NCBI GenBank assembly: GCA_965224705.1 | Contig: OZ245056.1 | Span: 2,464,001-2,528,000, forward strand | Source of the DNA: Spirochaetaceae bacterium | GTDB taxonomy: Bacteria; Spirochaetota; Spirochaetia; DSM-2461 | Direction: 5' to 3' | DNA length: 64,000 nucleotides | Part shown: positions 1 to 64,000 of the stretch, in pieces | Position numbering within the stretch: position 1 is the stretch's first letter | Layout of the letters: each line of letters begins with the position of its first letter | The notes under the pieces: generated by a model | Database searches by the model: none | What the model was told of the DNA's origin: nothing | What the model saw: only the letters and a program-made list of their open reading frames with translations | Position numbers and translations under genes: made by a program

Positions 1-129
1 GGAAAGATGCGTGTGAGAGAAGTTGCACGCATGCTGGCTGGTGATAATGATAATTCGGCCTCTTTGGAACACGCACTGCGATTGTTAAACACACAGGGAT
101 GGTGTATAACTGTCGATGAAACAGGTTAG
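1..129 (+). CDS. recN: C-terminal end of DNA repair protein RecN (partial)
   Basis: Frame 1 reads GKMRVREVARMLAGD..SASLEHALRLL..*, matching the RecN C-terminal R..E(I/V)ARMLxG..HA..LL pattern. Confidence 0.7.
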   Translation, partial: GKMRVREVARMLAGDNDNSASLEHALRLLNTQGWCITVDETG

Positions 130-133
130 GGGA

Positions 134-979
134 ATGGGTAAGCTCAGTATTGAATCCAAGGAAAAGTACAGTAAAAGCATTACACCATATAGAAATACAA
201 TAAAGAAGTTATTACTTGAAGATTCTCAGTACGAGGCCAAAATAGCCAGTGGAAAATCCCCGAATCCTTATGAGATACTGAAATTGGTAGAAAACGATCT
301 CACTATCATTTCATTTCAATTAGTGATGAATTCAGTTTCTCTGGCTCAATTAGGTCTCAAGAATGAAGTAGCCCTGAATGATGCAAGAAAAACTTGTTAT
401 AAAGCAATAATAAAATTGGAGAGAGTATTCACTAACTTTGTGGATGTTCCGTTTAGTGAGTACGAGGATTCCCTGAAGGCAGTCTCTTCAGTATCAGAAT
501 TAGAACGCTGTAAACTGATTAAAAAGGCGGGGTTTTCAATTGCAATGGTCAGCGATGGATTTGGTGAAAACAGCCGTTGGAAATGGTCATTAGTTGAGTT
601 GGAAGCAAGATTGGCTGTAGTTGGGAAAAACACATTGAATCTCAAGACTCTTTTTTCCGGAATGGATCCCAGATCCGAAGGGTATCAGGAGAGAGTTCAT
701 TATTTCAACCTTATCTGGAGACTTCTTGAAAATTCTGCTGATCAATATCGTAAGAAATATGAGCTTTCAACCGGGCGAATGGATGATTTTCGCATTGCCA
801 TTAACTACCTATCTACATTACGGCGTCTTGCTGTGACACTGAACCGTCAGCAGGAAGTCGTAGTTCTGAAGCGCAAGATAGAAACCTGGAAAGAAAAAAT
901 GGAAAAAGATGACCAGAACATGGAGAGAAAACAACGCTTTCAGCGATTGCAATCATCATCGCCTGCTCAAAAGAGTTAA
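134..979 (+). CDS. Conserved helical hypothetical protein (spirochaete-type)
   Basis: Long ORF; ATG 134 just after the recN stop; no recognised motif. Confidence 0.7.
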   Translation: MGKLSIESKEKYSKSITPYRNTIKKLLLEDSQYEAKIASGKSPNPYEILKLVENDLTIISFQLVMNSVSLAQLGLKNEVALNDARKTCYKAIIKLERVFTNFVDVPFSEYEDSLKAVSSVSELERCKLIKKAGFSIAMVSDGFGENSRWKWSLVELEARLAVVGKNTLNLKTLFSGMDPRSEGYQERVHYFNLIWRLLENSADQYRKKYELSTGRMDDFRIAINYLSTLRRLAVTLNRQQEVVVLKRKIETWKEKMEKDDQNMERKQRFQRLQSSSPAQKS

Positions 980-1272
980 GAGTCGAAGGACTCCTGTATC
1001 TCATAGACTCGGGTACTGATAACAATGGGGCATTTCCCTGCAACCGAACCTGCTTCTGCCAGGTCTTTTGCTTTAATCATTGTATACCCGGTGATTGATT
1101 CCTCAGCCATGGGAAGCTCTACCGTACCGTCATTGGTAAATTCCCGCCCTTGAGGGAAATGTGCCTTCTCTATCACCCGGTCACTTATTGAATCAAACCA
1201 TTTATTCCACTCGGCCATCTCTTCTGAAGATGGCATTTTGAAACCAAAATGCAGAATCATAAATTTTTTCAT
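976..1272 (-). CDS. YciI/DGPF-like protein
   Basis: EEMAEWNKWF..ITGYTMIKAKDLAEA..CP..RVYEI pattern; GAGG before ATG 1272. Confidence 0.7.
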   Translation of the reverse strand: MKKFMILHFGFKMPSSEEMAEWNKWFDSISDRVIEKAHFPQGREFTNDGTVELPMAEESITGYTMIKAKDLAEAGSVAGKCPIVISTRVYEIQESFDS

Positions 1273-1358
1273 AACAACCTCTTGCCTGAACAATAGCAGA
1301 GTTGTGCTGATCGTGCAATATACAAAATTGTTTCAGTGATTCAACGAGGTGCCCTTAA

Positions 1359-2003
1359 CTAGATCCAGCGAATATCTTCAATCTTCTGGACGAAAGGGGT
1401 TACGGTAGCCCTGAGTTTTTCTTCAGTGATATCGGACACTTTTGCAATACCAAGTCTATTGGTCGGAGCATCTCCGCGAGTAAATCCAAAGGCAAGGAAG
1501 TTACCGCCAGCATCTCGGATCGCACTGCTCAGGTCAGCCAGTTCTCCCTTATGATCCGGCATCAGAAAGGTTATACGCAGGCCGTGTTCCCGTATGGCGA
1601 ATAACTCAATGAAGACTTCGAAAAGGTCTGATTCGGTGATTATTCCAATGAGCAGGTCATTGTCGGTTACCGGTAAACCACCTATATCATTGTCTGACAG
1701 TATTCTGGCCGCCTCCTCAATGGGTGTGTCTGGAGAACATGATATTGGATTGTTTGTCATGATTTTTGAAACTTCAAGTTTGGCGAGTAGAGATGTTATT
1801 TCCCATACATCAAGGGTACTGGCTGGCGATGGGGAGGCATATAGGATGTCTTTTTCTGTAATGATACCGATTAAACGGCCATTATTATCAATGACGGGCA
1901 GGCGATGAATTTTCTCCTGTTTCATCATTTCCCGGGAATCTGTGACAGAAGTTGTTGCTTTGATAGAGAAAGGATTCTTCACCATACGATCTTTTACATA
2001 CAT
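1359..2003 (-). CDS. CBS-pair plus ACT domain protein (AcuB-like)
   Basis: Two CBS repeats (IHRLPVID..LIGIITEKD; IGGLPV..LIGIITESD) and a C-terminal ACT-like segment. Confidence 0.85.
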   Translation of the reverse strand: MYVKDRMVKNPFSIKATTSVTDSREMMKQEKIHRLPVIDNNGRLIGIITEKDILYASPSPASTLDVWEITSLLAKLEVSKIMTNNPISCSPDTPIEEAARILSDNDIGGLPVTDNDLLIGIITESDLFEVFIELFAIREHGLRITFLMPDHKGELADLSSAIRDAGGNFLAFGFTRGDAPTNRLGIAKVSDITEEKLRATVTPFVQKIEDIRWI

Positions 2004-2206
2004 GAGAAACCTCCTTGTTTCTATATAATAGTTGTCCCATCGTATTCAGGTCAATGTTCCCCATATCATTTTTCTAAGAGTTCCTGGTTGTTTCAGCGAG
2101 GGTCTCTCAAGAACGGCAACACTGGAATACGGTTAATCTCTGTGTCCGTATGAACCAGAGTAACATGGCATCACATAGAATCCCTGAAGATTTTCATCCT
2201 TTCCTG

Positions 2207-3268
2207 CTAAAATCTGACGTATTGAAGTGTTATGTACAGAATGTAGATCCCTGTAAGATAAACTCCCTGCCACCGTTTGAATCGGCCTGTTTTGTTCAAA
2301 TCTGCAAAGAGTTTGAAAGAAATGAGAATAATCAGCATCACGGGGAAGTGGAGCCGGAGAAAATTGGGTGGTATAGCCAGTGGTGCGGCCAGTGATGCGG
2401 CTCCGATGACAAACAGGGCATTGAGGACGTCGGCTCCTGCAATGTTTCCAATAGTGATTTCGGGGTGACCTTTTCTAATGGCGGCAACAGCAGTCGTGAG
2501 CTCAGGCAAAGATGTTCCCAGAGCGACCATGGTTGCTGCAATGACATCCTCAGGAACCTTCAGCCGTCGGGCAGTTTCGCTGGCGGCTGGTATAAGGATT
2601 CGTGAGGCAAGAAGTACGAAGAAAAGTCCTCCCAGAAACAATATGAATGTAAGGGCTAACGAAACTTTTCCTTCCTGGTCGTCCTCATCATCCTGTTGAC
2701 TCCTGGATTGTGCCCATCGATAACTCGACCATAGATACACACCCAGAAGTGAAACAAGGATCAATCCCATCCATCGGCTGATAGATGGAGTCTCATTGGA
2801 GATCAATTGAGCTGTGACAGCAAGCAGTACCAGAAGAATTGCCGAACCCAGTTGCCACCAGCCAGTTCTGTTGAGGAGCCATTTATTGTGCGGCGGTGCT
2901 GCAATGAGGACCACAAGACCAAATATCAATCCTGTATCGGCTATGATTGAACCAACTCCGTTTCCCAGTGCCAGGCCAGGATTTCCTGTAAAGGCAGCCA
3001 TCACTGAGACAAAAGCCTCCGGTGCCGTTGTTCCCAGACTGAGTATCGTTGCTCCAATCACGAATTTTGGAAGTCTGGTTCGAAGTGCAAGGCTGACTGA
3101 ACCATCGATGATCCAATCTGCCCCCTTGGTGAGTAAGTATATTGTTACGGCTATTACAATGAATATTATTCCGAGTGGTAGACTCTCAAAAAGCATTGCC
3201 AGACTGTGCTCGTCAGTCAGATAGTTCCAGAATTGCATGATAGAAAGAATAGGGATCTTGTTTATCAT
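2207..3268 (-). CDS. Calcium/sodium antiporter (CaCA, YrbG-like)
   Basis: Two alpha repeats (LGTTAPE, LGTSLPEL); multiple TM segments; start may be ATG 3238. Confidence 0.9.
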   Translation of the reverse strand: MINKIPILSIMQFWNYLTDEHSLAMLFESLPLGIIFIVIAVTIYLLTKGADWIIDGSVSLALRTRLPKFVIGATILSLGTTAPEAFVSVMAAFTGNPGLALGNGVGSIIADTGLIFGLVVLIAAPPHNKWLLNRTGWWQLGSAILLVLLAVTAQLISNETPSISRWMGLILVSLLGVYLWSSYRWAQSRSQQDDEDDQEGKVSLALTFILFLGGLFFVLLASRILIPAASETARRLKVPEDVIAATMVALGTSLPELTTAVAAIRKGHPEITIGNIAGADVLNALFVIGAASLAAPLAIPPNFLRLHFPVMLIILISFKLFADLNKTGRFKRWQGVYLTGIYILYITLQYVRF

Positions 3269-3376
3269 TGTATAGTAGTGAGATTCTCTTCAAGATGCCT
3301 GATATCAGATACTCAGCATAAAAAACGTCGGCAGGACTTGATAAAAATGAAAGAATTCAGTATACATCATTACTGT

Positions 3377-3448
3377 GCGAAAGTAGCTCAGTGGTAGAGC
3401 TCCACCTTGCCAAGGTGGATGTCGCGAGTTCGAATCTCGTCTTTCGCT
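3377..3448 (+). tRNA. tRNA-Gly(GCC)
   Basis: Acceptor GCGAAAG/CTTTCGC, D arm GCTCAGTGGTAGAGC, anticodon GCC, T loop GTTCGAATC; CCA not encoded. Confidence 0.97.
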
Positions 3449-3468
3449 TCGGGATTCTTAAATATACA

Positions 3469-3686
3469 GTGTCAGGAAGCTTGTTGTAGCCTGGTTTCAT
3501 TGAAATTCAACGAGGTGAAGATCCCTGTCAGATATAGCAATTTAATGTTGAATACGACTGTTATTCGGCGAATTACTCTTTGGTACGATAAGAATTCTTA
3601 CCGGCACGGTGAATAGTAAATATTGGTCCTATAAGTATTAGTTCTCTGGTAGAAAAAACCAATCTATCTAACAAGCTTTCTGACAC
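3469..3686. mobile_element. 218-bp MITE related to the IS at 53020
   Basis: TIRs GTGTCAGGAAGCTTGTT / AACAAGCTTTCTGACAC; 4-bp direct repeat TACA at 3465-3468 and 3687-3690; right end matches the IS left end over 18 nt. Confidence 0.85.
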
Positions 3687-4270
3687 TACATTTTTCTGAG
3701 TTTATTCAGATCTTCTTTTGTATCAATGTCAGTGAATATACCATAATCATTCACTGGAACAGGCATGGGTTTGAGAGGTTCTATCACATCCATGGCTTTT
3801 TCGTCGGGCTGAGCCATTCTTATCAACTGAGCGGCCTGTCCATCCATCAGCACGGGATGACCTCGTTTATCATTGCAGAAGGGGTATACTACATGGTTGT
3901 TTTTGATGGATTTGGCCAGCTTGAAAAAAGTCTGAGGCATAATGTGGATGAGGTCTGCCAGTAGAACAAAGAATAGTTTGCTTTCAAGCCTGGTGATTCC
4001 GACTTGCAGTGAACCAAGTTGACCTGACTGATAATTGTTATTGTGGACGATTTCGACATTTTCACCATGTTGAAGCACTGAAGATATATCCACTGCCCCC
4101 TGAACAATAATAACTCTGGTACAGCATCTCAGCGCCAATTCTAAACTATGCCGCAGGATGGGTTTCCCCTTTATTTGTATCAGCTGTTTACTCAAGCCCA
4201 TTCGATGGGATTCACCCGCTGCCAGCAAGATACAATCGATATTCAGTTTCTTCATTATCTCATTCATCAT
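3686..4270 (-). CDS. NTP transferase, MocA/MobA-like
   Basis: ILLAAGESHRMG..KQL, GQLGSL, LAD, RGHPV, DIDT motifs. Confidence 0.85.
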   Translation of the reverse strand: MMNEIMKKLNIDCILLAAGESHRMGLSKQLIQIKGKPILRHSLELALRCCTRVIIVQGAVDISSVLQHGENVEIVHNNNYQSGQLGSLQVGITRLESKLFFVLLADLIHIMPQTFFKLAKSIKNNHVVYPFCNDKRGHPVLMDGQAAQLIRMAQPDEKAMDVIEPLKPMPVPVNDYGIFTDIDTKEDLNKLRKM

Positions 4271-4606
4271 TGGCTGTAAGTGTCAGGTTCAAACCTGTTC
4301 TTCACCGGAAAATGGTGTTCAGTAATCTTTCCTTACGACCGATGCAGCCTTTGAGGACGACTTCATACTATGCGGTATTTTCTTTCTGGACAAGACACAC
4401 TTCAGATTATAAGGAATAACAGATGCTGGATACAGGACTGAGATATCAGTATTCCAGATGAATTTCTTCAATATGAAACAGAAAGGCTGCACGGGATTGT
4501 CACGGAGCTGAACAGTCTGTATTGGCAGCCGATTGCTGAAGAATCATTCAGCTTCATATTCCTTCTTCTCAGACAGTATATTCTGAGGCGCACAGTGGGA
4601 TTATAT

Positions 4607-4680
4607 CGATCGCTAGAGGATTCGAACCTCTGACCTTTGCCTCCGGAGGGCAACGCTCTATCCAGCTGAGCTAAGCGACC
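4607..4680 (-). tRNA. tRNA-Arg(CCG)
   Basis: Reverse complement GGTCGCT-TAGCTCAGCTGGATAGAGC-GTTGCC-CTCCGGA-GGCAA..GGTTCGAATCC..AGCGATCG. Confidence 0.97.
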
Positions 4681-4884
4681 AGTTCAATCATTATAGTCGA
4701 AATAAGAGTTCTTCATAGATGGGAAAAGGTCAGATACGGTTTATCCTCTATTCTTTCAAGTGAATCACAATGGACTGAAGTTCAATCATGGCCGGTACAG
4801 CTTCTCTGTGGCAGTATTCATAGTTTGTATGGCATCAGGGATTCATAGAAGTGATTCTTACCGTAGATCTGATACTCATGTGTT

Positions 4885-6165
4885 TCACCTGGCGTTGTAT
4901 CTCCTTTCATTATTATCAAGTAGTCTGGATTCCATGTAGTAACGTTTTTCTACTGCCTCACCAATACTGAATGATTTTCCCGGATATGGACCAACCTGGC
5001 TTATCCTGCTGAAGAAAGTCTTTTTGTCAAGGTTGGGGAGTAGAATTCCAACCGTTTCCGGTTTGTCTGCCAGCTCTCGAAGAGATTTTTCGCCATGAAT
5101 GTAGTCAATGCCTGTTTCTGGATGAGCATCAATATAGGAATTCAAAGATTCCTGAACGAGTTCAATGGTTAGTTTCTCCATAGTTGTATTGCAGAGTGTA
5201 AAAGTCATCTCCTTGCTCTCGGAAATGATCATGATGGTATCAAAATCCTGTCCAAATCTGTTGATCCTGGATTCACTCAAGGATAATCTTTCTTTCAGGA
5301 AAGTGATTAAACTTCTTGTATCAGCATTATAGAGCAGCCGGTGAATTGGGTGAAAATGTAACCCTTCATCATGAATGTTTATTACTTCCACAAGGGCAAA
5401 ACGTGCTGGATGATCAACAGGAGCACCGGCAGATTTCTTCTCTTCCCATATTTTCTTTGCAGATGCCAGAGAATGATTTCCATCGCCAACAGCAAATAGG
5501 AAGTCTGTGTTCCGGGCAATAGATTCAAAGGCCTGTGTGAGGTCTTCCAGATCTGATACAAGACGACCAGTCAGGTGGCCCCCTCTCTGAATGAGATCAA
5601 AATCATAGAGGGTCTCTTTTTCGGCATGATTTGAAGCTGTGGTCATCACAACATCGTCAGGATCATCAATAAGGAGAATAGTGTGAGAAAGATCCAGGGA
5701 AGCATTCCGGCGTACAGCTATACGAGGAGGCAGCCGATCCTGAATAGTTCCCTCTGTAGGCCGAGCCAGGCTGGTTGACTTTTCTGAGAAGTCGTAGTTT
5801 TCCAGGTCCAGTGCTAAAACCAATCCCCGTCGCTGTGCAACAAATGGAGTTGAGCGTTCGACAAAAATGATCCCATTGGGCAGCGGCCGTAAAATTCCAT
5901 TGGAGATCGATTCTTTCATTGCCGAATGGATCTCTTTGACTTTCTGATCAATACTCCCTTCATTCAGGTAGTATTCTGGAAGAATCAAATTCAGAGTAGA
6001 TGGATGATTGCCAACAATATGTTGAGTTTCTTCCCAGTATTGCTTCTCAGATGTGAATTGATCACATGCGATGACAGACCAGTATTCAGGTTTGATCGTA
6101 TTACCGGGAATCATAATCTCTGGTACTGAAATTCCAAGTTTGCTCAGACGTTCAATCAGGTTCAT
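4885..6165 (-). CDS. DUF1015 family protein
   Basis: WSVIACDQFTS, RPTEGTI..RLPPR, FAVGDGNHSLA, HPIHR, KSFS motifs; downstream of serC. Confidence 0.85.
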   Translation of the reverse strand: MNLIERLSKLGISVPEIMIPGNTIKPEYWSVIACDQFTSEKQYWEETQHIVGNHPSTLNLILPEYYLNEGSIDQKVKEIHSAMKESISNGILRPLPNGIIFVERSTPFVAQRRGLVLALDLENYDFSEKSTSLARPTEGTIQDRLPPRIAVRRNASLDLSHTILLIDDPDDVVMTTASNHAEKETLYDFDLIQRGGHLTGRLVSDLEDLTQAFESIARNTDFLFAVGDGNHSLASAKKIWEEKKSAGAPVDHPARFALVEVINIHDEGLHFHPIHRLLYNADTRSLITFLKERLSLSESRINRFGQDFDTIMIISESKEMTFTLCNTTMEKLTIELVQESLNSYIDAHPETGIDYIHGEKSLRELADKPETVGILLPNLDKKTFFSRISQVGPYPGKSFSIGEAVEKRYYMESRLLDNNERRYNAR

Positions 6166-6637
6166 TGTCTTCTTTGTCCATATTGATATCATCTGTAGTA
6201 AATGGGACTTTAATCTCAAAACCCTTGTAGACCATAAAAGATTCAATGGATTCTATTCGGTCAACTTTGCTTAATTCTTCGCTGAGGAATTTCAACAGGT
6301 CGAATCCCTGCTGAAGATGCACAGTGATGAGTAAATCGTAGCGACCGGTTACAACACCAACTGAAACAACACCGTGAAGTTTACTTACCTCTTCTCCTTT
6401 GGAAACGTAATTCATATCTTTGAGCTTGGCACCGATGTAGATGATTTGATGACCCAGCATGGCTTCAGGGTCAACATAGCCTGCAATTTTCAGTATTCCA
6501 TCCTGTTCAAGTTTACGTACTCGTGCTTTTATTGTGTTTTCTGATACTCCAAGAGCAACAGCGATTTTTTTGTACGGCTTTCGTCCTTCAGTCAAATGAC
6601 TGATAATGCTCATATTCAATTGATCAATCTGAGTCAT
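6152..6637 (-). CDS. Lrp/AsnC family transcriptional regulator
   Basis: N-terminal HTH (GRKPYKKIA..GVSENTI..RV..L) and VTGRYDL RAM motif. Confidence 0.9.
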   Translation of the reverse strand: MTQIDQLNMSIISHLTEGRKPYKKIAVALGVSENTIKARVRKLEQDGILKIAGYVDPEAMLGHQIIYIGAKLKDMNYVSKGEEVSKLHGVVSVGVVTGRYDLLITVHLQQGFDLLKFLSEELSKVDRIESIESFMVYKGFEIKVPFTTDDINMDKEDNEPD

Positions 6638-7733
6638 AGTACCTGCTTGCGAAATCCTTCATTAGTTCCATCAGTCTCATCAGACCATCCATACTCATGG
6701 CATTATACAGGGAGGCTCGGCATCCTCCCACACTGCGGTGTCCCCTGAGACCTACGAGTCCGTTTGCTGCAGCCTCCTCAAGAAATTTGTTCTCTAACTG
6801 TTCCGTTCTTAATCGCCAGACTATATTCATATCCGATCTCATATTGGGGTCCACGGGATTCCTGTAGAATCCTTCAGACTCATCAATGAGCCTGTAGAGT
6901 GCTGCGGCCTGCTGCTTGTTCTCTTCTGCAACTCGACTCAAACCACCTTGATCTTTTAGTTTTTCCAAAACCAGTTTCATTGCCCAGATAGAGAATACTG
7001 GAGGAGTGTTATATAGAGAATTGCTCCTGGCATGAACGGCGTAATTCAAATATGAACCAAGATAATTGGGACAGCGTGAAAGAAGATCTTCTCTGATTAT
7101 CACGACTGTTGCGCCAGCTGGACCAAGGTTTTTCTGGGCACCGGCATAAATCACAGCAAACCTGGAAACGTCAATTGGTCTGCTGAGGATATCGCTGGAC
7201 ATGTCGGCAAAGAGGGGAATCTCCTGTGTGTCAGGAAAAGATTTCCACTGAATCCCTCCTATTGTTTCATTGGTGGTTATGTGAAGATAGGATGACTCCT
7301 TATGTATTGTCAGATCGAGGGGATTGGGCAGCGTGCAGTATCTGTTACTCTCACCATCCCATGGGATAGATATCGAACCGAACTTCTTTGCTTCTGTAAT
7401 TGCTTTTTGTGCCCATGCACCGGAATTAATATACTCGGCTCTGCTGTTGGGTAATAGAAAATTCATTGGGATCATGGAGAACTGCAAAGTAGCACCTCCA
7501 CTGAGGAGGAGAATGCAATAGGATTCAGGGATTTTCATCAGTTCTCTGAGGAGGAGAATCACTCCGTTATGTACTTCTCTGTATGGGGTTTCCCGGTGGC
7601 TCATTTCCACTATGGAGAGACCAGTCCCATTGTAGTCGAGCATTTCCTGTGAAATAGTCTTCAATACTTCAACAGGGAGTACAGATGGACCAGCAGAGAA
7701 ATTAACAGGGCGATTCAATCCTTCTCTCCTCAT
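6624..7733 (-). CDS. serC: Phosphoserine aminotransferase
   Basis: NFSAGP, EMSHR, NETIGG, DMSS, GAQKNLGP, NTPP, GHRSVGG motifs. Confidence 0.97.
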   Translation of the reverse strand: MRREGLNRPVNFSAGPSVLPVEVLKTISQEMLDYNGTGLSIVEMSHRETPYREVHNGVILLLRELMKIPESYCILLLSGGATLQFSMIPMNFLLPNSRAEYINSGAWAQKAITEAKKFGSISIPWDGESNRYCTLPNPLDLTIHKESSYLHITTNETIGGIQWKSFPDTQEIPLFADMSSDILSRPIDVSRFAVIYAGAQKNLGPAGATVVIIREDLLSRCPNYLGSYLNYAVHARSNSLYNTPPVFSIWAMKLVLEKLKDQGGLSRVAEENKQQAAALYRLIDESEGFYRNPVDPNMRSDMNIVWRLRTEQLENKFLEEAAANGLVGLRGHRSVGGCRASLYNAMSMDGLMRLMELMKDFASRYYDSD

Positions 7734-7782
7734 TCAGCGGCTTGCTGGATTGTGTCATTATTTGTGTCAGGGATGCAATAGG

Positions 7783-8248
7783 CGAGGAGAAGAGCAAAAC
7801 AGGAAAGGCCGATGTTATCAAGTTTTTGGGTATGACCATTGTGGCCGGAATGATCACGATTTCGTCGGTGTCAATGAGCCGAGCCAATGATAGGCTTTGT
7901 GAATTGATACCCAGACGAACGAATCAGTCTATTGAATCTGCAATGGAAAAGCTGAATACCTGGTACCGGGGCTGGAGCGGATATTACGGTATGACCGAAG
8001 ATAAGCACCAGCTTCAAAGAGTAGAAGCCCATGCCAGAAGGCGATTGAGATCCCGAATAGTGTATGAGCACAAGAGACCCCGGAATCTGAAACGAACTCT
8101 ATTAAAAAGGGGAGTATCAGAGTATGGGGCCAATCGTATCATCAACAATATGGGCATCTGGGCGACTTCAAGGAGTCCGGCTATGCACAAAGCTTTTCCC
8201 AATCGGTATTTCATTGAAGAACTCGGGCAGTTTATTTATTCAGCCTGA
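7783..8248 (+). pseudogene. 5'-truncated group II intron RT/maturase (end of RT plus domain X only)
   Basis: EEKSK..IKFLG and LN..YRGWSGYY..RRRLR maturase motifs; no YADD region; cut off at the edge of the serC upstream region. Confidence 0.85.
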
Positions 8249-8278
8249 GACTGAAAGAAATTTGAACACATGCATGAG

Positions 8279-8355
8279 GAGCCGTGTACGGACCCGTACG
8301 CACGGTTCTGTGAGAGGACGGCATCCCTGCTTTCGCAGGGTGCCTCCTACTCGAT
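8279..8355 (+). ncRNA. Group II intron domains V-VI and 3' splice site
   Basis: 30-nt DV GAGCCGTGTACG-GACC-CGTACGCACGGTTC with AGC triad, then TGTGAGAGG, DVI hairpin and CTACTCGAT end. Confidence 0.9.
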
Positions 8356-8569
8356 GCGTAGCTGGGCTACGTGAGTATTTTGGCAACGCAGCTGCAGGGG
8401 ATGCGAGTCTATAAACTCGCATCCTGAGAGAGTGCCGAGCGATAGCGAGGAAAAGCCGCCACGGATGGCGGCGAAAACGAACGAAGGCGGCTTTCCAGAA
8501 GCAAGCAGGAGGCTTGCTTCTGGAGAGAAGGGCAAAAATCGAGCCGTGAGACGTAAATCCGACAGGTTC
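8356..8569. mobile_element. Partial hairpin-rich MITE copy (3' exon of the intron)
   Basis: Near-identical to the reverse complement of 41943-42157; ends in TIR AAATCCGACAGGTTC. Confidence 0.9.
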
Positions 8570-8570
8570 C

Positions 8571-8891
8571 CTATGCAGAATCGTAGACTTCGTCTTTTGT
8601 CGGAAGATTGACTCTCAACTCTTTCATATAGGATTTCAAATCTCCCATCGGTGTATATGTATCACAGTGATCCATGAACCGACGTGCGATTGTAAAATAC
8701 TTGTGTAATTTCTCGTCGCCAAGTTTCTTGCGCCATTTCCCGGCACTGCATCTGATTCGCAGCATGTATTTACCATCATTGGTGTAATGACGGATGAGTT
8801 TGCAGTTTATGCAATTGGCACAGTAGATTTTCTTATTTAAATTCTCTTTTAACGGATCAAATGCTGGAACCATTTCCATCCTCTCGAGCAC
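8571..8891 (-). CDS. Small Cys-rich hypothetical protein
   Basis: CANCINC..C..C; possibly metal-binding; start uncertain. Confidence 0.65.
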   Translation of the reverse strand: MLERMEMVPAFDPLKENLNKKIYCANCINCKLIRHYTNDGKYMLRIRCSAGKWRKKLGDEKLHKYFTIARRFMDHCDTYTPMGDLKSYMKELRVNLPTKDEVYDSA

Positions 8892-9002
8892 CTCTGAAAA
8901 AGAATCCTGTTCTTGAAGCTGTTTTCTGGAGATACCCTTTTACTTAAAGAGTCTCCTTGTTCTGGATTATCGACGAAACAGATGAAAAAATTGAATCCCC
9001 TA

Positions 9003-11453
9003 TCAGACTCCAGGATCATGACAGGGAACAGTATTCCAGATTTCAGCTGCATATTCTCTGATTGAACGATCGGAACTGAATCTTCCACTGCCGGCAATGT
9101 TGTGCAGGGCCATTTGATTCCATATCTCCCGATTTGTCCATGTCAGATTTGCTTTTTTTCGTGCTTCACGGTAGGAAGCAAAATCGGTTAATACGAAATA
9201 GTTGTCAGCAGCATTTCCTTCCACTCCATGAACCAGGGAATCATACAATTCCCTGAAGTCATCGCCTGAACCAAGGGTTCCATCGACAAGAGTGTTTAAT
9301 GCACGTTTAAGCATGGGATCTGATTCAAGTATGGCGGCAGGATTGTTTTCTTTTGAATTACGGAGGGCGGCAACTTCCTCAGGAAGCATTCCGAAAATAA
9401 AAGCATTGTCCTCGCCGACTTCGTCAACGATTTCAATATTGGCACCGTCCATAGTGCCCAGGGTAACGGCTCCATTCATCATGAATTTCATATTGCCAGT
9501 CCCTGAAGCTTCTTTTCCGGCAGTGGATATCTGCTGAGATATTTCTGCACCTGGGAAGAGTATCTCGGCAACACTCACCCGGTAATCGGGGATAAAAACA
9601 ACTTTGAGACGTTCGGAGTTTTTTTTATCGTTGTTAATGATATTGGCCGCAGTATGAATCAGATGGATGATTTGCCTGGCTCTTCTATAACCTGGTGCTG
9701 CTTTACCCCCGAAAAAAATAGTTCGGTGCGGTATCATCAATTCCGGATTTTCCTTGAGAATCAACCAGTCGTGTATGACTGAGAGAATGTTCATCAGCTG
9801 ACGCTTGTACTCGTGAAGACGCTTTATCTGTACATCAAACAAGCTGGATGGATCAATGATCTGACCGGTGAGTTGTCGGGTCAGACTGGCCACCCGTATT
9901 TTGTTGATCTGTTTTATTTCGCCCAGATTCAGCAGTATGGCCCTATCACCGGCCAGAGATTTCAGATTCCTGAGCAGTGACAGGTCTTTTGTCCATTGGG
10001 GTCCAATTGTTTCATTCAAAAAACTTGCCAGGGAGGGATTGGCTTTTCTCAACCAGCGTCTCTGCGTAACACCATTTGTTTTATTGTTGAATTTGTCCGG
10101 CCAGAGTTTGTACCAGTCGTTGAGCACACTGGTTTTGAGGATCTCTGTGTGTATGGCGGCAACTCCGTTGATGCTGAAAGAGGCCACAATAGCCAGATGA
10201 GCCATTTTGATCATTCCATCAGCCAGTATGGACATTCTATGATGCCGTTCTCTTTCTCCAGGGACTGTTTTAATGAGTAAGGCCATGAAACATCTGTTAA
10301 TCTCTTCCACAATTTGTATAAGACGTGGACACTCCGCACGAAAAAGGTCAATACTCCATTGCTCCAGTGCTTCGGTCAGAACTGTATGATTCGTATAGGC
10401 AAAGGTTCGAGTGGTTATCTCCCATGCCTGATCCCATTCCAATCCTTCAATATCCAGAAGCAGCCGCATGAGTTCAGGTATGGCGATTACGGGATGGGTA
10501 TCGTTAAGCTGTATAACCGCCTTTTCTGGAAATAATGAGAGGTCTTCACCATAAACAACATGGTATTCCCGGATGATATCCTGCAGAGATGCGGAAGCAA
10601 AAAAATACTGTTGACGCAGCCGTAAAACCTTACCGGCCGGATTGCTGTCATCAGGGTAGAGTATTCTTGTAAGATCTTCCGCCCTGTTCTGAAATTCCAC
10701 AGCTTTCTGATATTCTGTGCTATTGAACAGCTGGAGGTTAAATCCATCCACTGATTCAGCTTCCCACAGTCTCAGGGTATTGATGGTTCCAGTTTTCCAG
10801 CCAATGACAGGCATATCACAGGGTATGGCCCGTACATCCTCCGTATCCACAAGTCTGAACCTGGGTGTACCATCAGAGTTTATTTCACTGACCACGCGTC
10901 CTCCAAAAGGCACGATGACCATTTGATCAGTTCGGCGTATGGACCATGGATCGCTTTTGGCCATCCAGTCATCGGGTTCTTCCACCTGCCTGCCGTTGAT
11001 TATTTCCTGTCGGAACATTCCATACCTGTAGCGTATGCCATATCCACGGGCTGGCAGGTTGAGAGTGGCCAGTGATTCCATAAAACAGGCGGCCAGACGG
11101 CCAAGGCCTCCATTGCCCAGCGCTGCATCCGGTTCAGCATCCTCGGCGGCATTGAAATCAACATCTATTTCCTCGAAAGCCGCGGTAATATCATCTCTCC
11201 AGCCAAGATTGATGAGATTGTTTCCCAATACGCGACCGATGAGGTATTCCGCAGAAAAGTAATATGCCTTCTTCAGTCCGAATGAATGCACATGTTTCTC
11301 GACATCTCTCCACTGATTCCAGAGCAGATCCATGATGGCCCTGGAAACAGCTTCATAGATATCTCTGGAACTCGCTCCAGCAGTTCCATCTCCTGTTTTT
11401 CTATCAATCCAATAGTAAAATCGATCCAGGAACTTCTTCTTATCCAGTTTCAT
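9003..11453 (-). CDS. glgP: Glycogen/alpha-glucan phosphorylase
   Basis: LGNGGLGRLAAC, QLNDTHP, KRLHEYKRQ, EASGTGNMK motifs. Confidence 0.97.
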   Translation of the reverse strand: MKLDKKKFLDRFYYWIDRKTGDGTAGASSRDIYEAVSRAIMDLLWNQWRDVEKHVHSFGLKKAYYFSAEYLIGRVLGNNLINLGWRDDITAAFEEIDVDFNAAEDAEPDAALGNGGLGRLAACFMESLATLNLPARGYGIRYRYGMFRQEIINGRQVEEPDDWMAKSDPWSIRRTDQMVIVPFGGRVVSEINSDGTPRFRLVDTEDVRAIPCDMPVIGWKTGTINTLRLWEAESVDGFNLQLFNSTEYQKAVEFQNRAEDLTRILYPDDSNPAGKVLRLRQQYFFASASLQDIIREYHVVYGEDLSLFPEKAVIQLNDTHPVIAIPELMRLLLDIEGLEWDQAWEITTRTFAYTNHTVLTEALEQWSIDLFRAECPRLIQIVEEINRCFMALLIKTVPGERERHHRMSILADGMIKMAHLAIVASFSINGVAAIHTEILKTSVLNDWYKLWPDKFNNKTNGVTQRRWLRKANPSLASFLNETIGPQWTKDLSLLRNLKSLAGDRAILLNLGEIKQINKIRVASLTRQLTGQIIDPSSLFDVQIKRLHEYKRQLMNILSVIHDWLILKENPELMIPHRTIFFGGKAAPGYRRARQIIHLIHTAANIINNDKKNSERLKVVFIPDYRVSVAEILFPGAEISQQISTAGKEASGTGNMKFMMNGAVTLGTMDGANIEIVDEVGEDNAFIFGMLPEEVAALRNSKENNPAAILESDPMLKRALNTLVDGTLGSGDDFRELYDSLVHGVEGNAADNYFVLTDFASYREARKKANLTWTNREIWNQMALHNIAGSGRFSSDRSIREYAAEIWNTVPCHDPGV

Positions 11454-11462
11454 TCTCTTCTC

Positions 11463-12782
11463 TCATAAGATTTCTGCATGCTCATCAATGATGCGGATGT
11501 TTACAGCATTCCCGTTCACGAAGGGCATGGCTTTAATGTTTTCAAATGCTCTTGTGATATCTTTCACCCTGGCTTCATGGGTAGTAAGGACAACCGGGAC
11601 ACAATCCCCCTCGTGATATTCTTTTTGTACAAAAGAATTAAGGCTTATATTTCTTTCAGCCATTTCAGTTGCGATTTTCGCAACAACACCACTTTTGTCC
11701 TCTACATCGAAACGCAGATAATGTCGGTGGGTGGTGTTCTGCATATCAGCCAGTTTTATCGGCTCATGTTGATCTGGCCAGAGAGGTAGCTTCTGAAACA
11801 GAACAGGCCAGGTTCCTATGACAATGGAGAGAATATCCGATACAGTAGCAGAGGCTGTGGGGTTTCCACCAGCACCCCTGCCATAGTACATGGTATGCCC
11901 TACGGCATTGCCATAGACACTTATCGCATTGAATGGCCCTGAAACAAAGGCAAGAGGGTGGTCGTCAGGGAGAAATACAGGTTTGACCGCCATTTCCAGA
12001 CCCTGATTGGACCGGCGGGCAAAGGCAATGAGTTTGAGAATGTAACCAAGTTCCCTGCCCGTGGTTACATCGAATAAATCAAGATTATCTATTCCTTCAA
12101 CAGGTATGGCATTCAGGGGAATAATCCCGCCGAATGCAAGAGATGCCAGCAGGGTGAGTTTGTGAGCTGCATCGGTTCCATTAACATCCAGTGCGGGATC
12201 GGCTTCTGCAAGTCCATCAGCCTGGGCCTGTCTGAGGGCTTCCTCATAGGTTTTTCCGTGTTCCACCATTTCGGTCAATATGAAATTAGATGTTCCATTG
12301 ACGATACCATATAAGGCGTCGTTTGTGTTGGCTGACAATCCATCGCTCAGAGCTTTTATTACAGGTATTCCACCGGCACAGCAGGCTTCCATTCCAATGC
12401 TGACATTGTTTTCCCGTGCCAGTTCAAAGAGTTCTGTGCCGTGATGGGCCAGGAGGGCCTTGTTCGCCGTTACTACGTGTTTTCCCGCTTTTAATGACTT
12501 TTCAATTATGTTTTTTGCATGGGTGACTCCTCCGACAGTTTCCACTACGAGGTGAATAGAGTCATCTGCCAGAACTTCATCCAGGTTTCTCGTGAACAGG
12601 TTTTCGTCAAGGCCAGCTTCCCTGGCTTTGTTAAATGTTACACTGATCAGGGCTTTGATGACCAGTTTTCTCCCCGTCAAATTATTGAAGCGTTCACTGT
12701 TTTCGTTTAACAAAGCTGCAGTAGCATTGCCGACTGTACCGCATCCTGCAATGGCTATACCAAATTCTTGAGAATTCTCCAT
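11463..12782 (-). CDS. hom: Homoserine dehydrogenase with ACT domain
   Basis: GCGTVG, VVTANKA, GGIPVI, NGTSNFIL, GRGAG motifs; GGAGG before ATG 12782. Confidence 0.95.
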   Translation of the reverse strand: MENSQEFGIAIAGCGTVGNATAALLNENSERFNNLTGRKLVIKALISVTFNKAREAGLDENLFTRNLDEVLADDSIHLVVETVGGVTHAKNIIEKSLKAGKHVVTANKALLAHHGTELFELARENNVSIGMEACCAGGIPVIKALSDGLSANTNDALYGIVNGTSNFILTEMVEHGKTYEEALRQAQADGLAEADPALDVNGTDAAHKLTLLASLAFGGIIPLNAIPVEGIDNLDLFDVTTGRELGYILKLIAFARRSNQGLEMAVKPVFLPDDHPLAFVSGPFNAISVYGNAVGHTMYYGRGAGGNPTASATVSDILSIVIGTWPVLFQKLPLWPDQHEPIKLADMQNTTHRHYLRFDVEDKSGVVAKIATEMAERNISLNSFVQKEYHEGDCVPVVLTTHEARVKDITRAFENIKAMPFVNGNAVNIRIIDEHAEIL

Positions 12783-12969
12783 AATACCTCCATGGTGATT
12801 TGAAAGAATGAATGAAGGTGAAATCTTTTTCAAGAGGTTTTATCCCTGAATTAGAAGGATGATGACTGGTTCTCATGTGCAAAACAATGCAAGGGTTGAC
12901 ATGAATTTATGATTTTTTTAGGATTCAGTGACAACTAGAAAATCCAGGATTATGATTACAGGAGCTGAT

Positions 12970-13569
12970 ATGAAAAGTATTTCAGTCATTACAATTCTCA
13001 TTGCAGTTCTTGCAGGCTGTGCAAGTAGTGCGCCGAATGTCACACGGACGTCTTCTGATGAAGTTATCGATTTAAGTGGACGCTGGAATGATACAGATTC
13101 CCGATTGACGGCAGAAACAATGGTGAATTCCATGCTTACTGGTGTGTGGGCAGGCCAGTTTATGTCGGAAGAAGATAGAATCCCGATTGTTATTGTTGGA
13201 CGCATCCGCAACAAAAGTTCCGAACACATTGATTCAGACACATTTGTCAAGGATATTGAACGGGAATTGGTGAATAGCGGCAAGGTTTCCTTTGTTGCAG
13301 CCGGTAAGGAAAGAGAAGAAGTGCGTGCTGAGCGGGAGGATCAACAATCCAATGCTGCTCAATCAACTGCAAAGGCCTTAGCCGCTGAAACAGGAGCTGA
13401 TTTTATGATTCAAGGAATCATAACCAGCCAGACAGATGCTATTGAAGGAAAAAGAGCGACACTCTACAAAGTTGATATGGAACTCATCGATTTAGAGACA
13501 AATCAGAAGGTTTGGATTGATACCAGGAAGATTAAAAAACTTGTAGAACAGAAAAAATCTTCATGGTGA
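12970..13569 (+). CDS. LpoB-like lipoprotein
   Basis: Lipobox LAGC; DLSGRWNDTD, NKSSEHID, GADFMI.G motifs. Confidence 0.8.
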   Translation: MKSISVITILIAVLAGCASSAPNVTRTSSDEVIDLSGRWNDTDSRLTAETMVNSMLTGVWAGQFMSEEDRIPIVIVGRIRNKSSEHIDSDTFVKDIERELVNSGKVSFVAAGKEREEVRAEREDQQSNAAQSTAKALAAETGADFMIQGIITSQTDAIEGKRATLYKVDMELIDLETNQKVWIDTRKIKKLVEQKKSSW

Positions 13570-14981
13570 TATCTTCTTTCGGGTATCGATTAATCCCGAT
13601 AGTTCTTCTCAGCATATCCGTCTCCTGTGCCAGCACAAGGACAGCACAGGAACAATACGCTGAAACCATCCCACTGGTAAGAAAGGGGGAATATCAACGA
13701 GCTGCCGAAATAATCAAAGACGCCAAGGAAGATAGATACAAGGAAAAGGACAGGGTTCTCTATTATCTGGACTCAGGTATGCTCATGCACTGGGCAGGTG
13801 AGTATGAAGAGAGTAATCGATTACTCACTCAAGCTGAAGAAGGAATTGAAGAATTGTTCACTAAAAGCATATCTAAAGGACTCTCATCGGCAGTTCTGAA
13901 CGATAATGCCCTGGATTACTCTGGCGAAGACTATGAGGATGTCTATCTCAATGTCTTTAAATGTTTAAATTACATTGCTTCTGGTGATATTGAGTCTGCC
14001 CATGTAGAAATCCGCAGGGTTCAGATTAAACTCAATCTTCTTGAGGATAAGTACAAAAAACTTGTTGAGGAATACAATGCCTCAGAAGAGGCCGAAGGAC
14101 AGATTGAAGCAAGGGAAAACAGGTTTCACAACGATGTTCTGGCACGGTATCTGAGTCTTCTCCTTTACCGTGCGGAAGGAGCATTGGATGATGCCCGGAT
14201 AGATCTTCAGTCAATAAATGACGCCTGGCTTACTTTGCCTCAGTTATATGATTTCGAAAAACCGCCTCTACCTGCCATTGAGGAGCTTTCTGATGGTAAT
14301 GCTCTGGTTAATTTCATAAGTTTTACCGGATTAAGTCCTGTAAAACTGGCTGATACTCTCAGGATTAACAGCGGCGCAGATAAACTGTTTCTCACCATGG
14401 AAGGACAGGATGAGGAATATGTTAACAGTTTGACAGGTTTTACAGTCCTCCCCGTACCTGGAACAGCCGCAGGAGTCCATTTCAAAATACAGTTCCCCCG
14501 GCTGGAGAGTCGTCAAACATCGGTTGATCGCATCATTGTAAAACTTGATGGGAAATCTATGCATGAAATTCTACTGCTGGAGGATATGGAAGCGATAGCA
14601 AGGGAGACTTTTCTTCTCAAACTTCCTCTTACTGTTGGACGTACAATCATCCGGGCAACTGTAAAACATATTGCAAAAGAAACTGGAAAGGCAGCACTGA
14701 ATCAGGGTTTGAGTGATCAGGGAGTTGGAGGGGCAATTGTCGGCGTTTTGGCTGGTATAGCTGCAGAAGTTGCGGTTGATGCTTCTGAAAATGCGGATCT
14801 CCGCATATCTCAGTTTTTCCCGTCATCAGCATGGGCTGCAGAAATCTCAATTAAACCTGGATCCTACCATGTCAGTCTGGACTATTGGGATGGAGATGTT
14901 CTGCTGGGAACAATTGATCATGGAGTTCGTGAATTTGTTCCCGGGCAGCTTAACTTAGTTGAAAGTTACCTATTGAAATAA
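13563..14981 (+). CDS. COG3014-like TPR lipoprotein
   Basis: Lipobox SVSC; LYYLD.G, YSGEDYE, ADLR motifs. Confidence 0.75.
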   Translation: MVISSFGYRLIPIVLLSISVSCASTRTAQEQYAETIPLVRKGEYQRAAEIIKDAKEDRYKEKDRVLYYLDSGMLMHWAGEYEESNRLLTQAEEGIEELFTKSISKGLSSAVLNDNALDYSGEDYEDVYLNVFKCLNYIASGDIESAHVEIRRVQIKLNLLEDKYKKLVEEYNASEEAEGQIEARENRFHNDVLARYLSLLLYRAEGALDDARIDLQSINDAWLTLPQLYDFEKPPLPAIEELSDGNALVNFISFTGLSPVKLADTLRINSGADKLFLTMEGQDEEYVNSLTGFTVLPVPGTAAGVHFKIQFPRLESRQTSVDRIIVKLDGKSMHEILLLEDMEAIARETFLLKLPLTVGRTIIRATVKHIAKETGKAALNQGLSDQGVGGAIVGVLAGIAAEVAVDASENADLRISQFFPSSAWAAEISIKPGSYHVSLDYWDGDVLLGTIDHGVREFVPGQLNLVESYLLK

Positions 14982-14990
14982 GGAGAAACT

Positions 14991-16049
14991 ATGTCAAATA
15001 CCGGATATGTTGTTCATTGGATCATGATTTCAATCGCTGTGATGAGTATTTCATGTGCATCAGCTCCTCCCGCATCTGTATCTGTTCCCCGTGGAGGTGA
15101 TGCACCGGATTGGGTGAGAGACAAGGATTCTGCCTACCCCGTGGCCCAATACCTTGCCGAACTTGGTGAGGGAGACAGTCTTAAAGGGGCAAAATCCAAT
15201 GCGGCAGGAGCAATAGCTCAGCTTTTCAAAACACAGATAACGGTTGACAGCACAATTCGCACCCGATATAAGGAAATTACAGGTCAGGATGATGCCATTC
15301 TTGATCTAACCACCCAGACAGATATTGATCAGACAATTGGCCAGAGTGCTGATGAATCCCTGTCCAATCTTAGATTTGGAGAATCATGGCAAAATGACAT
15401 GGGACAGGTCTATGTCATTGCTTATCTCGACAGGACTGAGACTGGAAACCTCTACAGGCAGCGCATTCTTGATGACGATAATCGGGTCGTGGAGTTACTC
15501 AATCGTTCACGCAGCCAGGAAGAAGCCCTACGCCGTTATGCTTTCGTCGATGCGGCCCTTGTGATGGCTGAATCAAATATGGTCCTTGTGGAGCAGCTTG
15601 AAATCATTAACCTGCCCATGTCTCGATCCATTATTCACCCGTATGACCTTGGAAATCTTAAGGCGGAGAAAGACAATCTGGCTTCAGAATTAAGAATCAA
15701 ACTGGAAGTAACTGGTGATGACTCTGATCAGGTTGAGGCCGCCCTTTCCGATTGGGTCACCGGCCGGGGATTTTCAATCACACCGGATGGAGATATGTTC
15801 CTGACAGGAGTTGTCAACATCATACCCGTGGAGCTTGATAATGATTATACAAATCTGAATTGGGAGTTGAATCTCAACCTTCTTGACAGCAATGGCATCC
15901 CGGCTGTATCTCTGGCAAACCAGGATCGCTCAACGGGAATAAGTGATTCAGCCGCTGTTTCCCGGGTTTACCAGGATATGACAGGTATGATTCGCAAAAA
16001 ATTTGATAAGGCCTTTAATAAGTATCTTAATTCTTTCCTGGATAAATAG
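14991..16049 (+). CDS. LPP20-domain lipoprotein
   Basis: Lipobox SISC; PDWV followed by G.G..A..NA..IA. Confidence 0.7.
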   Translation: MSNTGYVVHWIMISIAVMSISCASAPPASVSVPRGGDAPDWVRDKDSAYPVAQYLAELGEGDSLKGAKSNAAGAIAQLFKTQITVDSTIRTRYKEITGQDDAILDLTTQTDIDQTIGQSADESLSNLRFGESWQNDMGQVYVIAYLDRTETGNLYRQRILDDDNRVVELLNRSRSQEEALRRYAFVDAALVMAESNMVLVEQLEIINLPMSRSIIHPYDLGNLKAEKDNLASELRIKLEVTGDDSDQVEAALSDWVTGRGFSITPDGDMFLTGVVNIIPVELDNDYTNLNWELNLNLLDSNGIPAVSLANQDRSTGISDSAAVSRVYQDMTGMIRKKFDKAFNKYLNSFLDK

Positions 16050-16051
16050 CA

Positions 16052-16938
16052 TTGCAGGATAAACGGGGGCTTTTCGCTTTTCTGGCGGCATTTTTTTTTT
16101 ACTTATCTTCCCGGTCAGGCCTGTTTTCTCACGGGATGCACGACAGATTTTTGATACCCTGCTTCAGGCCTATCCTGAGAAGATTTCCAATGTAAGTTAT
16201 CAGGATGGGGAATGGAGTTTTATGATCAGGGAAACTCTGCTTTTCTGGGCTGATGGTCGATTACTACCTCTCAGTGATAAGAATCAGGAAGAAAAGTATT
16301 CTCCATACCATTTTTACCAGAGCCCAGAAGAAATGCCGCTTATCCGAACACTTTCCAGGAGTGAACAGCACAGGATTCAGGAGGGTATTAAGCGTCAGGA
16401 ATCCAGGAAGTATCCGCGACACCCAGCTTTTCTTAACTCACTATGGGGTATGAAGGATTTCCAAACTGCTGAAAACACTGTTCAATCCATTGTTTTTCTT
16501 GGAAAGGATATCCTGGTTCATCCAGAAATAGTTGAAAAACTTGCCCTTGTTGAGAAAACAATCAGGAAATTGGCATCCCATGATGAAACAGTCGGAATCT
16601 GGTTGAAAAGCCTGTCAACCATTGGAGCTTATGTCTGGAGAGATGTTGCAGGTTCAGCAAATCGGAGCCTTCATTCTTATGGTCTGGCCCTGGATCTGAT
16701 TCCTGAGGATTATGGAGGCAAACAGGTTTACTGGCGATGGTCCAGGTTCTATAATCCCGAATGGTGGGCAATACCTTATGAGGAGAGATATTTTCCTCCA
16801 GAGTCTGTAATCCTTGCTTTCGAAAAACAGGGATTCATCTGGGGAGGAAAATGGTTCTTCTTTGATCAAATTCACTTTGAGTATCGTCCGGAATTACTCA
16901 CCAGTCGTGATCATTTGAAGAAGAATTTACAGGATTGA
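16052..16938 (+). CDS. M15 family cell-wall metallopeptidase, frameshifted at a T10 tract in the signal peptide
   Basis: SLHSYGLALD and WGGKW..FDQIHFEYRPE motifs; catalytic frame open back to 16063 without a start until 16222; TTG 16052 signal peptide is in another frame. Confidence 0.8.
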
Positions 16939-17138
16939 GAACAGTGAAGGTGCAAAGCAGTATCCCTCCGCCACCCTTCTGTCCCAGGTGCATTCATTAC
17001 TTCGTTACATGGGACGTCAATTTCCCAAGGGGGTGTCGGCTGTTTGGCATTAAATCCCGTCAATTGCCCAGTACTGAAGTCCGCATGGCCAATGGTATTG
17101 ATTGCCCCTCATTTCAGAAGAAGCAGCACTTGAAATAA
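16935..17138 (+). CDS. Small 4-Cys protein (CxxC..YFVTWD..FPRGC..FG.KS..LPS..C)
   Basis: Recognisable small conserved family, function unclear; overlaps the upstream stop. Confidence 0.7.
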   Translation: MRTVKVQSSIPPPPFCPRCIHYFVTWDVNFPRGCRLFGIKSRQLPSTEVRMANGIDCPSFQKKQHLK

Positions 17139-17167
17139 AAGCTCTTTCTCCTGCTCAGGCTTAGGGG

Positions 17168-17173
17168 TATAAT
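17168..17173 (+). promoter_or_regulatory. -10 box 6 nt upstream of the ychF ATG (possibly leaderless)
   Basis: TATAAT-gacagt-ATG; no Shine-Dalgarno. Confidence 0.55.
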
Positions 17174-17179
17174 GACAGT

Positions 17180-18283
17180 ATGAACTGCGGAATCATTGGT
17201 CTTCCAAATGTTGGTAAATCAACAATATTTTCAGCCCTGACTTCAGTGCCCGCTGAGGCAGCCAACTATCCTTTCTCCACGATTAACCCGAATGTTGGAA
17301 TTGTGGATGTTCCTGATCCTCGTCTTGATCGAATTCATGAAATCATCAAAGCTGATAGGCGGGTTTTTGCTACAACAGAATTTGTGGATATTGCCGGTTT
17401 GGTAAAGGGTGCGTCTCAGGGCGAAGGACTGGGAAACCAGTTTCTTGCGAACATCCGTTCTGTGGGTATCATCGCCCATGTCATCCGATGCTTTGAAAAT
17501 GATGACATTGTTCATGTTGACGGCAAACTCAATCCAGTCAACGATGTGGAAATTGTCAATACGGAACTTGTTCTGGCCGACCTTCAAACTGTTGAGAAAC
17601 GACTCGAAAAAAACAGCCGTCAGGCGAAGGCTTCTGATCCAAAAACACGGCAGGAAGCACTGGCTCTGACGGAATTGCTGAGCAGAGTGGAAGCCCATCT
17701 GCAGGAAGGGATGCCAGTCCGGAATATGCTGCTCGACAGTTCTGATTCTGCCCGTCTTAAAGAATTGTTTCTGCTGACTGCCAAGAAGCAGATATATGTG
17801 TGCAATGTTGACGAGGGCGGAATCGCTAACGAAACACCCCATACTGCCGCCGTCCGGAAAATGGCCGCCGAACAGAATGCTGAAGTTATTGTACTGTCAG
17901 GAAAACTTGAAGCCGACATTGCCTCCCTTGAAAATGAAGAAGAACGGGCACTGTTTCTTGAAGAATCCGGTATAACAGAATCCGGCCTATCATTATTAGT
18001 TAGAAGTGCCTGCTCTTCCCTGAATTTGAGAACATTTTTTACGGTTGGCGGCACTGAGAACCGAGCCTGGACATTTAAAAACGGAGCAATGGCACCCCAA
18101 TGTGCCGGTATAATTCATTCCGATTTTGAACGGGGTTTCATCAAAGCTGAAGTCTTCAATTGTAACGATCTGTTTGATCTTGGCAGTGAATCGTCCGTAA
18201 AATCTGCCGGCAAGCTGCGTCTTGAAGGCAGAGAGTACCCTGTACAGGACGGTGATGTTCTTCATTTCAAGTTCAATGTCTGA
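17180..18283 (+). CDS. ychF: Redox-regulated ATPase YchF
   Basis: GLPNVGKST, ANYPFSTI, DIAGLVKGAS.GEGLGN, IHSDFERGFI motifs. Confidence 0.97.
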   Translation: MNCGIIGLPNVGKSTIFSALTSVPAEAANYPFSTINPNVGIVDVPDPRLDRIHEIIKADRRVFATTEFVDIAGLVKGASQGEGLGNQFLANIRSVGIIAHVIRCFENDDIVHVDGKLNPVNDVEIVNTELVLADLQTVEKRLEKNSRQAKASDPKTRQEALALTELLSRVEAHLQEGMPVRNMLLDSSDSARLKELFLLTAKKQIYVCNVDEGGIANETPHTAAVRKMAAEQNAEVIVLSGKLEADIASLENEEERALFLEESGITESGLSLLVRSACSSLNLRTFFTVGGTENRAWTFKNGAMAPQCAGIIHSDFERGFIKAEVFNCNDLFDLGSESSVKSAGKLRLEGREYPVQDGDVLHFKFNV

Positions 18284-18471
18284 CAGTACTTCTGGTTTCA
18301 CCCTCCCTGATACAGCAATCGGCAGATGGGCTACACAGGCATCATCGTGGGCCAGCCCTGCGCAATCAATCCAGATGGTCCAACTCTGGCGGCAACTCCT
18401 ATATCTGGTTCTTGGGGAAAGGGCAGGGAAGAATGCACAACCTTCCTGTCAGTGCATGTGGAAAAACCTGG

Positions 18472-19833
18472 TTATCGCAAATATCCCAGCCAGTCCTGCT
18501 GCTGATCAATCATGGTATCCACCATTTCAGACATCCCATGGTAGTTATTGACCATCGGACATGCCAGCACCGCCTGAAGTACGAGATTCCGGCTCTCCTG
18601 TAGTATGGCTTCGGCAGTAAGGTCATACACACCCGCATAGCTCCGCATCAGGGCACCAAATCCCTTTGGATAATCATCAAAGTGTACTGGCTGTATTCCA
18701 TTCTTATGTATGATTCCCGGTACCTCCACCGCAATGGAATCAGGAAAGTCGGGAATCGCCCCATTATTAAGAACATTGACCGCAAGCTCCTCATGACCGG
18801 AATCGGTGATGATTCCTTCAATAATGGGAATGACCCGTTCATGGACATCCAGCGTGATTTCAGACCAGGACTGGTTTGAGAGGGCATAACGGTAGAACTC
18901 ATAAAAGTCCATAATCCCCTTATGATCGGCGGCATCCTGGGCCCAGGAAACATACTCGCCAAGATGGCTGTCCAATGTGATGGGAAGCAGTCCATAAGTC
19001 TCAAAAATAGCCCGAAACAGACGTCTGTCCGTCCAGGGGCGTTTGCTCTCCTGCCTGTTTATCATCCAGCGTTCATTTGTTCCTTCCGTTCGGGGAACAG
19101 TGCCCGTTTCACGGACGTAGTCCCAGATATCAGTAAACCCTGGTTCCTTTTCAAAGAAGGCAGGTGCCTTGTGCCTTATGTCGGGATAAGCATCTTTTCC
19201 GCTGTCAATATAATGGGCCTCAAGCAAAACGGAGAAATGATTCAAGCCTGCTGCCCTGACCTGAAGATTTTCCAATCCGGTGTCCAGGATGGCGGGTAAA
19301 TAACGTTCGAGAGATGCGATTTCATGACACAGTCCAATAAATCTGAGATCTGGATACCTGCGAAGCACTGTTGTGGTGATGGCCGTCATGGGATTTGAGT
19401 AGTTGAATACAATGGCATCGGGACAGTGTAATTCCACATCGCCGCAGATTTCCAGGATGGGAGGAATGATGCGCAGGGCGTGAAAAATCCCGCCGGGACC
19501 GCCATTCTCCCCATAAACTTGATTGACACCGAACTGCAGGGGAGTCTTCCAATCCTGGTCCCAGAGTGTAAATCGATCGCCCACTTCAATGGAAATTATG
19601 ATGAAAGCGGCTCCTTTTAGAGCCTCAGCCCGGTCAGTGGTGGCTGAAAGGGTGAATTCCAGACCATGTTTCTCAATGAATTCACATCCTTTTTTGTATA
19701 CGGCATCCAGAGCCATGCCATTGATGTCCAGCAGAACTAATTCCGTTCCCCTGAGTACCGAACTCTGAAATACTTCACCCATTGTTCCTAAACCGAATTG
19801 GGAACTTCCTGCTCCAATGAGAACAATTTTCAT
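18472..19833 (-). CDS. GH4 alpha-glucosidase/alpha-galactosidase
   Basis: IGAGS, GENGGPGG, NYSNP, GLCHE, AGLNHF motifs. Confidence 0.9.
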   Translation of the reverse strand: MKIVLIGAGSSQFGLGTMGEVFQSSVLRGTELVLLDINGMALDAVYKKGCEFIEKHGLEFTLSATTDRAEALKGAAFIIISIEVGDRFTLWDQDWKTPLQFGVNQVYGENGGPGGIFHALRIIPPILEICGDVELHCPDAIVFNYSNPMTAITTTVLRRYPDLRFIGLCHEIASLERYLPAILDTGLENLQVRAAGLNHFSVLLEAHYIDSGKDAYPDIRHKAPAFFEKEPGFTDIWDYVRETGTVPRTEGTNERWMINRQESKRPWTDRRLFRAIFETYGLLPITLDSHLGEYVSWAQDAADHKGIMDFYEFYRYALSNQSWSEITLDVHERVIPIIEGIITDSGHEELAVNVLNNGAIPDFPDSIAVEVPGIIHKNGIQPVHFDDYPKGFGALMRSYAGVYDLTAEAILQESRNLVLQAVLACPMVNNYHGMSEMVDTMIDQQQDWLGYLR

Positions 19834-20029
19834 AATATCTCCTTCAGGGCATCTTCAAGATAGTTCCGGCTCTGACTTGAATTTCTGTCAGATTCCGGGA
19901 AGCTGTTATTGAGATTCCTTTCATTTCCAGAACCTATTCATTAACGACCGGGGGGGTATTGTCAATGGGAAAACAATGTATCCAGAAAGATCGCACGAAT
20001 AATGAGTATTGAAAACTGTGTATCTGGTT

Positions 20030-21367
20030 TTATTGCTTTACCGTCCTGACACGTCCGACAGACTCCAGGGAGTCTGCGAAACTGGCCATCACCTGAATTG
20101 CTTTCCGGTAGTGTTCTTTCTCCAATGCAGTCATAAAGGTAGTTCCGGATGTGCGATGGGAGGCGAATACCGGCGCGATACTCTGTTCAGCCATTCTGGT
20201 CAGCACAGCAGGGATGAGAGCTGCTTCATCTCCAAGATTCTCACCCACCGCCCCGACTATACAGAGGTCCGACCGTTTCTCAACCTCACTTAGATGCAGA
20301 TCTTCCTTCATGGTATCAATATCTCCATCCCCAGGATTCCGATTTTCAAGGGGTTCCAGAATGACCAGAAGTGTATCACACTGGCATGCTGAATACAAAA
20401 TTTTCCATCCCATCGCGGCCAAACTCTCCAGGATTTTCAACTGTAGAGAAAGGTTGTCCCCCAGATGGGCATTCTGAAATCGACAGACGGATACACCCAT
20501 CTTTCCGGCAACCCCGGTAATTCCCGGATGGGACTTCCTTTTTTTAATCACGATCATGGTTCCCGGAGCTTCGGGGATATTGGTATTCCGGATATTGATT
20601 GGAATTCCGGCGGTGCTGACAGGCTGAATAGCCTCTTCATGAAACACTTTTGCCCCCAGGGCCGAAAGTTCGCGAAGTTCCCTGAAAGAAACCTCTTCTA
20701 TGGGAGCAGGATCATCCACGATGCCGGGATCCGCTGCCAGCAGTCCCGATACATCGGTCCAGTTTTCATAAACCCGGGCCCCTGCGCCACGAGCTATCAC
20801 AGCACCGCTGATGTCGGACCCGCCGCGGCTGAAGGCCTTTATACCCCCTCTGGCATCCTGACCATAGAATCCTGGAATAACCACCTGGCTGTCGGGGGAA
20901 ACAGCCTGATCGATCAGTTTGTAGCTCTCCGACGAAAGTTTCCCCCGGGCATCAAATCGGATGATTTCTTCGGCATCCAGGAAGGAAAATCCAATGTATT
21001 CGGCAATGAGGCGGGCCAAAAAATGCTCCCCCCTGGATACGGCATAGTCATAGGATTTTTCACTCTGAATCCGGTCTTGAGCCTGATCAAGAAGCTCTTT
21101 CAGTCCTGAGCCAACTTTCAGATCGGCGGCTATCTCCAGAAATCTCTCACGGATGGGCTCAAAGTCTGCTTCAATTGACTTCTCCCTCACAGCAGCCTGG
21201 TAACAGGCGATTAAACGGTCGGTTATCTTTACATCGTTTCTGGTCCGCTTTCCTGGTGCCGATACAACGATCAATCGTCGCTCATTGTCTGATTGGACAA
21301 TGTCGGCACTTTTTTTTATTTGATCTGCCGACGCCAGAGAGGTTCCGCCGAATTTGACAACTTTCAT
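20030..21367 (-). CDS. Aspartate kinase (YclM/AKIII-like) with divergent ACT region
   Basis: KFGGTSLA, VVSAPGK, SRGE, FSRGGSD, ENWTDV motifs. Confidence 0.93.
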   Translation of the reverse strand: MKVVKFGGTSLASADQIKKSADIVQSDNERRLIVVSAPGKRTRNDVKITDRLIACYQAAVREKSIEADFEPIRERFLEIAADLKVGSGLKELLDQAQDRIQSEKSYDYAVSRGEHFLARLIAEYIGFSFLDAEEIIRFDARGKLSSESYKLIDQAVSPDSQVVIPGFYGQDARGGIKAFSRGGSDISGAVIARGAGARVYENWTDVSGLLAADPGIVDDPAPIEEVSFRELRELSALGAKVFHEEAIQPVSTAGIPINIRNTNIPEAPGTMIVIKKRKSHPGITGVAGKMGVSVCRFQNAHLGDNLSLQLKILESLAAMGWKILYSACQCDTLLVILEPLENRNPGDGDIDTMKEDLHLSEVEKRSDLCIVGAVGENLGDEAALIPAVLTRMAEQSIAPVFASHRTSGTTFMTALEKEHYRKAIQVMASFADSLESVGRVRTVKQ

Positions 21368-21375
21368 AGCATCCT

Positions 21376-22557
21376 CTACTTGATGAATAGTTTTTGTGGG
21401 TATTCGATAAGCTTTTCACAGCCTGTTTCGGTAACAAGAAGGGGTTCGGAACACTCCACACCGCAGGTATCCAGCCAGATTCCCGGCATGAAGTGAATCG
21501 TCATCCCCGGTTTCAATACAGTTTTATCCCCTGGACGAAGGCTCAGGGTATGCTCCCCCCAGTCCGGGACATAGTTCAGACCAAAGGAATAGCCCACTCG
21601 AGAGGGTTTCTCAATACCCGTTCCGGCAAGATAACTGCGCCATTTCTCCTCCACCTCTTCGGCGGTAACTCCGGGTTTAATGAAATCCAGCGTTCCATTC
21701 AATCCCCTTATGACGGTATCCGAAATCCGCTGCAGATCCTCCGGCGGCTTTCCCAGGTAGAGAGTACGCGACAGCGGTACATTGTAGTGGTGACGGGCCC
21801 CCGCCAGTTCCAACAGCACTACATCTCCCTTTTGATAGTTTCTGTCTGGATTAAAGGTTAGATGGGCGGTACTTGTTCTCTCTGCCGTTGGCATTATGGG
21901 AAAGAGAGCCGTGGGATCTCCGCCGAATTCCCCGGTTCCCCAAATCTGAGCCTTCGCAACATTCGCCGCTGCGTCTTTTTCAGGAACTCCAGGGGCAATA
22001 CTTTCGACGGCCGCATCCATCACTTTCCTGCAGATTTCACTGGCCTCCCGGATTACGGCGATTTCCGCAGGTGATTTAATTGTTTTTATCCAGTTCACCA
22101 ACCCGGTGGCATCCATCTTCCTTGAGTGGGGGAGTTCTTCTTCCAGCTGGGTGTACATCCTGGCGTTGAACCAGTAGCCATCCATGTCTAAACCCATAGT
22201 CCGTTTTTCCCACCGCCTTTCTTTGATTATTTCCGCCACGTAGCTCATTGTATGAATATATCGGGATTGTACATATTCATCCCTGTATCCCCATATATGA
22301 TCCTGGGGAAGAAAAGACGTAATCCGGGCCCCATTGGAATCCTGCTCCCGGCCAAACCAGTGGGGAGTATCATCATCCAGTGAAAGGAGGAGCCCCTGAT
22401 GGACATAGAAACTCCAGCCATCATAACCGGAAAGATAGTTCATCTGCCCAGGATCGGTGATCAGGAGTATTTCTATTCCCCGGTGATCCATGGACTGCTG
22501 GGTAAGTCGAATTCGCTGTTTGTATTCCTCCACACCGAAGACAGTCTGATTTCTCAT
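21376..22557 (-). CDS. eutD: Ectoine hydrolase DoeA/EutD-like (M24), paralogue B
   Basis: MNYLSGYDGWSFYVHQ, AHLT, RVGYSFGLNYVPDWGE motifs. Confidence 0.85.
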   Translation of the reverse strand: MRNQTVFGVEEYKQRIRLTQQSMDHRGIEILLITDPGQMNYLSGYDGWSFYVHQGLLLSLDDDTPHWFGREQDSNGARITSFLPQDHIWGYRDEYVQSRYIHTMSYVAEIIKERRWEKRTMGLDMDGYWFNARMYTQLEEELPHSRKMDATGLVNWIKTIKSPAEIAVIREASEICRKVMDAAVESIAPGVPEKDAAANVAKAQIWGTGEFGGDPTALFPIMPTAERTSTAHLTFNPDRNYQKGDVVLLELAGARHHYNVPLSRTLYLGKPPEDLQRISDTVIRGLNGTLDFIKPGVTAEEVEEKWRSYLAGTGIEKPSRVGYSFGLNYVPDWGEHTLSLRPGDKTVLKPGMTIHFMPGIWLDTCGVECSEPLLVTETGCEKLIEYPQKLFIK

Positions 22558-22566
22558 TTGACCTTC

Positions 22567-23562
22567 CTAACGGGGAATCTGGATTCCGATTCCCCGCTCC
22601 CTGGCAAGTTTGCAGGCGCCCAGGGCAATCATTGTATCCTGCACACCAACCCCGGTCAGGTCGCAAACGGTGAAGTCATCTTCATTGGTTCGCCCGGGAT
22701 GGACTCCATCGATGAAGGTTCCCAATTCAGTCATGGGGGAGTCAGCGGTGAGAATTCCCTGCTCGACGGCAGATCGAACTTCGCCCAGACGCAGAGCCTG
22801 GCTTTTCATGTCACAGGCCAGAAGGTCAGCCCTGGCAAGTACCTCTGCTTCCAGTTCCTGTTTCTCTTCCGTGTCACTTCCCATGGCGGTGATGTGGAGG
22901 TTGGGGTGGATCCAGTCGGCCTTGATAAAACCCTCGCGGGCAGGGGTGGTGGTTACAACAACCTGACTTTCCCTCACCACCTCTTCTGCGGTGGTACTCT
23001 TAATAACCGTTACTCCCAGTTCAGATTCCATATCGTTGACATAGGCATTCTTCACATCCTCATTGCTTGAAGAATACATTCGGATTGTTTTTATGTCACG
23101 CATTAAAGCCAGGCCCCGCATCTGCCAGCGTGCCTGGGCTCCGGCTCCGATGACTCCAGCCTGACTGGCGTTTTCAGGGGCCAGGTATTCAGCGGCAATT
23201 GCTCCGGCTGCGCCTGTCCGGACATGGGTGAGATAGCCATTATCCAGTAAAACAGCATCGAGAAAACCAGTCTCTGCGGAAACAACCAGCATGAGACCGC
23301 TTCCTGAAGGAAGACCCAGTCGGGAATTCTGGAAAAAACCGGAAGCAACTTTGACGGCCATTCTGTCCATGCCCTTGATGAAGGCACTTTTTATATCAAC
23401 TTCACCCTGTTTTTCATCGACCGGAAGCATCATAATGGGGGGAACAATTGCATTTCCCCTCTGTAGTTCCTTGAATCCGAGGGCTGTATTTTCTACCACG
23501 GCATGATCCAGTTTGACCAGATCCATCAGTTCTTTCTCATTGACTATAATGATAGGTTCCAT
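22567..23562 (-). CDS. eutC: Cyclodeaminase, ectoine utilisation EutC
   Basis: GEVDIKSA, KVASGFF.N..GLPS, DNGYLT.VRT.AAG, DLTGVGVQD motifs; eut context. Confidence 0.9.
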   Translation of the reverse strand: MEPIIIVNEKELMDLVKLDHAVVENTALGFKELQRGNAIVPPIMMLPVDEKQGEVDIKSAFIKGMDRMAVKVASGFFQNSRLGLPSGSGLMLVVSAETGFLDAVLLDNGYLTHVRTGAAGAIAAEYLAPENASQAGVIGAGAQARWQMRGLALMRDIKTIRMYSSSNEDVKNAYVNDMESELGVTVIKSTTAEEVVRESQVVVTTTPAREGFIKADWIHPNLHITAMGSDTEEKQELEAEVLARADLLACDMKSQALRLGEVRSAVEQGILTADSPMTELGTFIDGVHPGRTNEDDFTVCDLTGVGVQDTMIALGACKLARERGIGIQIPR

Positions 23563-23571
23563 CTTCTCCTC

Positions 23572-24552
23572 CTATATATGTTTTGAAATAATACTGCGGT
23601 AACGGGCAGGATCGACACTGCTGCCGCTTATGACCAGGCCGACCTTCCTGTTCGTCACATCCAATTTTCCGGTTTGTACAGCTGCAATTCCCACCGCCGA
23701 AGCTCCTTCAATCACAAGGCTGTGTTCCGTAAAGGCGTATACCATACCCACTTCAATTTCCTCTTCGGTGATCACTATGTGATCATCTACAAACTTTTGA
23801 ATCAGAGGAAGAGTGTAGTTGTTTTCAATACCAATTCCGCCAAGCAGAGAGTCGGCATGCGTGTCTTTTTCCTCCACCTGCACCGGTTTTCCGGCCTTTA
23901 AACTCTCCAGCATGGCAGGAGAACGTTTTATTGTAACACCGACAATTCTTATGGAAGGTTTTATGGTTTTGGCCGCCAGGGCAATTCCCGCCAGAAGTCC
24001 GCCACCGGAGAGCGGCACCAGAATAACATCCATATCAGGCTCAGCCTGGAGCATTTCCAGAACGGTGGTTCCCTGTCCCGATACAATGGCAGGATCGTCA
24101 AAGGGGACTACCGGTATGTACTCCTCCTTTTCCATCAGCTCAAAGTAACGGCCCTCCGCTTCATCCTGGCAGGAACCGAATATCTCTACGTCTGCACCGA
24201 GGGCTTTAATCTTTTTCACCCGGTACTCGGGAACATTCTGCGAAAGACAAACCACCGCCCTGACACCTGTTTTTCCGGCAGCGAAGGAAACCGCTTTTCC
24301 ATGGTTTCCCGTGGAGAAGGTAATAACTCCACGCTGCCTCTCTTTTTCATTGAGGGATAGAATTTTATTGGCCGCCCCCCTTATCTTGAATGAGCCGGTA
24401 TTCTGGAGGCATTCAAGTTTCATAAAAATCTGATCCGCTCCCATGCTGTCTGCCAGGGCAGGCGATTCCCAGAGCGGTGTCTCCCAGATCATTGTCTTTA
24501 TTCTTTTTTTTGCCCTGTAGACATCCTCCAGGGTCGGCAGCCTGTGCTCCAC
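23572..24552 (-). CDS. eutB: PLP dehydratase, hydroxyectoine utilisation EutB
   Basis: GSFKIRGA, STGNHG, LSGGGL, ADSLLGGIG motifs; GTG 24552 after AGGAG. Confidence 0.9.
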   Translation of the reverse strand: MEHRLPTLEDVYRAKKRIKTMIWETPLWESPALADSMGADQIFMKLECLQNTGSFKIRGAANKILSLNEKERQRGVITFSTGNHGKAVSFAAGKTGVRAVVCLSQNVPEYRVKKIKALGADVEIFGSCQDEAEGRYFELMEKEEYIPVVPFDDPAIVSGQGTTVLEMLQAEPDMDVILVPLSGGGLLAGIALAAKTIKPSIRIVGVTIKRSPAMLESLKAGKPVQVEEKDTHADSLLGGIGIENNYTLPLIQKFVDDHIVITEEEIEVGMVYAFTEHSLVIEGASAVGIAAVQTGKLDVTNRKVGLVISGSSVDPARYRSIISKHI

Positions 24553-24563
24553 TGCAGGAACTC

Positions 24564-25742
24564 CTATTTGGTGAAGATATCCATGGGGTATTCGAAAAGC
24601 TGCATACATCCCTCTTCAGTGACGATGAGGCTGGCATCAATTTCGAATCCAACATCCTCAAACCAGATGCCGGGTATCAGATGAAGGGCCATATTGGGTT
24701 TTAATACAGTTTTATCGCCGGGGCGGATACTGATTGTGTGCTCACCCCAGTCGGGAGGATAGTTGACACCTATGGAGTATCCTAAACGGGATTCTTTCAC
24801 AACTGTTGAGCCGCTGATGGCCTTCCGCCATCCTGCTTCCACCTCTTCAGCGGTGACTCCGGGCTTGATAAGCTCAAGAGTTTTTAAGAGACCATCGATA
24901 ACCACCGCTGCGGTATCCTTCATCAGTTGAGGCGGCTCGGGACCCAGAAAAATGGTTCTGGCAATGGGGCAGTGGTAGTGCCTGTAACACCCCGCCAGTT
25001 CCAGCAAACAGGCCTCATTCTCCTTGAAGGTCGCATCCGACCAGGTAAGGTGGGGAGTCTTTGTGGCTTCACCGGCCATTATGAGGGGTACGATGGCGGG
25101 ATAATCTCCGCCAAACTCCCTGGTTCCCGTGTATTCGGCCTGGACAATGGCGGCGGCGGCATCACACTCACGCACCCCAACATTGATACTTGAAATGGCT
25201 GCATCCATCACTTTTTCGGCAATATTGCCAGCCCGGTGCATCATTTCTATCTCAGCATCTGACTTAATCACCCTTACCCAGTTCACCAGGGCATTGGCAT
25301 TTTTCAACGTTCCCCGGGGCAGATCCTTTTCCAATTCCACATAACACTGGTGGGTGAAGAAAAACTGGTCCGATTCCACACCAATAATCCTGTTATCCCA
25401 CCCCTTTTCCCTTATCACGTCCGCCACAAAATTCATGGGATGTTTCACCAGGGAGTGAACATAGTCATCGGCGTAGCGGCGAATGTTATCTTTGGAGAGG
25501 AAGGTGGTGATGTCCGCCCCATTGCCGTCCATCTCCCGTCCCAGCCACATGGGTTCATCCTGGTCCAGAGAAACCAGAACCCCCTGGTGAACATAGAAAC
25601 TCCAGCCATCGTAGCCGGTAAGGTAGTTCATATTGGCAGGATGACTCACCAGAAGAAGATCAATCCCCCATGCAGACATTGATTCTTTGGTCGCCCTCAC
25701 TCTACGGGCATATTCTTCACGCGTGAATACTGGCATATGCAT
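24564..25742 (-). CDS. eutD: Ectoine hydrolase DoeA/EutD (M24), paralogue A
   Basis: NMNYLTGYDGWSFYVHQ, GGDYPAIVP, PHLTW, RLGYSIGVNYPPDWGE motifs. Confidence 0.9.
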   Translation of the reverse strand: MHMPVFTREEYARRVRATKESMSAWGIDLLLVSHPANMNYLTGYDGWSFYVHQGVLVSLDQDEPMWLGREMDGNGADITTFLSKDNIRRYADDYVHSLVKHPMNFVADVIREKGWDNRIIGVESDQFFFTHQCYVELEKDLPRGTLKNANALVNWVRVIKSDAEIEMMHRAGNIAEKVMDAAISSINVGVRECDAAAAIVQAEYTGTREFGGDYPAIVPLIMAGEATKTPHLTWSDATFKENEACLLELAGCYRHYHCPIARTIFLGPEPPQLMKDTAAVVIDGLLKTLELIKPGVTAEEVEAGWRKAISGSTVVKESRLGYSIGVNYPPDWGEHTISIRPGDKTVLKPNMALHLIPGIWFEDVGFEIDASLIVTEEGCMQLFEYPMDIFTK

Positions 25743-25778
25743 CTCCTTTCCCTGTATGGTGACTGTTGAACAGCATGG

Positions 25779-26519
25779 CTACATAAATCCGTTATATTGA
25801 CGGGGGACCACGGCGGAATAGACATAATCTATCATCGTGTGATAGTCAAAGACCGGTAAACCTGTGGCCTCCCTGACAGCCCTGGCATAGGGTGGGAGGA
25901 GGCTGCACTCAAGAAGGATCATCTCCACCCGGGGATCAGATTCAACAATCCGCTCTGCCTCCACCACCACCTCCTTCTCAATACGGTTCTGATCGAGATA
26001 GCCTGCCTCATTAAAAACCGCCTCATGAAAGTGTTCCGATTTCTCAAGTCCCCTCATCACCAGATCGGAACCATCCTTGATCCCAATCTGCCGCAGAATG
26101 AAATCATCCAGGGAAGGAAGATTGGCGGTAATAACCCCAATTTTTCCCTTTCGTGAAAGCATCATGCGCATGAATGGGATTTGAAGCAGGCTGGAGAGGA
26201 ATACAGGAATTTTTACGGCTTCCTGGATATCCCTTTGGAAAAGTGCCATGAATCCGCAGTCTCCTGTGATTGCTCTGACACCTTCGGTCTCCAACTCCCG
26301 TGCTCCCTTTTTAAGGCTTTCGACCAGACTCATATCGTGCTCCATGATTCTGGCAACCGAAAAACCAGGGATTCGCTGAAATCTCACAGGATAATCATAG
26401 CTTGTGGCGTTGGCGACATCCCCGGGTATGAAGGGAACGTAGTTTTCCAATAGAATGATACCAATGGCCTCGCCATAACTGAGCTGCCCGGGTTTTACTT
26501 TATATACCATATCAATCAA
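25779..26519 (-). CDS. Asp/Glu racemase superfamily protein
   Basis: PGDVANA, ITGDCGF, SSLLQ, LECS.LPPY, GLPVFD; two-Cys pattern. Confidence 0.8.
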   Translation of the reverse strand: MIDMVYKVKPGQLSYGEAIGIILLENYVPFIPGDVANATSYDYPVRFQRIPGFSVARIMEHDMSLVESLKKGARELETEGVRAITGDCGFMALFQRDIQEAVKIPVFLSSLLQIPFMRMMLSRKGKIGVITANLPSLDDFILRQIGIKDGSDLVMRGLEKSEHFHEAVFNEAGYLDQNRIEKEVVVEAERIVESDPRVEMILLECSLLPPYARAVREATGLPVFDYHTMIDYVYSAVVPRQYNGFM

Positions 26520-26525
26520 CCAGCT

Positions 26526-27806
26526 TTAACGCACAAATGCATGATTGGGCAGCCAGGTGGCAATTCCCGGGAAGAAAATCAGCAGAGCAGTAGCCAGAAG
26601 GAGGATCATGATGAAGGGTGGTGTATTCTTGATGACTTCAAAATAAGGCCGCCGGAATACTAGCTGGGCCGTAAAAATATCACACCCAAAGGGTGGCGTG
26701 GCCGATCCAATCGCTGCCTGAAGGGTAACAATGGTTCCAAGGAGAACGGGGTCAACCCCTGTGGAAATTACATAGGGCTGAAAGATCGGGCTCAATACAT
26801 AGATCGCCACTATGGGATCGACAAACATACAGGCCACGAAGTAAGCCGCCGCTATGGTGAAAATCAACTGGAGCTGACCAGGATCAGTCCCCAGTATAAC
26901 AGGCATAATTGCCTGGGGGATCCTTAAAAAGCTGATAAGCCAGGAAAATGCCTGTCCCGCTCCAACCAGAACAAACACAACTCCGGTGATAACTCCTGTA
27001 TCCATCAGGATCTTCACCAGTTTCTTGAAACTGAGGGTACGATAGACCAGACCTTCAAGAAGAAGCGCATAGAGTACGGCTACCGCCGCCGCTTCGGTGG
27101 GACTGAATATTCCCGCATAGATTCCGCCGACGATGATCAGGGGAAATCCGAGTACCAGTATCCCCTGTTTTACAGCCTTCCAGCGTTCTGCCCAGGAGGC
27201 CCGGGGTATGACTCCTACTTTTTTTATTCGGGAGTAGAAGTAGCAGTAAACCGAAAAAAGTAAGAAAATCATAAGTCCCGGGATAATACCTGCCAGAAAG
27301 AGCTTCCCCACAGATGTGGAGGTGACGACTCCATACACGATGAATCCAATGCTTGGAGGAATTAAAAAGGCGATGTCACTGGAATTGATTATCAAACCCA
27401 GGGTAAATGAGCTTTCATAGCCTGCCTTTAAAAGCATGGGCCGCATGGTTCCGCCAATGGCAGCCACCGTTGCCTGAGTAGAACCGGAAACCGCTCCAAA
27501 GAGGGTACAACTGGCATTTGTGGTAATTGGGAGTCCGCCGTGGATATGACCCACGAAAGATTTTACCATATTAATCAGCCGGGAAGCCACCTGACCGGAG
27601 GTGATGATACTCGCTCCCAGGATGAACATGGGAACACAAACTAATGCGGGAGGAGAAATCCCCGTCAATACCTGCTGAACCAGGACCTGCATGTTGAAAG
27701 TGGGGATGTTGATTTCCAGGTGCAGCAGCAGCGATCCAAGAATGACAACCATAAAGGGAAATCCCAGAAGGAGCATCCCTACCATGCTTATCCAGAGCAA
27801 ATTCAT
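26526..27806 (-). CDS. TRAP transporter large permease (DctM, TeaC/UehC-like)
   Basis: GGL..FGAVSGS, LIPPSI, TPPFG motifs; about 12 TM segments. Confidence 0.93.
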   Translation of the reverse strand: MNLLWISMVGMLLLGFPFMVVILGSLLLHLEINIPTFNMQVLVQQVLTGISPPALVCVPMFILGASIITSGQVASRLINMVKSFVGHIHGGLPITTNASCTLFGAVSGSTQATVAAIGGTMRPMLLKAGYESSFTLGLIINSSDIAFLIPPSIGFIVYGVVTSTSVGKLFLAGIIPGLMIFLLFSVYCYFYSRIKKVGVIPRASWAERWKAVKQGILVLGFPLIIVGGIYAGIFSPTEAAAVAVLYALLLEGLVYRTLSFKKLVKILMDTGVITGVVFVLVGAGQAFSWLISFLRIPQAIMPVILGTDPGQLQLIFTIAAAYFVACMFVDPIVAIYVLSPIFQPYVISTGVDPVLLGTIVTLQAAIGSATPPFGCDIFTAQLVFRRPYFEVIKNTPPFIMILLLATALLIFFPGIATWLPNHAFVR

Positions 27807-28393
27807 ATCTCTACCTCCTGGTAGTCGAGTTCCTCTTCATAATCACTCTGCTGCTCCGGTGAAAGCCATACACTTTTCTCAACAATGTTTTTAGCAAAGG
27901 TTCTTACATATTGGATGCCTGCGGAAAAGAACCCGATGGGGGTGATGATCAGGGGAATCCAGGAGGGGATTCGGAGGGCAGAACTCTCCTGTCCCAGCTC
28001 AAACACCTTGGCCATATATTGGAAGGAGTGGAATGCCATTATGAACATCACTATGGCACTGACGGCTGATATCACGAAAATAAAAACCTTTTCCACCTTC
28101 TCGTTCATTAGATCCAGAAAGGCTCCCATTCGTATATGCCGTGCTTTTCTGGCGGCGTAGCTTATCCCCACGAAGGTGGTGAAAATGATGAGGAATTCAG
28201 ATACCTCATCGGCAAAATAAATGGCCTGGAAGAAGGTTCGGGCGATAACGTTACTGATTAACAGAATCGCAAGGAAGCTGATACAGAGACAGAGGGCCCC
28301 CACTTCAAAGGCATCCACACCTCGTCCCAAATAATGGAAAAACCCTCTCTTCCGTTCTTTACTCTCGTCGTTTGAAGTATTTTCGATATCCAT
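27803..28393 (-). CDS. TRAP transporter small permease (DctQ, TeaB/UehB-like)
   Basis: NVIAR..DEVS..G.SYAARKARHIRM; 4 TM segments. Confidence 0.9.
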   Translation of the reverse strand: MDIENTSNDESKERKRGFFHYLGRGVDAFEVGALCLCISFLAILLISNVIARTFFQAIYFADEVSEFLIIFTTFVGISYAARKARHIRMGAFLDLMNEKVEKVFIFVISAVSAIVMFIMAFHSFQYMAKVFELGQESSALRIPSWIPLIITPIGFFSAGIQYVRTFAKNIVEKSVWLSPEQQSDYEEELDYQEVEI

Positions 28394-28452
28394 ACTGTCC
28401 CCTGTATTGAGTAACGAAACGACAGACCATGCCGCCGTTCCGTTAGAAATTA

Positions 28453-29541
28453 CTATTTGATGCCCAGGGCTGCCTTGGCATCCGCGATGTCTTTTAGAAG
28501 TGTGTCCAGCACCAGCTGCGCATCACTGCCACCCATTTCAACATACTTTGGATAAACAGTTTCTGCAGCGGCCTTGAATTCGGCGATGGTTTCGTCATCA
28601 AACTCATGGAACTCAATGGAAGGCTTATCCGCCATGATCGCCGCTTTTGCCCTGGCATTTACATCGTCGATCCATTGAGCAGAGGGAATAACCGCATCGG
28701 CCCAGAATTTCTTCATATGATCCTGCTGCTCCCTGGTCAGAGAGTCGAAAAAGGCGGCATTGGCCGTAGGAATTCCAAGAAAAGGTTCGGCCCAGAATTG
28801 CGTGAAGTAGTCGGTCACTTCGTAGAACTTCATAGAGTGATCGGCAAACAGGGGGTTCACCTGGGCATCAATGAGACCGGTCTGCAAGGCACCGTAAACC
28901 TCACCGTAACTCATGGGAGTGGGGCTCATGCCATAGGCACGGAAGTCTTCGATAAGGATTTTAGAACCCATGAGACGGGTTTTCATTCCCTGGAGGTCGT
29001 CCATTCCCTTTACTTCGGCTTTGGAAGTCATCCACTGCCACCCTTCGTAAACTATTCCTAAAGGAACCAGGTCATTTTCACGGAATTTTTCCTCGATAAG
29101 AGGCATGAATTTACCATTCTTCAAAACCCACTGGAGGGTTTCAGGCATTTTTTCCCTGGGCCAGAGATAGTGAAGGGCAAGGACCTGTACCTGGGGAACG
29201 AAGCTCGAAATCCAGGCGTAGTCGGAGAATACGAATTCCACCACGCCGAGCTGTGCCAACTCATTGATATCCCTGGTATCTCCAAGGGATCCGTAGGGGT
29301 AAACGGTGATGTCGATCTTTTCATCGGTGTTTTCCCTCATGTAGTCTGCGAATTTCTCCGCCCAGACGGTCATGAAGTCCCCTTCAATTTCTTCAGAAGC
29401 AAGTTTGGCTTCTATTACATCACTGTCACCCGCGTCACCCGCAGTCTCTTCCTGCCCGGCAGCAAAAAGACCATGACTCAAACAAATCAGAGCCAAAATC
29501 ATTGTTAAACTGATAATCTTTGTAAACATAGTTTTCTCCAT
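28453..29541 (-). CDS. TRAP substrate-binding protein (DctP, TeaA/UehA-like)
   Basis: Signal peptide; EEIEG, YPYGSLG, R.M.S, EVYGALQTG..DAQVNP, FYEV motifs. Confidence 0.9.
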   Translation of the reverse strand: MEKTMFTKIISLTMILALICLSHGLFAAGQEETAGDAGDSDVIEAKLASEEIEGDFMTVWAEKFADYMRENTDEKIDITVYPYGSLGDTRDINELAQLGVVEFVFSDYAWISSFVPQVQVLALHYLWPREKMPETLQWVLKNGKFMPLIEEKFRENDLVPLGIVYEGWQWMTSKAEVKGMDDLQGMKTRLMGSKILIEDFRAYGMSPTPMSYGEVYGALQTGLIDAQVNPLFADHSMKFYEVTDYFTQFWAEPFLGIPTANAAFFDSLTREQQDHMKKFWADAVIPSAQWIDDVNARAKAAIMADKPSIEFHEFDDETIAEFKAAAETVYPKYVEMGGSDAQLVLDTLLKDIADAKAALGIK

Positions 29542-29608
29542 TTCTTATTTGCGAGAGGGGTCAATCCTCTCTTCCGACTTTTCCTGAATCATTCCAGGCT
29601 GTTTCAGT

Positions 29609-30805
29609 TCAATCATTACCTCCTTTTTTTAAATACTCTATTGCCGTTCTTACGAAGAACTCAACTCCCAGAACCATGACATCCTCATCAATATTGAATC
29701 GAGCATTGTGATGGGGGAAATCAGTACCTTTCTTTCTATCAGCAGCTCCGAGAAAGGCAAAAACAGAGGGAACTCGAGAAGAAAAGGCCGAGAAATCCTC
29801 ACCTGCCATGGAGGCATGTTCTACCACCCTGTCAACTCCCCCCAATATCTTCTCCGCTATTCCACGGCTGAGGGCTGCCATCTTTACATCATTGATCACC
29901 GAGCAGTTTTCCTGTTTCAGTTCCACTTCAATTGTACAGCCATGGACAGCGGCGACTTTCTGTGCCAGATCCATCAATTTATCCGATGGACTGGAGCCGT
30001 TTTCCGGTTCATCGGCATAGAGGTAGCGAATTGATCCTTCCAGAACCACTTTGTCGGGGATAATATTGTTCTTTGAGCCGCCCTTGATGACACTGAACAT
30101 CAAGACCGTAGGATTCATGAGGCTGATTTCCCGGGTCTGAATTCTCTGGGCGGTCAGGACAATGTCAGAGGCAGCGATGATCGGGTCAATGGCGGTTTCG
30201 GGGTAGCCGGTGTGGCCGCCGTATCCTTTGACCGTCATCTTAAACACATCCATACTGGCCATAACTGCTCCGGCCTTGATTCCCATGGTTCCACTGGGAA
30301 GGGAGGTCCAGATATGGAGGCCCAGGGCTGCATGGGGGGAGGGATTTTTCATCACTCCATGCTCAACCATGAGTTCAGCTCCCGCAACCTCTTCGTTAGG
30401 TTCAAAGACAAACTTGACAGAACCCTCCAGAACCTCACGGAATTCACAGAGAACTTTGGCGGCGATCAACAGCATAGCCGTATGGGCATCATGACCACAG
30501 GCGTGCATTTTTCCGGGTATTTCAGACTTATAGGGAACGTCATTCTCCTCCTGTACCGGCAGTGCGTCCATGTCCGCCCGCAAAAGGAGTACCGGACTGG
30601 AGAGCTTTCCCTCAAGAACGGCTGTAATACCGGTGCCGGCTATTCGCCTGGGTTCCAATCCGAGATCCTTCAGGTAGGATTCAACGATCCCGGAGGTTCG
30701 ATGCTCCTCAAATCCCAATTCAGGATAACGGTGAAAGTCCCTCCTTAGCTCTATAAGTTCCTTTTCCAGCTCCCTGATGCGTTTTCGGATAGGGTCCCCG
30801 TCCAT
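29609..30805 (-). CDS. M20 family amidohydrolase (candidate N-acetyl-DABA deacetylase)
   Basis: HRYPELGFEE, LRADMDAL, MHACGHD, GGH, GEDF, HH..F motifs. Confidence 0.85.
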   Translation of the reverse strand: MDGDPIRKRIRELEKELIELRRDFHRYPELGFEEHRTSGIVESYLKDLGLEPRRIAGTGITAVLEGKLSSPVLLLRADMDALPVQEENDVPYKSEIPGKMHACGHDAHTAMLLIAAKVLCEFREVLEGSVKFVFEPNEEVAGAELMVEHGVMKNPSPHAALGLHIWTSLPSGTMGIKAGAVMASMDVFKMTVKGYGGHTGYPETAIDPIIAASDIVLTAQRIQTREISLMNPTVLMFSVIKGGSKNNIIPDKVVLEGSIRYLYADEPENGSSPSDKLMDLAQKVAAVHGCTIEVELKQENCSVINDVKMAALSRGIAEKILGGVDRVVEHASMAGEDFSAFSSRVPSVFAFLGAADRKKGTDFPHHNARFNIDEDVMVLGVEFFVRTAIEYLKKGGND

Positions 30806-30808
30806 AGG

Positions 30809-31834
30809 CTATAGTAAATCTCTTTCTACAAGGGTTTCGACGATCTGAATGGCATTGAGAGCTGCTCCCTTGCGTACATTATTGGAAACAATCCACAGAT
30901 TGAGCCCATTTTCAATGGAAGAATCCTCTCGAATGCGTCCTACCAGGGTTTCATCCACATCGGTGCAGAATAGAGGCATGGGGTAGAGATTTTTTGCGGG
31001 ATCATCCTGAAGAATGATACTGGGAGCGTTTTTCAGGAGTTCCCGGGCCCTCTCTCGAGAGATATTTTTTTCGGTCTCAATGTTGACAGATTCGGAATGT
31101 CCCACCGCTACAGGAATTCGAACACAGGTGGCGGTTACCTTGATGTTTTCATCACCCATGATTTTTCGGGTTTCAAATATCATTTTATTCTCTTCTTTAG
31201 TGTATCCCCCATCCTGAAAGACATCAATGTGGGGGATGGCGTTAAAGCCCAGTTGATAGGTAAACCCTTTAGAATCCTGAATCTTTCTGGTTTTCAGGAA
31301 TTGTTCACTTTCATCATATAGAGAGTCGATTCCCTTCTTACCGGCACCGGCAGCGGCCTGGCAGGTGGACACAACCACCCTTTTAATCCTTCCTTCGTCA
31401 TGAAGGGGCTTTAATACAACCACCATCTGAATTGTGGAACAGTTGGGGTTGGCTATGATTCCTTTATGCCAGTCAAGATCCTGGGGGTTTACCTCGGGAA
31501 CCACCAGGGGACATTGATCGTCCATCCGCCAGGCAGAACTATTGTCGACTACAATGGCACCCATCTCGACTGCATCTGGAGCCAGGGCTTCACTGGCCGC
31601 CCCACCGGCGGAGAAAATGGCGATATCGATGTCCTTGAAGTTGTCTTTCTTTGCCTCTTTTACCTTACAGGGCCTGCCGTTAAACAGGATTTCTTTTCCA
31701 GCATTCATCGCCACATCCAGGGGGCGGAATTCTGTCACCGGAAAATTTCTCCTTTCCAGAGTTCGTATCATTTCACCGCCCACAAGTCCCATGGCTCCCA
31801 CAACGGCTATGTTGTAAGCTGTTTTCTTTTTCAT
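30809..31834 (-). CDS. asd: Aspartate-semialdehyde dehydrogenase (phosphorylating)
   Basis: GAMGLVG, DNSSAWRM, VPEVN, NPNCSTIQ, CVRIPV..GHS, KGAALNA motifs. Confidence 0.95.
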   Translation of the reverse strand: MKKKTAYNIAVVGAMGLVGGEMIRTLERRNFPVTEFRPLDVAMNAGKEILFNGRPCKVKEAKKDNFKDIDIAIFSAGGAASEALAPDAVEMGAIVVDNSSAWRMDDQCPLVVPEVNPQDLDWHKGIIANPNCSTIQMVVVLKPLHDEGRIKRVVVSTCQAAAGAGKKGIDSLYDESEQFLKTRKIQDSKGFTYQLGFNAIPHIDVFQDGGYTKEENKMIFETRKIMGDENIKVTATCVRIPVAVGHSESVNIETEKNISRERARELLKNAPSIILQDDPAKNLYPMPLFCTDVDETLVGRIREDSSIENGLNLWIVSNNVRKGAALNAIQIVETLVERDLL

Positions 31835-31841
31835 TAAGACT

Positions 31842-33236
31842 TCATACCTCCTCCAGGGGAAGCTTTTTCGCTTCAATGTCCTGAATGACACTGGCGATAA
31901 TCTCTATACCCTTCATTAGAAGCTCTTCCGTTATTACCAGAGGCGGTAACAAACGGGCTACGTTGGAATGGTGTCCGCCAACCTCAATCATAACACCCCT
32001 CTGATGGGCGTATTTCCGAATCATTCTGGCGTAGTTTTTGGCAGGCTCTTTTGTGGCCCTGTCCATGACCATTTCGATGGCAATCATAAGGCCGATGCCC
32101 CTGACTTCCCCAACGATGGAACTGGAAGATTCCAGTTCCTTAAGTCTGGCCGTGGCTTTCGTACCAAGATCGAAGGCTCTTTGAGGAATCTCATTTTCCT
32201 TTATCCATTCAATTGCCGCCGTACCCGCGGCAAAGGCAACCATGTTTCCCCGGAAGGTTCCAATGGTTTTTCCGGGGGGCCAGGTATTGTATTTTTCCCG
32301 GTAGGCAATGGCAGAGATGGGAAAACCAACACCGCCCATGGCTTTACTGATGGTGACAACATCGGGAACGATGTCGAAATGCTCAAAGGCAAACATCTTC
32401 CCTGTTCGTCCGATGCCGGCCTGAATTTCATCGCAGATCATGAGAATATCATGTTTATCACAGATCTCTCTGACTCTTTTCATAAACCGGGTGGTGGGAA
32501 TGATGGTTCCCCCCTCGCCCTGTACTGATTCAAGGATAACCGCCGCAGGCCTGGAGTAACCGGAGTGGGAATCGGAGAGGACACGTTCCAGGTTTTCGGC
32601 GGCCTGGAGGTCAACATTTTCATCGGGACAGCCAAAGGGATTGCGATAGACATAGGGATAGGGAATGAACTGAATCCCGGGAACAAGCTGACCCAGACCA
32701 TCACGGTGACTGGAATCAGTGGTCAATGCCAGAGATGTTCCGGTCATACCGTGGTAGGCACCTTCAAAGGCGATGATTCCATTTCTCCCTGTGTACCATC
32801 TGGCCAGTTTAATCGCCTGTTCTACCGCATCTGAGCCCGTGGGTCCGCCAAAAAAGAGACGAGTCAGTTCAGGGGGGAGGTTGGCTTTGAGAACCTCCAC
32901 CATCTTTCGGCGGGCAGTGGTGGGTATGTCCAGCGTATGGGTTATCTCATCAATCTGCCGATGAGCGGCTGCCAGTACATCGGGATGGCCATGTCCCACT
33001 GCCATGACTCCAGCTCCTCCGAACAAGTCGATGAAGATGTTCCCATCGACATCTTTCAAGGTGGCTCCCTTACCGCTTTGAAGGGCCATGGGCATTCCTT
33101 TTGAATAGGATACGGCAGAACTCTCATTTCTGTTCTGATACTCCAGAATCTCTCTTGATTGTTTTCCCGGGGGGATTTCGTGGATTACCGGCGCATTTTC
33201 CCAGGATAGTTTTGCCAATTCTTTTTCGCTAATCAT
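31842..33236 (-). CDS. Class III aminotransferase, diaminobutyrate transaminase (Dat/EctB-like)
   Basis: HTLD, GPTGSDAVE.AIKL, YHGMT, VQGEGG, DEIQAG.GRTG, SKA, GTFRGN motifs. Confidence 0.85.
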   Translation of the reverse strand: MISEKELAKLSWENAPVIHEIPPGKQSREILEYQNRNESSAVSYSKGMPMALQSGKGATLKDVDGNIFIDLFGGAGVMAVGHGHPDVLAAAHRQIDEITHTLDIPTTARRKMVEVLKANLPPELTRLFFGGPTGSDAVEQAIKLARWYTGRNGIIAFEGAYHGMTGTSLALTTDSSHRDGLGQLVPGIQFIPYPYVYRNPFGCPDENVDLQAAENLERVLSDSHSGYSRPAAVILESVQGEGGTIIPTTRFMKRVREICDKHDILMICDEIQAGIGRTGKMFAFEHFDIVPDVVTISKAMGGVGFPISAIAYREKYNTWPPGKTIGTFRGNMVAFAAGTAAIEWIKENEIPQRAFDLGTKATARLKELESSSSIVGEVRGIGLMIAIEMVMDRATKEPAKNYARMIRKYAHQRGVMIEVGGHHSNVARLLPPLVITEELLMKGIEIIASVIQDIEAKKLPLEEV

Positions 33237-33336
33237 CTGATTAACCTCCGTTGATTATTATTACCTATCTCTCAGCGGCTGAACCCTTCGAGGGGTATAC
33301 GATGTCGTTTGGCGAAATTCTCTTCGCCGGGAAGAA

Positions 33337-34131
33337 CTATTGGTTCTCCCCCCTTCCCAGCAGTTTCGATATTCTATTTGCCGCCTCCATGACGGGTTGT
33401 GAAAGCTCTTTGATTCGATCCTCAGTTAACCGCATGGCTGGACCGGAAGTCGAAATGGTGGCTACTATCTCATTGCGGAAGTTGAATATAGGTGCCGCCA
33501 CACTGTTGAGTTCCTCACCAAATTCTCCAATTTCTGCGGCGTATCCATTCTGTCTCACCTCTTCCAGAGCTGACCGGAACTGTTTTTTGTCGACAATTGT
33601 TTTAGTTGATACCTGTTCCATCGGAAGTTCATCCAGAAGAGCTTCACACTCTTCCCTATCCATGAAGGCAAGTATCGTCTTTCCAGAGGCGCAGCTGTTA
33701 ATTGGATAGGAATAGGTCACATCAGGATTAAGGACAAGATGATGAGTGCTTCTTACCTCATCAATGGCAATTATCATACTCTCAGCCATAACATTGACAT
33801 AAATATTCTCACCTGCAATCTTCTCCAATTGCAGCATCACCGGTTTTGCCACATTGCGAAGGTTTCGGCTGATGGGCACGGAACTTCCCAATTGAAAGAC
33901 CTTGAAGGTAAGACAGTATCCCCGTTCAGTCTTTTCCACATAGCCTGTCTTCGTGAATGTTGCTAGAAATCGGTGCACATTGGTCCGGGTAAATCCAAGT
34001 CCCTTAACCATGGCCGATGGTTGAACGGGCTGATGAGAGCCTATGAACTCCAGCAGGTCAAGCCCCTTGATAATGGTTGTGGAAAGGGCATATGTACCAA
34101 TATTTGTACGCACGTTACAATCTTGAGACAT
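33337..34131 (-). CDS. IclR family transcriptional regulator
   Basis: N-terminal HTH; ASGK..LA, VR..GYA..E, VAAPI, S.SGP..R motifs. Confidence 0.92.
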   Translation of the reverse strand: MSQDCNVRTNIGTYALSTTIIKGLDLLEFIGSHQPVQPSAMVKGLGFTRTNVHRFLATFTKTGYVEKTERGYCLTFKVFQLGSSVPISRNLRNVAKPVMLQLEKIAGENIYVNVMAESMIIAIDEVRSTHHLVLNPDVTYSYPINSCASGKTILAFMDREECEALLDELPMEQVSTKTIVDKKQFRSALEEVRQNGYAAEIGEFGEELNSVAAPIFNFRNEIVATISTSGPAMRLTEDRIKELSQPVMEAANRISKLLGRGENQ

Positions 34132-34401
34132 AAATTATATATAACCCTTACTCTTAAAAATGTCAATACAGATCTTTAATAATTTTTCTTTTTGTTAATA
34201 TACATCCATCGTCCACCTGGAAGAAGGTAAACAAATCCATGAAACCTGTGTGAAATTGATTCAGGGGAGTTTCAATTGATTCCAGATATTGGCGAATTGG
34301 CGGAAAGACCTGGCAAAGGCCCCGGAGCTATCCAGAGGAAGTTTAAACGTAATCTGGTTTTGTGATTGACTTTTATTCTAATCCAATGTACATCTTACCT
34401 G

Positions 34402-34617
34402 GCGTCAGAAAGCTTGTAGAGGTCTGATTTTGATTAAACCAGGAAGGATAGAGTTTTCTCATGGTACAGCTGATTTTTTCTGATTATGGTTGTGATGAGA
34501 CGAATGGCAGTTTTCAGCATGGAGAGTTTTCTTCGAGAGTTTCGTCGTAAATACTTTCTTCATAAAGTATTATTTCTTTAGTGGAATGCTCGTCTCATAC
34601 AACAAGCTTCAGAACGC
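34402..34617. mobile_element. Possible decayed 216-bp MITE of the GTGTCAGAAAGC family
   Basis: GCGTCAGAAAGCTTGT at the left end and TACAACAAGCTTC near the right end; length close to 3469-3686; interior diverged. Confidence 0.45.
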
Positions 34618-34841
34618 TGGTAAATTCAATTTCCTGATGGGTTCCCTGTGCCGTTTTTGACATCGGGATAGAAGAACCTGTACTGAAGGAAGTATGTGGT
34701 TGTTTGGCAGGCTGCCGGAGTATGCATTGGAATGCACTGCGATTGATGCAGGAGCACCCGAGAGTATTTCAAGTACAGTTGATCGCCGTATGACGGTTAA
34801 AGACTGGTCCCGTAACAACCCCTGGACAGGAGAGCCATCCC

Positions 34842-36095
34842 ATGAAACCCACTCGATTCGCAGAACGATTTACAAAGAAAACCGGTATTGGTGCATTGAT
34901 GGAAGATCTTGGTCAGGCAATGCAGGGCCATATCGACATGCATATGCTTGGCGGCGGGAATCCAGCTCACATCCCGGAAGTTAATGCGATCTGGCGTCGT
35001 CGTATTCAGGAAATTCTTGTCAATGGTGCCGAATTGGAAGAAACTCTGTCCAACTATGATACGCCTCAGGGAAAGAAGGTCTTTCTGGAATCCCTGGCTG
35101 ATCTCATGAATTCCGAATTTGGCTGGGAATTGAAAACAGACAATATAGCTGTTACCAACGGCAGTCAAATTGCCTCCTACATCCTTTTCAATATACTTTC
35201 CGGCCCGAGAAGTGATAATGGAATGAATCGCATCCTTTTTCCTCTCTGTCCGGAGTACATCGGATATGCCGATCAGACATCTGAATCCAAAGCCCTGGCC
35301 GCCCAACCTGCCGCATTGGAATACACACGGGAAAACTTCTTTAAGTATCATGTAGATTTCAACCACCTGGAAGTTGGAGAAGACATTTCAGCCCTGTGTG
35401 TATCCCGGCCGACCAATCCAACGGGCAATGTTCTCACCGATGAGGAAATTATCCATCTATCTCAAATCGCCTCTGCTAAGGATATTCCTCTTATTATTGA
35501 TAATGCTTATGGAGCACCCTTTCCACAAATTCTTTTTAAGGACATTAAGCCCTACTGGGACGAACACATCATTTTGAGTATGACTCTTTCAAAACTGGGA
35601 CTCCCATCGGTTCGGACCGGTATTGTTATTGCCTCAGAGGAAATAATAGCTGCTCTCTCGGCATGTAATGCTGTGTTGAGCCTCAGTAACGGCTCCTTTG
35701 GGCAGGTACTGGTGAAGCCTCTCATTGATTCCGGGGATATTCTTACCCTCTCCCGGGATGTCATTCGTCCGTTTTACCAGAAAAGATCCAGCCTTGCTGT
35801 TGAAGCATTGCAGGAAGCCTTTGGCGATAATATTCCGTATCGAATACATGAGCCCGAAGGGTCTATTTTTCTCTGGCTCTGGATTCCTGATCTTCCCATA
35901 AGCTCGGAAGAACTCTACGACCGCCTGAAACGCAGGGGCGTTCTTGTTGTGAGCGGCCATTATTTCTTCTATGGCCTGGAGAAGCCATGGCCTCATGCTC
36001 ATGAATGCCTGCGGCTGTCCTACGCCCAGGATCCAGACCGATTCAGGGAAGCAGTTGTGATCATCGCTGATGAAGTGCGCAAAGTGATGAATTAA
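34842..36095 (+). CDS. avtA: Valine--pyruvate transaminase
   Basis: LMEDL..MLGGGNPA, YD.PQG, TNGSQ, PEYIGY, SRPTNPTGN, DNAYG, LSKLGLP..RTG motifs. Confidence 0.9.
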   Translation: MKPTRFAERFTKKTGIGALMEDLGQAMQGHIDMHMLGGGNPAHIPEVNAIWRRRIQEILVNGAELEETLSNYDTPQGKKVFLESLADLMNSEFGWELKTDNIAVTNGSQIASYILFNILSGPRSDNGMNRILFPLCPEYIGYADQTSESKALAAQPAALEYTRENFFKYHVDFNHLEVGEDISALCVSRPTNPTGNVLTDEEIIHLSQIASAKDIPLIIDNAYGAPFPQILFKDIKPYWDEHIILSMTLSKLGLPSVRTGIVIASEEIIAALSACNAVLSLSNGSFGQVLVKPLIDSGDILTLSRDVIRPFYQKRSSLAVEALQEAFGDNIPYRIHEPEGSIFLWLWIPDLPISSEELYDRLKRRGVLVVSGHYFFYGLEKPWPHAHECLRLSYAQDPDRFREAVVIIADEVRKVMN

Positions 36096-36184
36096 AGAAA
36101 GAAGTTCGTCACCTGATCATCCCTGCAGCCCCTACACTCTGATCCGCAATCAATTGTATTATATCTCATGGAAAGATATTGGCC

Positions 36185-37645
36185 ATGACATTGCTCTGGT
36201 ATGATCTGGAAACATTTGGCTTCCATTCCCGTTATGACAGAATTGCCCAATTTGCGGCCATACGGACCGATGAAAATCTCAAACAACTGGAAGACCCTGT
36301 GGTGTACTATGGCAAACTCAGCCCCGATTATCTTCCCGATCCCATGTCATGTCTGCTCACCGGCATCACACCCCAGGAAACCAATGCAAGGGGGGTGATT
36401 GAAGTTGAACTCATACGGGCAATTGACGGGCAGTTTTCCAGACCTGGAACCTGCGTTCTTGGATACAACAGCATTGCCTTTGATGATGAATTCATCCGCA
36501 ATCTTTACTACAGAAATTTCTATGATCCCTACAGGCGTGAGTGGGCCAACGGCAATTCCAGATGGGACATCCTGAATCTGGCTCGAGCCACAAGAGACTT
36601 AAGACCCGAAGGCATAAACTGGCCGATTAACGAAGAAGGCAGACCCTCGGTTAAACTGGAACTGCTGGCTGAGGCGAACAACTTGCTCCATGAGTATGCC
36701 CACGATGCCTTGTCCGATGTCCAGGCCACTATAGCTGTTGCAAACCTGATCAAAGTGAAACAGCCTAAACTCTTCAAATGGGCGTGGCAGCATCGAACCA
36801 GAAATCAGGCTCGCACCCTTATAAATCTGGAAGACCGCACTCCACTGATTCATACTTCAGAAGTGCATTACAGCCGTAAGGGCTATACAACCCTGGTCTG
36901 TCCTCTTATCACCGATCCTGAGTTGAGAAACACAATTTACGCCTTCGACCTCCGCTCCGATCCAGAGCCCATGCTTGAGCTTCCCGAAGATGAAATTCGC
37001 CATCGCATCTTCACTCCAACACAGGAACTGGAGGCCGAAGGTATAACTCGTATCCCTCTCAAAGGAATTCATATGAACAAGGCACCATTTCTTGCGCCCC
37101 GTTCTGTTCTTGATCACAACATGGCCAGTCGGCTGGGTATTGATCCTGTTCTGGCCGAAGAACGCTGGAAGAGAATCAAGGGTGACCTTCACATTGCTGG
37201 AAAACTCAGAAGAGTGTTTTCCAGAGGACAGGATTGGGGATCCATCGATGACCCGGACTTTCAAATTTATGATAGATTCTTCCCCGATGAAGATAAGGAG
37301 GTGCTGGCCGAAATCCGGGAAGCATCTCCGGAAAAACTCATGCAGTTGAACCCGGGGGCCAGGGATTCGCGAATACCGGAAATGCTTCGCCGATACATTG
37401 GTCGAAACTACCCCGATCACCTGGATGATGAAACAAGCCGCAGGTGGAAGAGTTTCTGTGCTTCACGCATCCTTTTTCCTCCTGTCCCCGGTGTATCAGA
37501 CCTGGGTGAATATCGGAAACGAATTATGGCATGGATGGAAAATGACAACCTGGAAGCAGAGAAGAAGCCCATTCTCAAATCCCTGCAGGAATATGGAGAT
37601 ATGCTGGAGCAGGAACTGCTTGGCCTGGATATGGAGATATCATGA
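36185..37645 (+). CDS. sbcB: Exodeoxyribonuclease I
   Basis: WYDLETFG, QFAAIRTD, GYNS..FDDE, NSRWD, RPEGINWP, AHDALSDV.AT motifs. Confidence 0.93.
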   Translation: MTLLWYDLETFGFHSRYDRIAQFAAIRTDENLKQLEDPVVYYGKLSPDYLPDPMSCLLTGITPQETNARGVIEVELIRAIDGQFSRPGTCVLGYNSIAFDDEFIRNLYYRNFYDPYRREWANGNSRWDILNLARATRDLRPEGINWPINEEGRPSVKLELLAEANNLLHEYAHDALSDVQATIAVANLIKVKQPKLFKWAWQHRTRNQARTLINLEDRTPLIHTSEVHYSRKGYTTLVCPLITDPELRNTIYAFDLRSDPEPMLELPEDEIRHRIFTPTQELEAEGITRIPLKGIHMNKAPFLAPRSVLDHNMASRLGIDPVLAEERWKRIKGDLHIAGKLRRVFSRGQDWGSIDDPDFQIYDRFFPDEDKEVLAEIREASPEKLMQLNPGARDSRIPEMLRRYIGRNYPDHLDDETSRRWKSFCASRILFPPVPGVSDLGEYRKRIMAWMENDNLEAEKKPILKSLQEYGDMLEQELLGLDMEIS

Positions 37646-38559
37646 CCCCGGATTTAAAAAATTCTCTGGTTATTGGTATTTCTTCCCGAGCTCTTTTCGA
37701 TCTTGAAAAGGAAAATCGCATCTTTGAAGAGGAGGGACTGGAAGCCTATTCCAGATTTCAGCAGGAAAATGAAGGCCGAATCCTGGAGCCCGGCACGGCA
37801 TTCCCATTGATTGATGCCCTCTTGAAGCTCAATGAAAAAATCGGAGAGCATCTGGTTGAGGTCGTTATCATGAGTCAGAATAATCCTCAGACAGGACTTC
37901 GTGTCATGCATTCTGTTGACTTCCATAATCTGGATATTACCCGTGCAGCATTCTCTGGCGGTGCCCCCATTGGTCCAAACCTGGCAGCCTTCAGTGTTGA
38001 TCTTTTTCTATCCAAAAACTTTGACGATGTCCAGGATGCCGCAGATCAAGGAGTGGCCGCCGCCCAGCTTTATTCTCCTCCTGCAGCATTCAATCCGGAT
38101 ACCGATGAAATTCGTATTGCCTTTGATGGAGATGCGGTTTTATTCAGTGAAGAAGCGGAAGTTCTCTTCAAACAGCAGGGATTGGATGCCTTTCTTGAAA
38201 ATGAGACAGTCTTTGCGAAGAGCCCTTTACCTGAAGGACCGTTTGGCCGGGTACTGCAGACACTTTCCCGTATCAAAAAAGCTTCCAGTGAACCGTTGGT
38301 TCGAATTGCTCTGGTAACTGCCCGAAACAGACCGGCACATGAGAGGGTCATACTTACCCTGCGAGGCTGGGGTGTGAATGTTGATGAGGCCTATTTCCTT
38401 GGAGGATTGTCCAAGGATCAGATTCTCAAGGCTTTCAATGCCCACATTTACTTTGATGATCAGGACCAGTATGCGCGATCGGTCTCTCACCATGTGCCGT
38501 CAGGTAGGGTTCCTTACAAACGGACATCTCCACTCTACAAACCAGGATCTGATACCTGA
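37642..38559 (+). CDS. 5'-nucleotidase (cytosolic IB-like HAD family)
   Basis: ISSRALFDL, IRIAFDGDAVLFS, GPF, LVTAR..PAH, FDDQ motifs; ATGA overlap with sbcB. Confidence 0.9.
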   Translation: MTPDLKNSLVIGISSRALFDLEKENRIFEEEGLEAYSRFQQENEGRILEPGTAFPLIDALLKLNEKIGEHLVEVVIMSQNNPQTGLRVMHSVDFHNLDITRAAFSGGAPIGPNLAAFSVDLFLSKNFDDVQDAADQGVAAAQLYSPPAAFNPDTDEIRIAFDGDAVLFSEEAEVLFKQQGLDAFLENETVFAKSPLPEGPFGRVLQTLSRIKKASSEPLVRIALVTARNRPAHERVILTLRGWGVNVDEAYFLGGLSKDQILKAFNAHIYFDDQDQYARSVSHHVPSGRVPYKRTSPLYKPGSDT

Positions 38560-38633
38560 GGAGTCTGTCTCTGTGCGGGCTTGATACGCTTCTCTTATAT
38601 CCACTATCATGTTTGAGGGAGTTTTATTGATAA

Positions 38634-39113
38634 ATGACAGGATATGTAAAACATCTCTCGATGATAATAATACCAGCTTTGCTTTCATCCTGCGTCAGTG
38701 CAGTTGATACCCTTGATCCCACATGGTCACCGGATATTTTTTTCAAAAACGCTCAGGAAGCCTCAGGTGACAGTCGGTACAAAGATGCCCTGTTTTATTA
38801 TGATGTATTTCTTATTCGATATCCTGAAAGCATTCCAAGAAGAATAGCTGCAAGATATGAACAGGCGTTTATTCATTACAAAATGGGCAGAATCAAAGTA
38901 GCTGAAGCACAATTCAATGCAATACTGAAAGAATATGACGAGAATCCCTTTGCCGCTCTCTTCCCTCCGCGCTTCAAGCAGTTATGCATAATCGGCTTGA
39001 AGAATATTGAGCGCAACAGGGCTTTGAACAATAAACTCTTCTGGCGCATGAATGAAAAACGATGGGCTGAAGAGCATAATGAGGAATTGACCGATATTTC
39101 AAATGAGCCGTAA
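38634..39113 (+). CDS. TPR lipoprotein (BamD-like fragment)
   Basis: Lipobox LSSC; AQEA..Y..A..YY..RYP..A.YE.AFI.YK. Confidence 0.7.
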   Translation: MTGYVKHLSMIIIPALLSSCVSAVDTLDPTWSPDIFFKNAQEASGDSRYKDALFYYDVFLIRYPESIPRRIAARYEQAFIHYKMGRIKVAEAQFNAILKEYDENPFAALFPPRFKQLCIIGLKNIERNRALNNKLFWRMNEKRWAEEHNEELTDISNEP

Positions 39114-39291
39114 CATCCTGTTGGCACCGCATGCTGCCATGCCTCGTCATTTCATGGGCGAACTGTGTGGTCATGACGTGAGTATGGTCAAACAACCTTC
39201 CGTTTTACCTGAAGTTTCTCCCTATTCTGAATGGTGGATCTCAGCCGGATTTCCTGAAAACACAGGTTTCTAATAAAAAGCAGTCCCCGGG

Positions 39292-39313
39292 TATAGACAA
39301 ATTGTTGTCTATA
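39292..39313. promoter_or_regulatory. Perfect 9-bp inverted repeat upstream of the RRM gene
   Basis: TATAGACAA-ATTG-TTGTCTATA. Confidence 0.4.
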
Positions 39314-39494
39314 TTGTATTCTGTACAGACTGTAAGATTGGTAACGTTCCAATCTGGCCGTTGCACACGTGTTAGCACGAGCGATAAGTGATGTCGATGC
39401 CTCCTGTTCTGTGGCCTTGCCCTCTATCCTTTCTTTCCGTAACAACGTTTAAGATGAACAGCCACTTACGGGTTAAAGTACTCAGGAGAGAAAA

Positions 39495-39767
39495 ATGCCC
39501 AAAAAACTCTATGTCGGGAATCTCAGTTATTCCATTGATGATCAGGAACTTGAAAATTTGTTCAGTCAGCATGGTCAGGTGACCAGTGCCAGAGTTATCA
39601 TCGACCGATATGACAATCGATCCAAAGGATTTGGTTTTGTAGAAATGGAGGATGAAGCTGCGGCCGATTCCGCTGTCGAGTCCCTTAATGGTCAGGACCA
39701 TATGGGACGTCAATTAAAAGTCAGTGTAGCACGCGAGAGAACAGATCGTCCTCGCAAGGCTTATTGA
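39495..39767 (+). CDS. RRM RNA-binding protein
   Basis: RNP2 LYVGNL and RNP1 KGFGFVEM; AGGAG ribosome-binding site. Confidence 0.95.
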   Translation: MPKKLYVGNLSYSIDDQELENLFSQHGQVTSARVIIDRYDNRSKGFGFVEMEDEAAADSAVESLNGQDHMGRQLKVSVARERTDRPRKAY

Positions 39768-39939
39768 TCAGCAGGGCTGTATCAATAAGAGTATCTGGTT
39801 CAAGTACAGGGGGAATGGGTTTTGTGAGCAAAGCGTAATTAATCTGCTATGCATTACAGATTCCTGCTCAACCATGCGTCCGAACCAGAGACGATTACTG
39901 ATGCAGCCATTTCACGCATAACATCAACAGGGGGATTCT

Positions 39940-40158
39940 TTGGCACGCAGTCACTATACTTACGAGAAACGTCAGATTGAACTAAAAAAGAAAAAGAAGC
40001 GTGAAGAGAAACTTCTTAAAAAGAAGGGAGGGGTGACGGAACCCACTGATGATGCAGCCGAATATCTGGCAATGCTCCGGGGAGAACCATTTAACAGCGA
40101 TGAAGATGATCAGGACAGCGCAGAACACCCGAGGGGTACTGAACCTGAAAGCAGATAA
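39940..40158 (+). CDS. Small basic/acidic hypothetical protein
   Basis: MARS..YEKRQ.E.KKKKKREEK; GGGGGA before TTG. Confidence 0.65.
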   Translation: MARSHYTYEKRQIELKKKKKREEKLLKKKGGVTEPTDDAAEYLAMLRGEPFNSDEDDQDSAEHPRGTEPESR

Positions 40159-40202
40159 CACATCGCATTCAGTTAATTCAACTGTGTTTCAGATATGGTC
40201 AA

Positions 40203-40697
40203 ATGAGTGGTGTGGATTCCACTATGAACAAAAGAAATATAATTAGAGAAGAGATCAATGAAGCCCAGCATAAATGGGCAGACAACGTCATTGAACTGGG
40301 AAAACTTATCAAAACCCCGGCTGCTTTGGTACAGAAAGCAGAAGAATTCCTGGATAACCTGTATTCATTCAGAGAAGGACAGGTTTTATTTAAGCCAACC
40401 AGGGCCTCAGCGCATCCTTTCAGGCTCACCAGAGAATCAGCACTGTCCTATTTCATTGGGGGAAACTCTACTTTCAGCGAAGATACAGGTTTCGTTCTCA
40501 GGCCGTGGAAATCAGTACAATTTGATAATGCAGGCATATACTGCAATGGTGCAACTGCCATGGCAATGGGTCATTACACTTTTACGAGCATGGAAGAAGA
40601 GACTTTGCTGGCTGAATACTCCTTTGGATATGTACAGGACGAGGATGGCCTGCTGAGGATTGTACTTCATCACTCATCCATTCCATTCCATTCATAA
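40203..40697 (+). CDS. COG4337-type NTF2-fold protein (iota-class carbonic anhydrase candidate)
   Basis: LFKPT, ALSYF.G, ED.GF..PW, AMG.Y.F, EYSFGY and terminal HHSS motifs. Confidence 0.75.
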   Translation: MSGVDSTMNKRNIIREEINEAQHKWADNVIELGKLIKTPAALVQKAEEFLDNLYSFREGQVLFKPTRASAHPFRLTRESALSYFIGGNSTFSEDTGFVLRPWKSVQFDNAGIYCNGATAMAMGHYTFTSMEEETLLAEYSFGYVQDEDGLLRIVLHHSSIPFHS

Positions 40698-40806
40698 TTC
40701 ACAAATATACACCGATTGACTGTGCCGAGACGTCCATCTTAACAGCAATCCTTGAATCAGTCTGGATTACTTGTTGCTTCTCAGATATAATGAACCATCT
40801 GTCATG

Positions 40807-40852
40807 GAGTCTGTCGGATTTTAAGGCTTCGAGGCGGAAGTCCGACAGACTC
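40807..40852. mobile_element. 46-bp minimal MITE (ends only)
   Basis: GAGTCTGTCGGATTTTAAGGCTTCGAGGCG (identical to one end of 41943-42229) joined to AAGTCCGACAGACTC; flanks CATG/CATA. Confidence 0.8.
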
Positions 40853-40886
40853 CATATCTGACGGATCCATAATGGAGGAGAAAATA

Positions 40887-41891
40887 ATGGCTGATCTAAA
40901 GACTTCTTACATGGGCATAGCACTTGAAAACCCAATTATTGCTGGTGCCTCTGAACTCACTGGACATATGGATTCAATCAAGAAGATTGAAGACTCAGGA
41001 GCAGGTGCCCTGATAATAAAGAGCTTGTTTGAAGAGCAAATACAGCTTGAAAGAGCTCGTTTCGAGGAAGAGCAGGGGCAATACAGCGGTTTTAACGCAG
41101 AAATGTCCAGCCTTTATCCGGAGATGGAACATTCTGGTCCCGATACCCATTTGATGTGGGTTCGAAAAGCCAGAGAAGCAGTGTCCATTCCTGTTTTTGC
41201 AAGTTTGAATGCAGTTAACAAAGACACCTGGACAGAATGGGCCGTAAAACTCCAGGAAACAGGAGTTGACGGGTTGGAACTGAATTTCTTTGCCAATCCT
41301 GAACAACAGGCGGACAACAGTGCTTCCATAGAGCAGGAACAGCTGGAAGTTGTACAGGCAGTACTGAAAAGTGTAAAAATACCTGTTGCTATAAAAATGA
41401 GTTTGTTTTACACAACTCCGATAACTGTTGCCAGAAAATTTTCTGATGCAGGAGCACAGGGATTGGTATTATTCAACAAGTTTTTCCAACCGGACATAGA
41501 TGTTGAGAAAGAAACAAACACCCTGCCCTTGAATCTAAGTACTTCAACGGCCAATCGTCTGCCTCTGCGATATGCAGGTCTGCTTTACGGCAATGTAAAC
41601 GCCTGTATCTGTGCTTCAAGCGGGATAATGGATGGCCTGGATGTCGCAAAAATGCTTCTGGCAGGTGCCGATGTAGTTCAGGTTGTCAGCACTCTCTACA
41701 AGAATAGAATTACTCAATTGGGCCGCCTTGTTTCAGATTTGAGCAACTGGATGGATGCCAAAGGGTATGAGAATATAAACGCTTTCAAAGGAAAGATGAG
41801 CAGACAGAAATCCGATGATCCATGGGTGTATAAACGGGCTCAATATGCAAAACTGCTGATGAAACCAAACCCGATGGGAATAATCCGATAA
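40887..41891 (+). CDS. Dihydroorotate dehydrogenase-like flavoprotein
   Basis: L.NPIIAGAS, KSLFEEQI, ASLN, ELN, LFNKFFQPDID, GAD.VQVVS motifs. Confidence 0.88.
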   Translation: MADLKTSYMGIALENPIIAGASELTGHMDSIKKIEDSGAGALIIKSLFEEQIQLERARFEEEQGQYSGFNAEMSSLYPEMEHSGPDTHLMWVRKAREAVSIPVFASLNAVNKDTWTEWAVKLQETGVDGLELNFFANPEQQADNSASIEQEQLEVVQAVLKSVKIPVAIKMSLFYTTPITVARKFSDAGAQGLVLFNKFFQPDIDVEKETNTLPLNLSTSTANRLPLRYAGLLYGNVNACICASSGIMDGLDVAKMLLAGADVVQVVSTLYKNRITQLGRLVSDLSNWMDAKGYENINAFKGKMSRQKSDDPWVYKRAQYAKLLMKPNPMGIIR

Positions 41892-41942
41892 TTTTTCTCA
41901 TTTCATGATTGTTTCAGTACAGGAGATATTCAGTTTATCTAA

Positions 41943-42229
41943 GAGCCTGTCGGATTTACGTCTCACGGATCGATTTTTGCCCTTCTCTCCAGAAGCAAGC
42001 CTCCTGCTTGCTTCTGGAGAGCCGCCTTCGTTCGTTTTTCGCCGCCATCCGTGGCGGCTTTTCCTCGCTATCGCTCGGCACTCTCTCAGGATGCGAGTTT
42101 ATAGACTCGCATACCCTGCTGCTGTGTTGCCAAAATACTCACGTAGCCCAGCTACGCTCCGTTTTTGTCGCCTTGCATCAGGAAGAAATCATCAAAAATC
42201 GCCTCGAAGCCTTAAAATCCGACAGACTC
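41943..42229. mobile_element. 287-bp hairpin-rich MITE (longest copy)
   Basis: 15-bp TIRs GAG(C/T)CTGTCGGATTT; at least four internal hairpins; related copies at 8356, 40807, 58803 and 63857. Confidence 0.9.
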
Positions 42230-42244
42230 CTGGAGAGAATACAA

Positions 42245-42685
42245 TTGACTGATCAGGTTATATCACTGGATGCGATTATGAATGCTGTCAGGAAGAAAGT
42301 GACCGGCGATTTCGATCTTGTTGTGGGCATTGAAAGAGGCGGCGTGCTGCCGTCCTGTCTGGTTTCCCACTGGCTGAATATCCCTTTGAGTCTGATAAAG
42401 ATCAGATTTCGAGACGATAATCATCAGCCGATCATGGATTCTCCACAGTTGTTGAAGGAACCGAATGAGAATATAGCGAACCGAAGCATCCTTCTGGTCG
42501 ATGATGTGTGTAACACTGGAGCTACTTTGAACCTTGCTGTGAAAGAGCTGAAAGATGCAGCTCACATAAAAACCATGGTCATTTCCGGCTATGCGGATAT
42601 ATCTCTCTTTGGTGTGCATGAGAAATGCCTTCAGTGGCCCTGGGACGTGGACAAAGCATTGGGATCAAGTGCAGTAGAAATCTAG
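42245..42685 (+). CDS. Type I phosphoribosyltransferase
   Basis: VGIERGG and LLVDDVCNTGATL PRPP motif; TTG 42245 after GGAGAG. Confidence 0.85.
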   Translation: MTDQVISLDAIMNAVRKKVTGDFDLVVGIERGGVLPSCLVSHWLNIPLSLIKIRFRDDNHQPIMDSPQLLKEPNENIANRSILLVDDVCNTGATLNLAVKELKDAAHIKTMVISGYADISLFGVHEKCLQWPWDVDKALGSSAVEI

Positions 42686-43533
42686 AAATTCCGCGTATTG
42701 CGAATCAGCTCCCAGGCATGTTGAATTTCCTGGAATTTGGTCTTGGCGAATTCGGTGAATTCCTTTGGAAGTCCCTTGGCTGCTATTTTGTCCGGATGAT
42801 ATTCAGCGGCTTTTTTTCTGTATGCTTTACGTATTTCAGACTCTGCTGCATCCGCATTGACATCCAGGGTAGCGTAGGCATCCTTCAAATCACCTCCTGA
42901 TCCGCCTGCAGAGCCGCTTCCACGGGAAGAACGTCCACCAAATGTGTAGCGGGATCGGATTGATTCATATGCACTGGCAGAATACCCAAAAACTTCAGCA
43001 GATTCCCGAAGAATCCTGTCTTCTGCCGGGTGGATTCCATCAACTGATGCACTCACACGGATCATAATGAGCAGCATCATCTCCAGTAACTGAGGACGAT
43101 TTCCAAACGTATTTCTGGCACGACTTGCATATTGAGAAACTGATGTAGAAGACGAAGATGCTTCTCGGAAAATTCTCATGGCCATGGATATGCTTTCCGG
43201 AGAAGTAATATGCAGTTCATTAATCACTACATTTCGAAATGTCTTCTCTTCTTCCGGGCTGACATATCCATCTGCTGCAGCAAGTTTGCCCAGCATGGAG
43301 AAAAGGGTTTCCATGAAGACAGGTCCATCGGCTGCACCGACGCTCCCCCAACCGGAAAACCATCCATGGGTACTGCTGCCCTGGTGACTATTCCGGTAAG
43401 TCCGAACACCGATTCCTGATCCAATAGAACTTCCTATAGCTGAAAAAATAATTCCAAGGAGAAAAGATCGCAAGAGATAGGCACCAATAAAGAATCCTAG
43501 AATAGCACCGATCAGGGAAGCTGGGTTTATCAA
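42682..43533 (-). CDS. djlA: DjlA-like co-chaperone (TM, TerB-like, J domain)
   Basis: LGKLAAADG.VS.EE; C-terminal YHPDK. Confidence 0.85.
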   Translation of the reverse strand: MINPASLIGAILGFFIGAYLLRSFLLGIIFSAIGSSIGSGIGVRTYRNSHQGSSTHGWFSGWGSVGAADGPVFMETLFSMLGKLAAADGYVSPEEEKTFRNVVINELHITSPESISMAMRIFREASSSSTSVSQYASRARNTFGNRPQLLEMMLLIMIRVSASVDGIHPAEDRILRESAEVFGYSASAYESIRSRYTFGGRSSRGSGSAGGSGGDLKDAYATLDVNADAAESEIRKAYRKKAAEYHPDKIAAKGLPKEFTEFAKTKFQEIQHAWELIRNTRNF

Positions 43534-43632
43534 TTATCTACTCCTTGGAAAAAATTATCCGAAATCATCTATCTGGACAAGTAATAAACATGAAGATTAG
43601 CAGTGATTTCTTTGCCATGGCTAAAATGACAG

Positions 43633-43661
43633 TTTACACAATAGCATTCCCCAGCGATAAT
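43633..43661 (+). promoter_or_regulatory. Sigma70 promoter, possibly leaderless
   Basis: TTTACA-17-GATAAT-6 nt-ATG 43668. Confidence 0.5.
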
Positions 43662-43667
43662 TCTAAC

Positions 43668-44804
43668 ATGATTCTTAATGAAAATGTCAGCCGCAAAATC
43701 ATTCCCATTGCCGGAGGTAAGGGAGGAGTTGGAAAAAGCATCCTTGCGGTAAACATGGCATTGAGCCTGGCAAAGAATGGAAAGAAAACTGTTCTTGTGG
43801 ACCTGGATCTCAGCGGCTCCAATATTCATACTCTGCTTGGGGTAAAAAATACAAAATCTGGAATTGGGAATATGCTATCCGGCCTCAAAACCTCGGTGTC
43901 TGAACTGGTCTGCCCTACACAATGGGAGAATCTGTATTATATCCCGGGAGATGTCCATGTCTATGGCGTCGGGGAACTCACACAGCCGGAGAAAACATTG
44001 ATAATCAATGGTCTGCTGGAAACTGAGGCTGATTACATTATCCTGGATCTGGGCGGCGGTACCAATTTCACTGTACTTGATTTCTTCCTGGTATCAAACT
44101 CCGGACTTATAATTACAACTCCACAAACAACATCAGTAATGAATGCCTATGCATTCTTAAAAAACTATGTTCTGCGATTTCTGCGGCGAGCCTTTGCTTC
44201 CAATAAGGGTATTTCAAAATATTTGAACAATGTTGTCAGAGAACAGAAACAAGAAGATCGAAGAACAATGAGTGAAATCATGGAATCTATCACTGAAATA
44301 AATGTAGAAGATGGAGAAAAGGCATCCGCATTTCTTGACGTCCTTCAACCAAAGCTCATCCTTAACAAAATAAACAGTACAGCTGACATTGTGATAGCTG
44401 TTGGATTGCGTGATCTATGTAAAAAGAACCTTTCCATAAACATTGAATGTCTGGGAACTGTTCTGGAAACTGAGATTGTCAATCGTTCTTCTGAAAACCT
44501 CACCCCATTTGTACATGACTTTCCGGAGCACATAGTTACGAATGAAATCCACCGCATATCCCAGAAGATACTTCAAAGTGGGAATTTTCCGCAAATGCCA
44601 TTAGAACTGGATTATTACTCAGATTCTTATGAACTGGCTCATATCGAAACGGAAAACGACATTGCTATTCAACAATCAGAAAAAAAATCAGGTGAGAATA
44701 CATCAGAGTTTGAGGTAGATCAGCTTCTGGAGCTGATCCGACTTCAGCAGGGGAAGATTCAAGAACTCCAGGGAACCTTGAGAATGCTTTCCATAGGGCA
44801 ATAA
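43668..44804 (+). CDS. MinD/FlhG-like P-loop ATPase
   Basis: GGKGGVGKS, DLDL.GSN, DLGGG, TTP.TTS..NAY.F.K motifs. Confidence 0.85.
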   Translation: MILNENVSRKIIPIAGGKGGVGKSILAVNMALSLAKNGKKTVLVDLDLSGSNIHTLLGVKNTKSGIGNMLSGLKTSVSELVCPTQWENLYYIPGDVHVYGVGELTQPEKTLIINGLLETEADYIILDLGGGTNFTVLDFFLVSNSGLIITTPQTTSVMNAYAFLKNYVLRFLRRAFASNKGISKYLNNVVREQKQEDRRTMSEIMESITEINVEDGEKASAFLDVLQPKLILNKINSTADIVIAVGLRDLCKKNLSINIECLGTVLETEIVNRSSENLTPFVHDFPEHIVTNEIHRISQKILQSGNFPQMPLELDYYSDSYELAHIETENDIAIQQSEKKSGENTSEFEVDQLLELIRLQQGKIQELQGTLRMLSIGQ

Positions 44805-44806
44805 CC

Positions 44807-45361
44807 CTATGACAATCCATCAGGGACTGTAAGAATCTCCATCGGTTTTGCAATCAAATCACAGGCATTTCTGGCATCAGTTCTGGTTATATTGAGCGTT
44901 TTCCACAGGGATTGTTCAAAGAATCCAAGTATTGTACGAATTGAGGATTCATCATTGTAAACAATGTAGGATGTATTCAACCCCGTTTCCTTCGCAATGG
45001 TAAAGGAAGTGTAAGTTACTATAGGTTCCTTGGCAATCATTACTTTTTCCTGCCGCTTCGTATTATATACTTCCAGTTCTTTTAGCCGAAGAGGTATGCG
45101 ATGCGCTTCATCGCGATGTATGGGTTCAAGATGCTTGGAACCGTAGTTCAGTGGTTCAAACAAAATGTAGAGCTTCCTGCCATCAGATTGAAATAACAAA
45201 CCATCTTCATTGATATAGATATCTTTTACATTTCTATAGGAAATAACTTCATAATGTGCATAACGGGTGGCATCATCAAGAAACTCTGAAATAATATAAC
45301 CCCTATCCCGGGGTAATTCATTGTCCTTATACGCTTCGTATAGCTCCAAAATCTTAGCCAT
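44807..45361 (-). CDS. Hypothetical protein
   Basis: ORF with GGAGG before ATG 45361. Confidence 0.7.
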   Translation of the reverse strand: MAKILELYEAYKDNELPRDRGYIISEFLDDATRYAHYEVISYRNVKDIYINEDGLLFQSDGRKLYILFEPLNYGSKHLEPIHRDEAHRIPLRLKELEVYNTKRQEKVMIAKEPIVTYTSFTIAKETGLNTSYIVYNDESSIRTILGFFEQSLWKTLNITRTDARNACDLIAKPMEILTVPDGLS

Positions 45362-45402
45362 GGATCCTCCATTAGAAGTGATACTATCATAGATGCTCAC
45401 TA

Positions 45403-45431
45403 TTGTCAATTTTTTTTCTCAAGATTAGTAT
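45403..45431 (+). promoter_or_regulatory. Sigma70 promoter, possibly leaderless
   Basis: TTGTCA-17-TAGTAT-5 nt-ATG 45437; no Shine-Dalgarno. Confidence 0.5.
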
Positions 45432-45436
45432 ATATT

Positions 45437-46267
45437 ATGAATTTACAGCAGGCGAGGGCAATTTTCAGGCTGGATTCCCGAATCAGCATGGAAGAGCTTA
45501 ACGGACTGTTCCGCACTCTGGTAAAAAAATATCACCCCGATAAGGTAAGAGATCATCCAGAATGGGCTCATGCCAGAATGACAGAAATCAATGATGCATA
45601 TGAACTGCTGGTAAAGAGAATCACCTCTCCTGTTCAAACTGAACCGGAAGAAAACCCGGTGGACAGGGAAGAACCGAATGATAATACCGACACTGATTCA
45701 ATCTGGCAGGTACCGCCCATGGATGAAGAAGAATCAAGGATATTCTACCCACTGTTTAATGACTTCCTTGATGGTCTGGGGCTGTATTATCAATATGGAC
45801 TGGAAAACCCTCCTGTCAGAATGGAAGGAATCCGGCGATTTCGGTATCGTGAAGCGATGAGAACAATTATCAGGGGCAGAGATTCTTTAGCCGCTTGCAG
45901 GAAAATACAGCCGCATCCGGTATTCTCAGCCGCATCTCGATTTGCCAGACTCACCACTGCGGATATTGACCTTGGAGAAATAGCCATTTCTTCAAATCCC
46001 CTTCACCGCAAATACGATAAGCGAATGATCAATGCCCGACGTTCATTCGATGAATCCATAAAAGTTATCCTGTTCCCGGAACTTGTTCCTCATCACCTGC
46101 ATTCCCGGAGTTACTCCGGTTTGTATTCGTGCTACTCTGAATTCGTTATTTATTTTACTGTTTTTGAAGAAGGGGAGCGCCGGAAGGCTGGAATTCTCCA
46201 GGCTGCACGCTATGATGCATTCATGACACTGGTTCAGATGCGCAATGCCCGAATCATGGAATTCTGA
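45437..46267 (+). CDS. J-domain protein
   Basis: KKYHPDK..M.EINDAYE. Confidence 0.85.
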   Translation: MNLQQARAIFRLDSRISMEELNGLFRTLVKKYHPDKVRDHPEWAHARMTEINDAYELLVKRITSPVQTEPEENPVDREEPNDNTDTDSIWQVPPMDEEESRIFYPLFNDFLDGLGLYYQYGLENPPVRMEGIRRFRYREAMRTIIRGRDSLAACRKIQPHPVFSAASRFARLTTADIDLGEIAISSNPLHRKYDKRMINARRSFDESIKVILFPELVPHHLHSRSYSGLYSCYSEFVIYFTVFEEGERRKAGILQAARYDAFMTLVQMRNARIMEF

Positions 46268-47554
46268 TTGATTTACTACCAGCGAAGCGGAATCAACATC
46301 TCTCTTTCCCGGAGGGATTTAAGGGAAGGCCTTTTCCAGGCTCTGGACAAACTGGGAAAGCGGAACAATGTACTGGCTGTTCCTCCAGATATTACCCGTT
46401 TGCATTCCTGTGCAGGCGAACTTACCTCCTGTTCCTGCCAGTACTATGGCAGGTCACTTACCGCTGTGCTGCCAGCCCTGGGCACCCATACCCCCATGAC
46501 TTCAGGTGAAATCAACCGCATGTTTCCCGGTATTCCCCACAGGTTATTCAGAAAACACAAATGGCAGACTGACCTGACGACTCTCGGCACTGTACCTGCC
46601 TCCTTTCTGACGGAAGTGTCTGAGGGAAAGATAACGTACGACTGGCCGGCACAGGTCAACAAAATTCTTACTGAAGGCCGCTTCGATTTGATTCTCTCCC
46701 TTGGTCAGGTTGTTCCTCACGGAGTGGTCGGCATGGCGAATCACTCGAAAAACATCCTGATTGGCACAGGGGGTGCAGAAGGAATACATAGGAGTCATTT
46801 TCTCGGTGCTGTTTACGGTATGGAAAGAATTATGGGTCACACTGATTCACCGGTTCGTTCCGTACTGGATTATGCGATTAACAAATTCGCCGGGGAGTTA
46901 CCCATCCTCTACGTTCTCACAGTTGTCAGTCTCACATCATCAGGCGAATTCGCTGTCAGGGGATTGTTTATTGGTGATGGGCGGGAGTGCTTTGAACAGG
47001 CTGCCGCCCTCTCCAGAAAGGTGAACTTCACCATAGTTGAGAAACCCATCAAAAAATGCTTTGTTTATCTGAATCCAGAGATATATCGCAGTACATGGCT
47101 GGGAAACAAAGCCATCTACCGAACCCGTATGGCCATGGCTGACGAGGGAGAGATAATAATATCAGGACCAGGGCTGTCGAGATTTGGTGAAAACAGGGAA
47201 ATCGACAGACTGATTCGCCGCTATGGATACTGTGGAACACCTTCGGTACTGAGTTCTGTTCGGCAAAATGCGGATTTAAAGGCGAGTTTGAGCACGGCTG
47301 CCCACCTTATCCATGGATCTTCAGAGGGACGATTTCGAATTACCTGTGCATCAAAGTATTTAAGCCGGAAGGACATCCAGGGTGTTGGCTACAATTATGC
47401 CGATCTGAATAGTTTAGCAGAAAGATACAACCCCTCCTCAATGAAGCCCGGATGGAACAATGTGAAAGGTGAAGAAGTATACTTCATTACTAACCCTGCC
47501 ATGGGCATGTGGACCCATCCAGACAGGTTCTCCAGTACTGACAGAGATATCTGA
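46268..47554 (+). CDS. LarA/DUF2088 family racemase/epimerase
   Basis: PPDITR, ALGTH, GQVVPH..GMANH.KN motifs. Confidence 0.8.
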   Translation: MIYYQRSGINISLSRRDLREGLFQALDKLGKRNNVLAVPPDITRLHSCAGELTSCSCQYYGRSLTAVLPALGTHTPMTSGEINRMFPGIPHRLFRKHKWQTDLTTLGTVPASFLTEVSEGKITYDWPAQVNKILTEGRFDLILSLGQVVPHGVVGMANHSKNILIGTGGAEGIHRSHFLGAVYGMERIMGHTDSPVRSVLDYAINKFAGELPILYVLTVVSLTSSGEFAVRGLFIGDGRECFEQAAALSRKVNFTIVEKPIKKCFVYLNPEIYRSTWLGNKAIYRTRMAMADEGEIIISGPGLSRFGENREIDRLIRRYGYCGTPSVLSSVRQNADLKASLSTAAHLIHGSSEGRFRITCASKYLSRKDIQGVGYNYADLNSLAERYNPSSMKPGWNNVKGEEVYFITNPAMGMWTHPDRFSSTDRDI

Positions 47555-47600
47555 ACCCTATATAATATCTATTATATAATATATAAGCTGGAGAATTTCA

Positions 47601-50600
47601 TTGATGAGATCACTTGGTATTTGTATAGGTGCTTCGACAGTAAAAACGGCATCTATTGATGATAGATTCAATGTGACTGATAAAAGGATTATCAATCACG
47701 ACGGACATCCACAAAAGGCATTGACCGATGTTTTTCAGGATCTGGACCTCAGCAGGTACAATTATGCTGCCATCACAGGGAGAAAGTTTAAAGAACTCCT
47801 TAATCTCCCTGAAATCACTGAGCCCATTGCAGCCGAGTATGCTCTCAAGCATGTTAAATCCAGGAATTGCAGAGCATTGATCAGCCTCGGAGCAGAAAAC
47901 TTTATTCTTTATGTCCTGAATGATCATTACAATATTGTCAGTGTACAAACGGGCAATAAGTGCGCATCGGGTACAGGAGAATTTTTTCTGCAGCAGATTA
48001 GAAGGATGAGCATATCAACTGATGAAGCCATTGAACTTGCCCATAAGTCTGAGCCATACACTGTTTCCGGGCGATGTTCTGTTTTCTGTAAAAGTGACTG
48101 TACTCATGCCTTGAATAAGGGGATTCCCAAAGGGCGGGTCAGTGCAGGTCTGGGGAATATGCTTGCCGACAAGGCATTGGAACTTTTACGATCTATCAAA
48201 AACGAAAACATCATGATTGTTGGCGGTGTAACCAGAAATGATTTTGTCGTCCAGGCTCTAAGAAAACAGATAAACAACGTGGTTATCCCTGAGCATACCG
48301 ATGTTTTCGAGGCCTATGGTGCTGCTGTATACGCTCTTGAAAAGAAAGAGACCATTACAGGTGAATTGTCATTTAAATCTGACCATACTTCCTTCAGCTC
48401 ACTTCCATCGCTGAGAAATGCAGAAAAACTGGTATCGTTCAAAGACTCTATTCGGGAAAAACCGACATCAGGAGATGATTATATTCTGGGACTGGATGTA
48501 GGATCCACAACAACAAAATCAGTGCTGATTCGAACAAGAGATAAGAAAATTGTCGCATCGGTCTACTTACGAACGAACGGGAATCCCATAGCCGCTTCAC
48601 GGGACTGTTACAGGGAGATAAACACTCAAATACTGGAATCAGTTTCAAGTGGAGATATTAACATCATCGGCCTGGGTGTAACCGGCTCCGGGCGTCAGAT
48701 TGCCGGTATTCATGCCGGTACGGATGGAATTGTAAACGAAATAATTGCCCACGCAACAGGAGCAGCACACTTTGATCAGGAAGTGGATACGATTTTCGAG
48801 ATTGGTGGTCAGGATGCCAAATATACCTTTCTGGTCAATGGTGTCCCATGTGATTACGCCATGAATGAAGCCTGTTCCGCAGGAACTGGTTCCTTCCTGG
48901 AAGAGGCTGCCAGAGAATCGCTGAACATAAGCTATCTGGATATTCAGAAAATCGCCATGGGAGCTGACAATCCTCCCAATTTCAATGATCAATGTGCGGC
49001 GTTTATCAGTTCCGACATTAAGAATGCTTCTCACGAGAATATCTCCAGGGACAATATTGTTGCCGGACTTGTGTACTCAATCTGCATGAATTACAACAAT
49101 CGTGTTAAGGGAAACAGAAAGGTTGGTGAAAAAGTCTTTATGCAGGGGGGGGTCTGTTACAATAAGGCCGTACCTCTTGCCATGGCCCAACTCCTCCAAA
49201 AAGAAATCATCGTCCCCCCCGATCCAGGATTAATTGGAGCTTTTGGTGTGGCTTTGGAAGTGAACAACAGGATCGATAATGAGCTGCTGGAGAAATCAGA
49301 CTTCAATCTTGTTGAACTGAGTGAAAAAAATGTGGAATACGGTAAAACTTTCACCTGTGCCGGTACTTCAGAGAACTGCGACAGAGCATGCAGGATCAAC
49401 ATCATAAAAATTGATAAAAAAAACTATCCGTTTGGCGGCATATGCAACAAGTATTACAATCAGCTTCATCACCTGAAAATCAACCCCGTTCCACTGAACT
49501 ATGTTGAAAAACATCAAGAATTGCTATTCGCTCAGCATGGGCTGGCAACCTCGGAAAAGAGCATCGGTTTATCCAGGGCCCTGTACACCAACATCCTCTA
49601 CCCATTGTTCTATCACTTCTTCACCGGCCTTGGCTTCAAGGTAATCCTTTCGGACAACGTGGATGCGGATGGTGTAAAAAAAACAGCTTCATCATTCTGT
49701 TACCCTGTGGAAATTGCCCACGGTATGTACCATAACCTGCTCCAGAAGAAACCCGACTTCATATTTCTTCCCCATATCACAAGGCTTTACCGAGTGACAA
49801 AACAACCAGGTAATGAAGGTAACAACTGCACCTGTGTTCTGGCTCAAAGTGAGCCCTACTATCTTAAAAGTACCTTTAAAGAGTCTATCTCCAAAATCAT
49901 CAGTCCCGTTCTGGACTTTCATCAGGGCTGGGATACCATGGAAAAAGAATTCATAGAAGTGGCAAAACGATTGGGCTGCGGCAAAAAAATGGCAAAAGAA
50001 GCCTACAAGGAAGGCATCAGACGGCAGAATGATTTTTATACCAACAAGAAGAAGTTGGGAAAGGAATTACTCCTGAAGTTAGAGAAGGATCCTGCGAAAA
50101 TTGCCCTGGTAATTTTTGGACGCCCATACAATGCTCTATCCGGAGATGGAAACCTGGGAATTCCAGGTAAAATTGCCTCCCGCGGCATCTATGTCCTGCC
50201 CTTTGACTGTCTGCCCTTTGATGAAGAAGAAAGCATGGAGAATATGAATTGGGCCATTGGACATGAATTGATACAGGCCGCCCGGTATGTGAAGAAGCAC
50301 AAGCAGTTATTCGGTGCTTTTATAACTAATTTCAGCTGTGGACCGGACTCATTTATTGTGGGTTACTTCCGGGACATCATGAAAACAAAACCTTCCCTAA
50401 CTCTGGAGCTGGATTCCCACAGTGCTGATGCAGGCATCAATACCAGAATTGAAGCATTTCTGGACATCGTTAACCGTTACATACATCTGGGATTGAGGGA
50501 TGAGCAATCCCGAGAATTCACTCCGGCAAGAATTCACAAAGAAAAGGGGAAATATCAATACATCACAAGTGATGGAGAGATTTTCCCGCTCAAAGATAAA

Positions 50601-51845
50601 CGAGTCAACCTACTCATTCCTTCCATGGGCCGAGCAGTATGCGAGTTCGGTGCTGCTGCATTCAGGGGGATAGGTTTTAATGCTGCATCCGTTGCCTATC
50701 CTACATTCGATACATTGATGACAGGCAGATCCCACTCCTCCTGCAAAGAATGCCTGCCCCTGATAATGACAACGGCCTCTCTTGTTACCCATATCAGGGA
50801 GAGAGAGCCAGATGAACTAACACTGTACTTCATGCCATCAACCGGCGGGAATTGCCGCTTTGCCCAATACCATGTGTATATCAAGAGGTTAATTGAGAAA
50901 CAGCAGATCAAGAATGTAGCCTTATTGACCCTCAGTGCCGAACAGAATTACATGGGACTTGGGACTGTCGATCAGATTAGACTTCTTCAATCTATTATCA
51001 TTTCGGACATTATGGATGACATTGGCAATGCTATCCTTGTTCTTCCAAAAGACAGGGAGAAGGCTCAGCTAATTTTCAATGAACAATGGCAAAAGATAGT
51101 TGTTTCCCTTGAGAATGGTGCTTCCGACCTGTATGAAGTCCTTGAGGACGTTGCTGAAAATCTGGCTGCCATTGAGCTTTCGCAGCCTCTGAGTGAGTCG
51201 AAAAAAGTGCTTCTATCGGGAGAAATATATGTGCGTAAGGATGAATTTACCTCAGGGGAAGTCATAAAAAGGCTGGCTGCAAAAGACTTTGTTGTAAAAA
51301 GGGCGCCTATACTGGAGTGGTCATATTACATTGATTACATATCAAAACACATCCTGGATACTGAGTTTTCGCTGAAGGACAGGGTGGAAACATTGGTTAA
51401 GAACATTGTTGAAAAGAAGATTGAGAAGAAGATAAAAATGGCTCTGGCCAAGTCCGGTTTGTATGAGTATGAAAGAATCGACATTCAGAAATTATTTGAG
51501 GCAGGAAAGGAGTTCATCGATCCCCGGATGACGGGGGAAGAGATACTTGTCATTGGTTCCTTTTTCAATGAAGTCGCCAAACATGTTCACGGCGTAATTT
51601 CCATTGGCCCCTTCGCCTGCCTGCCCACCAGAGTATGCGAAGCCATTTTGAGCGTCGAATCCAATGTGCAGAATAATTCCCGGATTGAACATTTGGATAA
51701 TTCAGAACACCTTAAGGAATTTCATACATTGCCCTTCTTGACCATTGAGGCTGATGGCAATCCTTTCCCCCAGGTTGTGGAGGCCAGAATTGAATCATTT
51801 ACACTTCAGGCCAATCGAATGTATGATTTGATGAACACAGGTTAG
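47601..51845 (+). CDS. Fused 2-hydroxyacyl-CoA dehydratase activator-like protein (two ASKHA activase domains plus C-terminal domains)
   Basis: KCASGTGEF/CSVF, GLDVGSTTTK, EIGGQD, CSAGTGSF, FSCGPD, GPFAC motifs. Confidence 0.88.
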   Translation: MMRSLGICIGASTVKTASIDDRFNVTDKRIINHDGHPQKALTDVFQDLDLSRYNYAAITGRKFKELLNLPEITEPIAAEYALKHVKSRNCRALISLGAENFILYVLNDHYNIVSVQTGNKCASGTGEFFLQQIRRMSISTDEAIELAHKSEPYTVSGRCSVFCKSDCTHALNKGIPKGRVSAGLGNMLADKALELLRSIKNENIMIVGGVTRNDFVVQALRKQINNVVIPEHTDVFEAYGAAVYALEKKETITGELSFKSDHTSFSSLPSLRNAEKLVSFKDSIREKPTSGDDYILGLDVGSTTTKSVLIRTRDKKIVASVYLRTNGNPIAASRDCYREINTQILESVSSGDINIIGLGVTGSGRQIAGIHAGTDGIVNEIIAHATGAAHFDQEVDTIFEIGGQDAKYTFLVNGVPCDYAMNEACSAGTGSFLEEAARESLNISYLDIQKIAMGADNPPNFNDQCAAFISSDIKNASHENISRDNIVAGLVYSICMNYNNRVKGNRKVGEKVFMQGGVCYNKAVPLAMAQLLQKEIIVPPDPGLIGAFGVALEVNNRIDNELLEKSDFNLVELSEKNVEYGKTFTCAGTSENCDRACRINIIKIDKKNYPFGGICNKYYNQLHHLKINPVPLNYVEKHQELLFAQHGLATSEKSIGLSRALYTNILYPLFYHFFTGLGFKVILSDNVDADGVKKTASSFCYPVEIAHGMYHNLLQKKPDFIFLPHITRLYRVTKQPGNEGNNCTCVLAQSEPYYLKSTFKESISKIISPVLDFHQGWDTMEKEFIEVAKRLGCGKKMAKEAYKEGIRRQNDFYTNKKKLGKELLLKLEKDPAKIALVIFGRPYNALSGDGNLGIPGKIASRGIYVLPFDCLPFDEEESMENMNWAIGHELIQAARYVKKHKQLFGAFITNFSCGPDSFIVGYFRDIMKTKPSLTLELDSHSADAGINTRIEAFLDIVNRYIHLGLRDEQSREFTPARIHKEKGKYQYITSDGEIFPLKDKRVNLLIPSMGRAVCEFGAAAFRGIGFNAASVAYPTFDTLMTGRSHSSCKECLPLIMTTASLVTHIREREPDELTLYFMPSTGGNCRFAQYHVYIKRLIEKQQIKNVALLTLSAEQNYMGLGTVDQIRLLQSIIISDIMDDIGNAILVLPKDREKAQLIFNEQWQKIVVSLENGASDLYEVLEDVAENLAAIELSQPLSESKKVLLSGEIYVRKDEFTSGEVIKRLAAKDFVVKRAPILEWSYYIDYISKHILDTEFSLKDRVETLVKNIVEKKIEKKIKMALAKSGLYEYERIDIQKLFEAGKEFIDPRMTGEEILVIGSFFNEVAKHVHGVISIGPFACLPTRVCEAILSVESNVQNNSRIEHLDNSEHLKEFHTLPFLTIEADGNPFPQVVEARIESFTLQANRMYDLMNTG

Positions 51846-51852
51846 GAATATC

Positions 51853-53010
51853 ATGATCTACCTGGACTGGGCCGCCACCGCTCTGCCCTCCGCCGCTGTC
51901 ATTGACGCCATGGCCGCTGCAGCCAGGGAATGCTTTGGGAACCCGTCATCTCCATACGAGGAGGGCAAAAAAGCCCGTACTGCTCTTGATGATGCCCGCA
52001 GTCGATGTGCCCGTGTTCTGGACTGTGAACCAGCGCAATTGACGTTTACCAGCGGCGGCACGGAATCCAATGCAATAGCCCTTCTTTCCAAACTGCTTGT
52101 CCGCAAGCCGGGAACCATAATCCATTCGGGAATTGAGCATCCCTCTGTAACAGAACCCATCAGAACCCTTGAAGTACATGGATGGTCAATAAAAGCATTA
52201 CAGCCTGATACAGATGGCATCATCCGACCGGATAGACTTGCCAGACTGTTGAAAAAGAATCTCAACACACGACTGGTATCCATCATAGGTGTGAGTAATG
52301 AAATCGGAGCCATTCAGCCAATTGAAGAATTGACCGCTGTCACACGAGATTTTCAGACCGAGAGAGGAAGGCCTATTCACTTTCATGCTGACCTTGTTCA
52401 GGCTGCTGGAAAAATCCCCATAAATCTGACTGGAATGGATGTCGACTCAGCGGCATTCAGCGCCCATAAGTTTCGAGGTCCAAGGGGCATGGGACTTTTT
52501 TATCATCGACAACATCAGTTTGATGTTTTGCATCGTGGAGGCGGACAGGAATCAGGAATACGGCCCGGAACCGAAAACGTTGCTGGAGCCATAGGCATGG
52601 CTCTGGCTCTGGAACTCTACGGTCAGCCCGCTCATGAAGTCAGGGAAAATGGAGAATGGCTGTTACAGCAGCTTTTGAAGATGCCGGAAGTGAGCATAAT
52701 TCCAGAGAGTCGGGTATCGGTGAATAACCCACTCTACGTGCCGGGAATTATTCCTCTCACCTGCCCACCCATTCCCGGCGAAGTTCTGGCAAGAGTTCTT
52801 GCAGAGTCCGGTTATGCAATCTCCACTGGTTCAGCCTGCAGTAATAATCGAAGAGGCAAAAAGACTGGGAATTTGGCTGCACTTGGAATCTCTGATGAGT
52901 TGGTTACCGGGATGATTCGGATTTCGTTGGGAGGAACAACACGGAGGGAGGATCTGGTTGGGTTCATCAAAGATCTGAGAACTCACATTACCACTTTCAG
53001 AAATTATTAG
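51853..53010 (+). CDS. Cysteine desulfurase (IscS/NifS class)
   Basis: IYLDWAAT, GNPSS, FTSGGTE, EHPSV, SAHK, GTEN, GSAC motifs. Confidence 0.92.
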   Translation: MIYLDWAATALPSAAVIDAMAAAARECFGNPSSPYEEGKKARTALDDARSRCARVLDCEPAQLTFTSGGTESNAIALLSKLLVRKPGTIIHSGIEHPSVTEPIRTLEVHGWSIKALQPDTDGIIRPDRLARLLKKNLNTRLVSIIGVSNEIGAIQPIEELTAVTRDFQTERGRPIHFHADLVQAAGKIPINLTGMDVDSAAFSAHKFRGPRGMGLFYHRQHQFDVLHRGGGQESGIRPGTENVAGAIGMALALELYGQPAHEVRENGEWLLQQLLKMPEVSIIPESRVSVNNPLYVPGIIPLTCPPIPGEVLARVLAESGYAISTGSACSNNRRGKKTGNLAALGISDELVTGMIRISLGGTTRREDLVGFIKDLRTHITTFRNY

Positions 53011-53019
53011 CCTTCCCCA

Positions 53020-54274
53020 GTGTCAGAAAGCTTGTTAATGCAGCAAAAAACTCCTGTCAGGCTCGTTATAACATAGTAAGAAAACAATTTATAAAGGAGT
53101 TTGACCATGCCATTCCCTCACTGCCCCAACCCGAAATGTATCCATTTCAGTGCCCCGAAGCAAAAAAACTGGTTTTCGATACACAGTTCCTACCACACTG
53201 AAGCATTTGGAACAGTCCAGCGCTACATCTGCAATGACTGCAAAAGAACCTTTTCCTCCCAGACTTTTTCAATCGATTACTATGCGAAAAAAGTCATCGA
53301 CTACGAGGAACTTCTCCAACATCTGGTGACCTCTTCCGGTGTGAATGACATCAGCCGTCATCTGGAGGTTTCTTCCGATACGGTGCAGAATCGATGCGAA
53401 AGACTGGCCCGTTCCGCCATGGCAATCCATGCCCGGCTGTTGAAAAAACTCCCCATGAGGGAATCCATGGCCGCCGATGGACTGGAGTCCTTTTCCTTCT
53501 CTCAATACTATCCCAACCACATCAACATCTTTGCCGGAAGTGAGTCCGAGTTCATCTATGAGACCGGGTTTGCCAATCTCAGGCGGAAAGGAAGAATGAC
53601 TTCCCGTCAAAAATTGATCCGAAGGAAACTGGAGGCCAGGGGCAGGGCGGATCCCGGGGCCATTGAGAAATCGGTGAGAAGTCTGACAGAAGATTTGATT
53701 CAATTTCTTATGAAGAAAAAGGTTGTGCATAAGCGGCTTTTCACGGATATGCATAAGGCATACACCCGGGCCTTTGCGAAAACCGAGTATTTTCTCCACT
53801 TCTTCATCCGGGTCATGACATCTTCAAGGTCGGCCAGAACCATGGATAATCCGATGTTTCCTATTAACTACATTGACCGTCAGATCAGGAAAGATATTTC
53901 AGATCATGTCAGGGAGACGGTCAAGTCTGCCAAATCTCCCGCTGCGATGATGATTCGATTCATTCTTTATCGTCACTATCACAACTGCATGATTCCATGG
54001 CGGGTGAAGGAAGCCAGGAAGAAGAAGGATACAACTCATGCTGAGAAGGCCGGGATCACCAGGAAGAAACTTCGCAAGGCAGTAGGCAGGTACTGGTTGA
54101 AGAGGGCCTTTTTGAGCAAGGTCAATCTGGGTGCGGCAGAGAAGAAAACCTGGCTGTGTGAGTGGCGTAATCCGGGAGTGGAATCCGGCCGTTATGATCC
54201 GCTGTATGTGAAGGTTTAGGATGAGATCGGACTCCCGGAATGGGTTGAAGGGGGTTTTACAGGCTTTCTGACAC
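53020..54274 (+). mobile_element. IS1-like insertion sequence
   Basis: TIRs GTGTCAGAAAGC(T/C)TGT(T/A)AA around a single ORF; no target duplication seen. Confidence 0.8.
53101..54219 (+). CDS. Putative transposase (Zn ribbon, HTH, DDE-like core)
   Basis: CPNPKC..QRYIC..C Zn ribbon, HTH, DG.ES..TD.H.AY; very basic. Confidence 0.75.
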   Translation: MTMPFPHCPNPKCIHFSAPKQKNWFSIHSSYHTEAFGTVQRYICNDCKRTFSSQTFSIDYYAKKVIDYEELLQHLVTSSGVNDISRHLEVSSDTVQNRCERLARSAMAIHARLLKKLPMRESMAADGLESFSFSQYYPNHINIFAGSESEFIYETGFANLRRKGRMTSRQKLIRRKLEARGRADPGAIEKSVRSLTEDLIQFLMKKKVVHKRLFTDMHKAYTRAFAKTEYFLHFFIRVMTSSRSARTMDNPMFPINYIDRQIRKDISDHVRETVKSAKSPAAMMIRFILYRHYHNCMIPWRVKEARKKKDTTHAEKAGITRKKLRKAVGRYWLKRAFLSKVNLGAAEKKTWLCEWRNPGVESGRYDPLYVKV

Positions 54275-54325
54275 TCGGTATTCAATACAGGGTTCAGATG
54301 AATACTCCTGATGTGAATGCTCGTT

Positions 54326-55792
54326 TCATTCTTTAAGCTTCCTGACATTCCGGAAACTCTTCAGTAATTCACGAAGAAATATGGATATCCGCCCAACCGA
54401 GGGGATGTACAGTCTTTCATCAGGTGAATGGGGCTGCATTATTGTGGGACCGAAAGAAATCATATCCATATCTGGATAATGGGACCCAATGGCTCCACAT
54501 TCCAGGCCGGCATGAGTGATTTCCACAATGGAGTCCTTGCCGGAAACTTTTTTCCAGATCCGTCTGGCTTGATTGAGCAGTTCTGACTCTGTTCGGGGTT
54601 CCCAGGGCGGATAGTGGTTGCCTGTCGTACAGGTTCCTCCGCAGAGTCGGGCCAGACCCTTCATCATCATTACATAATCATTGCCGCGGCTCATCACAGA
54701 ACTCCTGATGTTTGTAAGAATTTTCACCGCTGATTCCTCGGTATGAAGGATGGCAAAATTCATACTGGTTTCGACAATCCCTTTTACATCGGTAGACATA
54801 TGCATTACCCCATTGGGAATCATTCGCAGGGTATCCAGTATCTTTATGCTGTCAGGGAGGGAGAATAAGCCTTTCAGGGGTATTTCATTCTTAGAGGATT
54901 TCAGGAATAATTTCTTCTCAACAGCTGCATTTTCATCTTTTAGGACAGCCTCTGATTCGGAAACAAGTTCTTCCAGTCTGGTCAGGTGGTTTGAAGGAAC
55001 TGCAACCAGGCTCCTGGCTTCCCGCGGGATGGCATTATGAGCCGTACCGCCGGATATCTCACCTGCAAGTGCTTCCGGGATGACCTCGAAAATCGTGCTC
55101 AAGATTCTGGTCAATAAAACATTGGCATTGGCCTTGTTCAGATGAATTTCAGTTCCTGAATGGCCCCCTTCCAGTCCACCAACATCAATTCTTCTTACTG
55201 CGTATCCCTTCGGAACAGGCTGCAGGCGAACAGGGAAGCTGAGATTTACATCCATGCCCCCGGCACATCCAATCGTGAAAACACCCTCATCTTCGGAGTC
55301 CAGGTTCAGCAGTATATTGCCTGACAGGAAATCCGATTTAAGATTTTGAGCACCAACAAGACCTGCCTCTTCATCAGAAGTGATAAGAATTTCCAATTCT
55401 GGATGCTCTGATTCAGCATCCGTAACGAGATCAAAGAAAATGGCCAGGGCAATGGCGTTGTCGGCACCAAGACTTGTGTTCTTTGCCCGGAGCCATTCTC
55501 CATCCTGCCAGGATGTAATGGGGTCATTCTGAAAATCATGCTTCACTCCGGATCTTTTTTCACAAACCATATCCATGTGCCCCTGAAGAACAATTGTTGG
55601 AGCTTTTTCGTATTCCTTTGTGGCCGGAACCTTGATCAAAATGTTCAATGAATCATCAGTACTCACTGAAAAACCATGCTCTCTGGCCCAGTTCATCAGC
55701 CATGGGTGGATTTTTTCCAGATGGTGAGATTGACGGGGTATTGTATTTATTGCATTGAATATTTCAAGAATTCTATCAGCGGGATCAGACAT
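54326..55792 (-). CDS. pepD: Aminoacyl-histidine dipeptidase
   Basis: QGHMDMVC, LGADN, DEE.GL.GA, NLDSE, GGHSG, HAGLECG, HSPDE motifs. Confidence 0.93.
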   Translation of the reverse strand: MSDPADRILEIFNAINTIPRQSHHLEKIHPWLMNWAREHGFSVSTDDSLNILIKVPATKEYEKAPTIVLQGHMDMVCEKRSGVKHDFQNDPITSWQDGEWLRAKNTSLGADNAIALAIFFDLVTDAESEHPELEILITSDEEAGLVGAQNLKSDFLSGNILLNLDSEDEGVFTIGCAGGMDVNLSFPVRLQPVPKGYAVRRIDVGGLEGGHSGTEIHLNKANANVLLTRILSTIFEVIPEALAGEISGGTAHNAIPREARSLVAVPSNHLTRLEELVSESEAVLKDENAAVEKKLFLKSSKNEIPLKGLFSLPDSIKILDTLRMIPNGVMHMSTDVKGIVETSMNFAILHTEESAVKILTNIRSSVMSRGNDYVMMMKGLARLCGGTCTTGNHYPPWEPRTESELLNQARRIWKKVSGKDSIVEITHAGLECGAIGSHYPDMDMISFGPTIMQPHSPDERLYIPSVGRISIFLRELLKSFRNVRKLKE

Positions 55793-57416
55793 GTAGGTCT
55801 CCTGTTTCTTTGTTTCTTCGCCATCGCATCAATATGAGGGCCGCAGCCAGTAAGGGTATTGTAAGTATGAAAATGACTTTTTCAAGCCAGTCGCCCCACC
55901 GAGTGTAAAGAGTTGTTCTATCATCATATACAGGAACTTCACCTATAAGATGTCCCTGAGTAAACGGCGGAAGTATCTGCGTTACTTTTCCATTGGGATC
56001 GATGACACAGGTGATACCGGCTGTGGATGACCTTACCACGCTGCGGCGGTTTTCTATAGCTCTGAAGACGGCCATGGTCATGTGCTGGATAGCACAGGCC
56101 GGCTCAGGACTCCATGAATCATTGGTTGTATTCACCATTATCTGTGCCCCTTCCCGGACAAAATTCCGAGCAAGATAACCGAAGGTATCTTCGAAACAGA
56201 TGAATGGGCTTACCCTGGGACCACCCCATTTTGAGAGGGAAAACACCTTGTATTCACTTCCTTTCCCATAAAGAGGAGTATCCTGTGATGCAATGTAATC
56301 GGATAGGCGTGGGAAGATTTCTGCATAGGGGAAGTGTTCCGAGAAAGGAACCAGGTGTATTTTCCTGTACCGATCGATGATCTCATGACCATCAAAAAGC
56401 AGGACAGCATTATAATCCAGTCTTTTTCCTGCAATCAGCTCTCCATCGTTATTGCCGATCAGTATGGGAATATCCTGTCCGTCAAGGAAATTTCTGAGCT
56501 TGTTGATGAGGTCAACCTTCATTCTGTCCTTTCTGTACTTGAGATGCCATTCGATGGATGGAACAAAGGAGGTTTCAGACCATACAATTGCATCTGGTTC
56601 TTTTTCCAGGGCTGATTGACTTTCCTCAATAAGTGCTTTTAAAGCAATACGCCAGGCATCAATACCTGTCAGCCAGGTGTTGACATTGTGCTGTATGAGA
56701 GCGGGCCGCCAGATGGGACTCTCCCTGTAATCAACCCTGGATACCAATCCATAGATGTTTGCTGCAAGGATAGATACCAAAAAAGCAGCACCGGGAATCA
56801 CCCATCGCCTGGATGGTTTTTTCCAGCCCTGTAACGGACTGAATCCTGATTTCGGGTGCAGAAATCCCACATCGAGAAGCCAGCCTCCAATAAGGAAGGA
56901 GGGAAAGGCTACCAGCAGACTCACACCCATCACTCCAAATATATCGACAATTGAAATAAGACTCCGCCATCCATACTGCGTATAGCCGATAATTCCATAG
57001 GAATAACCCAGAAAACCCTTGGTTCGAACTCCCTCAAATGCCGCCCAGACTAACCATTGGGCCAGCCAGCCATATCGTGAAAAGCTCCGATCCACCAGGA
57101 GAAGGATCGGGAAAAGAATGAAAAACCACCCGGCGTATATTGTTGGAACCAGTACAAAACTGACCGGATTAAAAGTTGCCAGCCAGAAATTGAAGAGGGC
57201 ATAAGTGATGTATCCATAAGCAGCACCCCACAGGGGAGATGCCCACCATGAAATTCTTCTGACAAGGAGTACAACCGGGATCAGGCTGATCCAGGCTGCT
57301 GGAGCCCAACCCCAGTCTGCAATAAAACTCGGGAAGCCCAGTGCAAAGAGCAGGGAGCCGGAAAGCAGCAGGCCCACATCAATGATCCATTTCAATATTG
57401 GCGGACTCTTTTTCAT
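55785..57416 (-). CDS. lnt: Apolipoprotein N-acyltransferase
   Basis: TM N-terminus; WSET, K.HLVPFSE, ICFED, TNDSW motifs. Confidence 0.93.
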   Translation of the reverse strand: MKKSPPILKWIIDVGLLLSGSLLFALGFPSFIADWGWAPAAWISLIPVVLLVRRISWWASPLWGAAYGYITYALFNFWLATFNPVSFVLVPTIYAGWFFILFPILLLVDRSFSRYGWLAQWLVWAAFEGVRTKGFLGYSYGIIGYTQYGWRSLISIVDIFGVMGVSLLVAFPSFLIGGWLLDVGFLHPKSGFSPLQGWKKPSRRWVIPGAAFLVSILAANIYGLVSRVDYRESPIWRPALIQHNVNTWLTGIDAWRIALKALIEESQSALEKEPDAIVWSETSFVPSIEWHLKYRKDRMKVDLINKLRNFLDGQDIPILIGNNDGELIAGKRLDYNAVLLFDGHEIIDRYRKIHLVPFSEHFPYAEIFPRLSDYIASQDTPLYGKGSEYKVFSLSKWGGPRVSPFICFEDTFGYLARNFVREGAQIMVNTTNDSWSPEPACAIQHMTMAVFRAIENRRSVVRSSTAGITCVIDPNGKVTQILPPFTQGHLIGEVPVYDDRTTLYTRWGDWLEKVIFILTIPLLAAALILMRWRRNKETGDLHV

Positions 57417-57422
57417 CCGCAC

Positions 57423-57451
57423 AGATTAGCATGCCTTCCGGGACCATACAA
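57423..57451 (-). promoter_or_regulatory. Sigma70 promoter for lnt, possibly leaderless
   Basis: TTGTAT-17-(TGc)TAATCT-6 nt-ATG 57416. Confidence 0.5.
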
Positions 57452-57535
57452 TAAGAGATTATCAGGGTAAATCCCTTTCCAATAAATGGCGTTTGTATTA
57501 GAATACATGAACAGATTAAAAAGTCAGGAGGTTCT

Positions 57536-58180
57536 ATGAAGAAGGTAGTTATTGTCGCAGCACTCATTATGCTGGGAGGTGTTGTTTGCGCTGATGGTCA
57601 CTTGAAGTTGGGTAGTCCTGAAGGGGACTGGGGGATGCGTAATAGGGGGATTTCCCAGAAAGATGCGGATGCGCCCCGAGCAAAAACCTGGGTTCGTGTC
57701 TTCCAGGATGGTTCAATGAACTACGAATTTACCATGAAGTATGAAGGTGGTGCCGAAGATGGCCATGGAGGTGTTGGAATACATATACTCAGCGATACAA
57801 TGCCTGTGGGGAAGAGCTGGGGTATGGGTGATTCATGGTTACTCTGGCTGAACTACGACATCTCTCCCATCAGTTCTGACATACCTGAGGGATTAAGCGC
57901 TCAGGTGTACAAGAGTTCTTCAGACTCTGATATGGAGTTGATTGATTCGATTTCTCTGAAAAGTATTGAGTCTCTTGCAGCCCCATACCTGTATTCAGAG
58001 ATTCCTGTGAGACTGACCTATGCGGCCAATTTGGGAAGGATATTGATAGCTGACCCCCGGGGGAAAACTGCAGGGTGGTATATTGACCTTCCAGGCGGCA
58101 GAAATGACACAGGGCAATATGTTGCTGTGCGTACAAACGGTGTCAGGATGAGTTTCACGGCACAGGATGTCGAGTTATAA
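57536..58180 (+). CDS. Secreted hypothetical protein
   Basis: Signal peptide; AGGAGG ribosome-binding site. Confidence 0.7.
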   Translation: MKKVVIVAALIMLGGVVCADGHLKLGSPEGDWGMRNRGISQKDADAPRAKTWVRVFQDGSMNYEFTMKYEGGAEDGHGGVGIHILSDTMPVGKSWGMGDSWLLWLNYDISPISSDIPEGLSAQVYKSSSDSDMELIDSISLKSIESLAAPYLYSEIPVRLTYAANLGRILIADPRGKTAGWYIDLPGGRNDTGQYVAVRTNGVRMSFTAQDVEL

Positions 58181-58778
58181 ATCCGACAAAGAAACGAAGC
58201 GTATTGAAGTCATATCTTCTTTGAAGGCACTGAGTCCCGAACAGCGGAATCTTGCGGAAGTACAGGCAGGAAATCAGTTGGTGTCAACTCAGTGCTGGAA
58301 ATCAGCTCGCAGCATACTTGTCTACATATCATTGTCGACCGAGTTGGGAACTGAGTATGTTATCAGAAATGCCTGGCATAGTGGAAAAAGTGTTTTTTCT
58401 CCGCGGGTTAATGGAGATAATCTTGAGTTCTGGAAAATTGATTCATGGGAAGACTCATTCATCACGGGCAGCTCTGGTATTTGTGAACCAAAATCCCGGA
58501 AAAAACTATGGAGAATGACCGATTATCCTGAAACGACGTTAATCATCGTTCCCGGTTTAGCCTTTGATATACAGGGTAGAAGGCTTGGCCGCGGGGGTGG
58601 TTTCTATGACAGATTCTTGTCCCGGGTGAGAGCTGAAGCAGGGAGTGCTGGTTTTGAGCATCCTGTATGCCTTGGATTTGCATTTAAGGAACAGATTTTT
58701 ACTGCCATTCCATTTGAATCCCATGATATGAAGATGGATGGATTGGTGTCTCCAGAACTTGCAAGAGAAACGGTGTAG
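58167..58778 (+). CDS. 5-formyltetrahydrofolate cyclo-ligase
   Basis: VPGLAFD..G.RLGRGGGFYDR and HD..MD motifs. Confidence 0.93.
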   Translation: MSSYKSDKETKRIEVISSLKALSPEQRNLAEVQAGNQLVSTQCWKSARSILVYISLSTELGTEYVIRNAWHSGKSVFSPRVNGDNLEFWKIDSWEDSFITGSSGICEPKSRKKLWRMTDYPETTLIIVPGLAFDIQGRRLGRGGGFYDRFLSRVRAEAGSAGFEHPVCLGFAFKEQIFTAIPFESHDMKMDGLVSPELARETV

Positions 58779-58802
58779 TAGTCTGATCTTTTGATTACCT
58801 GG

Positions 58803-58977
58803 TAGTAACTTACGCATCACATCCCTGCTGCGTTGCCTGCCTGCTGCACGGCAGACAGGCCAAAATACTCTCCAGCCCAGCTGCGCTCCGTTTTTGCCCG
58901 CCTGTCGGCGGACAGGTCGCCTTGCATCAGAAAGAATCATCAAAAATCGCCACGAAATCTCAAAGTCCGACAGGCTC
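58803..58977. mobile_element. Degenerate MITE copy with two nested palindromic inserts
   Basis: Aligns to about 42110-42229 with inserts at 58836-58859 and 58897-58916; TIR AAGTCCGACAGGCTC; left boundary approximate. Confidence 0.75.
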
Positions 58978-59010
58978 CTGGCGAAGATGGGACACTGATT
59001 GCAGGAAGAG

Positions 59011-59038
59011 TTGTCATATTGGAGATTATGTGTACAAT
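59011..59038 (+). promoter_or_regulatory. Sigma70 promoter for smc
   Basis: TTGTCA-16-TACAAT; GGAGGG before GTG 59057. Confidence 0.5.
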
Positions 59039-59056
59039 GATGGACCGGGAGGGCAG

Positions 59057-61861
59057 GTGTTTTTAAAACACATTGAAATTCACGGATTCAAATCATTTGC
59101 AGACAAAACAGTTATAGAGTTCAGTGATGGAATTACAGCATTGCTCGGTCCGAATGGCTGTGGGAAAAGCAATATCGTTGATGCAATCAAGTGGGTGCTT
59201 GGCGAACAATCCGTCCGCAACATGCGTGCCGAACGGATGGATGATGTTATTTTCAGCGGAACCGAAGACCGCAAATCTCTAAGCTTTGCCGAAGTCACTC
59301 TTGTTATTGCCAATGATACAGGAATCCTTGTGTCTGAACATCCGGAAATTGCGATAAAGCGACGAATCTTCAGGGAAGGGGACAGCGAATACTTTCTCAA
59401 TGGGACTTCTGTGCGCCTGAAAGAAATTCGTGAACTGTTCTTCGACACAGGAATCGGAAAATCGGCCTATTCCATCATGGAGCAAGGACGTATCGATCAG
59501 GTTCTTTCAAATAAACCTGAAGATCGTCGGCATCTGTTTGAAGAGGCTGCCGGTATTACAAAATTCAGAATGCGCGGCAGTGAAGCGGAGCGCAAACTGG
59601 TTCTCACTGAAGAGAATATTGTTCAGGTGGAAAACATACTGAAAGAAGTTCGTCGAAGCTATGAGACTCTAAAAAAACAAACAGAGCAAACCCGGGAATA
59701 TCGGCGATTACGTGAAACATTGTTTGAACTGGAACGTGACATTAAACTTTTACAATGGAAAGGGTTGGAAAGGAATCGCGATAAATATGATAACCTGCTG
59801 ACTGAGAAATCGAAGAAGCATTCCAGGATCATTGAAAAAATTGACTCAATGAAAACAGCTCTTGCTGATGAACTTGATTCCGTGAATTCAATGGAGTCCA
59901 GTCTTATTGAAAGTCAGAAACAGGTTTATGGAATAGATCTTGAAAAAGAGAACCAGGAGCGCATGCTTCATGGATTTCGTGAGCGGAGAAATGAGGCAGA
60001 AGAAGTCCTGGAAGCGGCAGGAGTACGGGAAAAAAATGTAATGGAGTCTCTCAAGGGGCTGGCTGAACTCAAGAAGGCAAAGGAAGTTGATCTGGAAGAA
60101 TATGCAGATCGAATGAAGGAGATTGAAAACAACATAATTTCCTGCCGGAAAACTATTCAATCGGCCGATCTGCGAATGCAGGAGATATCAGGCGAGAGTA
60201 CTGAAAAACAAAATTCACTGGTAACGGAAGAAAATGCTCATGAAAAACTCCAGGATGAATTGCACACTTTGACAGATAACATCGTTCTGGAACTGGACAA
60301 ACATCTGGGTGAGGCCACTGACAGCAGTGTGCGCCGTAACCTGGGAAAGCAGATATCGGATAAAATAGATGAGATGCGAATTCGAGTGGAAGGCCGTTCC
60401 AACCTGCTGATCGACCAGAAAAAACTTGCCGATGGTGAGGAGGCACTGACCCTGGTGGAGAATACGGCCGCGGAGCTTGTTACACTCACTGAATCATTGA
60501 TTGAACTTGGAAGCCAGTTCAATCAGTATAAGGGATTGGATTCTGACTTCCTGGAAGGATTTCTCACTCCTGAAGGAATTATAACCCAGAAACGAGAACT
60601 CGATGAAAAGATAATTATCTCAAGGGAAAGAACTGCTAACCTCAAAGAATACCTTTCTCATCTGGGTGATGAGAAGAACAATCTTGTCAGCAAGGTGCAG
60701 AAACTGAAGTCCAACCTGGAAGGCTTTCGAGTTTCTCAAGCCCGTACGATAACACAGGCAGCAGCCCTGGAAGATGCGCTTGCTTCACTGGCGAGGGAAG
60801 TTGAGTCAGAAGAAAAACGACTGAATGAAATTCACCAGCAGCAAGTTACGGAAAAAATCAGGATAAAGAATCTCGATAATCAGATTGAGGAACAGATTGC
60901 TGAGCGGAATGCAATGAATAAGACGCAGGAAAAACTCCGTAAAAGCATGGTGAAACTGGAATCCGGGATTTCAAAAGAAAATAGCAGAATGACTGGCCGT
61001 GAAGTGAAACTGAAAGCATTGACAGCTCAAAGAGCCTCTCTGGATCTTGAGAAGGAGAGGATTCAACTGGAATTAAAACACATTAATGAGGAAGAACAAC
61101 AGCTGCTGTTCGATTTTCAGGACCGCCATTCACGAGATCTCAATAACTTTGTGGATATGAAAGAAACTGTCTCTCAAAGCTCCAGGGAGATCAGGGAACA
61201 GCAGACCAGGGCAAAAAAAGAACTAAAATCCCTCGGTCATGTGAATCTGATGGCTCCTGAAGAATTCACAGAGGTTTCAGAACGGTACAATTTTTTATGC
61301 AGTCAACTGAGCGATCTAAAAAAGGGGCGAGAAGATCTATCGAGAATTACTGAAGAGATACATAAGGAATCTACAGTTAAATTCCTAAAAACCTACCAGC
61401 AGATTCAGGATAATTTCCATGAAATGTTCCGACGTTTGTTCGGAGGGGGAAAGGCCGAACTCCGCCTGCTTAATCAGGAAGATCCATTGAATTCCGGTGT
61501 TGAGATCTATGTTCAACCTCCGGGAAAAAAACTTGAAAACATAGCTTTACTGTCTGGAGGAGAGAAATCGTTATGCGGGATTGCCCTGTTGTTTGCCACC
61601 TATTTGTCAAAGCCATCACCATTTTGTATTCTTGATGAGATTGATGCTGCACTGGATGAGGTGAATATTCAGAGATTCATCAATGTATTGGTTGATTTCG
61701 GGAAGATGAGCCAGTTTCTTATTATCACTCACAATAAAATGACTGTAACAGGGGCAGGAACATTGCTGGGTGTTACTATGCAGGAGTCAGGTGTTTCCCG
61801 ACTTCTTACTCTGAGATTGGATGGAAAGGAACAGAGTATAAACGATGAAAAACCCGTTTAA
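59057..61861 (+). CDS. smc: Short SMC protein (934 aa)
   Basis: GFKSF, GPNGCGKS, QG, LSGGEK, ILDEIDAALD, ITH motifs; long coiled coil. Confidence 0.9.
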   Translation: MFLKHIEIHGFKSFADKTVIEFSDGITALLGPNGCGKSNIVDAIKWVLGEQSVRNMRAERMDDVIFSGTEDRKSLSFAEVTLVIANDTGILVSEHPEIAIKRRIFREGDSEYFLNGTSVRLKEIRELFFDTGIGKSAYSIMEQGRIDQVLSNKPEDRRHLFEEAAGITKFRMRGSEAERKLVLTEENIVQVENILKEVRRSYETLKKQTEQTREYRRLRETLFELERDIKLLQWKGLERNRDKYDNLLTEKSKKHSRIIEKIDSMKTALADELDSVNSMESSLIESQKQVYGIDLEKENQERMLHGFRERRNEAEEVLEAAGVREKNVMESLKGLAELKKAKEVDLEEYADRMKEIENNIISCRKTIQSADLRMQEISGESTEKQNSLVTEENAHEKLQDELHTLTDNIVLELDKHLGEATDSSVRRNLGKQISDKIDEMRIRVEGRSNLLIDQKKLADGEEALTLVENTAAELVTLTESLIELGSQFNQYKGLDSDFLEGFLTPEGIITQKRELDEKIIISRERTANLKEYLSHLGDEKNNLVSKVQKLKSNLEGFRVSQARTITQAAALEDALASLAREVESEEKRLNEIHQQQVTEKIRIKNLDNQIEEQIAERNAMNKTQEKLRKSMVKLESGISKENSRMTGREVKLKALTAQRASLDLEKERIQLELKHINEEEQQLLFDFQDRHSRDLNNFVDMKETVSQSSREIREQQTRAKKELKSLGHVNLMAPEEFTEVSERYNFLCSQLSDLKKGREDLSRITEEIHKESTVKFLKTYQQIQDNFHEMFRRLFGGGKAELRLLNQEDPLNSGVEIYVQPPGKKLENIALLSGGEKSLCGIALLFATYLSKPSPFCILDEIDAALDEVNIQRFINVLVDFGKMSQFLIITHNKMTVTGAGTLLGVTMQESGVSRLLTLRLDGKEQSINDEKPV

Positions 61862-62228
61862 GCTGATTACAAAGCAGGAGTTATTTATAGTATCGGGAAT
61901 AGCTCTCATTGTAACCCTTATCTCGGTTATTTCTATTATAATCATCACTTCTGTGAAGAACAAAAACATAGTATCGGCCAGTATTGAAGAAGACAATAGA
62001 ACTGAACGGCAGGCTCTATTGCAGGGGAATGGATTTGGTATTGAAGATTTTTATCGGGACAGCAGGGAACCCGAACCCGGAGTATCCTACCCTGTATATC
62101 GTCGTAAGTCTACCTGGATTGATGATGATATCGAATTGTACTGGATAGATCCTGCAGAGGCAGGAATCGATACCCTCAAGACCGATAATGATACGCTTAT
62201 TTTACAATCACTGGAATCCGCAAAGTGA
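61845..62228 (+). CDS. Small single-TM hypothetical protein
   Basis: N-terminal hydrophobic helix; overlaps both neighbours. Confidence 0.6.
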   Translation: MKNPFKLITKQELFIVSGIALIVTLISVISIIIITSVKNKNIVSASIEEDNRTERQALLQGNGFGIEDFYRDSREPEPGVSYPVYRRKSTWIDDDIELYWIDPAEAGIDTLKTDNDTLILQSLESAK

Positions 62229-63823
62229 TGAAGGGAATTGCGATATTCCTGTCATCTTTGTCAGTATTGATTTCAGTCATATTCACGCAAACAGGATGTG
62301 TCAGTACTGTAGAAAATGATGGTCCCTTACAGGAAGCGGACAACAATTCGAATTCGAGTGAACAACCACCTTTTCCTGAACCACAGAATTCCAATGAATC
62401 CCTGACTACCCCCCCGACATCCGAAACAGTTATGAATGATCCCCCGGCAGATGAAACAGCCATGGTGGCCCCTTCGACAGATGAAACTACCCTGACCCCC
62501 CCCCCGGCAGCCGAAACAGTTATGGATGCTCCCCCAGTAGGTGAAACAGCCATGGATCCCCCTTCGACAGCCGAAACAGCTATGGATGATCCCCCGGCAG
62601 ATGAAACAGCCATGGATGCTCCCCCAGTAGGTGAAACAGCCATGGTGGCCCCTTCGACAGATGAAACTACCCTGACTCCCCCTCCGGCAGCCGAAACAGC
62701 TATGGATGATCCCCCGGCAGATGAAACTACCCTGACTGCCCCTCCAGCAGCCGAAACAGCCATGAGTGATCCCCCAGCATCTGAAACAGCCATGGATACT
62801 CTTCCGTCAGTTGAAACAGTTATGGATGCTCTCCCAGTAGGTGAAACAGCCATGGATCCCCCTTCGACAGCCGAAACAACTATGGATGATCCCCCAGCAG
62901 ATGAAACTGCCCTGACTGCCCCTCCAGCAGCCGAAACAACTATGGATGATCCCCCAGCAGATGAAACTACCCTGACTGCCCCTCCAGCAGCCGAAACAGC
63001 CATGGCGGCCCCCCCGGTAGCCGAAACAGCTATGAGTGATCCCCCAGCAGATGAAACCATCATGGATGCCCCTTCGGCAGCCGTGAAACATGATTCAGGT
63101 GATTTTTCTCCGACTCTGGAAGGTTGGGGCTGGGTATTTCGCTCTGATCTCTCCACTCCAGGCAATTGGCGTTTTTTGAATCGTGAGCGTACAGGAAATG
63201 CAACGAAATTCAATTTTCATTTTGATGAAGAAGGAACCTGGAGCTTCGTATTTGATCAGCAAAATCTATCTGAGGGAGGCCGTAGACGCGAGATCCGCAA
63301 GTTGAGATACAGTAAAGATCTGGGTGTTGAGATCATTGACAGTGGTGAATTGGATTCACAGGTTCTACAGACTGAACAGTATACGGAAGTGCAGAATGAC
63401 CTGGAATCAGTTCCGGAAGAATCTGCTGCTGTGGACAGTCGAACTACTGAAGCTTTGATTCAAGAAGCAGTTAGAAATGGTTCGGCCGTGGAAATTGCTT
63501 CATTGCTGCCGCAATACATGGAAAATGACGTCGACCCTGATGTCCTGGATTCTGTTGTCAATACTCTGGATGATGCTGACGGTTATGAAGAAGAAGTGTT
63601 CAGTGCACTGATATTACTCTCAGATTTCAGTTCCCATCAAAAAAATGCGGAATGGCTGTTTCGGCTGGCATCATTCCTTGCAAAACCTGGAAAAAAAAGA
63701 AGTCTTTCTCAAGCTGTTGTTTTTTATCAGAAAGTTATTGATTCATGGCCGCTTTCCAGGTGGAGGGAACTGGCTGAAGAAAGGCTCATCTGGTTGAAAC
63801 GTCATTACTTCCGATCACAGTAA
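62225..63823 (+). CDS. Repeat-rich acidic lipoprotein with C-terminal TPR
   Basis: Signal ending QTGC; 10-aa repeats; WLFRLA..A..FYQKV..WP.S TPR-like end. Confidence 0.75.
   Translation: MMKGIAIFLSSLSVLISVIFTQTGCVSTVENDGPLQEADNNSNSSEQPPFPEPQNSNESLTTPPTSETVMNDPPADETAMVAPSTDETTLTPPPAAETVMDAPPVGETAMDPPSTAETAMDDPPADETAMDAPPVGETAMVAPSTDETTLTPPPAAETAMDDPPADETTLTAPPAAETAMSDPPASETAMDTLPSVETVMDALPVGETAMDPPSTAETTMDDPPADETALTAPPAAETTMDDPPADETTLTAPPAAETAMAAPPVAETAMSDPPADETIMDAPSAAVKHDSGDFSPTLEGWGWVFRSDLSTPGNWRFLNRERTGNATKFNFHFDEEGTWSFVFDQQNLSEGGRRREIRKLRYSKDLGVEIIDSGELDSQVLQTEQYTEVQNDLESVPEESAAVDSRTTEALIQEAVRNGSAVEIASLLPQYMENDVDPDVLDSVVNTLDDADGYEEEVFSALILLSDFSSHQKNAEWLFRLASFLAKPGKKRSLSQAVVFYQKVIDSWPLSRWRELAEERLIWLKRHYFRSQ
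62423..63082 (+). repeat. 22 x 30-bp coding tandem repeat
   Basis: GAAAC recurs every 30 nt; units such as ETAMDDPPAD and ETTLTAPPAA. Confidence 0.95.
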
Positions 63824-63856
63824 AATGATGATCTTCTTCATTGATCCCCATGCTGG

Positions 63857-63908
63857 GAGTCTGTCGGACTTTAAGACTTCAAGCCGTGAGACATAAGTCC
63901 GATAGGTG
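63857..63908. mobile_element. About 52-bp minimal MITE (both ends fused)
   Basis: GAGTCTGTCGGACTTTAAGACTTC plus GCCGTGAGACATAAGTCCGATAGG; CTGG on both flanks. Confidence 0.7.
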
Positions 63909-64000
63909 CTGGTTCTGTGTTGTTGAGAACTGTGCAGCAGCAGTTTCCTGTCTGCGGAACCTTCTCCCGCCGATGCTTGATAGCTCTGTGGTTGACTGAT

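Follow-up and report, generated by a model that had tools for sequence, protein, structure and literature searches.

A dead group II intron joined exactly to a MITE, probably left by a class-C-related lineage for which the MITE is a recurrent but not an exclusive target

The 64,000-nucleotide stretch analysed here (the window, G000:C1:2464001-2528000 of a 3.0-Mb single-contig genome) carries the last part of a group II intron joined to a MITE. We read this junction, with a probability of roughly 0.6, as the fossil of reverse splicing by a class-C-related intron that reads CGRA|G (the bar marking the insertion point), the MITE being a recurrent but not an exclusive target. An initial annotation had proposed that the intron lineage uses the multicopy MITE as a homing site; the MITE is a frequent target, probably one in which insertions are tolerated, and not a dedicated homing site.

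At the 3' junction the intron ends in ...CTACTCGAT (8355) and GCGTAGCTGGGCTACG follows at once. The Rfam RF00029 match (8277-8355, 47.9 bits against a gathering score of 40) stops at the last of these intron bases and the MITE starts at 8356, so that the exact join described in the initial annotation was confirmed, as were its short domain V with an AGC triad and the loss of the 5' part of the intron and of the left MITE arm; only the far end of the MITE, which had been put at 8569, has to be moved by one base, to 8570. The DV-DVI fold has a z of -5.3, and we take the branch A to be the one at 8349 from its position (-7). Homology to the full-length copies begins abruptly at 7783 (intron nt 1464), there being no microhomology at the breakpoint. 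The 573 nt that remain are the final part of the intron; domains I-III and the RT part are gone, so the window copy is unable to splice or move and is a dead intron. The maturase remnant is without the C-terminal HWF...W tail of the clade to which this intron belongs. The features are collected in Table 1.

Table 1. Features of the intron-MITE locus and of the intact MITE in the same window
Feature	Position in window	Strand	Remarks
serC (phosphoserine aminotransferase)	6624..7733	-	native upstream sequence ends ~7779, 3 nt before the intron remnant
Group II intron 3' remnant	7783..8355	+	nt 1464-2035 of the 2035-nt (2.03-kb) full-length form; 97.4% to full-length copy A
Intron-encoded protein remnant, thumb/maturase (X) region	7783..8248	+	PF08388, 46.4 bits; C-terminus ...GQFIYSA-stop
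Domain V	8279..8308	+	30 nt; AGC triad at 8280-8282
Domain VI	8312..8355	+	bulged branch A; 3' end ...CGAT
3' exon, right 215 bp of the 288-bp long-form MITE	8356..8570	+	first base G = IBS3; apical hairpin 8356-8372
Second target site, same MITE (ACGAA|GGCGGC)	8481..8491, junction 8485|8486	+	empty in the window copy; filled in copy A and run X5
Right terminal inverted repeat	8556..8570	+	an IS1182 elsewhere in the genome has TIRs of this type; the repeat adjoins the 106-aa gene at its stop codon
Conserved 106-aa gene, right flank	8571..8891	-	cysteine-containing; no NCBIfam family
Intact 288-bp MITE, both target sites empty	41943..42230	-	site 1 at 42158|42157

The intron is antisense to serC, to the 106-aa gene and to the upstream glgP run. 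The 106-aa gene is present in 10 of 13 congeners and adjoins glgP in the ten loci compared. In congener G311 (92% identical DNA) the two flanking genes lie 17.9 kb apart; a 15-kb block from between them is found inverted and displaced to 38561-53787 of the window, with a multicopy IS-like repeat (~53020-54280) at one of its ends, and two further genes of the G311 interval have only 61-65% paralogues here. Given this arrangement and the end of the serC upstream sequence at 7779, the 7783 junction is a deletion or rearrangement breakpoint. Neither G311 nor four other congeners gave an ancestral order, and no pre-insertion allele was found.

Public contigs contain the 7783 junction in two studies and the insertion at the second MITE site in a third (X5). 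A contig of run X1, possibly the source sample, crosses 7783 by 61 nt with 0 differences, and one of X4, from another study, crosses it with 4 differences by 30 nt, one below the 31-nt bridging rule. Among the matches listed none of the contigs covers 31 nt on each side of 8355|8356; the site-1 3' junction is also present at two more loci of the assembly. As this 3' junction thus occurs in identical form three times in the assembly, and the one at 7783 was recovered in two studies, an assembly artefact is unlikely. Contigs of the RNA run X10 cover the 3' part of the intron, and no splicing was seen in them. Elsewhere in the window, positions 62321-63130 hold an array of ~27 units with a 30-nt period, probably a coding repeat.

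The MITE family comprises 192 loci (blastn, genome), about 1.0% of the genome, and 98 of its elements run from TIR to TIR; 68 of these measure 162-164 bp and 15 measure 287-289 bp. The short form folds into a single long imperfect palindrome. A 2-bp target duplication was found in 54 of 86 elements, and the 15-bp TIRs are also the ends of an IS of 1607 bp, which encodes an IS1182 transposase (323.8 bits, cut-off 270); the family thus has the TIRs, target duplication, lack of an ORF, high copy number and autonomous partner of a MITE. It resembles a non-autonomous IS1182-family element in the TIRs common with IS1182, the short duplication and the missing ORF, and differs in its palindromic core, which is modular and occurs also in a second MITE family with other ends. 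TIR-only derivatives of 48-55 bp are present in the window at 40806-40853, 58930-58984 and 63856-63910. There is an internal loop at site 1, whose unpaired side is the GGA preceding the insertion point, with a 7-bp apical stem immediately 3' of it. On the minus strand at 42158|42157 the MITE is uninterrupted, GACAAAAACGGA|GCGTAGC, and it matches 8356-8569 with 96.7% identity over 215 nt. The empty site reported there by the initial annotation is present, but the genome has 94 such exact empty sites (CGGA|GCGTAGC), this one included, and a special tie of the window locus to the 42-kb copy was rejected, other long copies being equally similar.

The intron has the DV/DVI end, GUGYG start and RT-maturase ORF of a group II intron (TIGR04416, 353 bits, cut-off 300). 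Its protein, P0001, is of 410 aa and has no endonuclease domain, has the GsI-IIC RT as best solved match (323 bits) and is ~37-47% identical to classic class C. We fetched 80 metagenome loci with 53-75% protein identity; the clade as used here counts 83 loci. As to the class of the RT, which the initial annotation had left to be settled, quick trees (with no named F, g1 or g6 references included) give the clade a long branch of its own (SH-aLRT 100), which joins that of class C (SH-aLRT 99), with a p-AU of 0.395 for a position inside versus sister to class C, and put two integron-associated reference proteins on a separate branch. By sequence, then, the clade is placed in or beside class C. 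The intron resembles class C/IIC introns such as B.h.I1, GsI-IIC and the E. rectale intron in its short DV, AGGAA motif, EBS1 of 3-4 bp with EBS3 and no EBS2, and RT/maturase lacking an endonuclease (PMC1702495, PMC10190682); the AGGAA motif is represented by GAAGGAAG, conserved across 58 aligned domain I sequences. It differs from them in protein identity, in the absence of a U-tract and in its catalytic triad, AGC in place of CGC. DV could be read in 73 of the 81 clade loci examined, and AGC is present in 72 of these; the exception, L060, is a clade member with CGC, so the triad has switched within the clade. The distal stem of DV is shortened: DV is 30 nt long here, and the four outgroup introns in which it could be read have 33-35 nt.

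To judge from published descriptions and lengths, the clade is possibly the g6 variety or part of it. Toro and Nisa-Martinez describe g6 (D.p.I1, Pe.th.I1, Al.or, Na.th.I1, Tc.po.I1 and Al.ma.I1) as near but outside class C, with a similar, class-C-like RNA structure (PMC4244168). Its introns are ~2.1 kb long (PMC8919778 Table 3) against 2.02-2.13 kb in the clade, the D.p.I1 protein is of 439 aa against mostly 435-450 aa, and about half of g6 introns are linked to predicted terminators (PMC4244168, PMC8919778); the g6 descriptions consulted give no triad, EBS map or palindrome geometry. None of the named g6 proteins appeared among the matches of the protein searches. Searches of the ESM Atlas, viral contigs and phage records returned generic or distant matches only. 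At four clade loci (L099, L106, L075 and L101) the start or DV of another intron adjoins or lies within ~30 nt, these being tandem or nested insertions.

To see how the target is recognised, domain I was aligned for the clade loci with a 5' boundary together with copy A (58 rows, with L050 and L101 left out as doubtful), and covariation was scored over the 54 relatives left after near-duplicates were taken out. Exon positions -1, -2 and -3 are Watson-Crick complementary to intron nt 237-239 in 45/54, 44/53 and 44/52 cases (~14-17 expected), and exon +1 pairs with nt 283 in 33 of 44 (12.7 expected); none of 200 shuffles equalled these counts. Position -4 covaries partly with nt 240, and over the same 54 relatives there was no comparable covariation at -5 to -10, with -8 marginal (9/200 shuffles) and no clear EBS2. 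An EBS2 or an extra pair at -5 was rejected in the absence of a clear covariation signal; a purine stands at -5 in all six 5' exons of the genome. The four genome copies retaining domain I all have UUCG as EBS1 and C as EBS3, and the six 5' exons end in CGAA (5) or CGGA (1), while all six 3' exons begin with G. The EBS/IBS pairing suggested as a check thus bears out: EBS1 and EBS3 covary with the target, and UUCG and C fit CGRA|G at all sites. This is the IIC pattern of EBS1-IBS1 of 3-4 bp plus EBS3-IBS3 with no EBS2, as laid down in PMC1702495, with the triad as the exception, and in the window lineage recognition is only CGRA|G.

Six intron 3' ends were found in the genome (W, the window copy, and A to E), together with a 5' fragment, H. 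Four of these 3' ends are in the MITE family, at two sites, and two in unrelated sequence, and the six main copies are all intergenic. A and C are full length, with a GTGTG start and an open frame of 426 codons; B (1071337-1073373) is full length with its frame broken by TAG; D (1533615) and E (1942783-1943455) are 673-nt forms produced by internal deletion. The copies are 94-98% identical; when their last 573 nt are compared, W comes closest to A, and D to C. At site 1 the 3' exons of W, D and E are the long MITE form, the short form and the second MITE family, respectively, and all three copies are defective. E has both site-1 exons, and its rebuilt empty site is spanned by 141 blast hits. 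A occupies the second site of the long MITE, and its rebuilt empty site is spanned by 36 hits; it is part of a complete unit of 2.3 kb with a TIR at either end. C is at a unique palindrome, the flanks of B are also unique, and full-length B and the further 5' ends of D and H are in non-MITE sequence; the flanks of B and D seem to resemble attC-like repeats. Neither W nor D has the 5' exon that belongs to site 1, the one of D coming from a different sequence. The two exons of D were never found together, and D is probably a recombinant. B, D and many G303 copies (see below) have 5' and 3' exons from different sites, which points to recombination between intron copies, and some copy junctions may be its products.

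Two observations stand beside this inventory. Copy E is ORF-less and keeps domains I-III, V and VI; an E-like join at window position 8156 occurs in X4 and X5, and in X10 a contig begins to match at 8156; the summed contig depth in these runs is higher 3' of the join. Copies of the E type may possibly form a non-autonomous mini-intron family. Partial reverse transcriptase matches at L004 (2212052-2212549) and L005 (527025-527480) were missed by the intron DNA search, and both adjoin MITE matches.

The MITEs hold 307 of the 11,146 CGRA|G sites of the genome (2.8%) and 21% of the 1,479 non-coding ones, the coding mask being a crude ORF call, and 21-34% of matching non-coding sites come from them. 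The probability of at least four of six 3' exons falling in MITEs is 8e-6 over all sites, 0.02 over non-coding sites and 0.11, which is not significant, over non-coding sites with RCGRA|GS, a consensus drawn from the same sites, and only six to seven events are available in this genome. The MITE excess is therefore modest once limited to non-coding DNA. GC skew was too irregular for a clear origin or strand-bias reading.

A sister intron in the congener G303 (82% identical in domain I; G301, whose match positions are those of G303, was counted with it as one genome) has 21 3'-end matches and a different EBS1, which its 5' exons, mostly ending in GGAG, fit. The homologous MITE core is found in 5 of its 21 3' exons and 4 of its 20 5' exons, with the insertion one base 3' of the site used here, and the core is a recurrent hot spot in two genomes, yet it provides a minority or a bare majority of their sites. 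In G303 a MITE of the family that hosts copy E also lies inside domain I, at one position in 7 of 20 5' ends (L204, L205, L208, L213, L216, L224 and L225) at different loci, and 4 more 5' ends have another small repeat at that position, which suggests that MITE-bearing introns kept moving or were homogenised.

The homing proposal of the initial annotation is thus borne out in part. Site 1 recurs, with half of the 3' exons in three MITE subtypes, both exons in E and a homologous core in G303, and the window copy is not a one-off; the other copies do sit elsewhere, with intact A at the second MITE site, C at a unique palindrome and the 5' ends of B, D and H outside the MITE. None of the full-length copies A, B and C is at site 1. 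That the core is nonetheless a dedicated homing site, with an RNP that reads its structure (a short stem with IBS1 in an internal loop on its 5' side) and ectopic insertions elsewhere, we consider unlikely. The use of one exact site in three subtypes would fit such homing, as would the G303 intron, which with EBS1 and EBS3 both changed still enters the homologous core, shifted by a single base and again where the apical stem has its foot. However, neither intact copy is at site 1, 16 of the 21 G303 3' exons lie outside the core, and three congeners with 20-63 MITE-core matches each, one of them a 77% complete genome, gave no RF00029 match.

The geometry of the targets bears on whether structure has any role. 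In the clade, 5' exons have a stem of at least 8 bp ending exactly at the insertion point in 14 of 39 cases (0.2 expected from shuffled sequence; 0/28 upstream controls). When both exons are joined, 14 of 32 clade sites have such a hairpin, with the apex 11-17.5 nt upstream in 13 of the 14 and downstream in none. None of 16 classic class C exons has a stem ending at the site, the stems lying mostly 2-9 nt upstream, and a T-tract is present at 14/16 classic class C sites versus 1/39 clade sites. The relatives mostly target the 3' foot or the 3'-arm interior of palindromes, without a U-tract. Many of these palindromes resemble GTAG- or CGTC-type REPs. IIC introns are described as following terminators "or other inverted repeats" (PMC1702495), and in the cryo-EM structure of a IIC RNP a stem is followed by a 4-nt spacer and then IBS1, the DNA-binding domain being placed on the spacer and the base of the stem (PMC10190682); the stem of the clade, in contrast, ends at the insertion point with no spacer, and the closest hairpin in the present genome lies on the 3' side of the insertion.

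The host lineage departs from this geometry. A stem ending at the site was found in 0/6 cases here and 0/19 in G303 (0/25 for the lineage), and no stem of at least 8 bp ends within 13 nt of any of the six sites in the genome, so that the upstream stem-loop and U-tract of IIC targets are missing. At site 1 the apex of the hairpin is 9 nt downstream, that is, the hairpin is 3' of the insertion point, opposite to the IIC rule, and the analogy drawn in the initial annotation with IIC terminators and attC does not transfer directly. Targeting of terminators or attC was rejected, the sites being CGRA|G and a T-rich end occurring at the single clade site mentioned. The sites are like those of IIC-attC introns in that IBS1 lies within an imperfect DNA hairpin and not after a terminator, and unlike them in that the target is not TTGT/T in the attC bottom strand (PMC7923331). 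The host-lineage proteins, here and in G303, end before the HWF...W tail; our hypothesis is that the absence of the tail led to the departure, the two genomes not being independent. The link is not strict, since L256, which has the tail, sits where a loop ends, in ACGGA|GC, and in G491 three copies with the tail have imperfect or short hairpins only.

It is also improbable, and more so than dedicated homing, that survivor bias acts alone, a 5-nt rule being applied anywhere with no role for structure and copies persisting only in dispensable repeats. The lack of a fixed hairpin geometry at the 25 lineage sites, the weak enrichment within non-coding DNA and the intergenic position of all six main copies agree with it; all five two-sided foldable sites, however, form hairpins at or near the junction (a count with no shuffle control), and the structural signal of the wider clade is strong. 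Very improbable is a single insertion spread among MITEs by recombination or by intron-plus-MITE transposition rather than repeated retrohoming, for although mismatched exon pairs (D and many in G303), mosaic SNP patterns and the TIR-bounded unit around A speak for exchange between copies, there is a divergence of 4-5% among W, D and E, which are each in a different MITE subtype and have their affinities with different full-length copies, not with one another, and A is at a different site.

In the preferred reading, an endonuclease-less, class-C-related intron with IIC-type recognition and an AGC triad would have reverse-spliced into a copy of the IS1182-derived MITE, its EBS1 (UUCG) pairing with CGGA and its EBS3 (C) with the following G. 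By analogy with other En-less introns, retrohoming would have been into single-stranded DNA at the replication fork. Non-coding, palindrome-rich repeats would be occupied because they expose a single-stranded target and tolerate insertions, and with the MITE family as the largest supplier of such sites the MITE would be hit repeatedly, other targets being used as well. The intron would then have lost 1463 nt, and the MITE its left arm, through a later deletion or rearrangement. The data establish the boundaries, the copy number, the range of sites, EBS1 and EBS3 (by covariation) and the make-up of the MITE with its IS1182 partner; a part played by the hairpin, a selective advantage of harmless sites and the direction in which the deletion ran are what we infer. 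A broader scenario can be put forward only tentatively: the AGC clade would open the 3' arms of REP-like or MITE palindromes (IBS1 buried, 11-17 nt from the apex, no spacer), and the host sub-lineage, having lost tail and geometry, would have become a near-promiscuous 5-nt targeter that trades places with MITEs, introns landing in MITEs and MITEs riding in domain I of spreading introns.

That introns exploit insertion sequences and other multicopy mobile DNA is already known, RmInt1 homing into ISRm2011-2 and RmInt2 into the inverted repeats of ISRm17 (PMC5894124). Like the present intron, these class D introns are En-less and spread via a multicopy mobile element, and RmInt2 has two sites and relaxed specificity; unlike it, they are class D/IIB, with EBS1 and EBS2 and a long target (PMC5894124), while the present intron follows a 5-nt rule and is found in a non-coding MITE as well as at several unrelated sites. 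A single long homing site of the RmInt1 type for nearly all copies was not seen, the copies being distributed over two MITE sites and several unrelated flanks. Neither the homing of group II introns into MITEs or REPs, nor a IIC clade with an AGC triad, nor this geometry was the subject of any paper returned by a literature search, which had most subscription papers outside it. What is new is the AGC triad and targeting geometry of the clade, and the departure of the window lineage from that geometry.

As the window copy is dead, the interest lies in the intron family. A CGC triad and the order stem, spacer, IBS1 have been taken as IIC hallmarks; here IIC-type recognition is found together with AGC and a different hairpin geometry. 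The intact copies A and C and the many relatives with varied EBS1 offer a direct test of how a minimal RNP reads DNA shape and of the role of the tail. The reciprocal nesting of introns and MITEs, with its mismatched exon pairs, also points to a source of rearrangement in these repeat-rich genomes.

Follow-up and report, generated by a model that had tools for sequence, protein, structure and literature searches.

The window analysed here, a stretch of 64,000 nucleotides from a Spirochaetaceae bacterium (assembly GCA_965224705.1, contig OZ245056.1; genome G000 below), contains a cluster of 13 genes that all lie on the minus strand, from position 34131 to position 20030, at intergenic distances between -46 and 100 nt. 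Gene content, order and shared orientation agree with the original prediction. As the same order is seen again in other spirochaetes, the cluster is not a chance arrangement. The gene families, assigned with NCBIfam and Pfam profiles, are:

33337..34131, minus strand: IclR-family regulator (PF01614 and PF09339), which leads the cluster in relatives too
31842..33236, minus strand: DABA transaminase, Dat/EctB-like, class III (TIGR00709, 403.8 bits; cut-off 401.6)
30809..31834, minus strand: phosphorylating aspartate-semialdehyde dehydrogenase (Asd) with an NAD-type loop (asd_B, above cut-off)
29609..30805, minus strand: M20 amidohydrolase (TIGR01891); its place after asd is conserved
28453..29541, minus strand: TRAP solute-binding protein, UehA/TeaA-like (best PDB matches 3fxb, 2vpn and 3gyy)
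27803..28393, minus strand: TRAP small permease DctQ (PF04290)
26526..27806, minus strand: TRAP large permease DctM (TIGR00786, above cut-off)
25779..26519, minus strand: Asp/Glu/hydantoin-racemase-like protein (PRK07475) with two Cys (88, 205)
24564..25742, minus strand: EutD/DoeA-like ectoine hydrolase 1 (TIGR02993, 456 bits; cut-off 613)
23572..24609, minus strand: EutB-like PLP dehydratase of the hydroxyectoine branch (NF005680, 404.5; cut-off 413)
22567..23562, minus strand: EutC-like cyclodeaminase/imine reductase (NF006141, 418, cut-off 408; TIGR02992, 345)
21376..22557, minus strand: second EutD/DoeA-like hydrolase, sharing 51% identity with the first
20030..21367, minus strand: aspartate kinase (Ask) of the PRK09034 type, 8 nt after the second eutD, with a seemingly eroded ACT region

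The real start codon of the EutB-like gene may sit slightly downstream of the called one. Within the 13 genes, the profiles find no ALDH, AstE-type EutE, EctC or EctA (the EctA check covering the cluster only), which bears out the earlier claim that ectA and ectC, an ALDH-family doeC/ssd and an AstE-family eutE/doeB are all missing from it.

Canonical Eut/Doe clusters, as described in the accessible parts of the sources, combine TRAP uptake, EutD, EutB, EutC and a class III transaminase with aspartate as the end product (PMC3187862, PMC5924519, PMC8739950), features that the present cluster would share, aspartate being its predicted end product. In contrast to the clusters described there, the present one has no ALDH-type DoeC/Ssd, AstE-type EutE or EnuR/AsnC. 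It contains instead Asd, Ask, the M20 enzyme, the PRK07475 protein, a second EutD, and the IclR regulator in the place of EnuR/AsnC. The operon differs from the known ectoine pathway at the aspartate semialdehyde (ASA) step, where Asd stands in place of the usual last enzyme. Putative clusters reported in 2026 are close to it: those of Thermodesulfobacteriota have, like the present cluster, two eutD and neither eutE nor ssd, and those of Bacillales (abgB-thrA-adh) also encode an amidohydrolase (PMC13188858). The main text of that report, unlike the reading developed here, gives no mechanism for the ASA step and contains no mention of asd, aspartate kinase, Spirochaet or anaerob; its Fig. 6 may label these genes.

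The first genes to be considered are those of uptake and of the upper pathway, from ectoine to DABA. The solute-binding protein matches 3fxb, 2vpn and 3gyy, which we take to be the ectoine binders UehA and TeaA, at E-values between 1e-45 and 1e-41; for the majority of other DctP proteins the value is 1e-27 or weaker. Judged from this protein, the transporter would be of the ectoine type (Ueh/Tea TRAP). The best PDB match of the first EutD is H. elongata DoeA (6twk, E 2e-107), and the second copy, with 417 bits against the TIGR02993 cut-off of 613, is likewise closest to DoeA. Tyr52, His238, Glu255 and Glu374, to which we assign functional roles, are conserved in both. Both copies, proteins of the M24 type, are thus, by sequence, EutD/DoeA hydrolases such as characterise Eut/Doe clusters, with scores below the equivalog cut-off. 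The racemase-like protein does not match the EutA model TIGR02990 and could possibly be a functional stand-in for EutA. From its position, the M20 enzyme is likely to replace the AstE-type EutE/DoeB as N-acetyl-DABA deacetylase. Its score of 271 bits with the DoeB2 profile, whose cut-off is 550, was rejected as evidence of this role, because an M20 gene beside lysA scores higher (293 bits). A divergent DoeB is found in the doeBDAC cluster of Methylomicrobium alcaliphilum, which, unlike the present cluster, keeps DoeC, is aerobic and has no transporter. Its DoeB is presumably the M20-type DoeB2 of NCBIfam. It shows 22% to H. elongata DoeB (PMC7192451). The transaminase, to which genes adjoining asd in 20 other genomes are 69-83% identical, would at the family level convert DABA and 2-oxoglutarate to aspartate semialdehyde and Glu.

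The operon Asd resembles the NADP-dependent ASADH of the S. pneumoniae 2gz1 branch in its fold (TM 0.95) and in its catalytic and phosphate-binding residues, as all those of asd_B are retained (R103, C132, Q159, K217 and R239 in 119/119 of the closest homologs, H246 in 118/119), the SGxG motif reading AGAG in this copy. It differs from it in the cofactor loop and in its proposed reverse direction. In S. pneumoniae ASADH, S37 and R39 anchor the NADP adenine, and other ASADHs hold the NADP 2'-phosphate by Arg, Thr or Ser (PMC3276109). When aligned to 2gyy, the segment reads GAMG...RPLDVAMNAG in the operon enzyme and GATG...YLASARSAG in S. pneumoniae: the equivalents of Thr11, Ser37 and Arg39 are lost, and Met15, Asp40, Val41 and Met43 are found. 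Asp40, the last residue of strand beta2 in the AF2 model, is present in 118 of the 119 closest homologs, and Thr15, Ser41 and Arg43 in 0, 0 and 3 of them, respectively. A protein that its source names as the Asd of Sediminispirochaeta smaragdinae shows the Asp loop too. The controls keep the Thr/Ser/Arg loop, namely the asd of two asd-dapA-dapB-ask operons and a second, NADP-type asd of G000. The latter, located outside the operon, is the separate housekeeping copy whose presence the original prediction had proposed to check; three further loci hold both Asd types side by side. The cofactor site of the operon Asd thus looks rebuilt for NAD+, which argues that the enzyme probably works in reverse together with aspartate kinase.

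The reading that we favour, with moderate confidence, is that the operon serves the import and breakdown of ectoine, probably also of hydroxyectoine, with a gain of ATP from Asd and Ask running in reverse. Ectoine would be taken up by the TRAP transporter, as suggested by the UehA/TeaA-like binding protein, and its ring opened by EutD to N-acetyl-DABA, a reaction shown for homologs. The M20 enzyme, given its position, would take off acetate, EutB, EutC and the racemase-like protein would process the hydroxy branch, and the transaminase would, as its family suggests, yield aspartate semialdehyde. With phosphate and NAD+, the operon Asd would then convert the semialdehyde to aspartyl phosphate and NADH, and Ask would form one ATP from ADP by phosphate transfer, leaving aspartate. 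In glycolysis, GAPDH and PGK couple NAD+-linked formation of an acyl phosphate to ATP synthesis by a kinase; by analogy, a homologous dehydrogenase and a kinase could do the same here with aspartate semialdehyde as the substrate. That Asd prefers NAD+, that the flux runs in this direction and that ATP is gained are predictions. Without ectoine, the same kinase and the separate NADP-type Asd would serve biosynthesis in G000.

The kinase gene of the window is the only aspartate kinase gene in G000; the second, housekeeping copy looked for in this genome is absent. Some other cluster genomes have kinases of ThrA size as well. The original prediction had named, as a point that would speak against it, that the operon might hold the genome's only asd and ask; this is true of ask and not of asd. 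Ask is of a common type, found in 60 of 201 Spirochaetia genomes (35 of them without an Asp-type Asd) and in many cases at a resident position next to msmX. In the sister genome G037, from which the operon is lost, ask is kept under purifying selection (dN/dS 0.18). As it is the sole kinase, of a common type and retained after operon loss, Ask is not dedicated to catabolism but would do double duty, catabolic and biosynthetic. A scan for promoters and terminators gave about what chance predicts (17 promoters against 16.2, 15 terminators against 17.2), so that no internal promoter could be assigned to ask.

These data also bear on a first alternative, which we consider unlikely: ectoine would mainly supply nitrogen, along with aspartate semialdehyde from which Lys, Thr and Met are made, and Asd and Ask would run forward, driven by NADH, as a biosynthetic pair merely located in the operon. 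The sole kinase upstream of a complete pathway (hom, thrC, dapA and lysA are present in G000), the retention of ask in G037, and that of the Asp-type asd and ask in G035 and G036, which have no eutD or transaminase ortholog, would all fit with it. An NADH-using Asd can indeed drive lysine synthesis (PMC13577085), so that NAD preference by itself leaves the direction open; the available text of PMC4669674 gives no equilibrium constants. A number of asd genes of the Asp type are, besides, located together with dapA/dapB, which counts against the favoured reading. However, the forward reaction would yield the product that the transaminase already provides, every genome checked, G000, G035 and G036 included, keeps a separate NADP-type asd, and no other ASA-oxidising gene accompanies the operon.

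According to a second, distinctly unlikely alternative, Asd would oxidise the semialdehyde with little ATP conserved, the kinase being a passenger, and either aspartyl phosphate would hydrolyse or an unlinked ALDH would carry the flux. Three Sphaerochaetaceae clusters end without ask, ask sits on other contigs in 4/21 genomes, and its resident position near msmX points the same way. Yet, in the class survey, the search at E <= 1e-95, which would miss canonical asd_B, detects an Asp-type Asd in 28/201 genomes (31 copies, Asp in 31/31), and all 28, though related and hence non-independent observations, have a partner kinase, 21 of them having the Asd next to a DABA transaminase. A second kinase family moreover directly adjoins the Asp-type Asd in other lineages. 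The two families are unrelated, forming two clades of 100% support each in a quick tree. ACT matches above cut-off are absent in 17/22 kinases of both types and are strong and double in 4/4 housekeeping controls, which belong to other kinase subfamilies. The Ask of the window has no Pfam ACT match: it shares the catalytic motifs of the C. acetobutylicum 3tvi-type kinase, to which its ACT region still aligns, but its PSGVD and DQGSSE motifs are altered. As for an unlinked ALDH, G000 encodes three full ones, whose best models are of the GucD, AldA and ExaC types and in no case SSADH. However, five other cluster genomes contain no ortholog above 40% of any of them, so that none is shared with these, and no ALDH is found at the spirochaete cluster loci or among the at least 120 metagenome loci listed.

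There is a small chance that the cluster acts not on ectoine but on some kindred compound, an N-acyl-DABA or a cyclic amidine, with the later steps unchanged. EutD, EutB and EutC score below ectoine-specific cut-offs, which also counts against the favoured reading, the two EutD copies are divergent and the racemase is not EutA. On the other side stand the binding protein nearest to the presumed TeaA and UehA structures, the proximity of EutD to DoeA, and a parallel, independent layout (ehuB..ehuA-dat-asd-ask-eutA-like-fumarate reductase-like) in which the Ehu subunits score above their own cut-offs. Finally, although ask-asd-ectB is a known trunk of ectoine biosynthesis in the accessible part of PMC3187862, it is very improbable that these three genes serve to produce DABA, whether for ectoine or for some other compound, as EctC (PF06339) has no match in G000 (95% complete; the same search finds 4 strong matches in the 201 genomes), contrary to the possibility raised earlier of an ectC elsewhere, the cluster has no acetyltransferase and co-encodes an importer, hydrolases and a deacylase, and Asd has the NAD-type loop.

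Ectoine catabolism with an oxidative, phosphorylating Asd step, as first predicted, is thus supported, more strongly than at the outset, by the NAD-type loop, the second NADP-type asd, the lack of ectC, the lack of ALDH at related loci and the repeated pairing with kinases. The original prediction as a whole is supported in part, with a kinase that is not devoted to catabolism and an ATP gain that would follow from the scheme. The host is a spirochaete without haem-copper oxidase: COX1 is absent in 5/5 genomes, and G000 has genes for PEPCK, Pta and a [FeFe] hydrogenase that depends on NADH. In saline habitats, ectoine is widespread as an osmolyte. Its breakdown, as described, proceeds via an aldehyde dehydrogenase with no direct conservation of ATP, and the hydrolytic release of acetate likewise gives none. 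If the favoured reading is true, the Asd/Ask step would provide a fermenter with one ATP per ectoine, and aspartate kinase would act as an ATP-forming enzyme. The single-residue NAD signature would mark a large, unannotated Asd clade and offer natural NAD(H)-type enzymes for amino-acid engineering.

One tentative extension, to which we give somewhat less than an even chance, is that the NAD+-type Asd and the ACT-poor Ask form a portable reverse aspartate pathway for substrate-level phosphorylation in anaerobes. It would occur in at least three kinds of importer-bearing operons: those for ectoine (TRAP or Ehu ABC), those with a ThDP enzyme, an aminotransferase and TAXI/ABC, to which no substrate is assigned, and those with DapA-DapB-amine-oxidoreductase and TAXI. 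If this is so, the biosynthetic trunk, one-way in textbooks, would be a catabolic route that yields ATP, and the anaerobic sink of ectoine would be revealed. The metagenome pattern scan gives at least 120 loci, some of them near-duplicates, of which 80 have flanks and 76 an Asd ORF match; as the 10 kb flanks may cut off a terminal ask, kinase counts are lower bounds. Two Bacillota genomes checked have canonical asd only. Short contigs from four metatranscriptome runs, all of a single study on molluscs, lie across the cluster (18, 13, 14 and 14 of 30 bins covered); they were dropped as evidence of transcription, as such contigs can neither show it nor rank genes.

The operon consists of 13 co-oriented genes with short intergenic gaps, from iclR (34131) to ask (20030), in a one-contig assembly (3.0 Mb, 95% complete) of G000, the genome containing the window, which its relatives identify as a spirochaete. 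Gene calls and family scans establish the cluster as real. Scans of its 13 genes bear out every gene label of the original prediction, as well as the lack of ALDH, AstE-type deacylase, EctA and EctC in the cluster; a search detecting four EctC in the class finds none in G000. The nearest structure to both M24 proteins is H. elongata DoeA, and those nearest to the TRAP binding protein are ones that we take to be UehA and TeaA. Two further features lie nearby:

34134-34166 (-): TTGACA with TATATA following at 17 nt and TATAAT at 21 nt, abutting the iclR ATG (by eye; absent from the promoter scan listing); no ribosome site precedes this ATG, and a leaderless transcript is possible.
11463-12833 (-): homoserine dehydrogenase, sole copy in G000, 7 kb off the operon.

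Ectoine would be converted to N-acetyl-DABA, then to DABA and acetate, and DABA to aspartate semialdehyde, from which Asd would form aspartyl phosphate and NADH, and Ask finally aspartate and ATP. We consider this ATP-yielding route rather probable. Gene content, residue changes, co-occurrence and the absence of DoeC support it, and ectoine as substrate, NAD specificity, reverse direction and ATP formation are what they suggest. Caution applies to the direction, chiefly because an NADH-using Asd can also run forward, according to PMC13577085. A literature search, reaching a minority of subscription papers, found none proposing such a route. The DoeC/Ssd route is described in PMC3187862, PMC5924519, PMC7192451 and PMC8739950. 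Thermodesulfobacteriota clusters with two eutD and without eutE/ssd are reported in PMC13188858, where term searches of the text return no mention of asd or a kinase. The operon is a variant of the known ectoine breakdown pathway, and the variant itself is new.

In the alignment, Thr11, Ala36, Ser37 and Arg39 of S. pneumoniae ASADH, in which Ser37 and Arg39 anchor the adenine, become Met15, Asp40, Val41 and Met43 in the operon Asd; in other ASADHs, the 2'-phosphate ligands are Arg/Thr/Ser (PMC3276109). Asp40 is the final residue of beta2 (AF2 model, pLDDT 94.7), and G000 GAPDH has the same Asp at the corresponding position. In Rossmann folds, an acid at the end of beta2 selects NAD. Asp40 is kept in 118/119 top homologs, with catalytic residues unchanged, and in all 31 copies of this Asd in the class sample. 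Sequence and model thus suggest that the operon Asd is NAD-specific. The NADP loop is retained in the second asd of G000 and in the asd of two dapA-dapB operons, and both types occur together at three loci; the Asp-type Asd is therefore an added paralog, not a replacement.

Separate housekeeping copies, which the original prediction proposed looking for in G000, exist for asd (the NADP-loop copy) and not for aspartate kinase: ask is the sole one, the sixth PF00696 match being ArgA. In larger relatives, kinases adjoin thrC and the other asd; G000 lacks both of these kinases, yet hom, thrC, dapA, dapB-like and lysA are all retained there. In the sister genome G037, about 12.5 kb of the operon is missing and ask is intact (89.5% identical; dN/dS 0.18, against 0.04-0.19 for six flanking genes); immediately upstream, two eutD2 pieces form an in-frame fusion (L084:10226-11436). 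In two other genomes (G035 and G036), asd and ask alone remain, and their Asd groups near that of the window in the tree. The operon kinase type occurs in 60/201 class genomes, that is in 25/28 with a close Asd and 35/173 others; the other three close-Asd genomes have a short kinase directly after asd. As ask is the sole kinase, the Lys/Thr genes are kept, ask persists in G037 and its type occurs without a close Asd, it is a resident or captured gene now also serving biosynthesis. The kinases that neighbour Asp-type asd form two separate clades, and ACT domains are undetectable in 17/22 of them versus 0/4 housekeeping controls, which belong to other kinase subfamilies.

Among spirochaetes, eutD is found in 1/38 genomes of the order and 4/401 of the phylum sample. 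The genome-contig scan gives seven loci: one complete cluster with ask, three that stop short of ask and three partial ones. Close Asd, present in 28/201 genomes of the class sample, adjoins the transaminase in 21, where the kinase lies within the cluster or at its end (15), a few kb upstream (2) or on another contig (4). A separate locus of G393 (L075:7841-9869) holds a third eutD and a racemase-like gene, and a lone eutD of G100, of another family, is close to an ALDH (L077:6379-10587).

COX1 is absent from G000, a putative strict anaerobe, and from the four other cluster genomes checked. G000 carries an NADH-dependent [FeFe] hydrogenase, succinate dehydrogenase, citrate synthase, GTP-PEPCK, Pta and an aspartate-aminotransferase-like gene, which together are predicted to suffice for further metabolism of aspartate and NADH. 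The G000 ALDHs (best models GucD, AldA-like and ExaC) have no close orthologs in five other cluster genomes. A large hypothetical gene, a GucD-like ALDH and a dipeptidase-like gene (L001, G000 842522-848001) are possibly another osmolyte-degrading set.

A metagenome motif scan for Asp-type Asd gave at least 120 loci, 80 with flanks; named members of these Asd clusters include Tepidanaerobacter, Clostridia and spirochaetes. Among the matches listed, no ALDH matches at any of 120 loci, and the 47 loci that span 5 kb or more comprise 21 with ectoine-type genes, 13 with a ThDP enzyme and/or aminotransferase and 13 with neither, a kinase being present in at least 25. The order ehuB..ehuA-dat-asd-ask-eutA-like-fumarate reductase-like recurs at at least three loci (two near-identical), with Ehu subunits above cut-off, and dat-asd-ask-eutB-eutC at further loci among the matches listed; dapA/dapB are near at least five. 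Two other operon types with an Asp-type Asd were observed:

L293:604-7847 (G541), L089:650-9050 (G002), L210:6965-11882 (G143), L134, L148: TAXI-TRAP or ABC transporter, regulator, ThDP enzyme, class I aminotransferase, asd, ask.
L296:1180-14361 (G545); also G582, G577, G555: GntR-like regulator, dapA, a fusion of DapB with a kinase-type ACT region, Asp-type asd, short ask, glycine-oxidase/SoxA-like genes, TAXI transporter.

Among genome matches, the one nearest to the Asd of the window is that of G541 (79%). The G545 type could be the DAP trunk run backwards; alternatively, the ACT fused to DapB could regulate the short kinase. In an Ehu-type ectoine cluster, TfrAB (thiol:fumarate reductase) is the best match after ask, under cut-off (L102:3896-7122 and L153). 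A glutamate dehydrogenase between ask and the transaminase (L286:12068-13402, L287:3320-4657) could recycle 2-oxoglutarate. In some clusters, dctM is followed by a gene for a protein of about 1000 residues that weakly resembles PEP synthase (L128:8974-11949, L287:16445-19453), and at L137:409-4354 asd-ask precede GTP-PEPCK, which fits aspartate to oxaloacetate to PEP.
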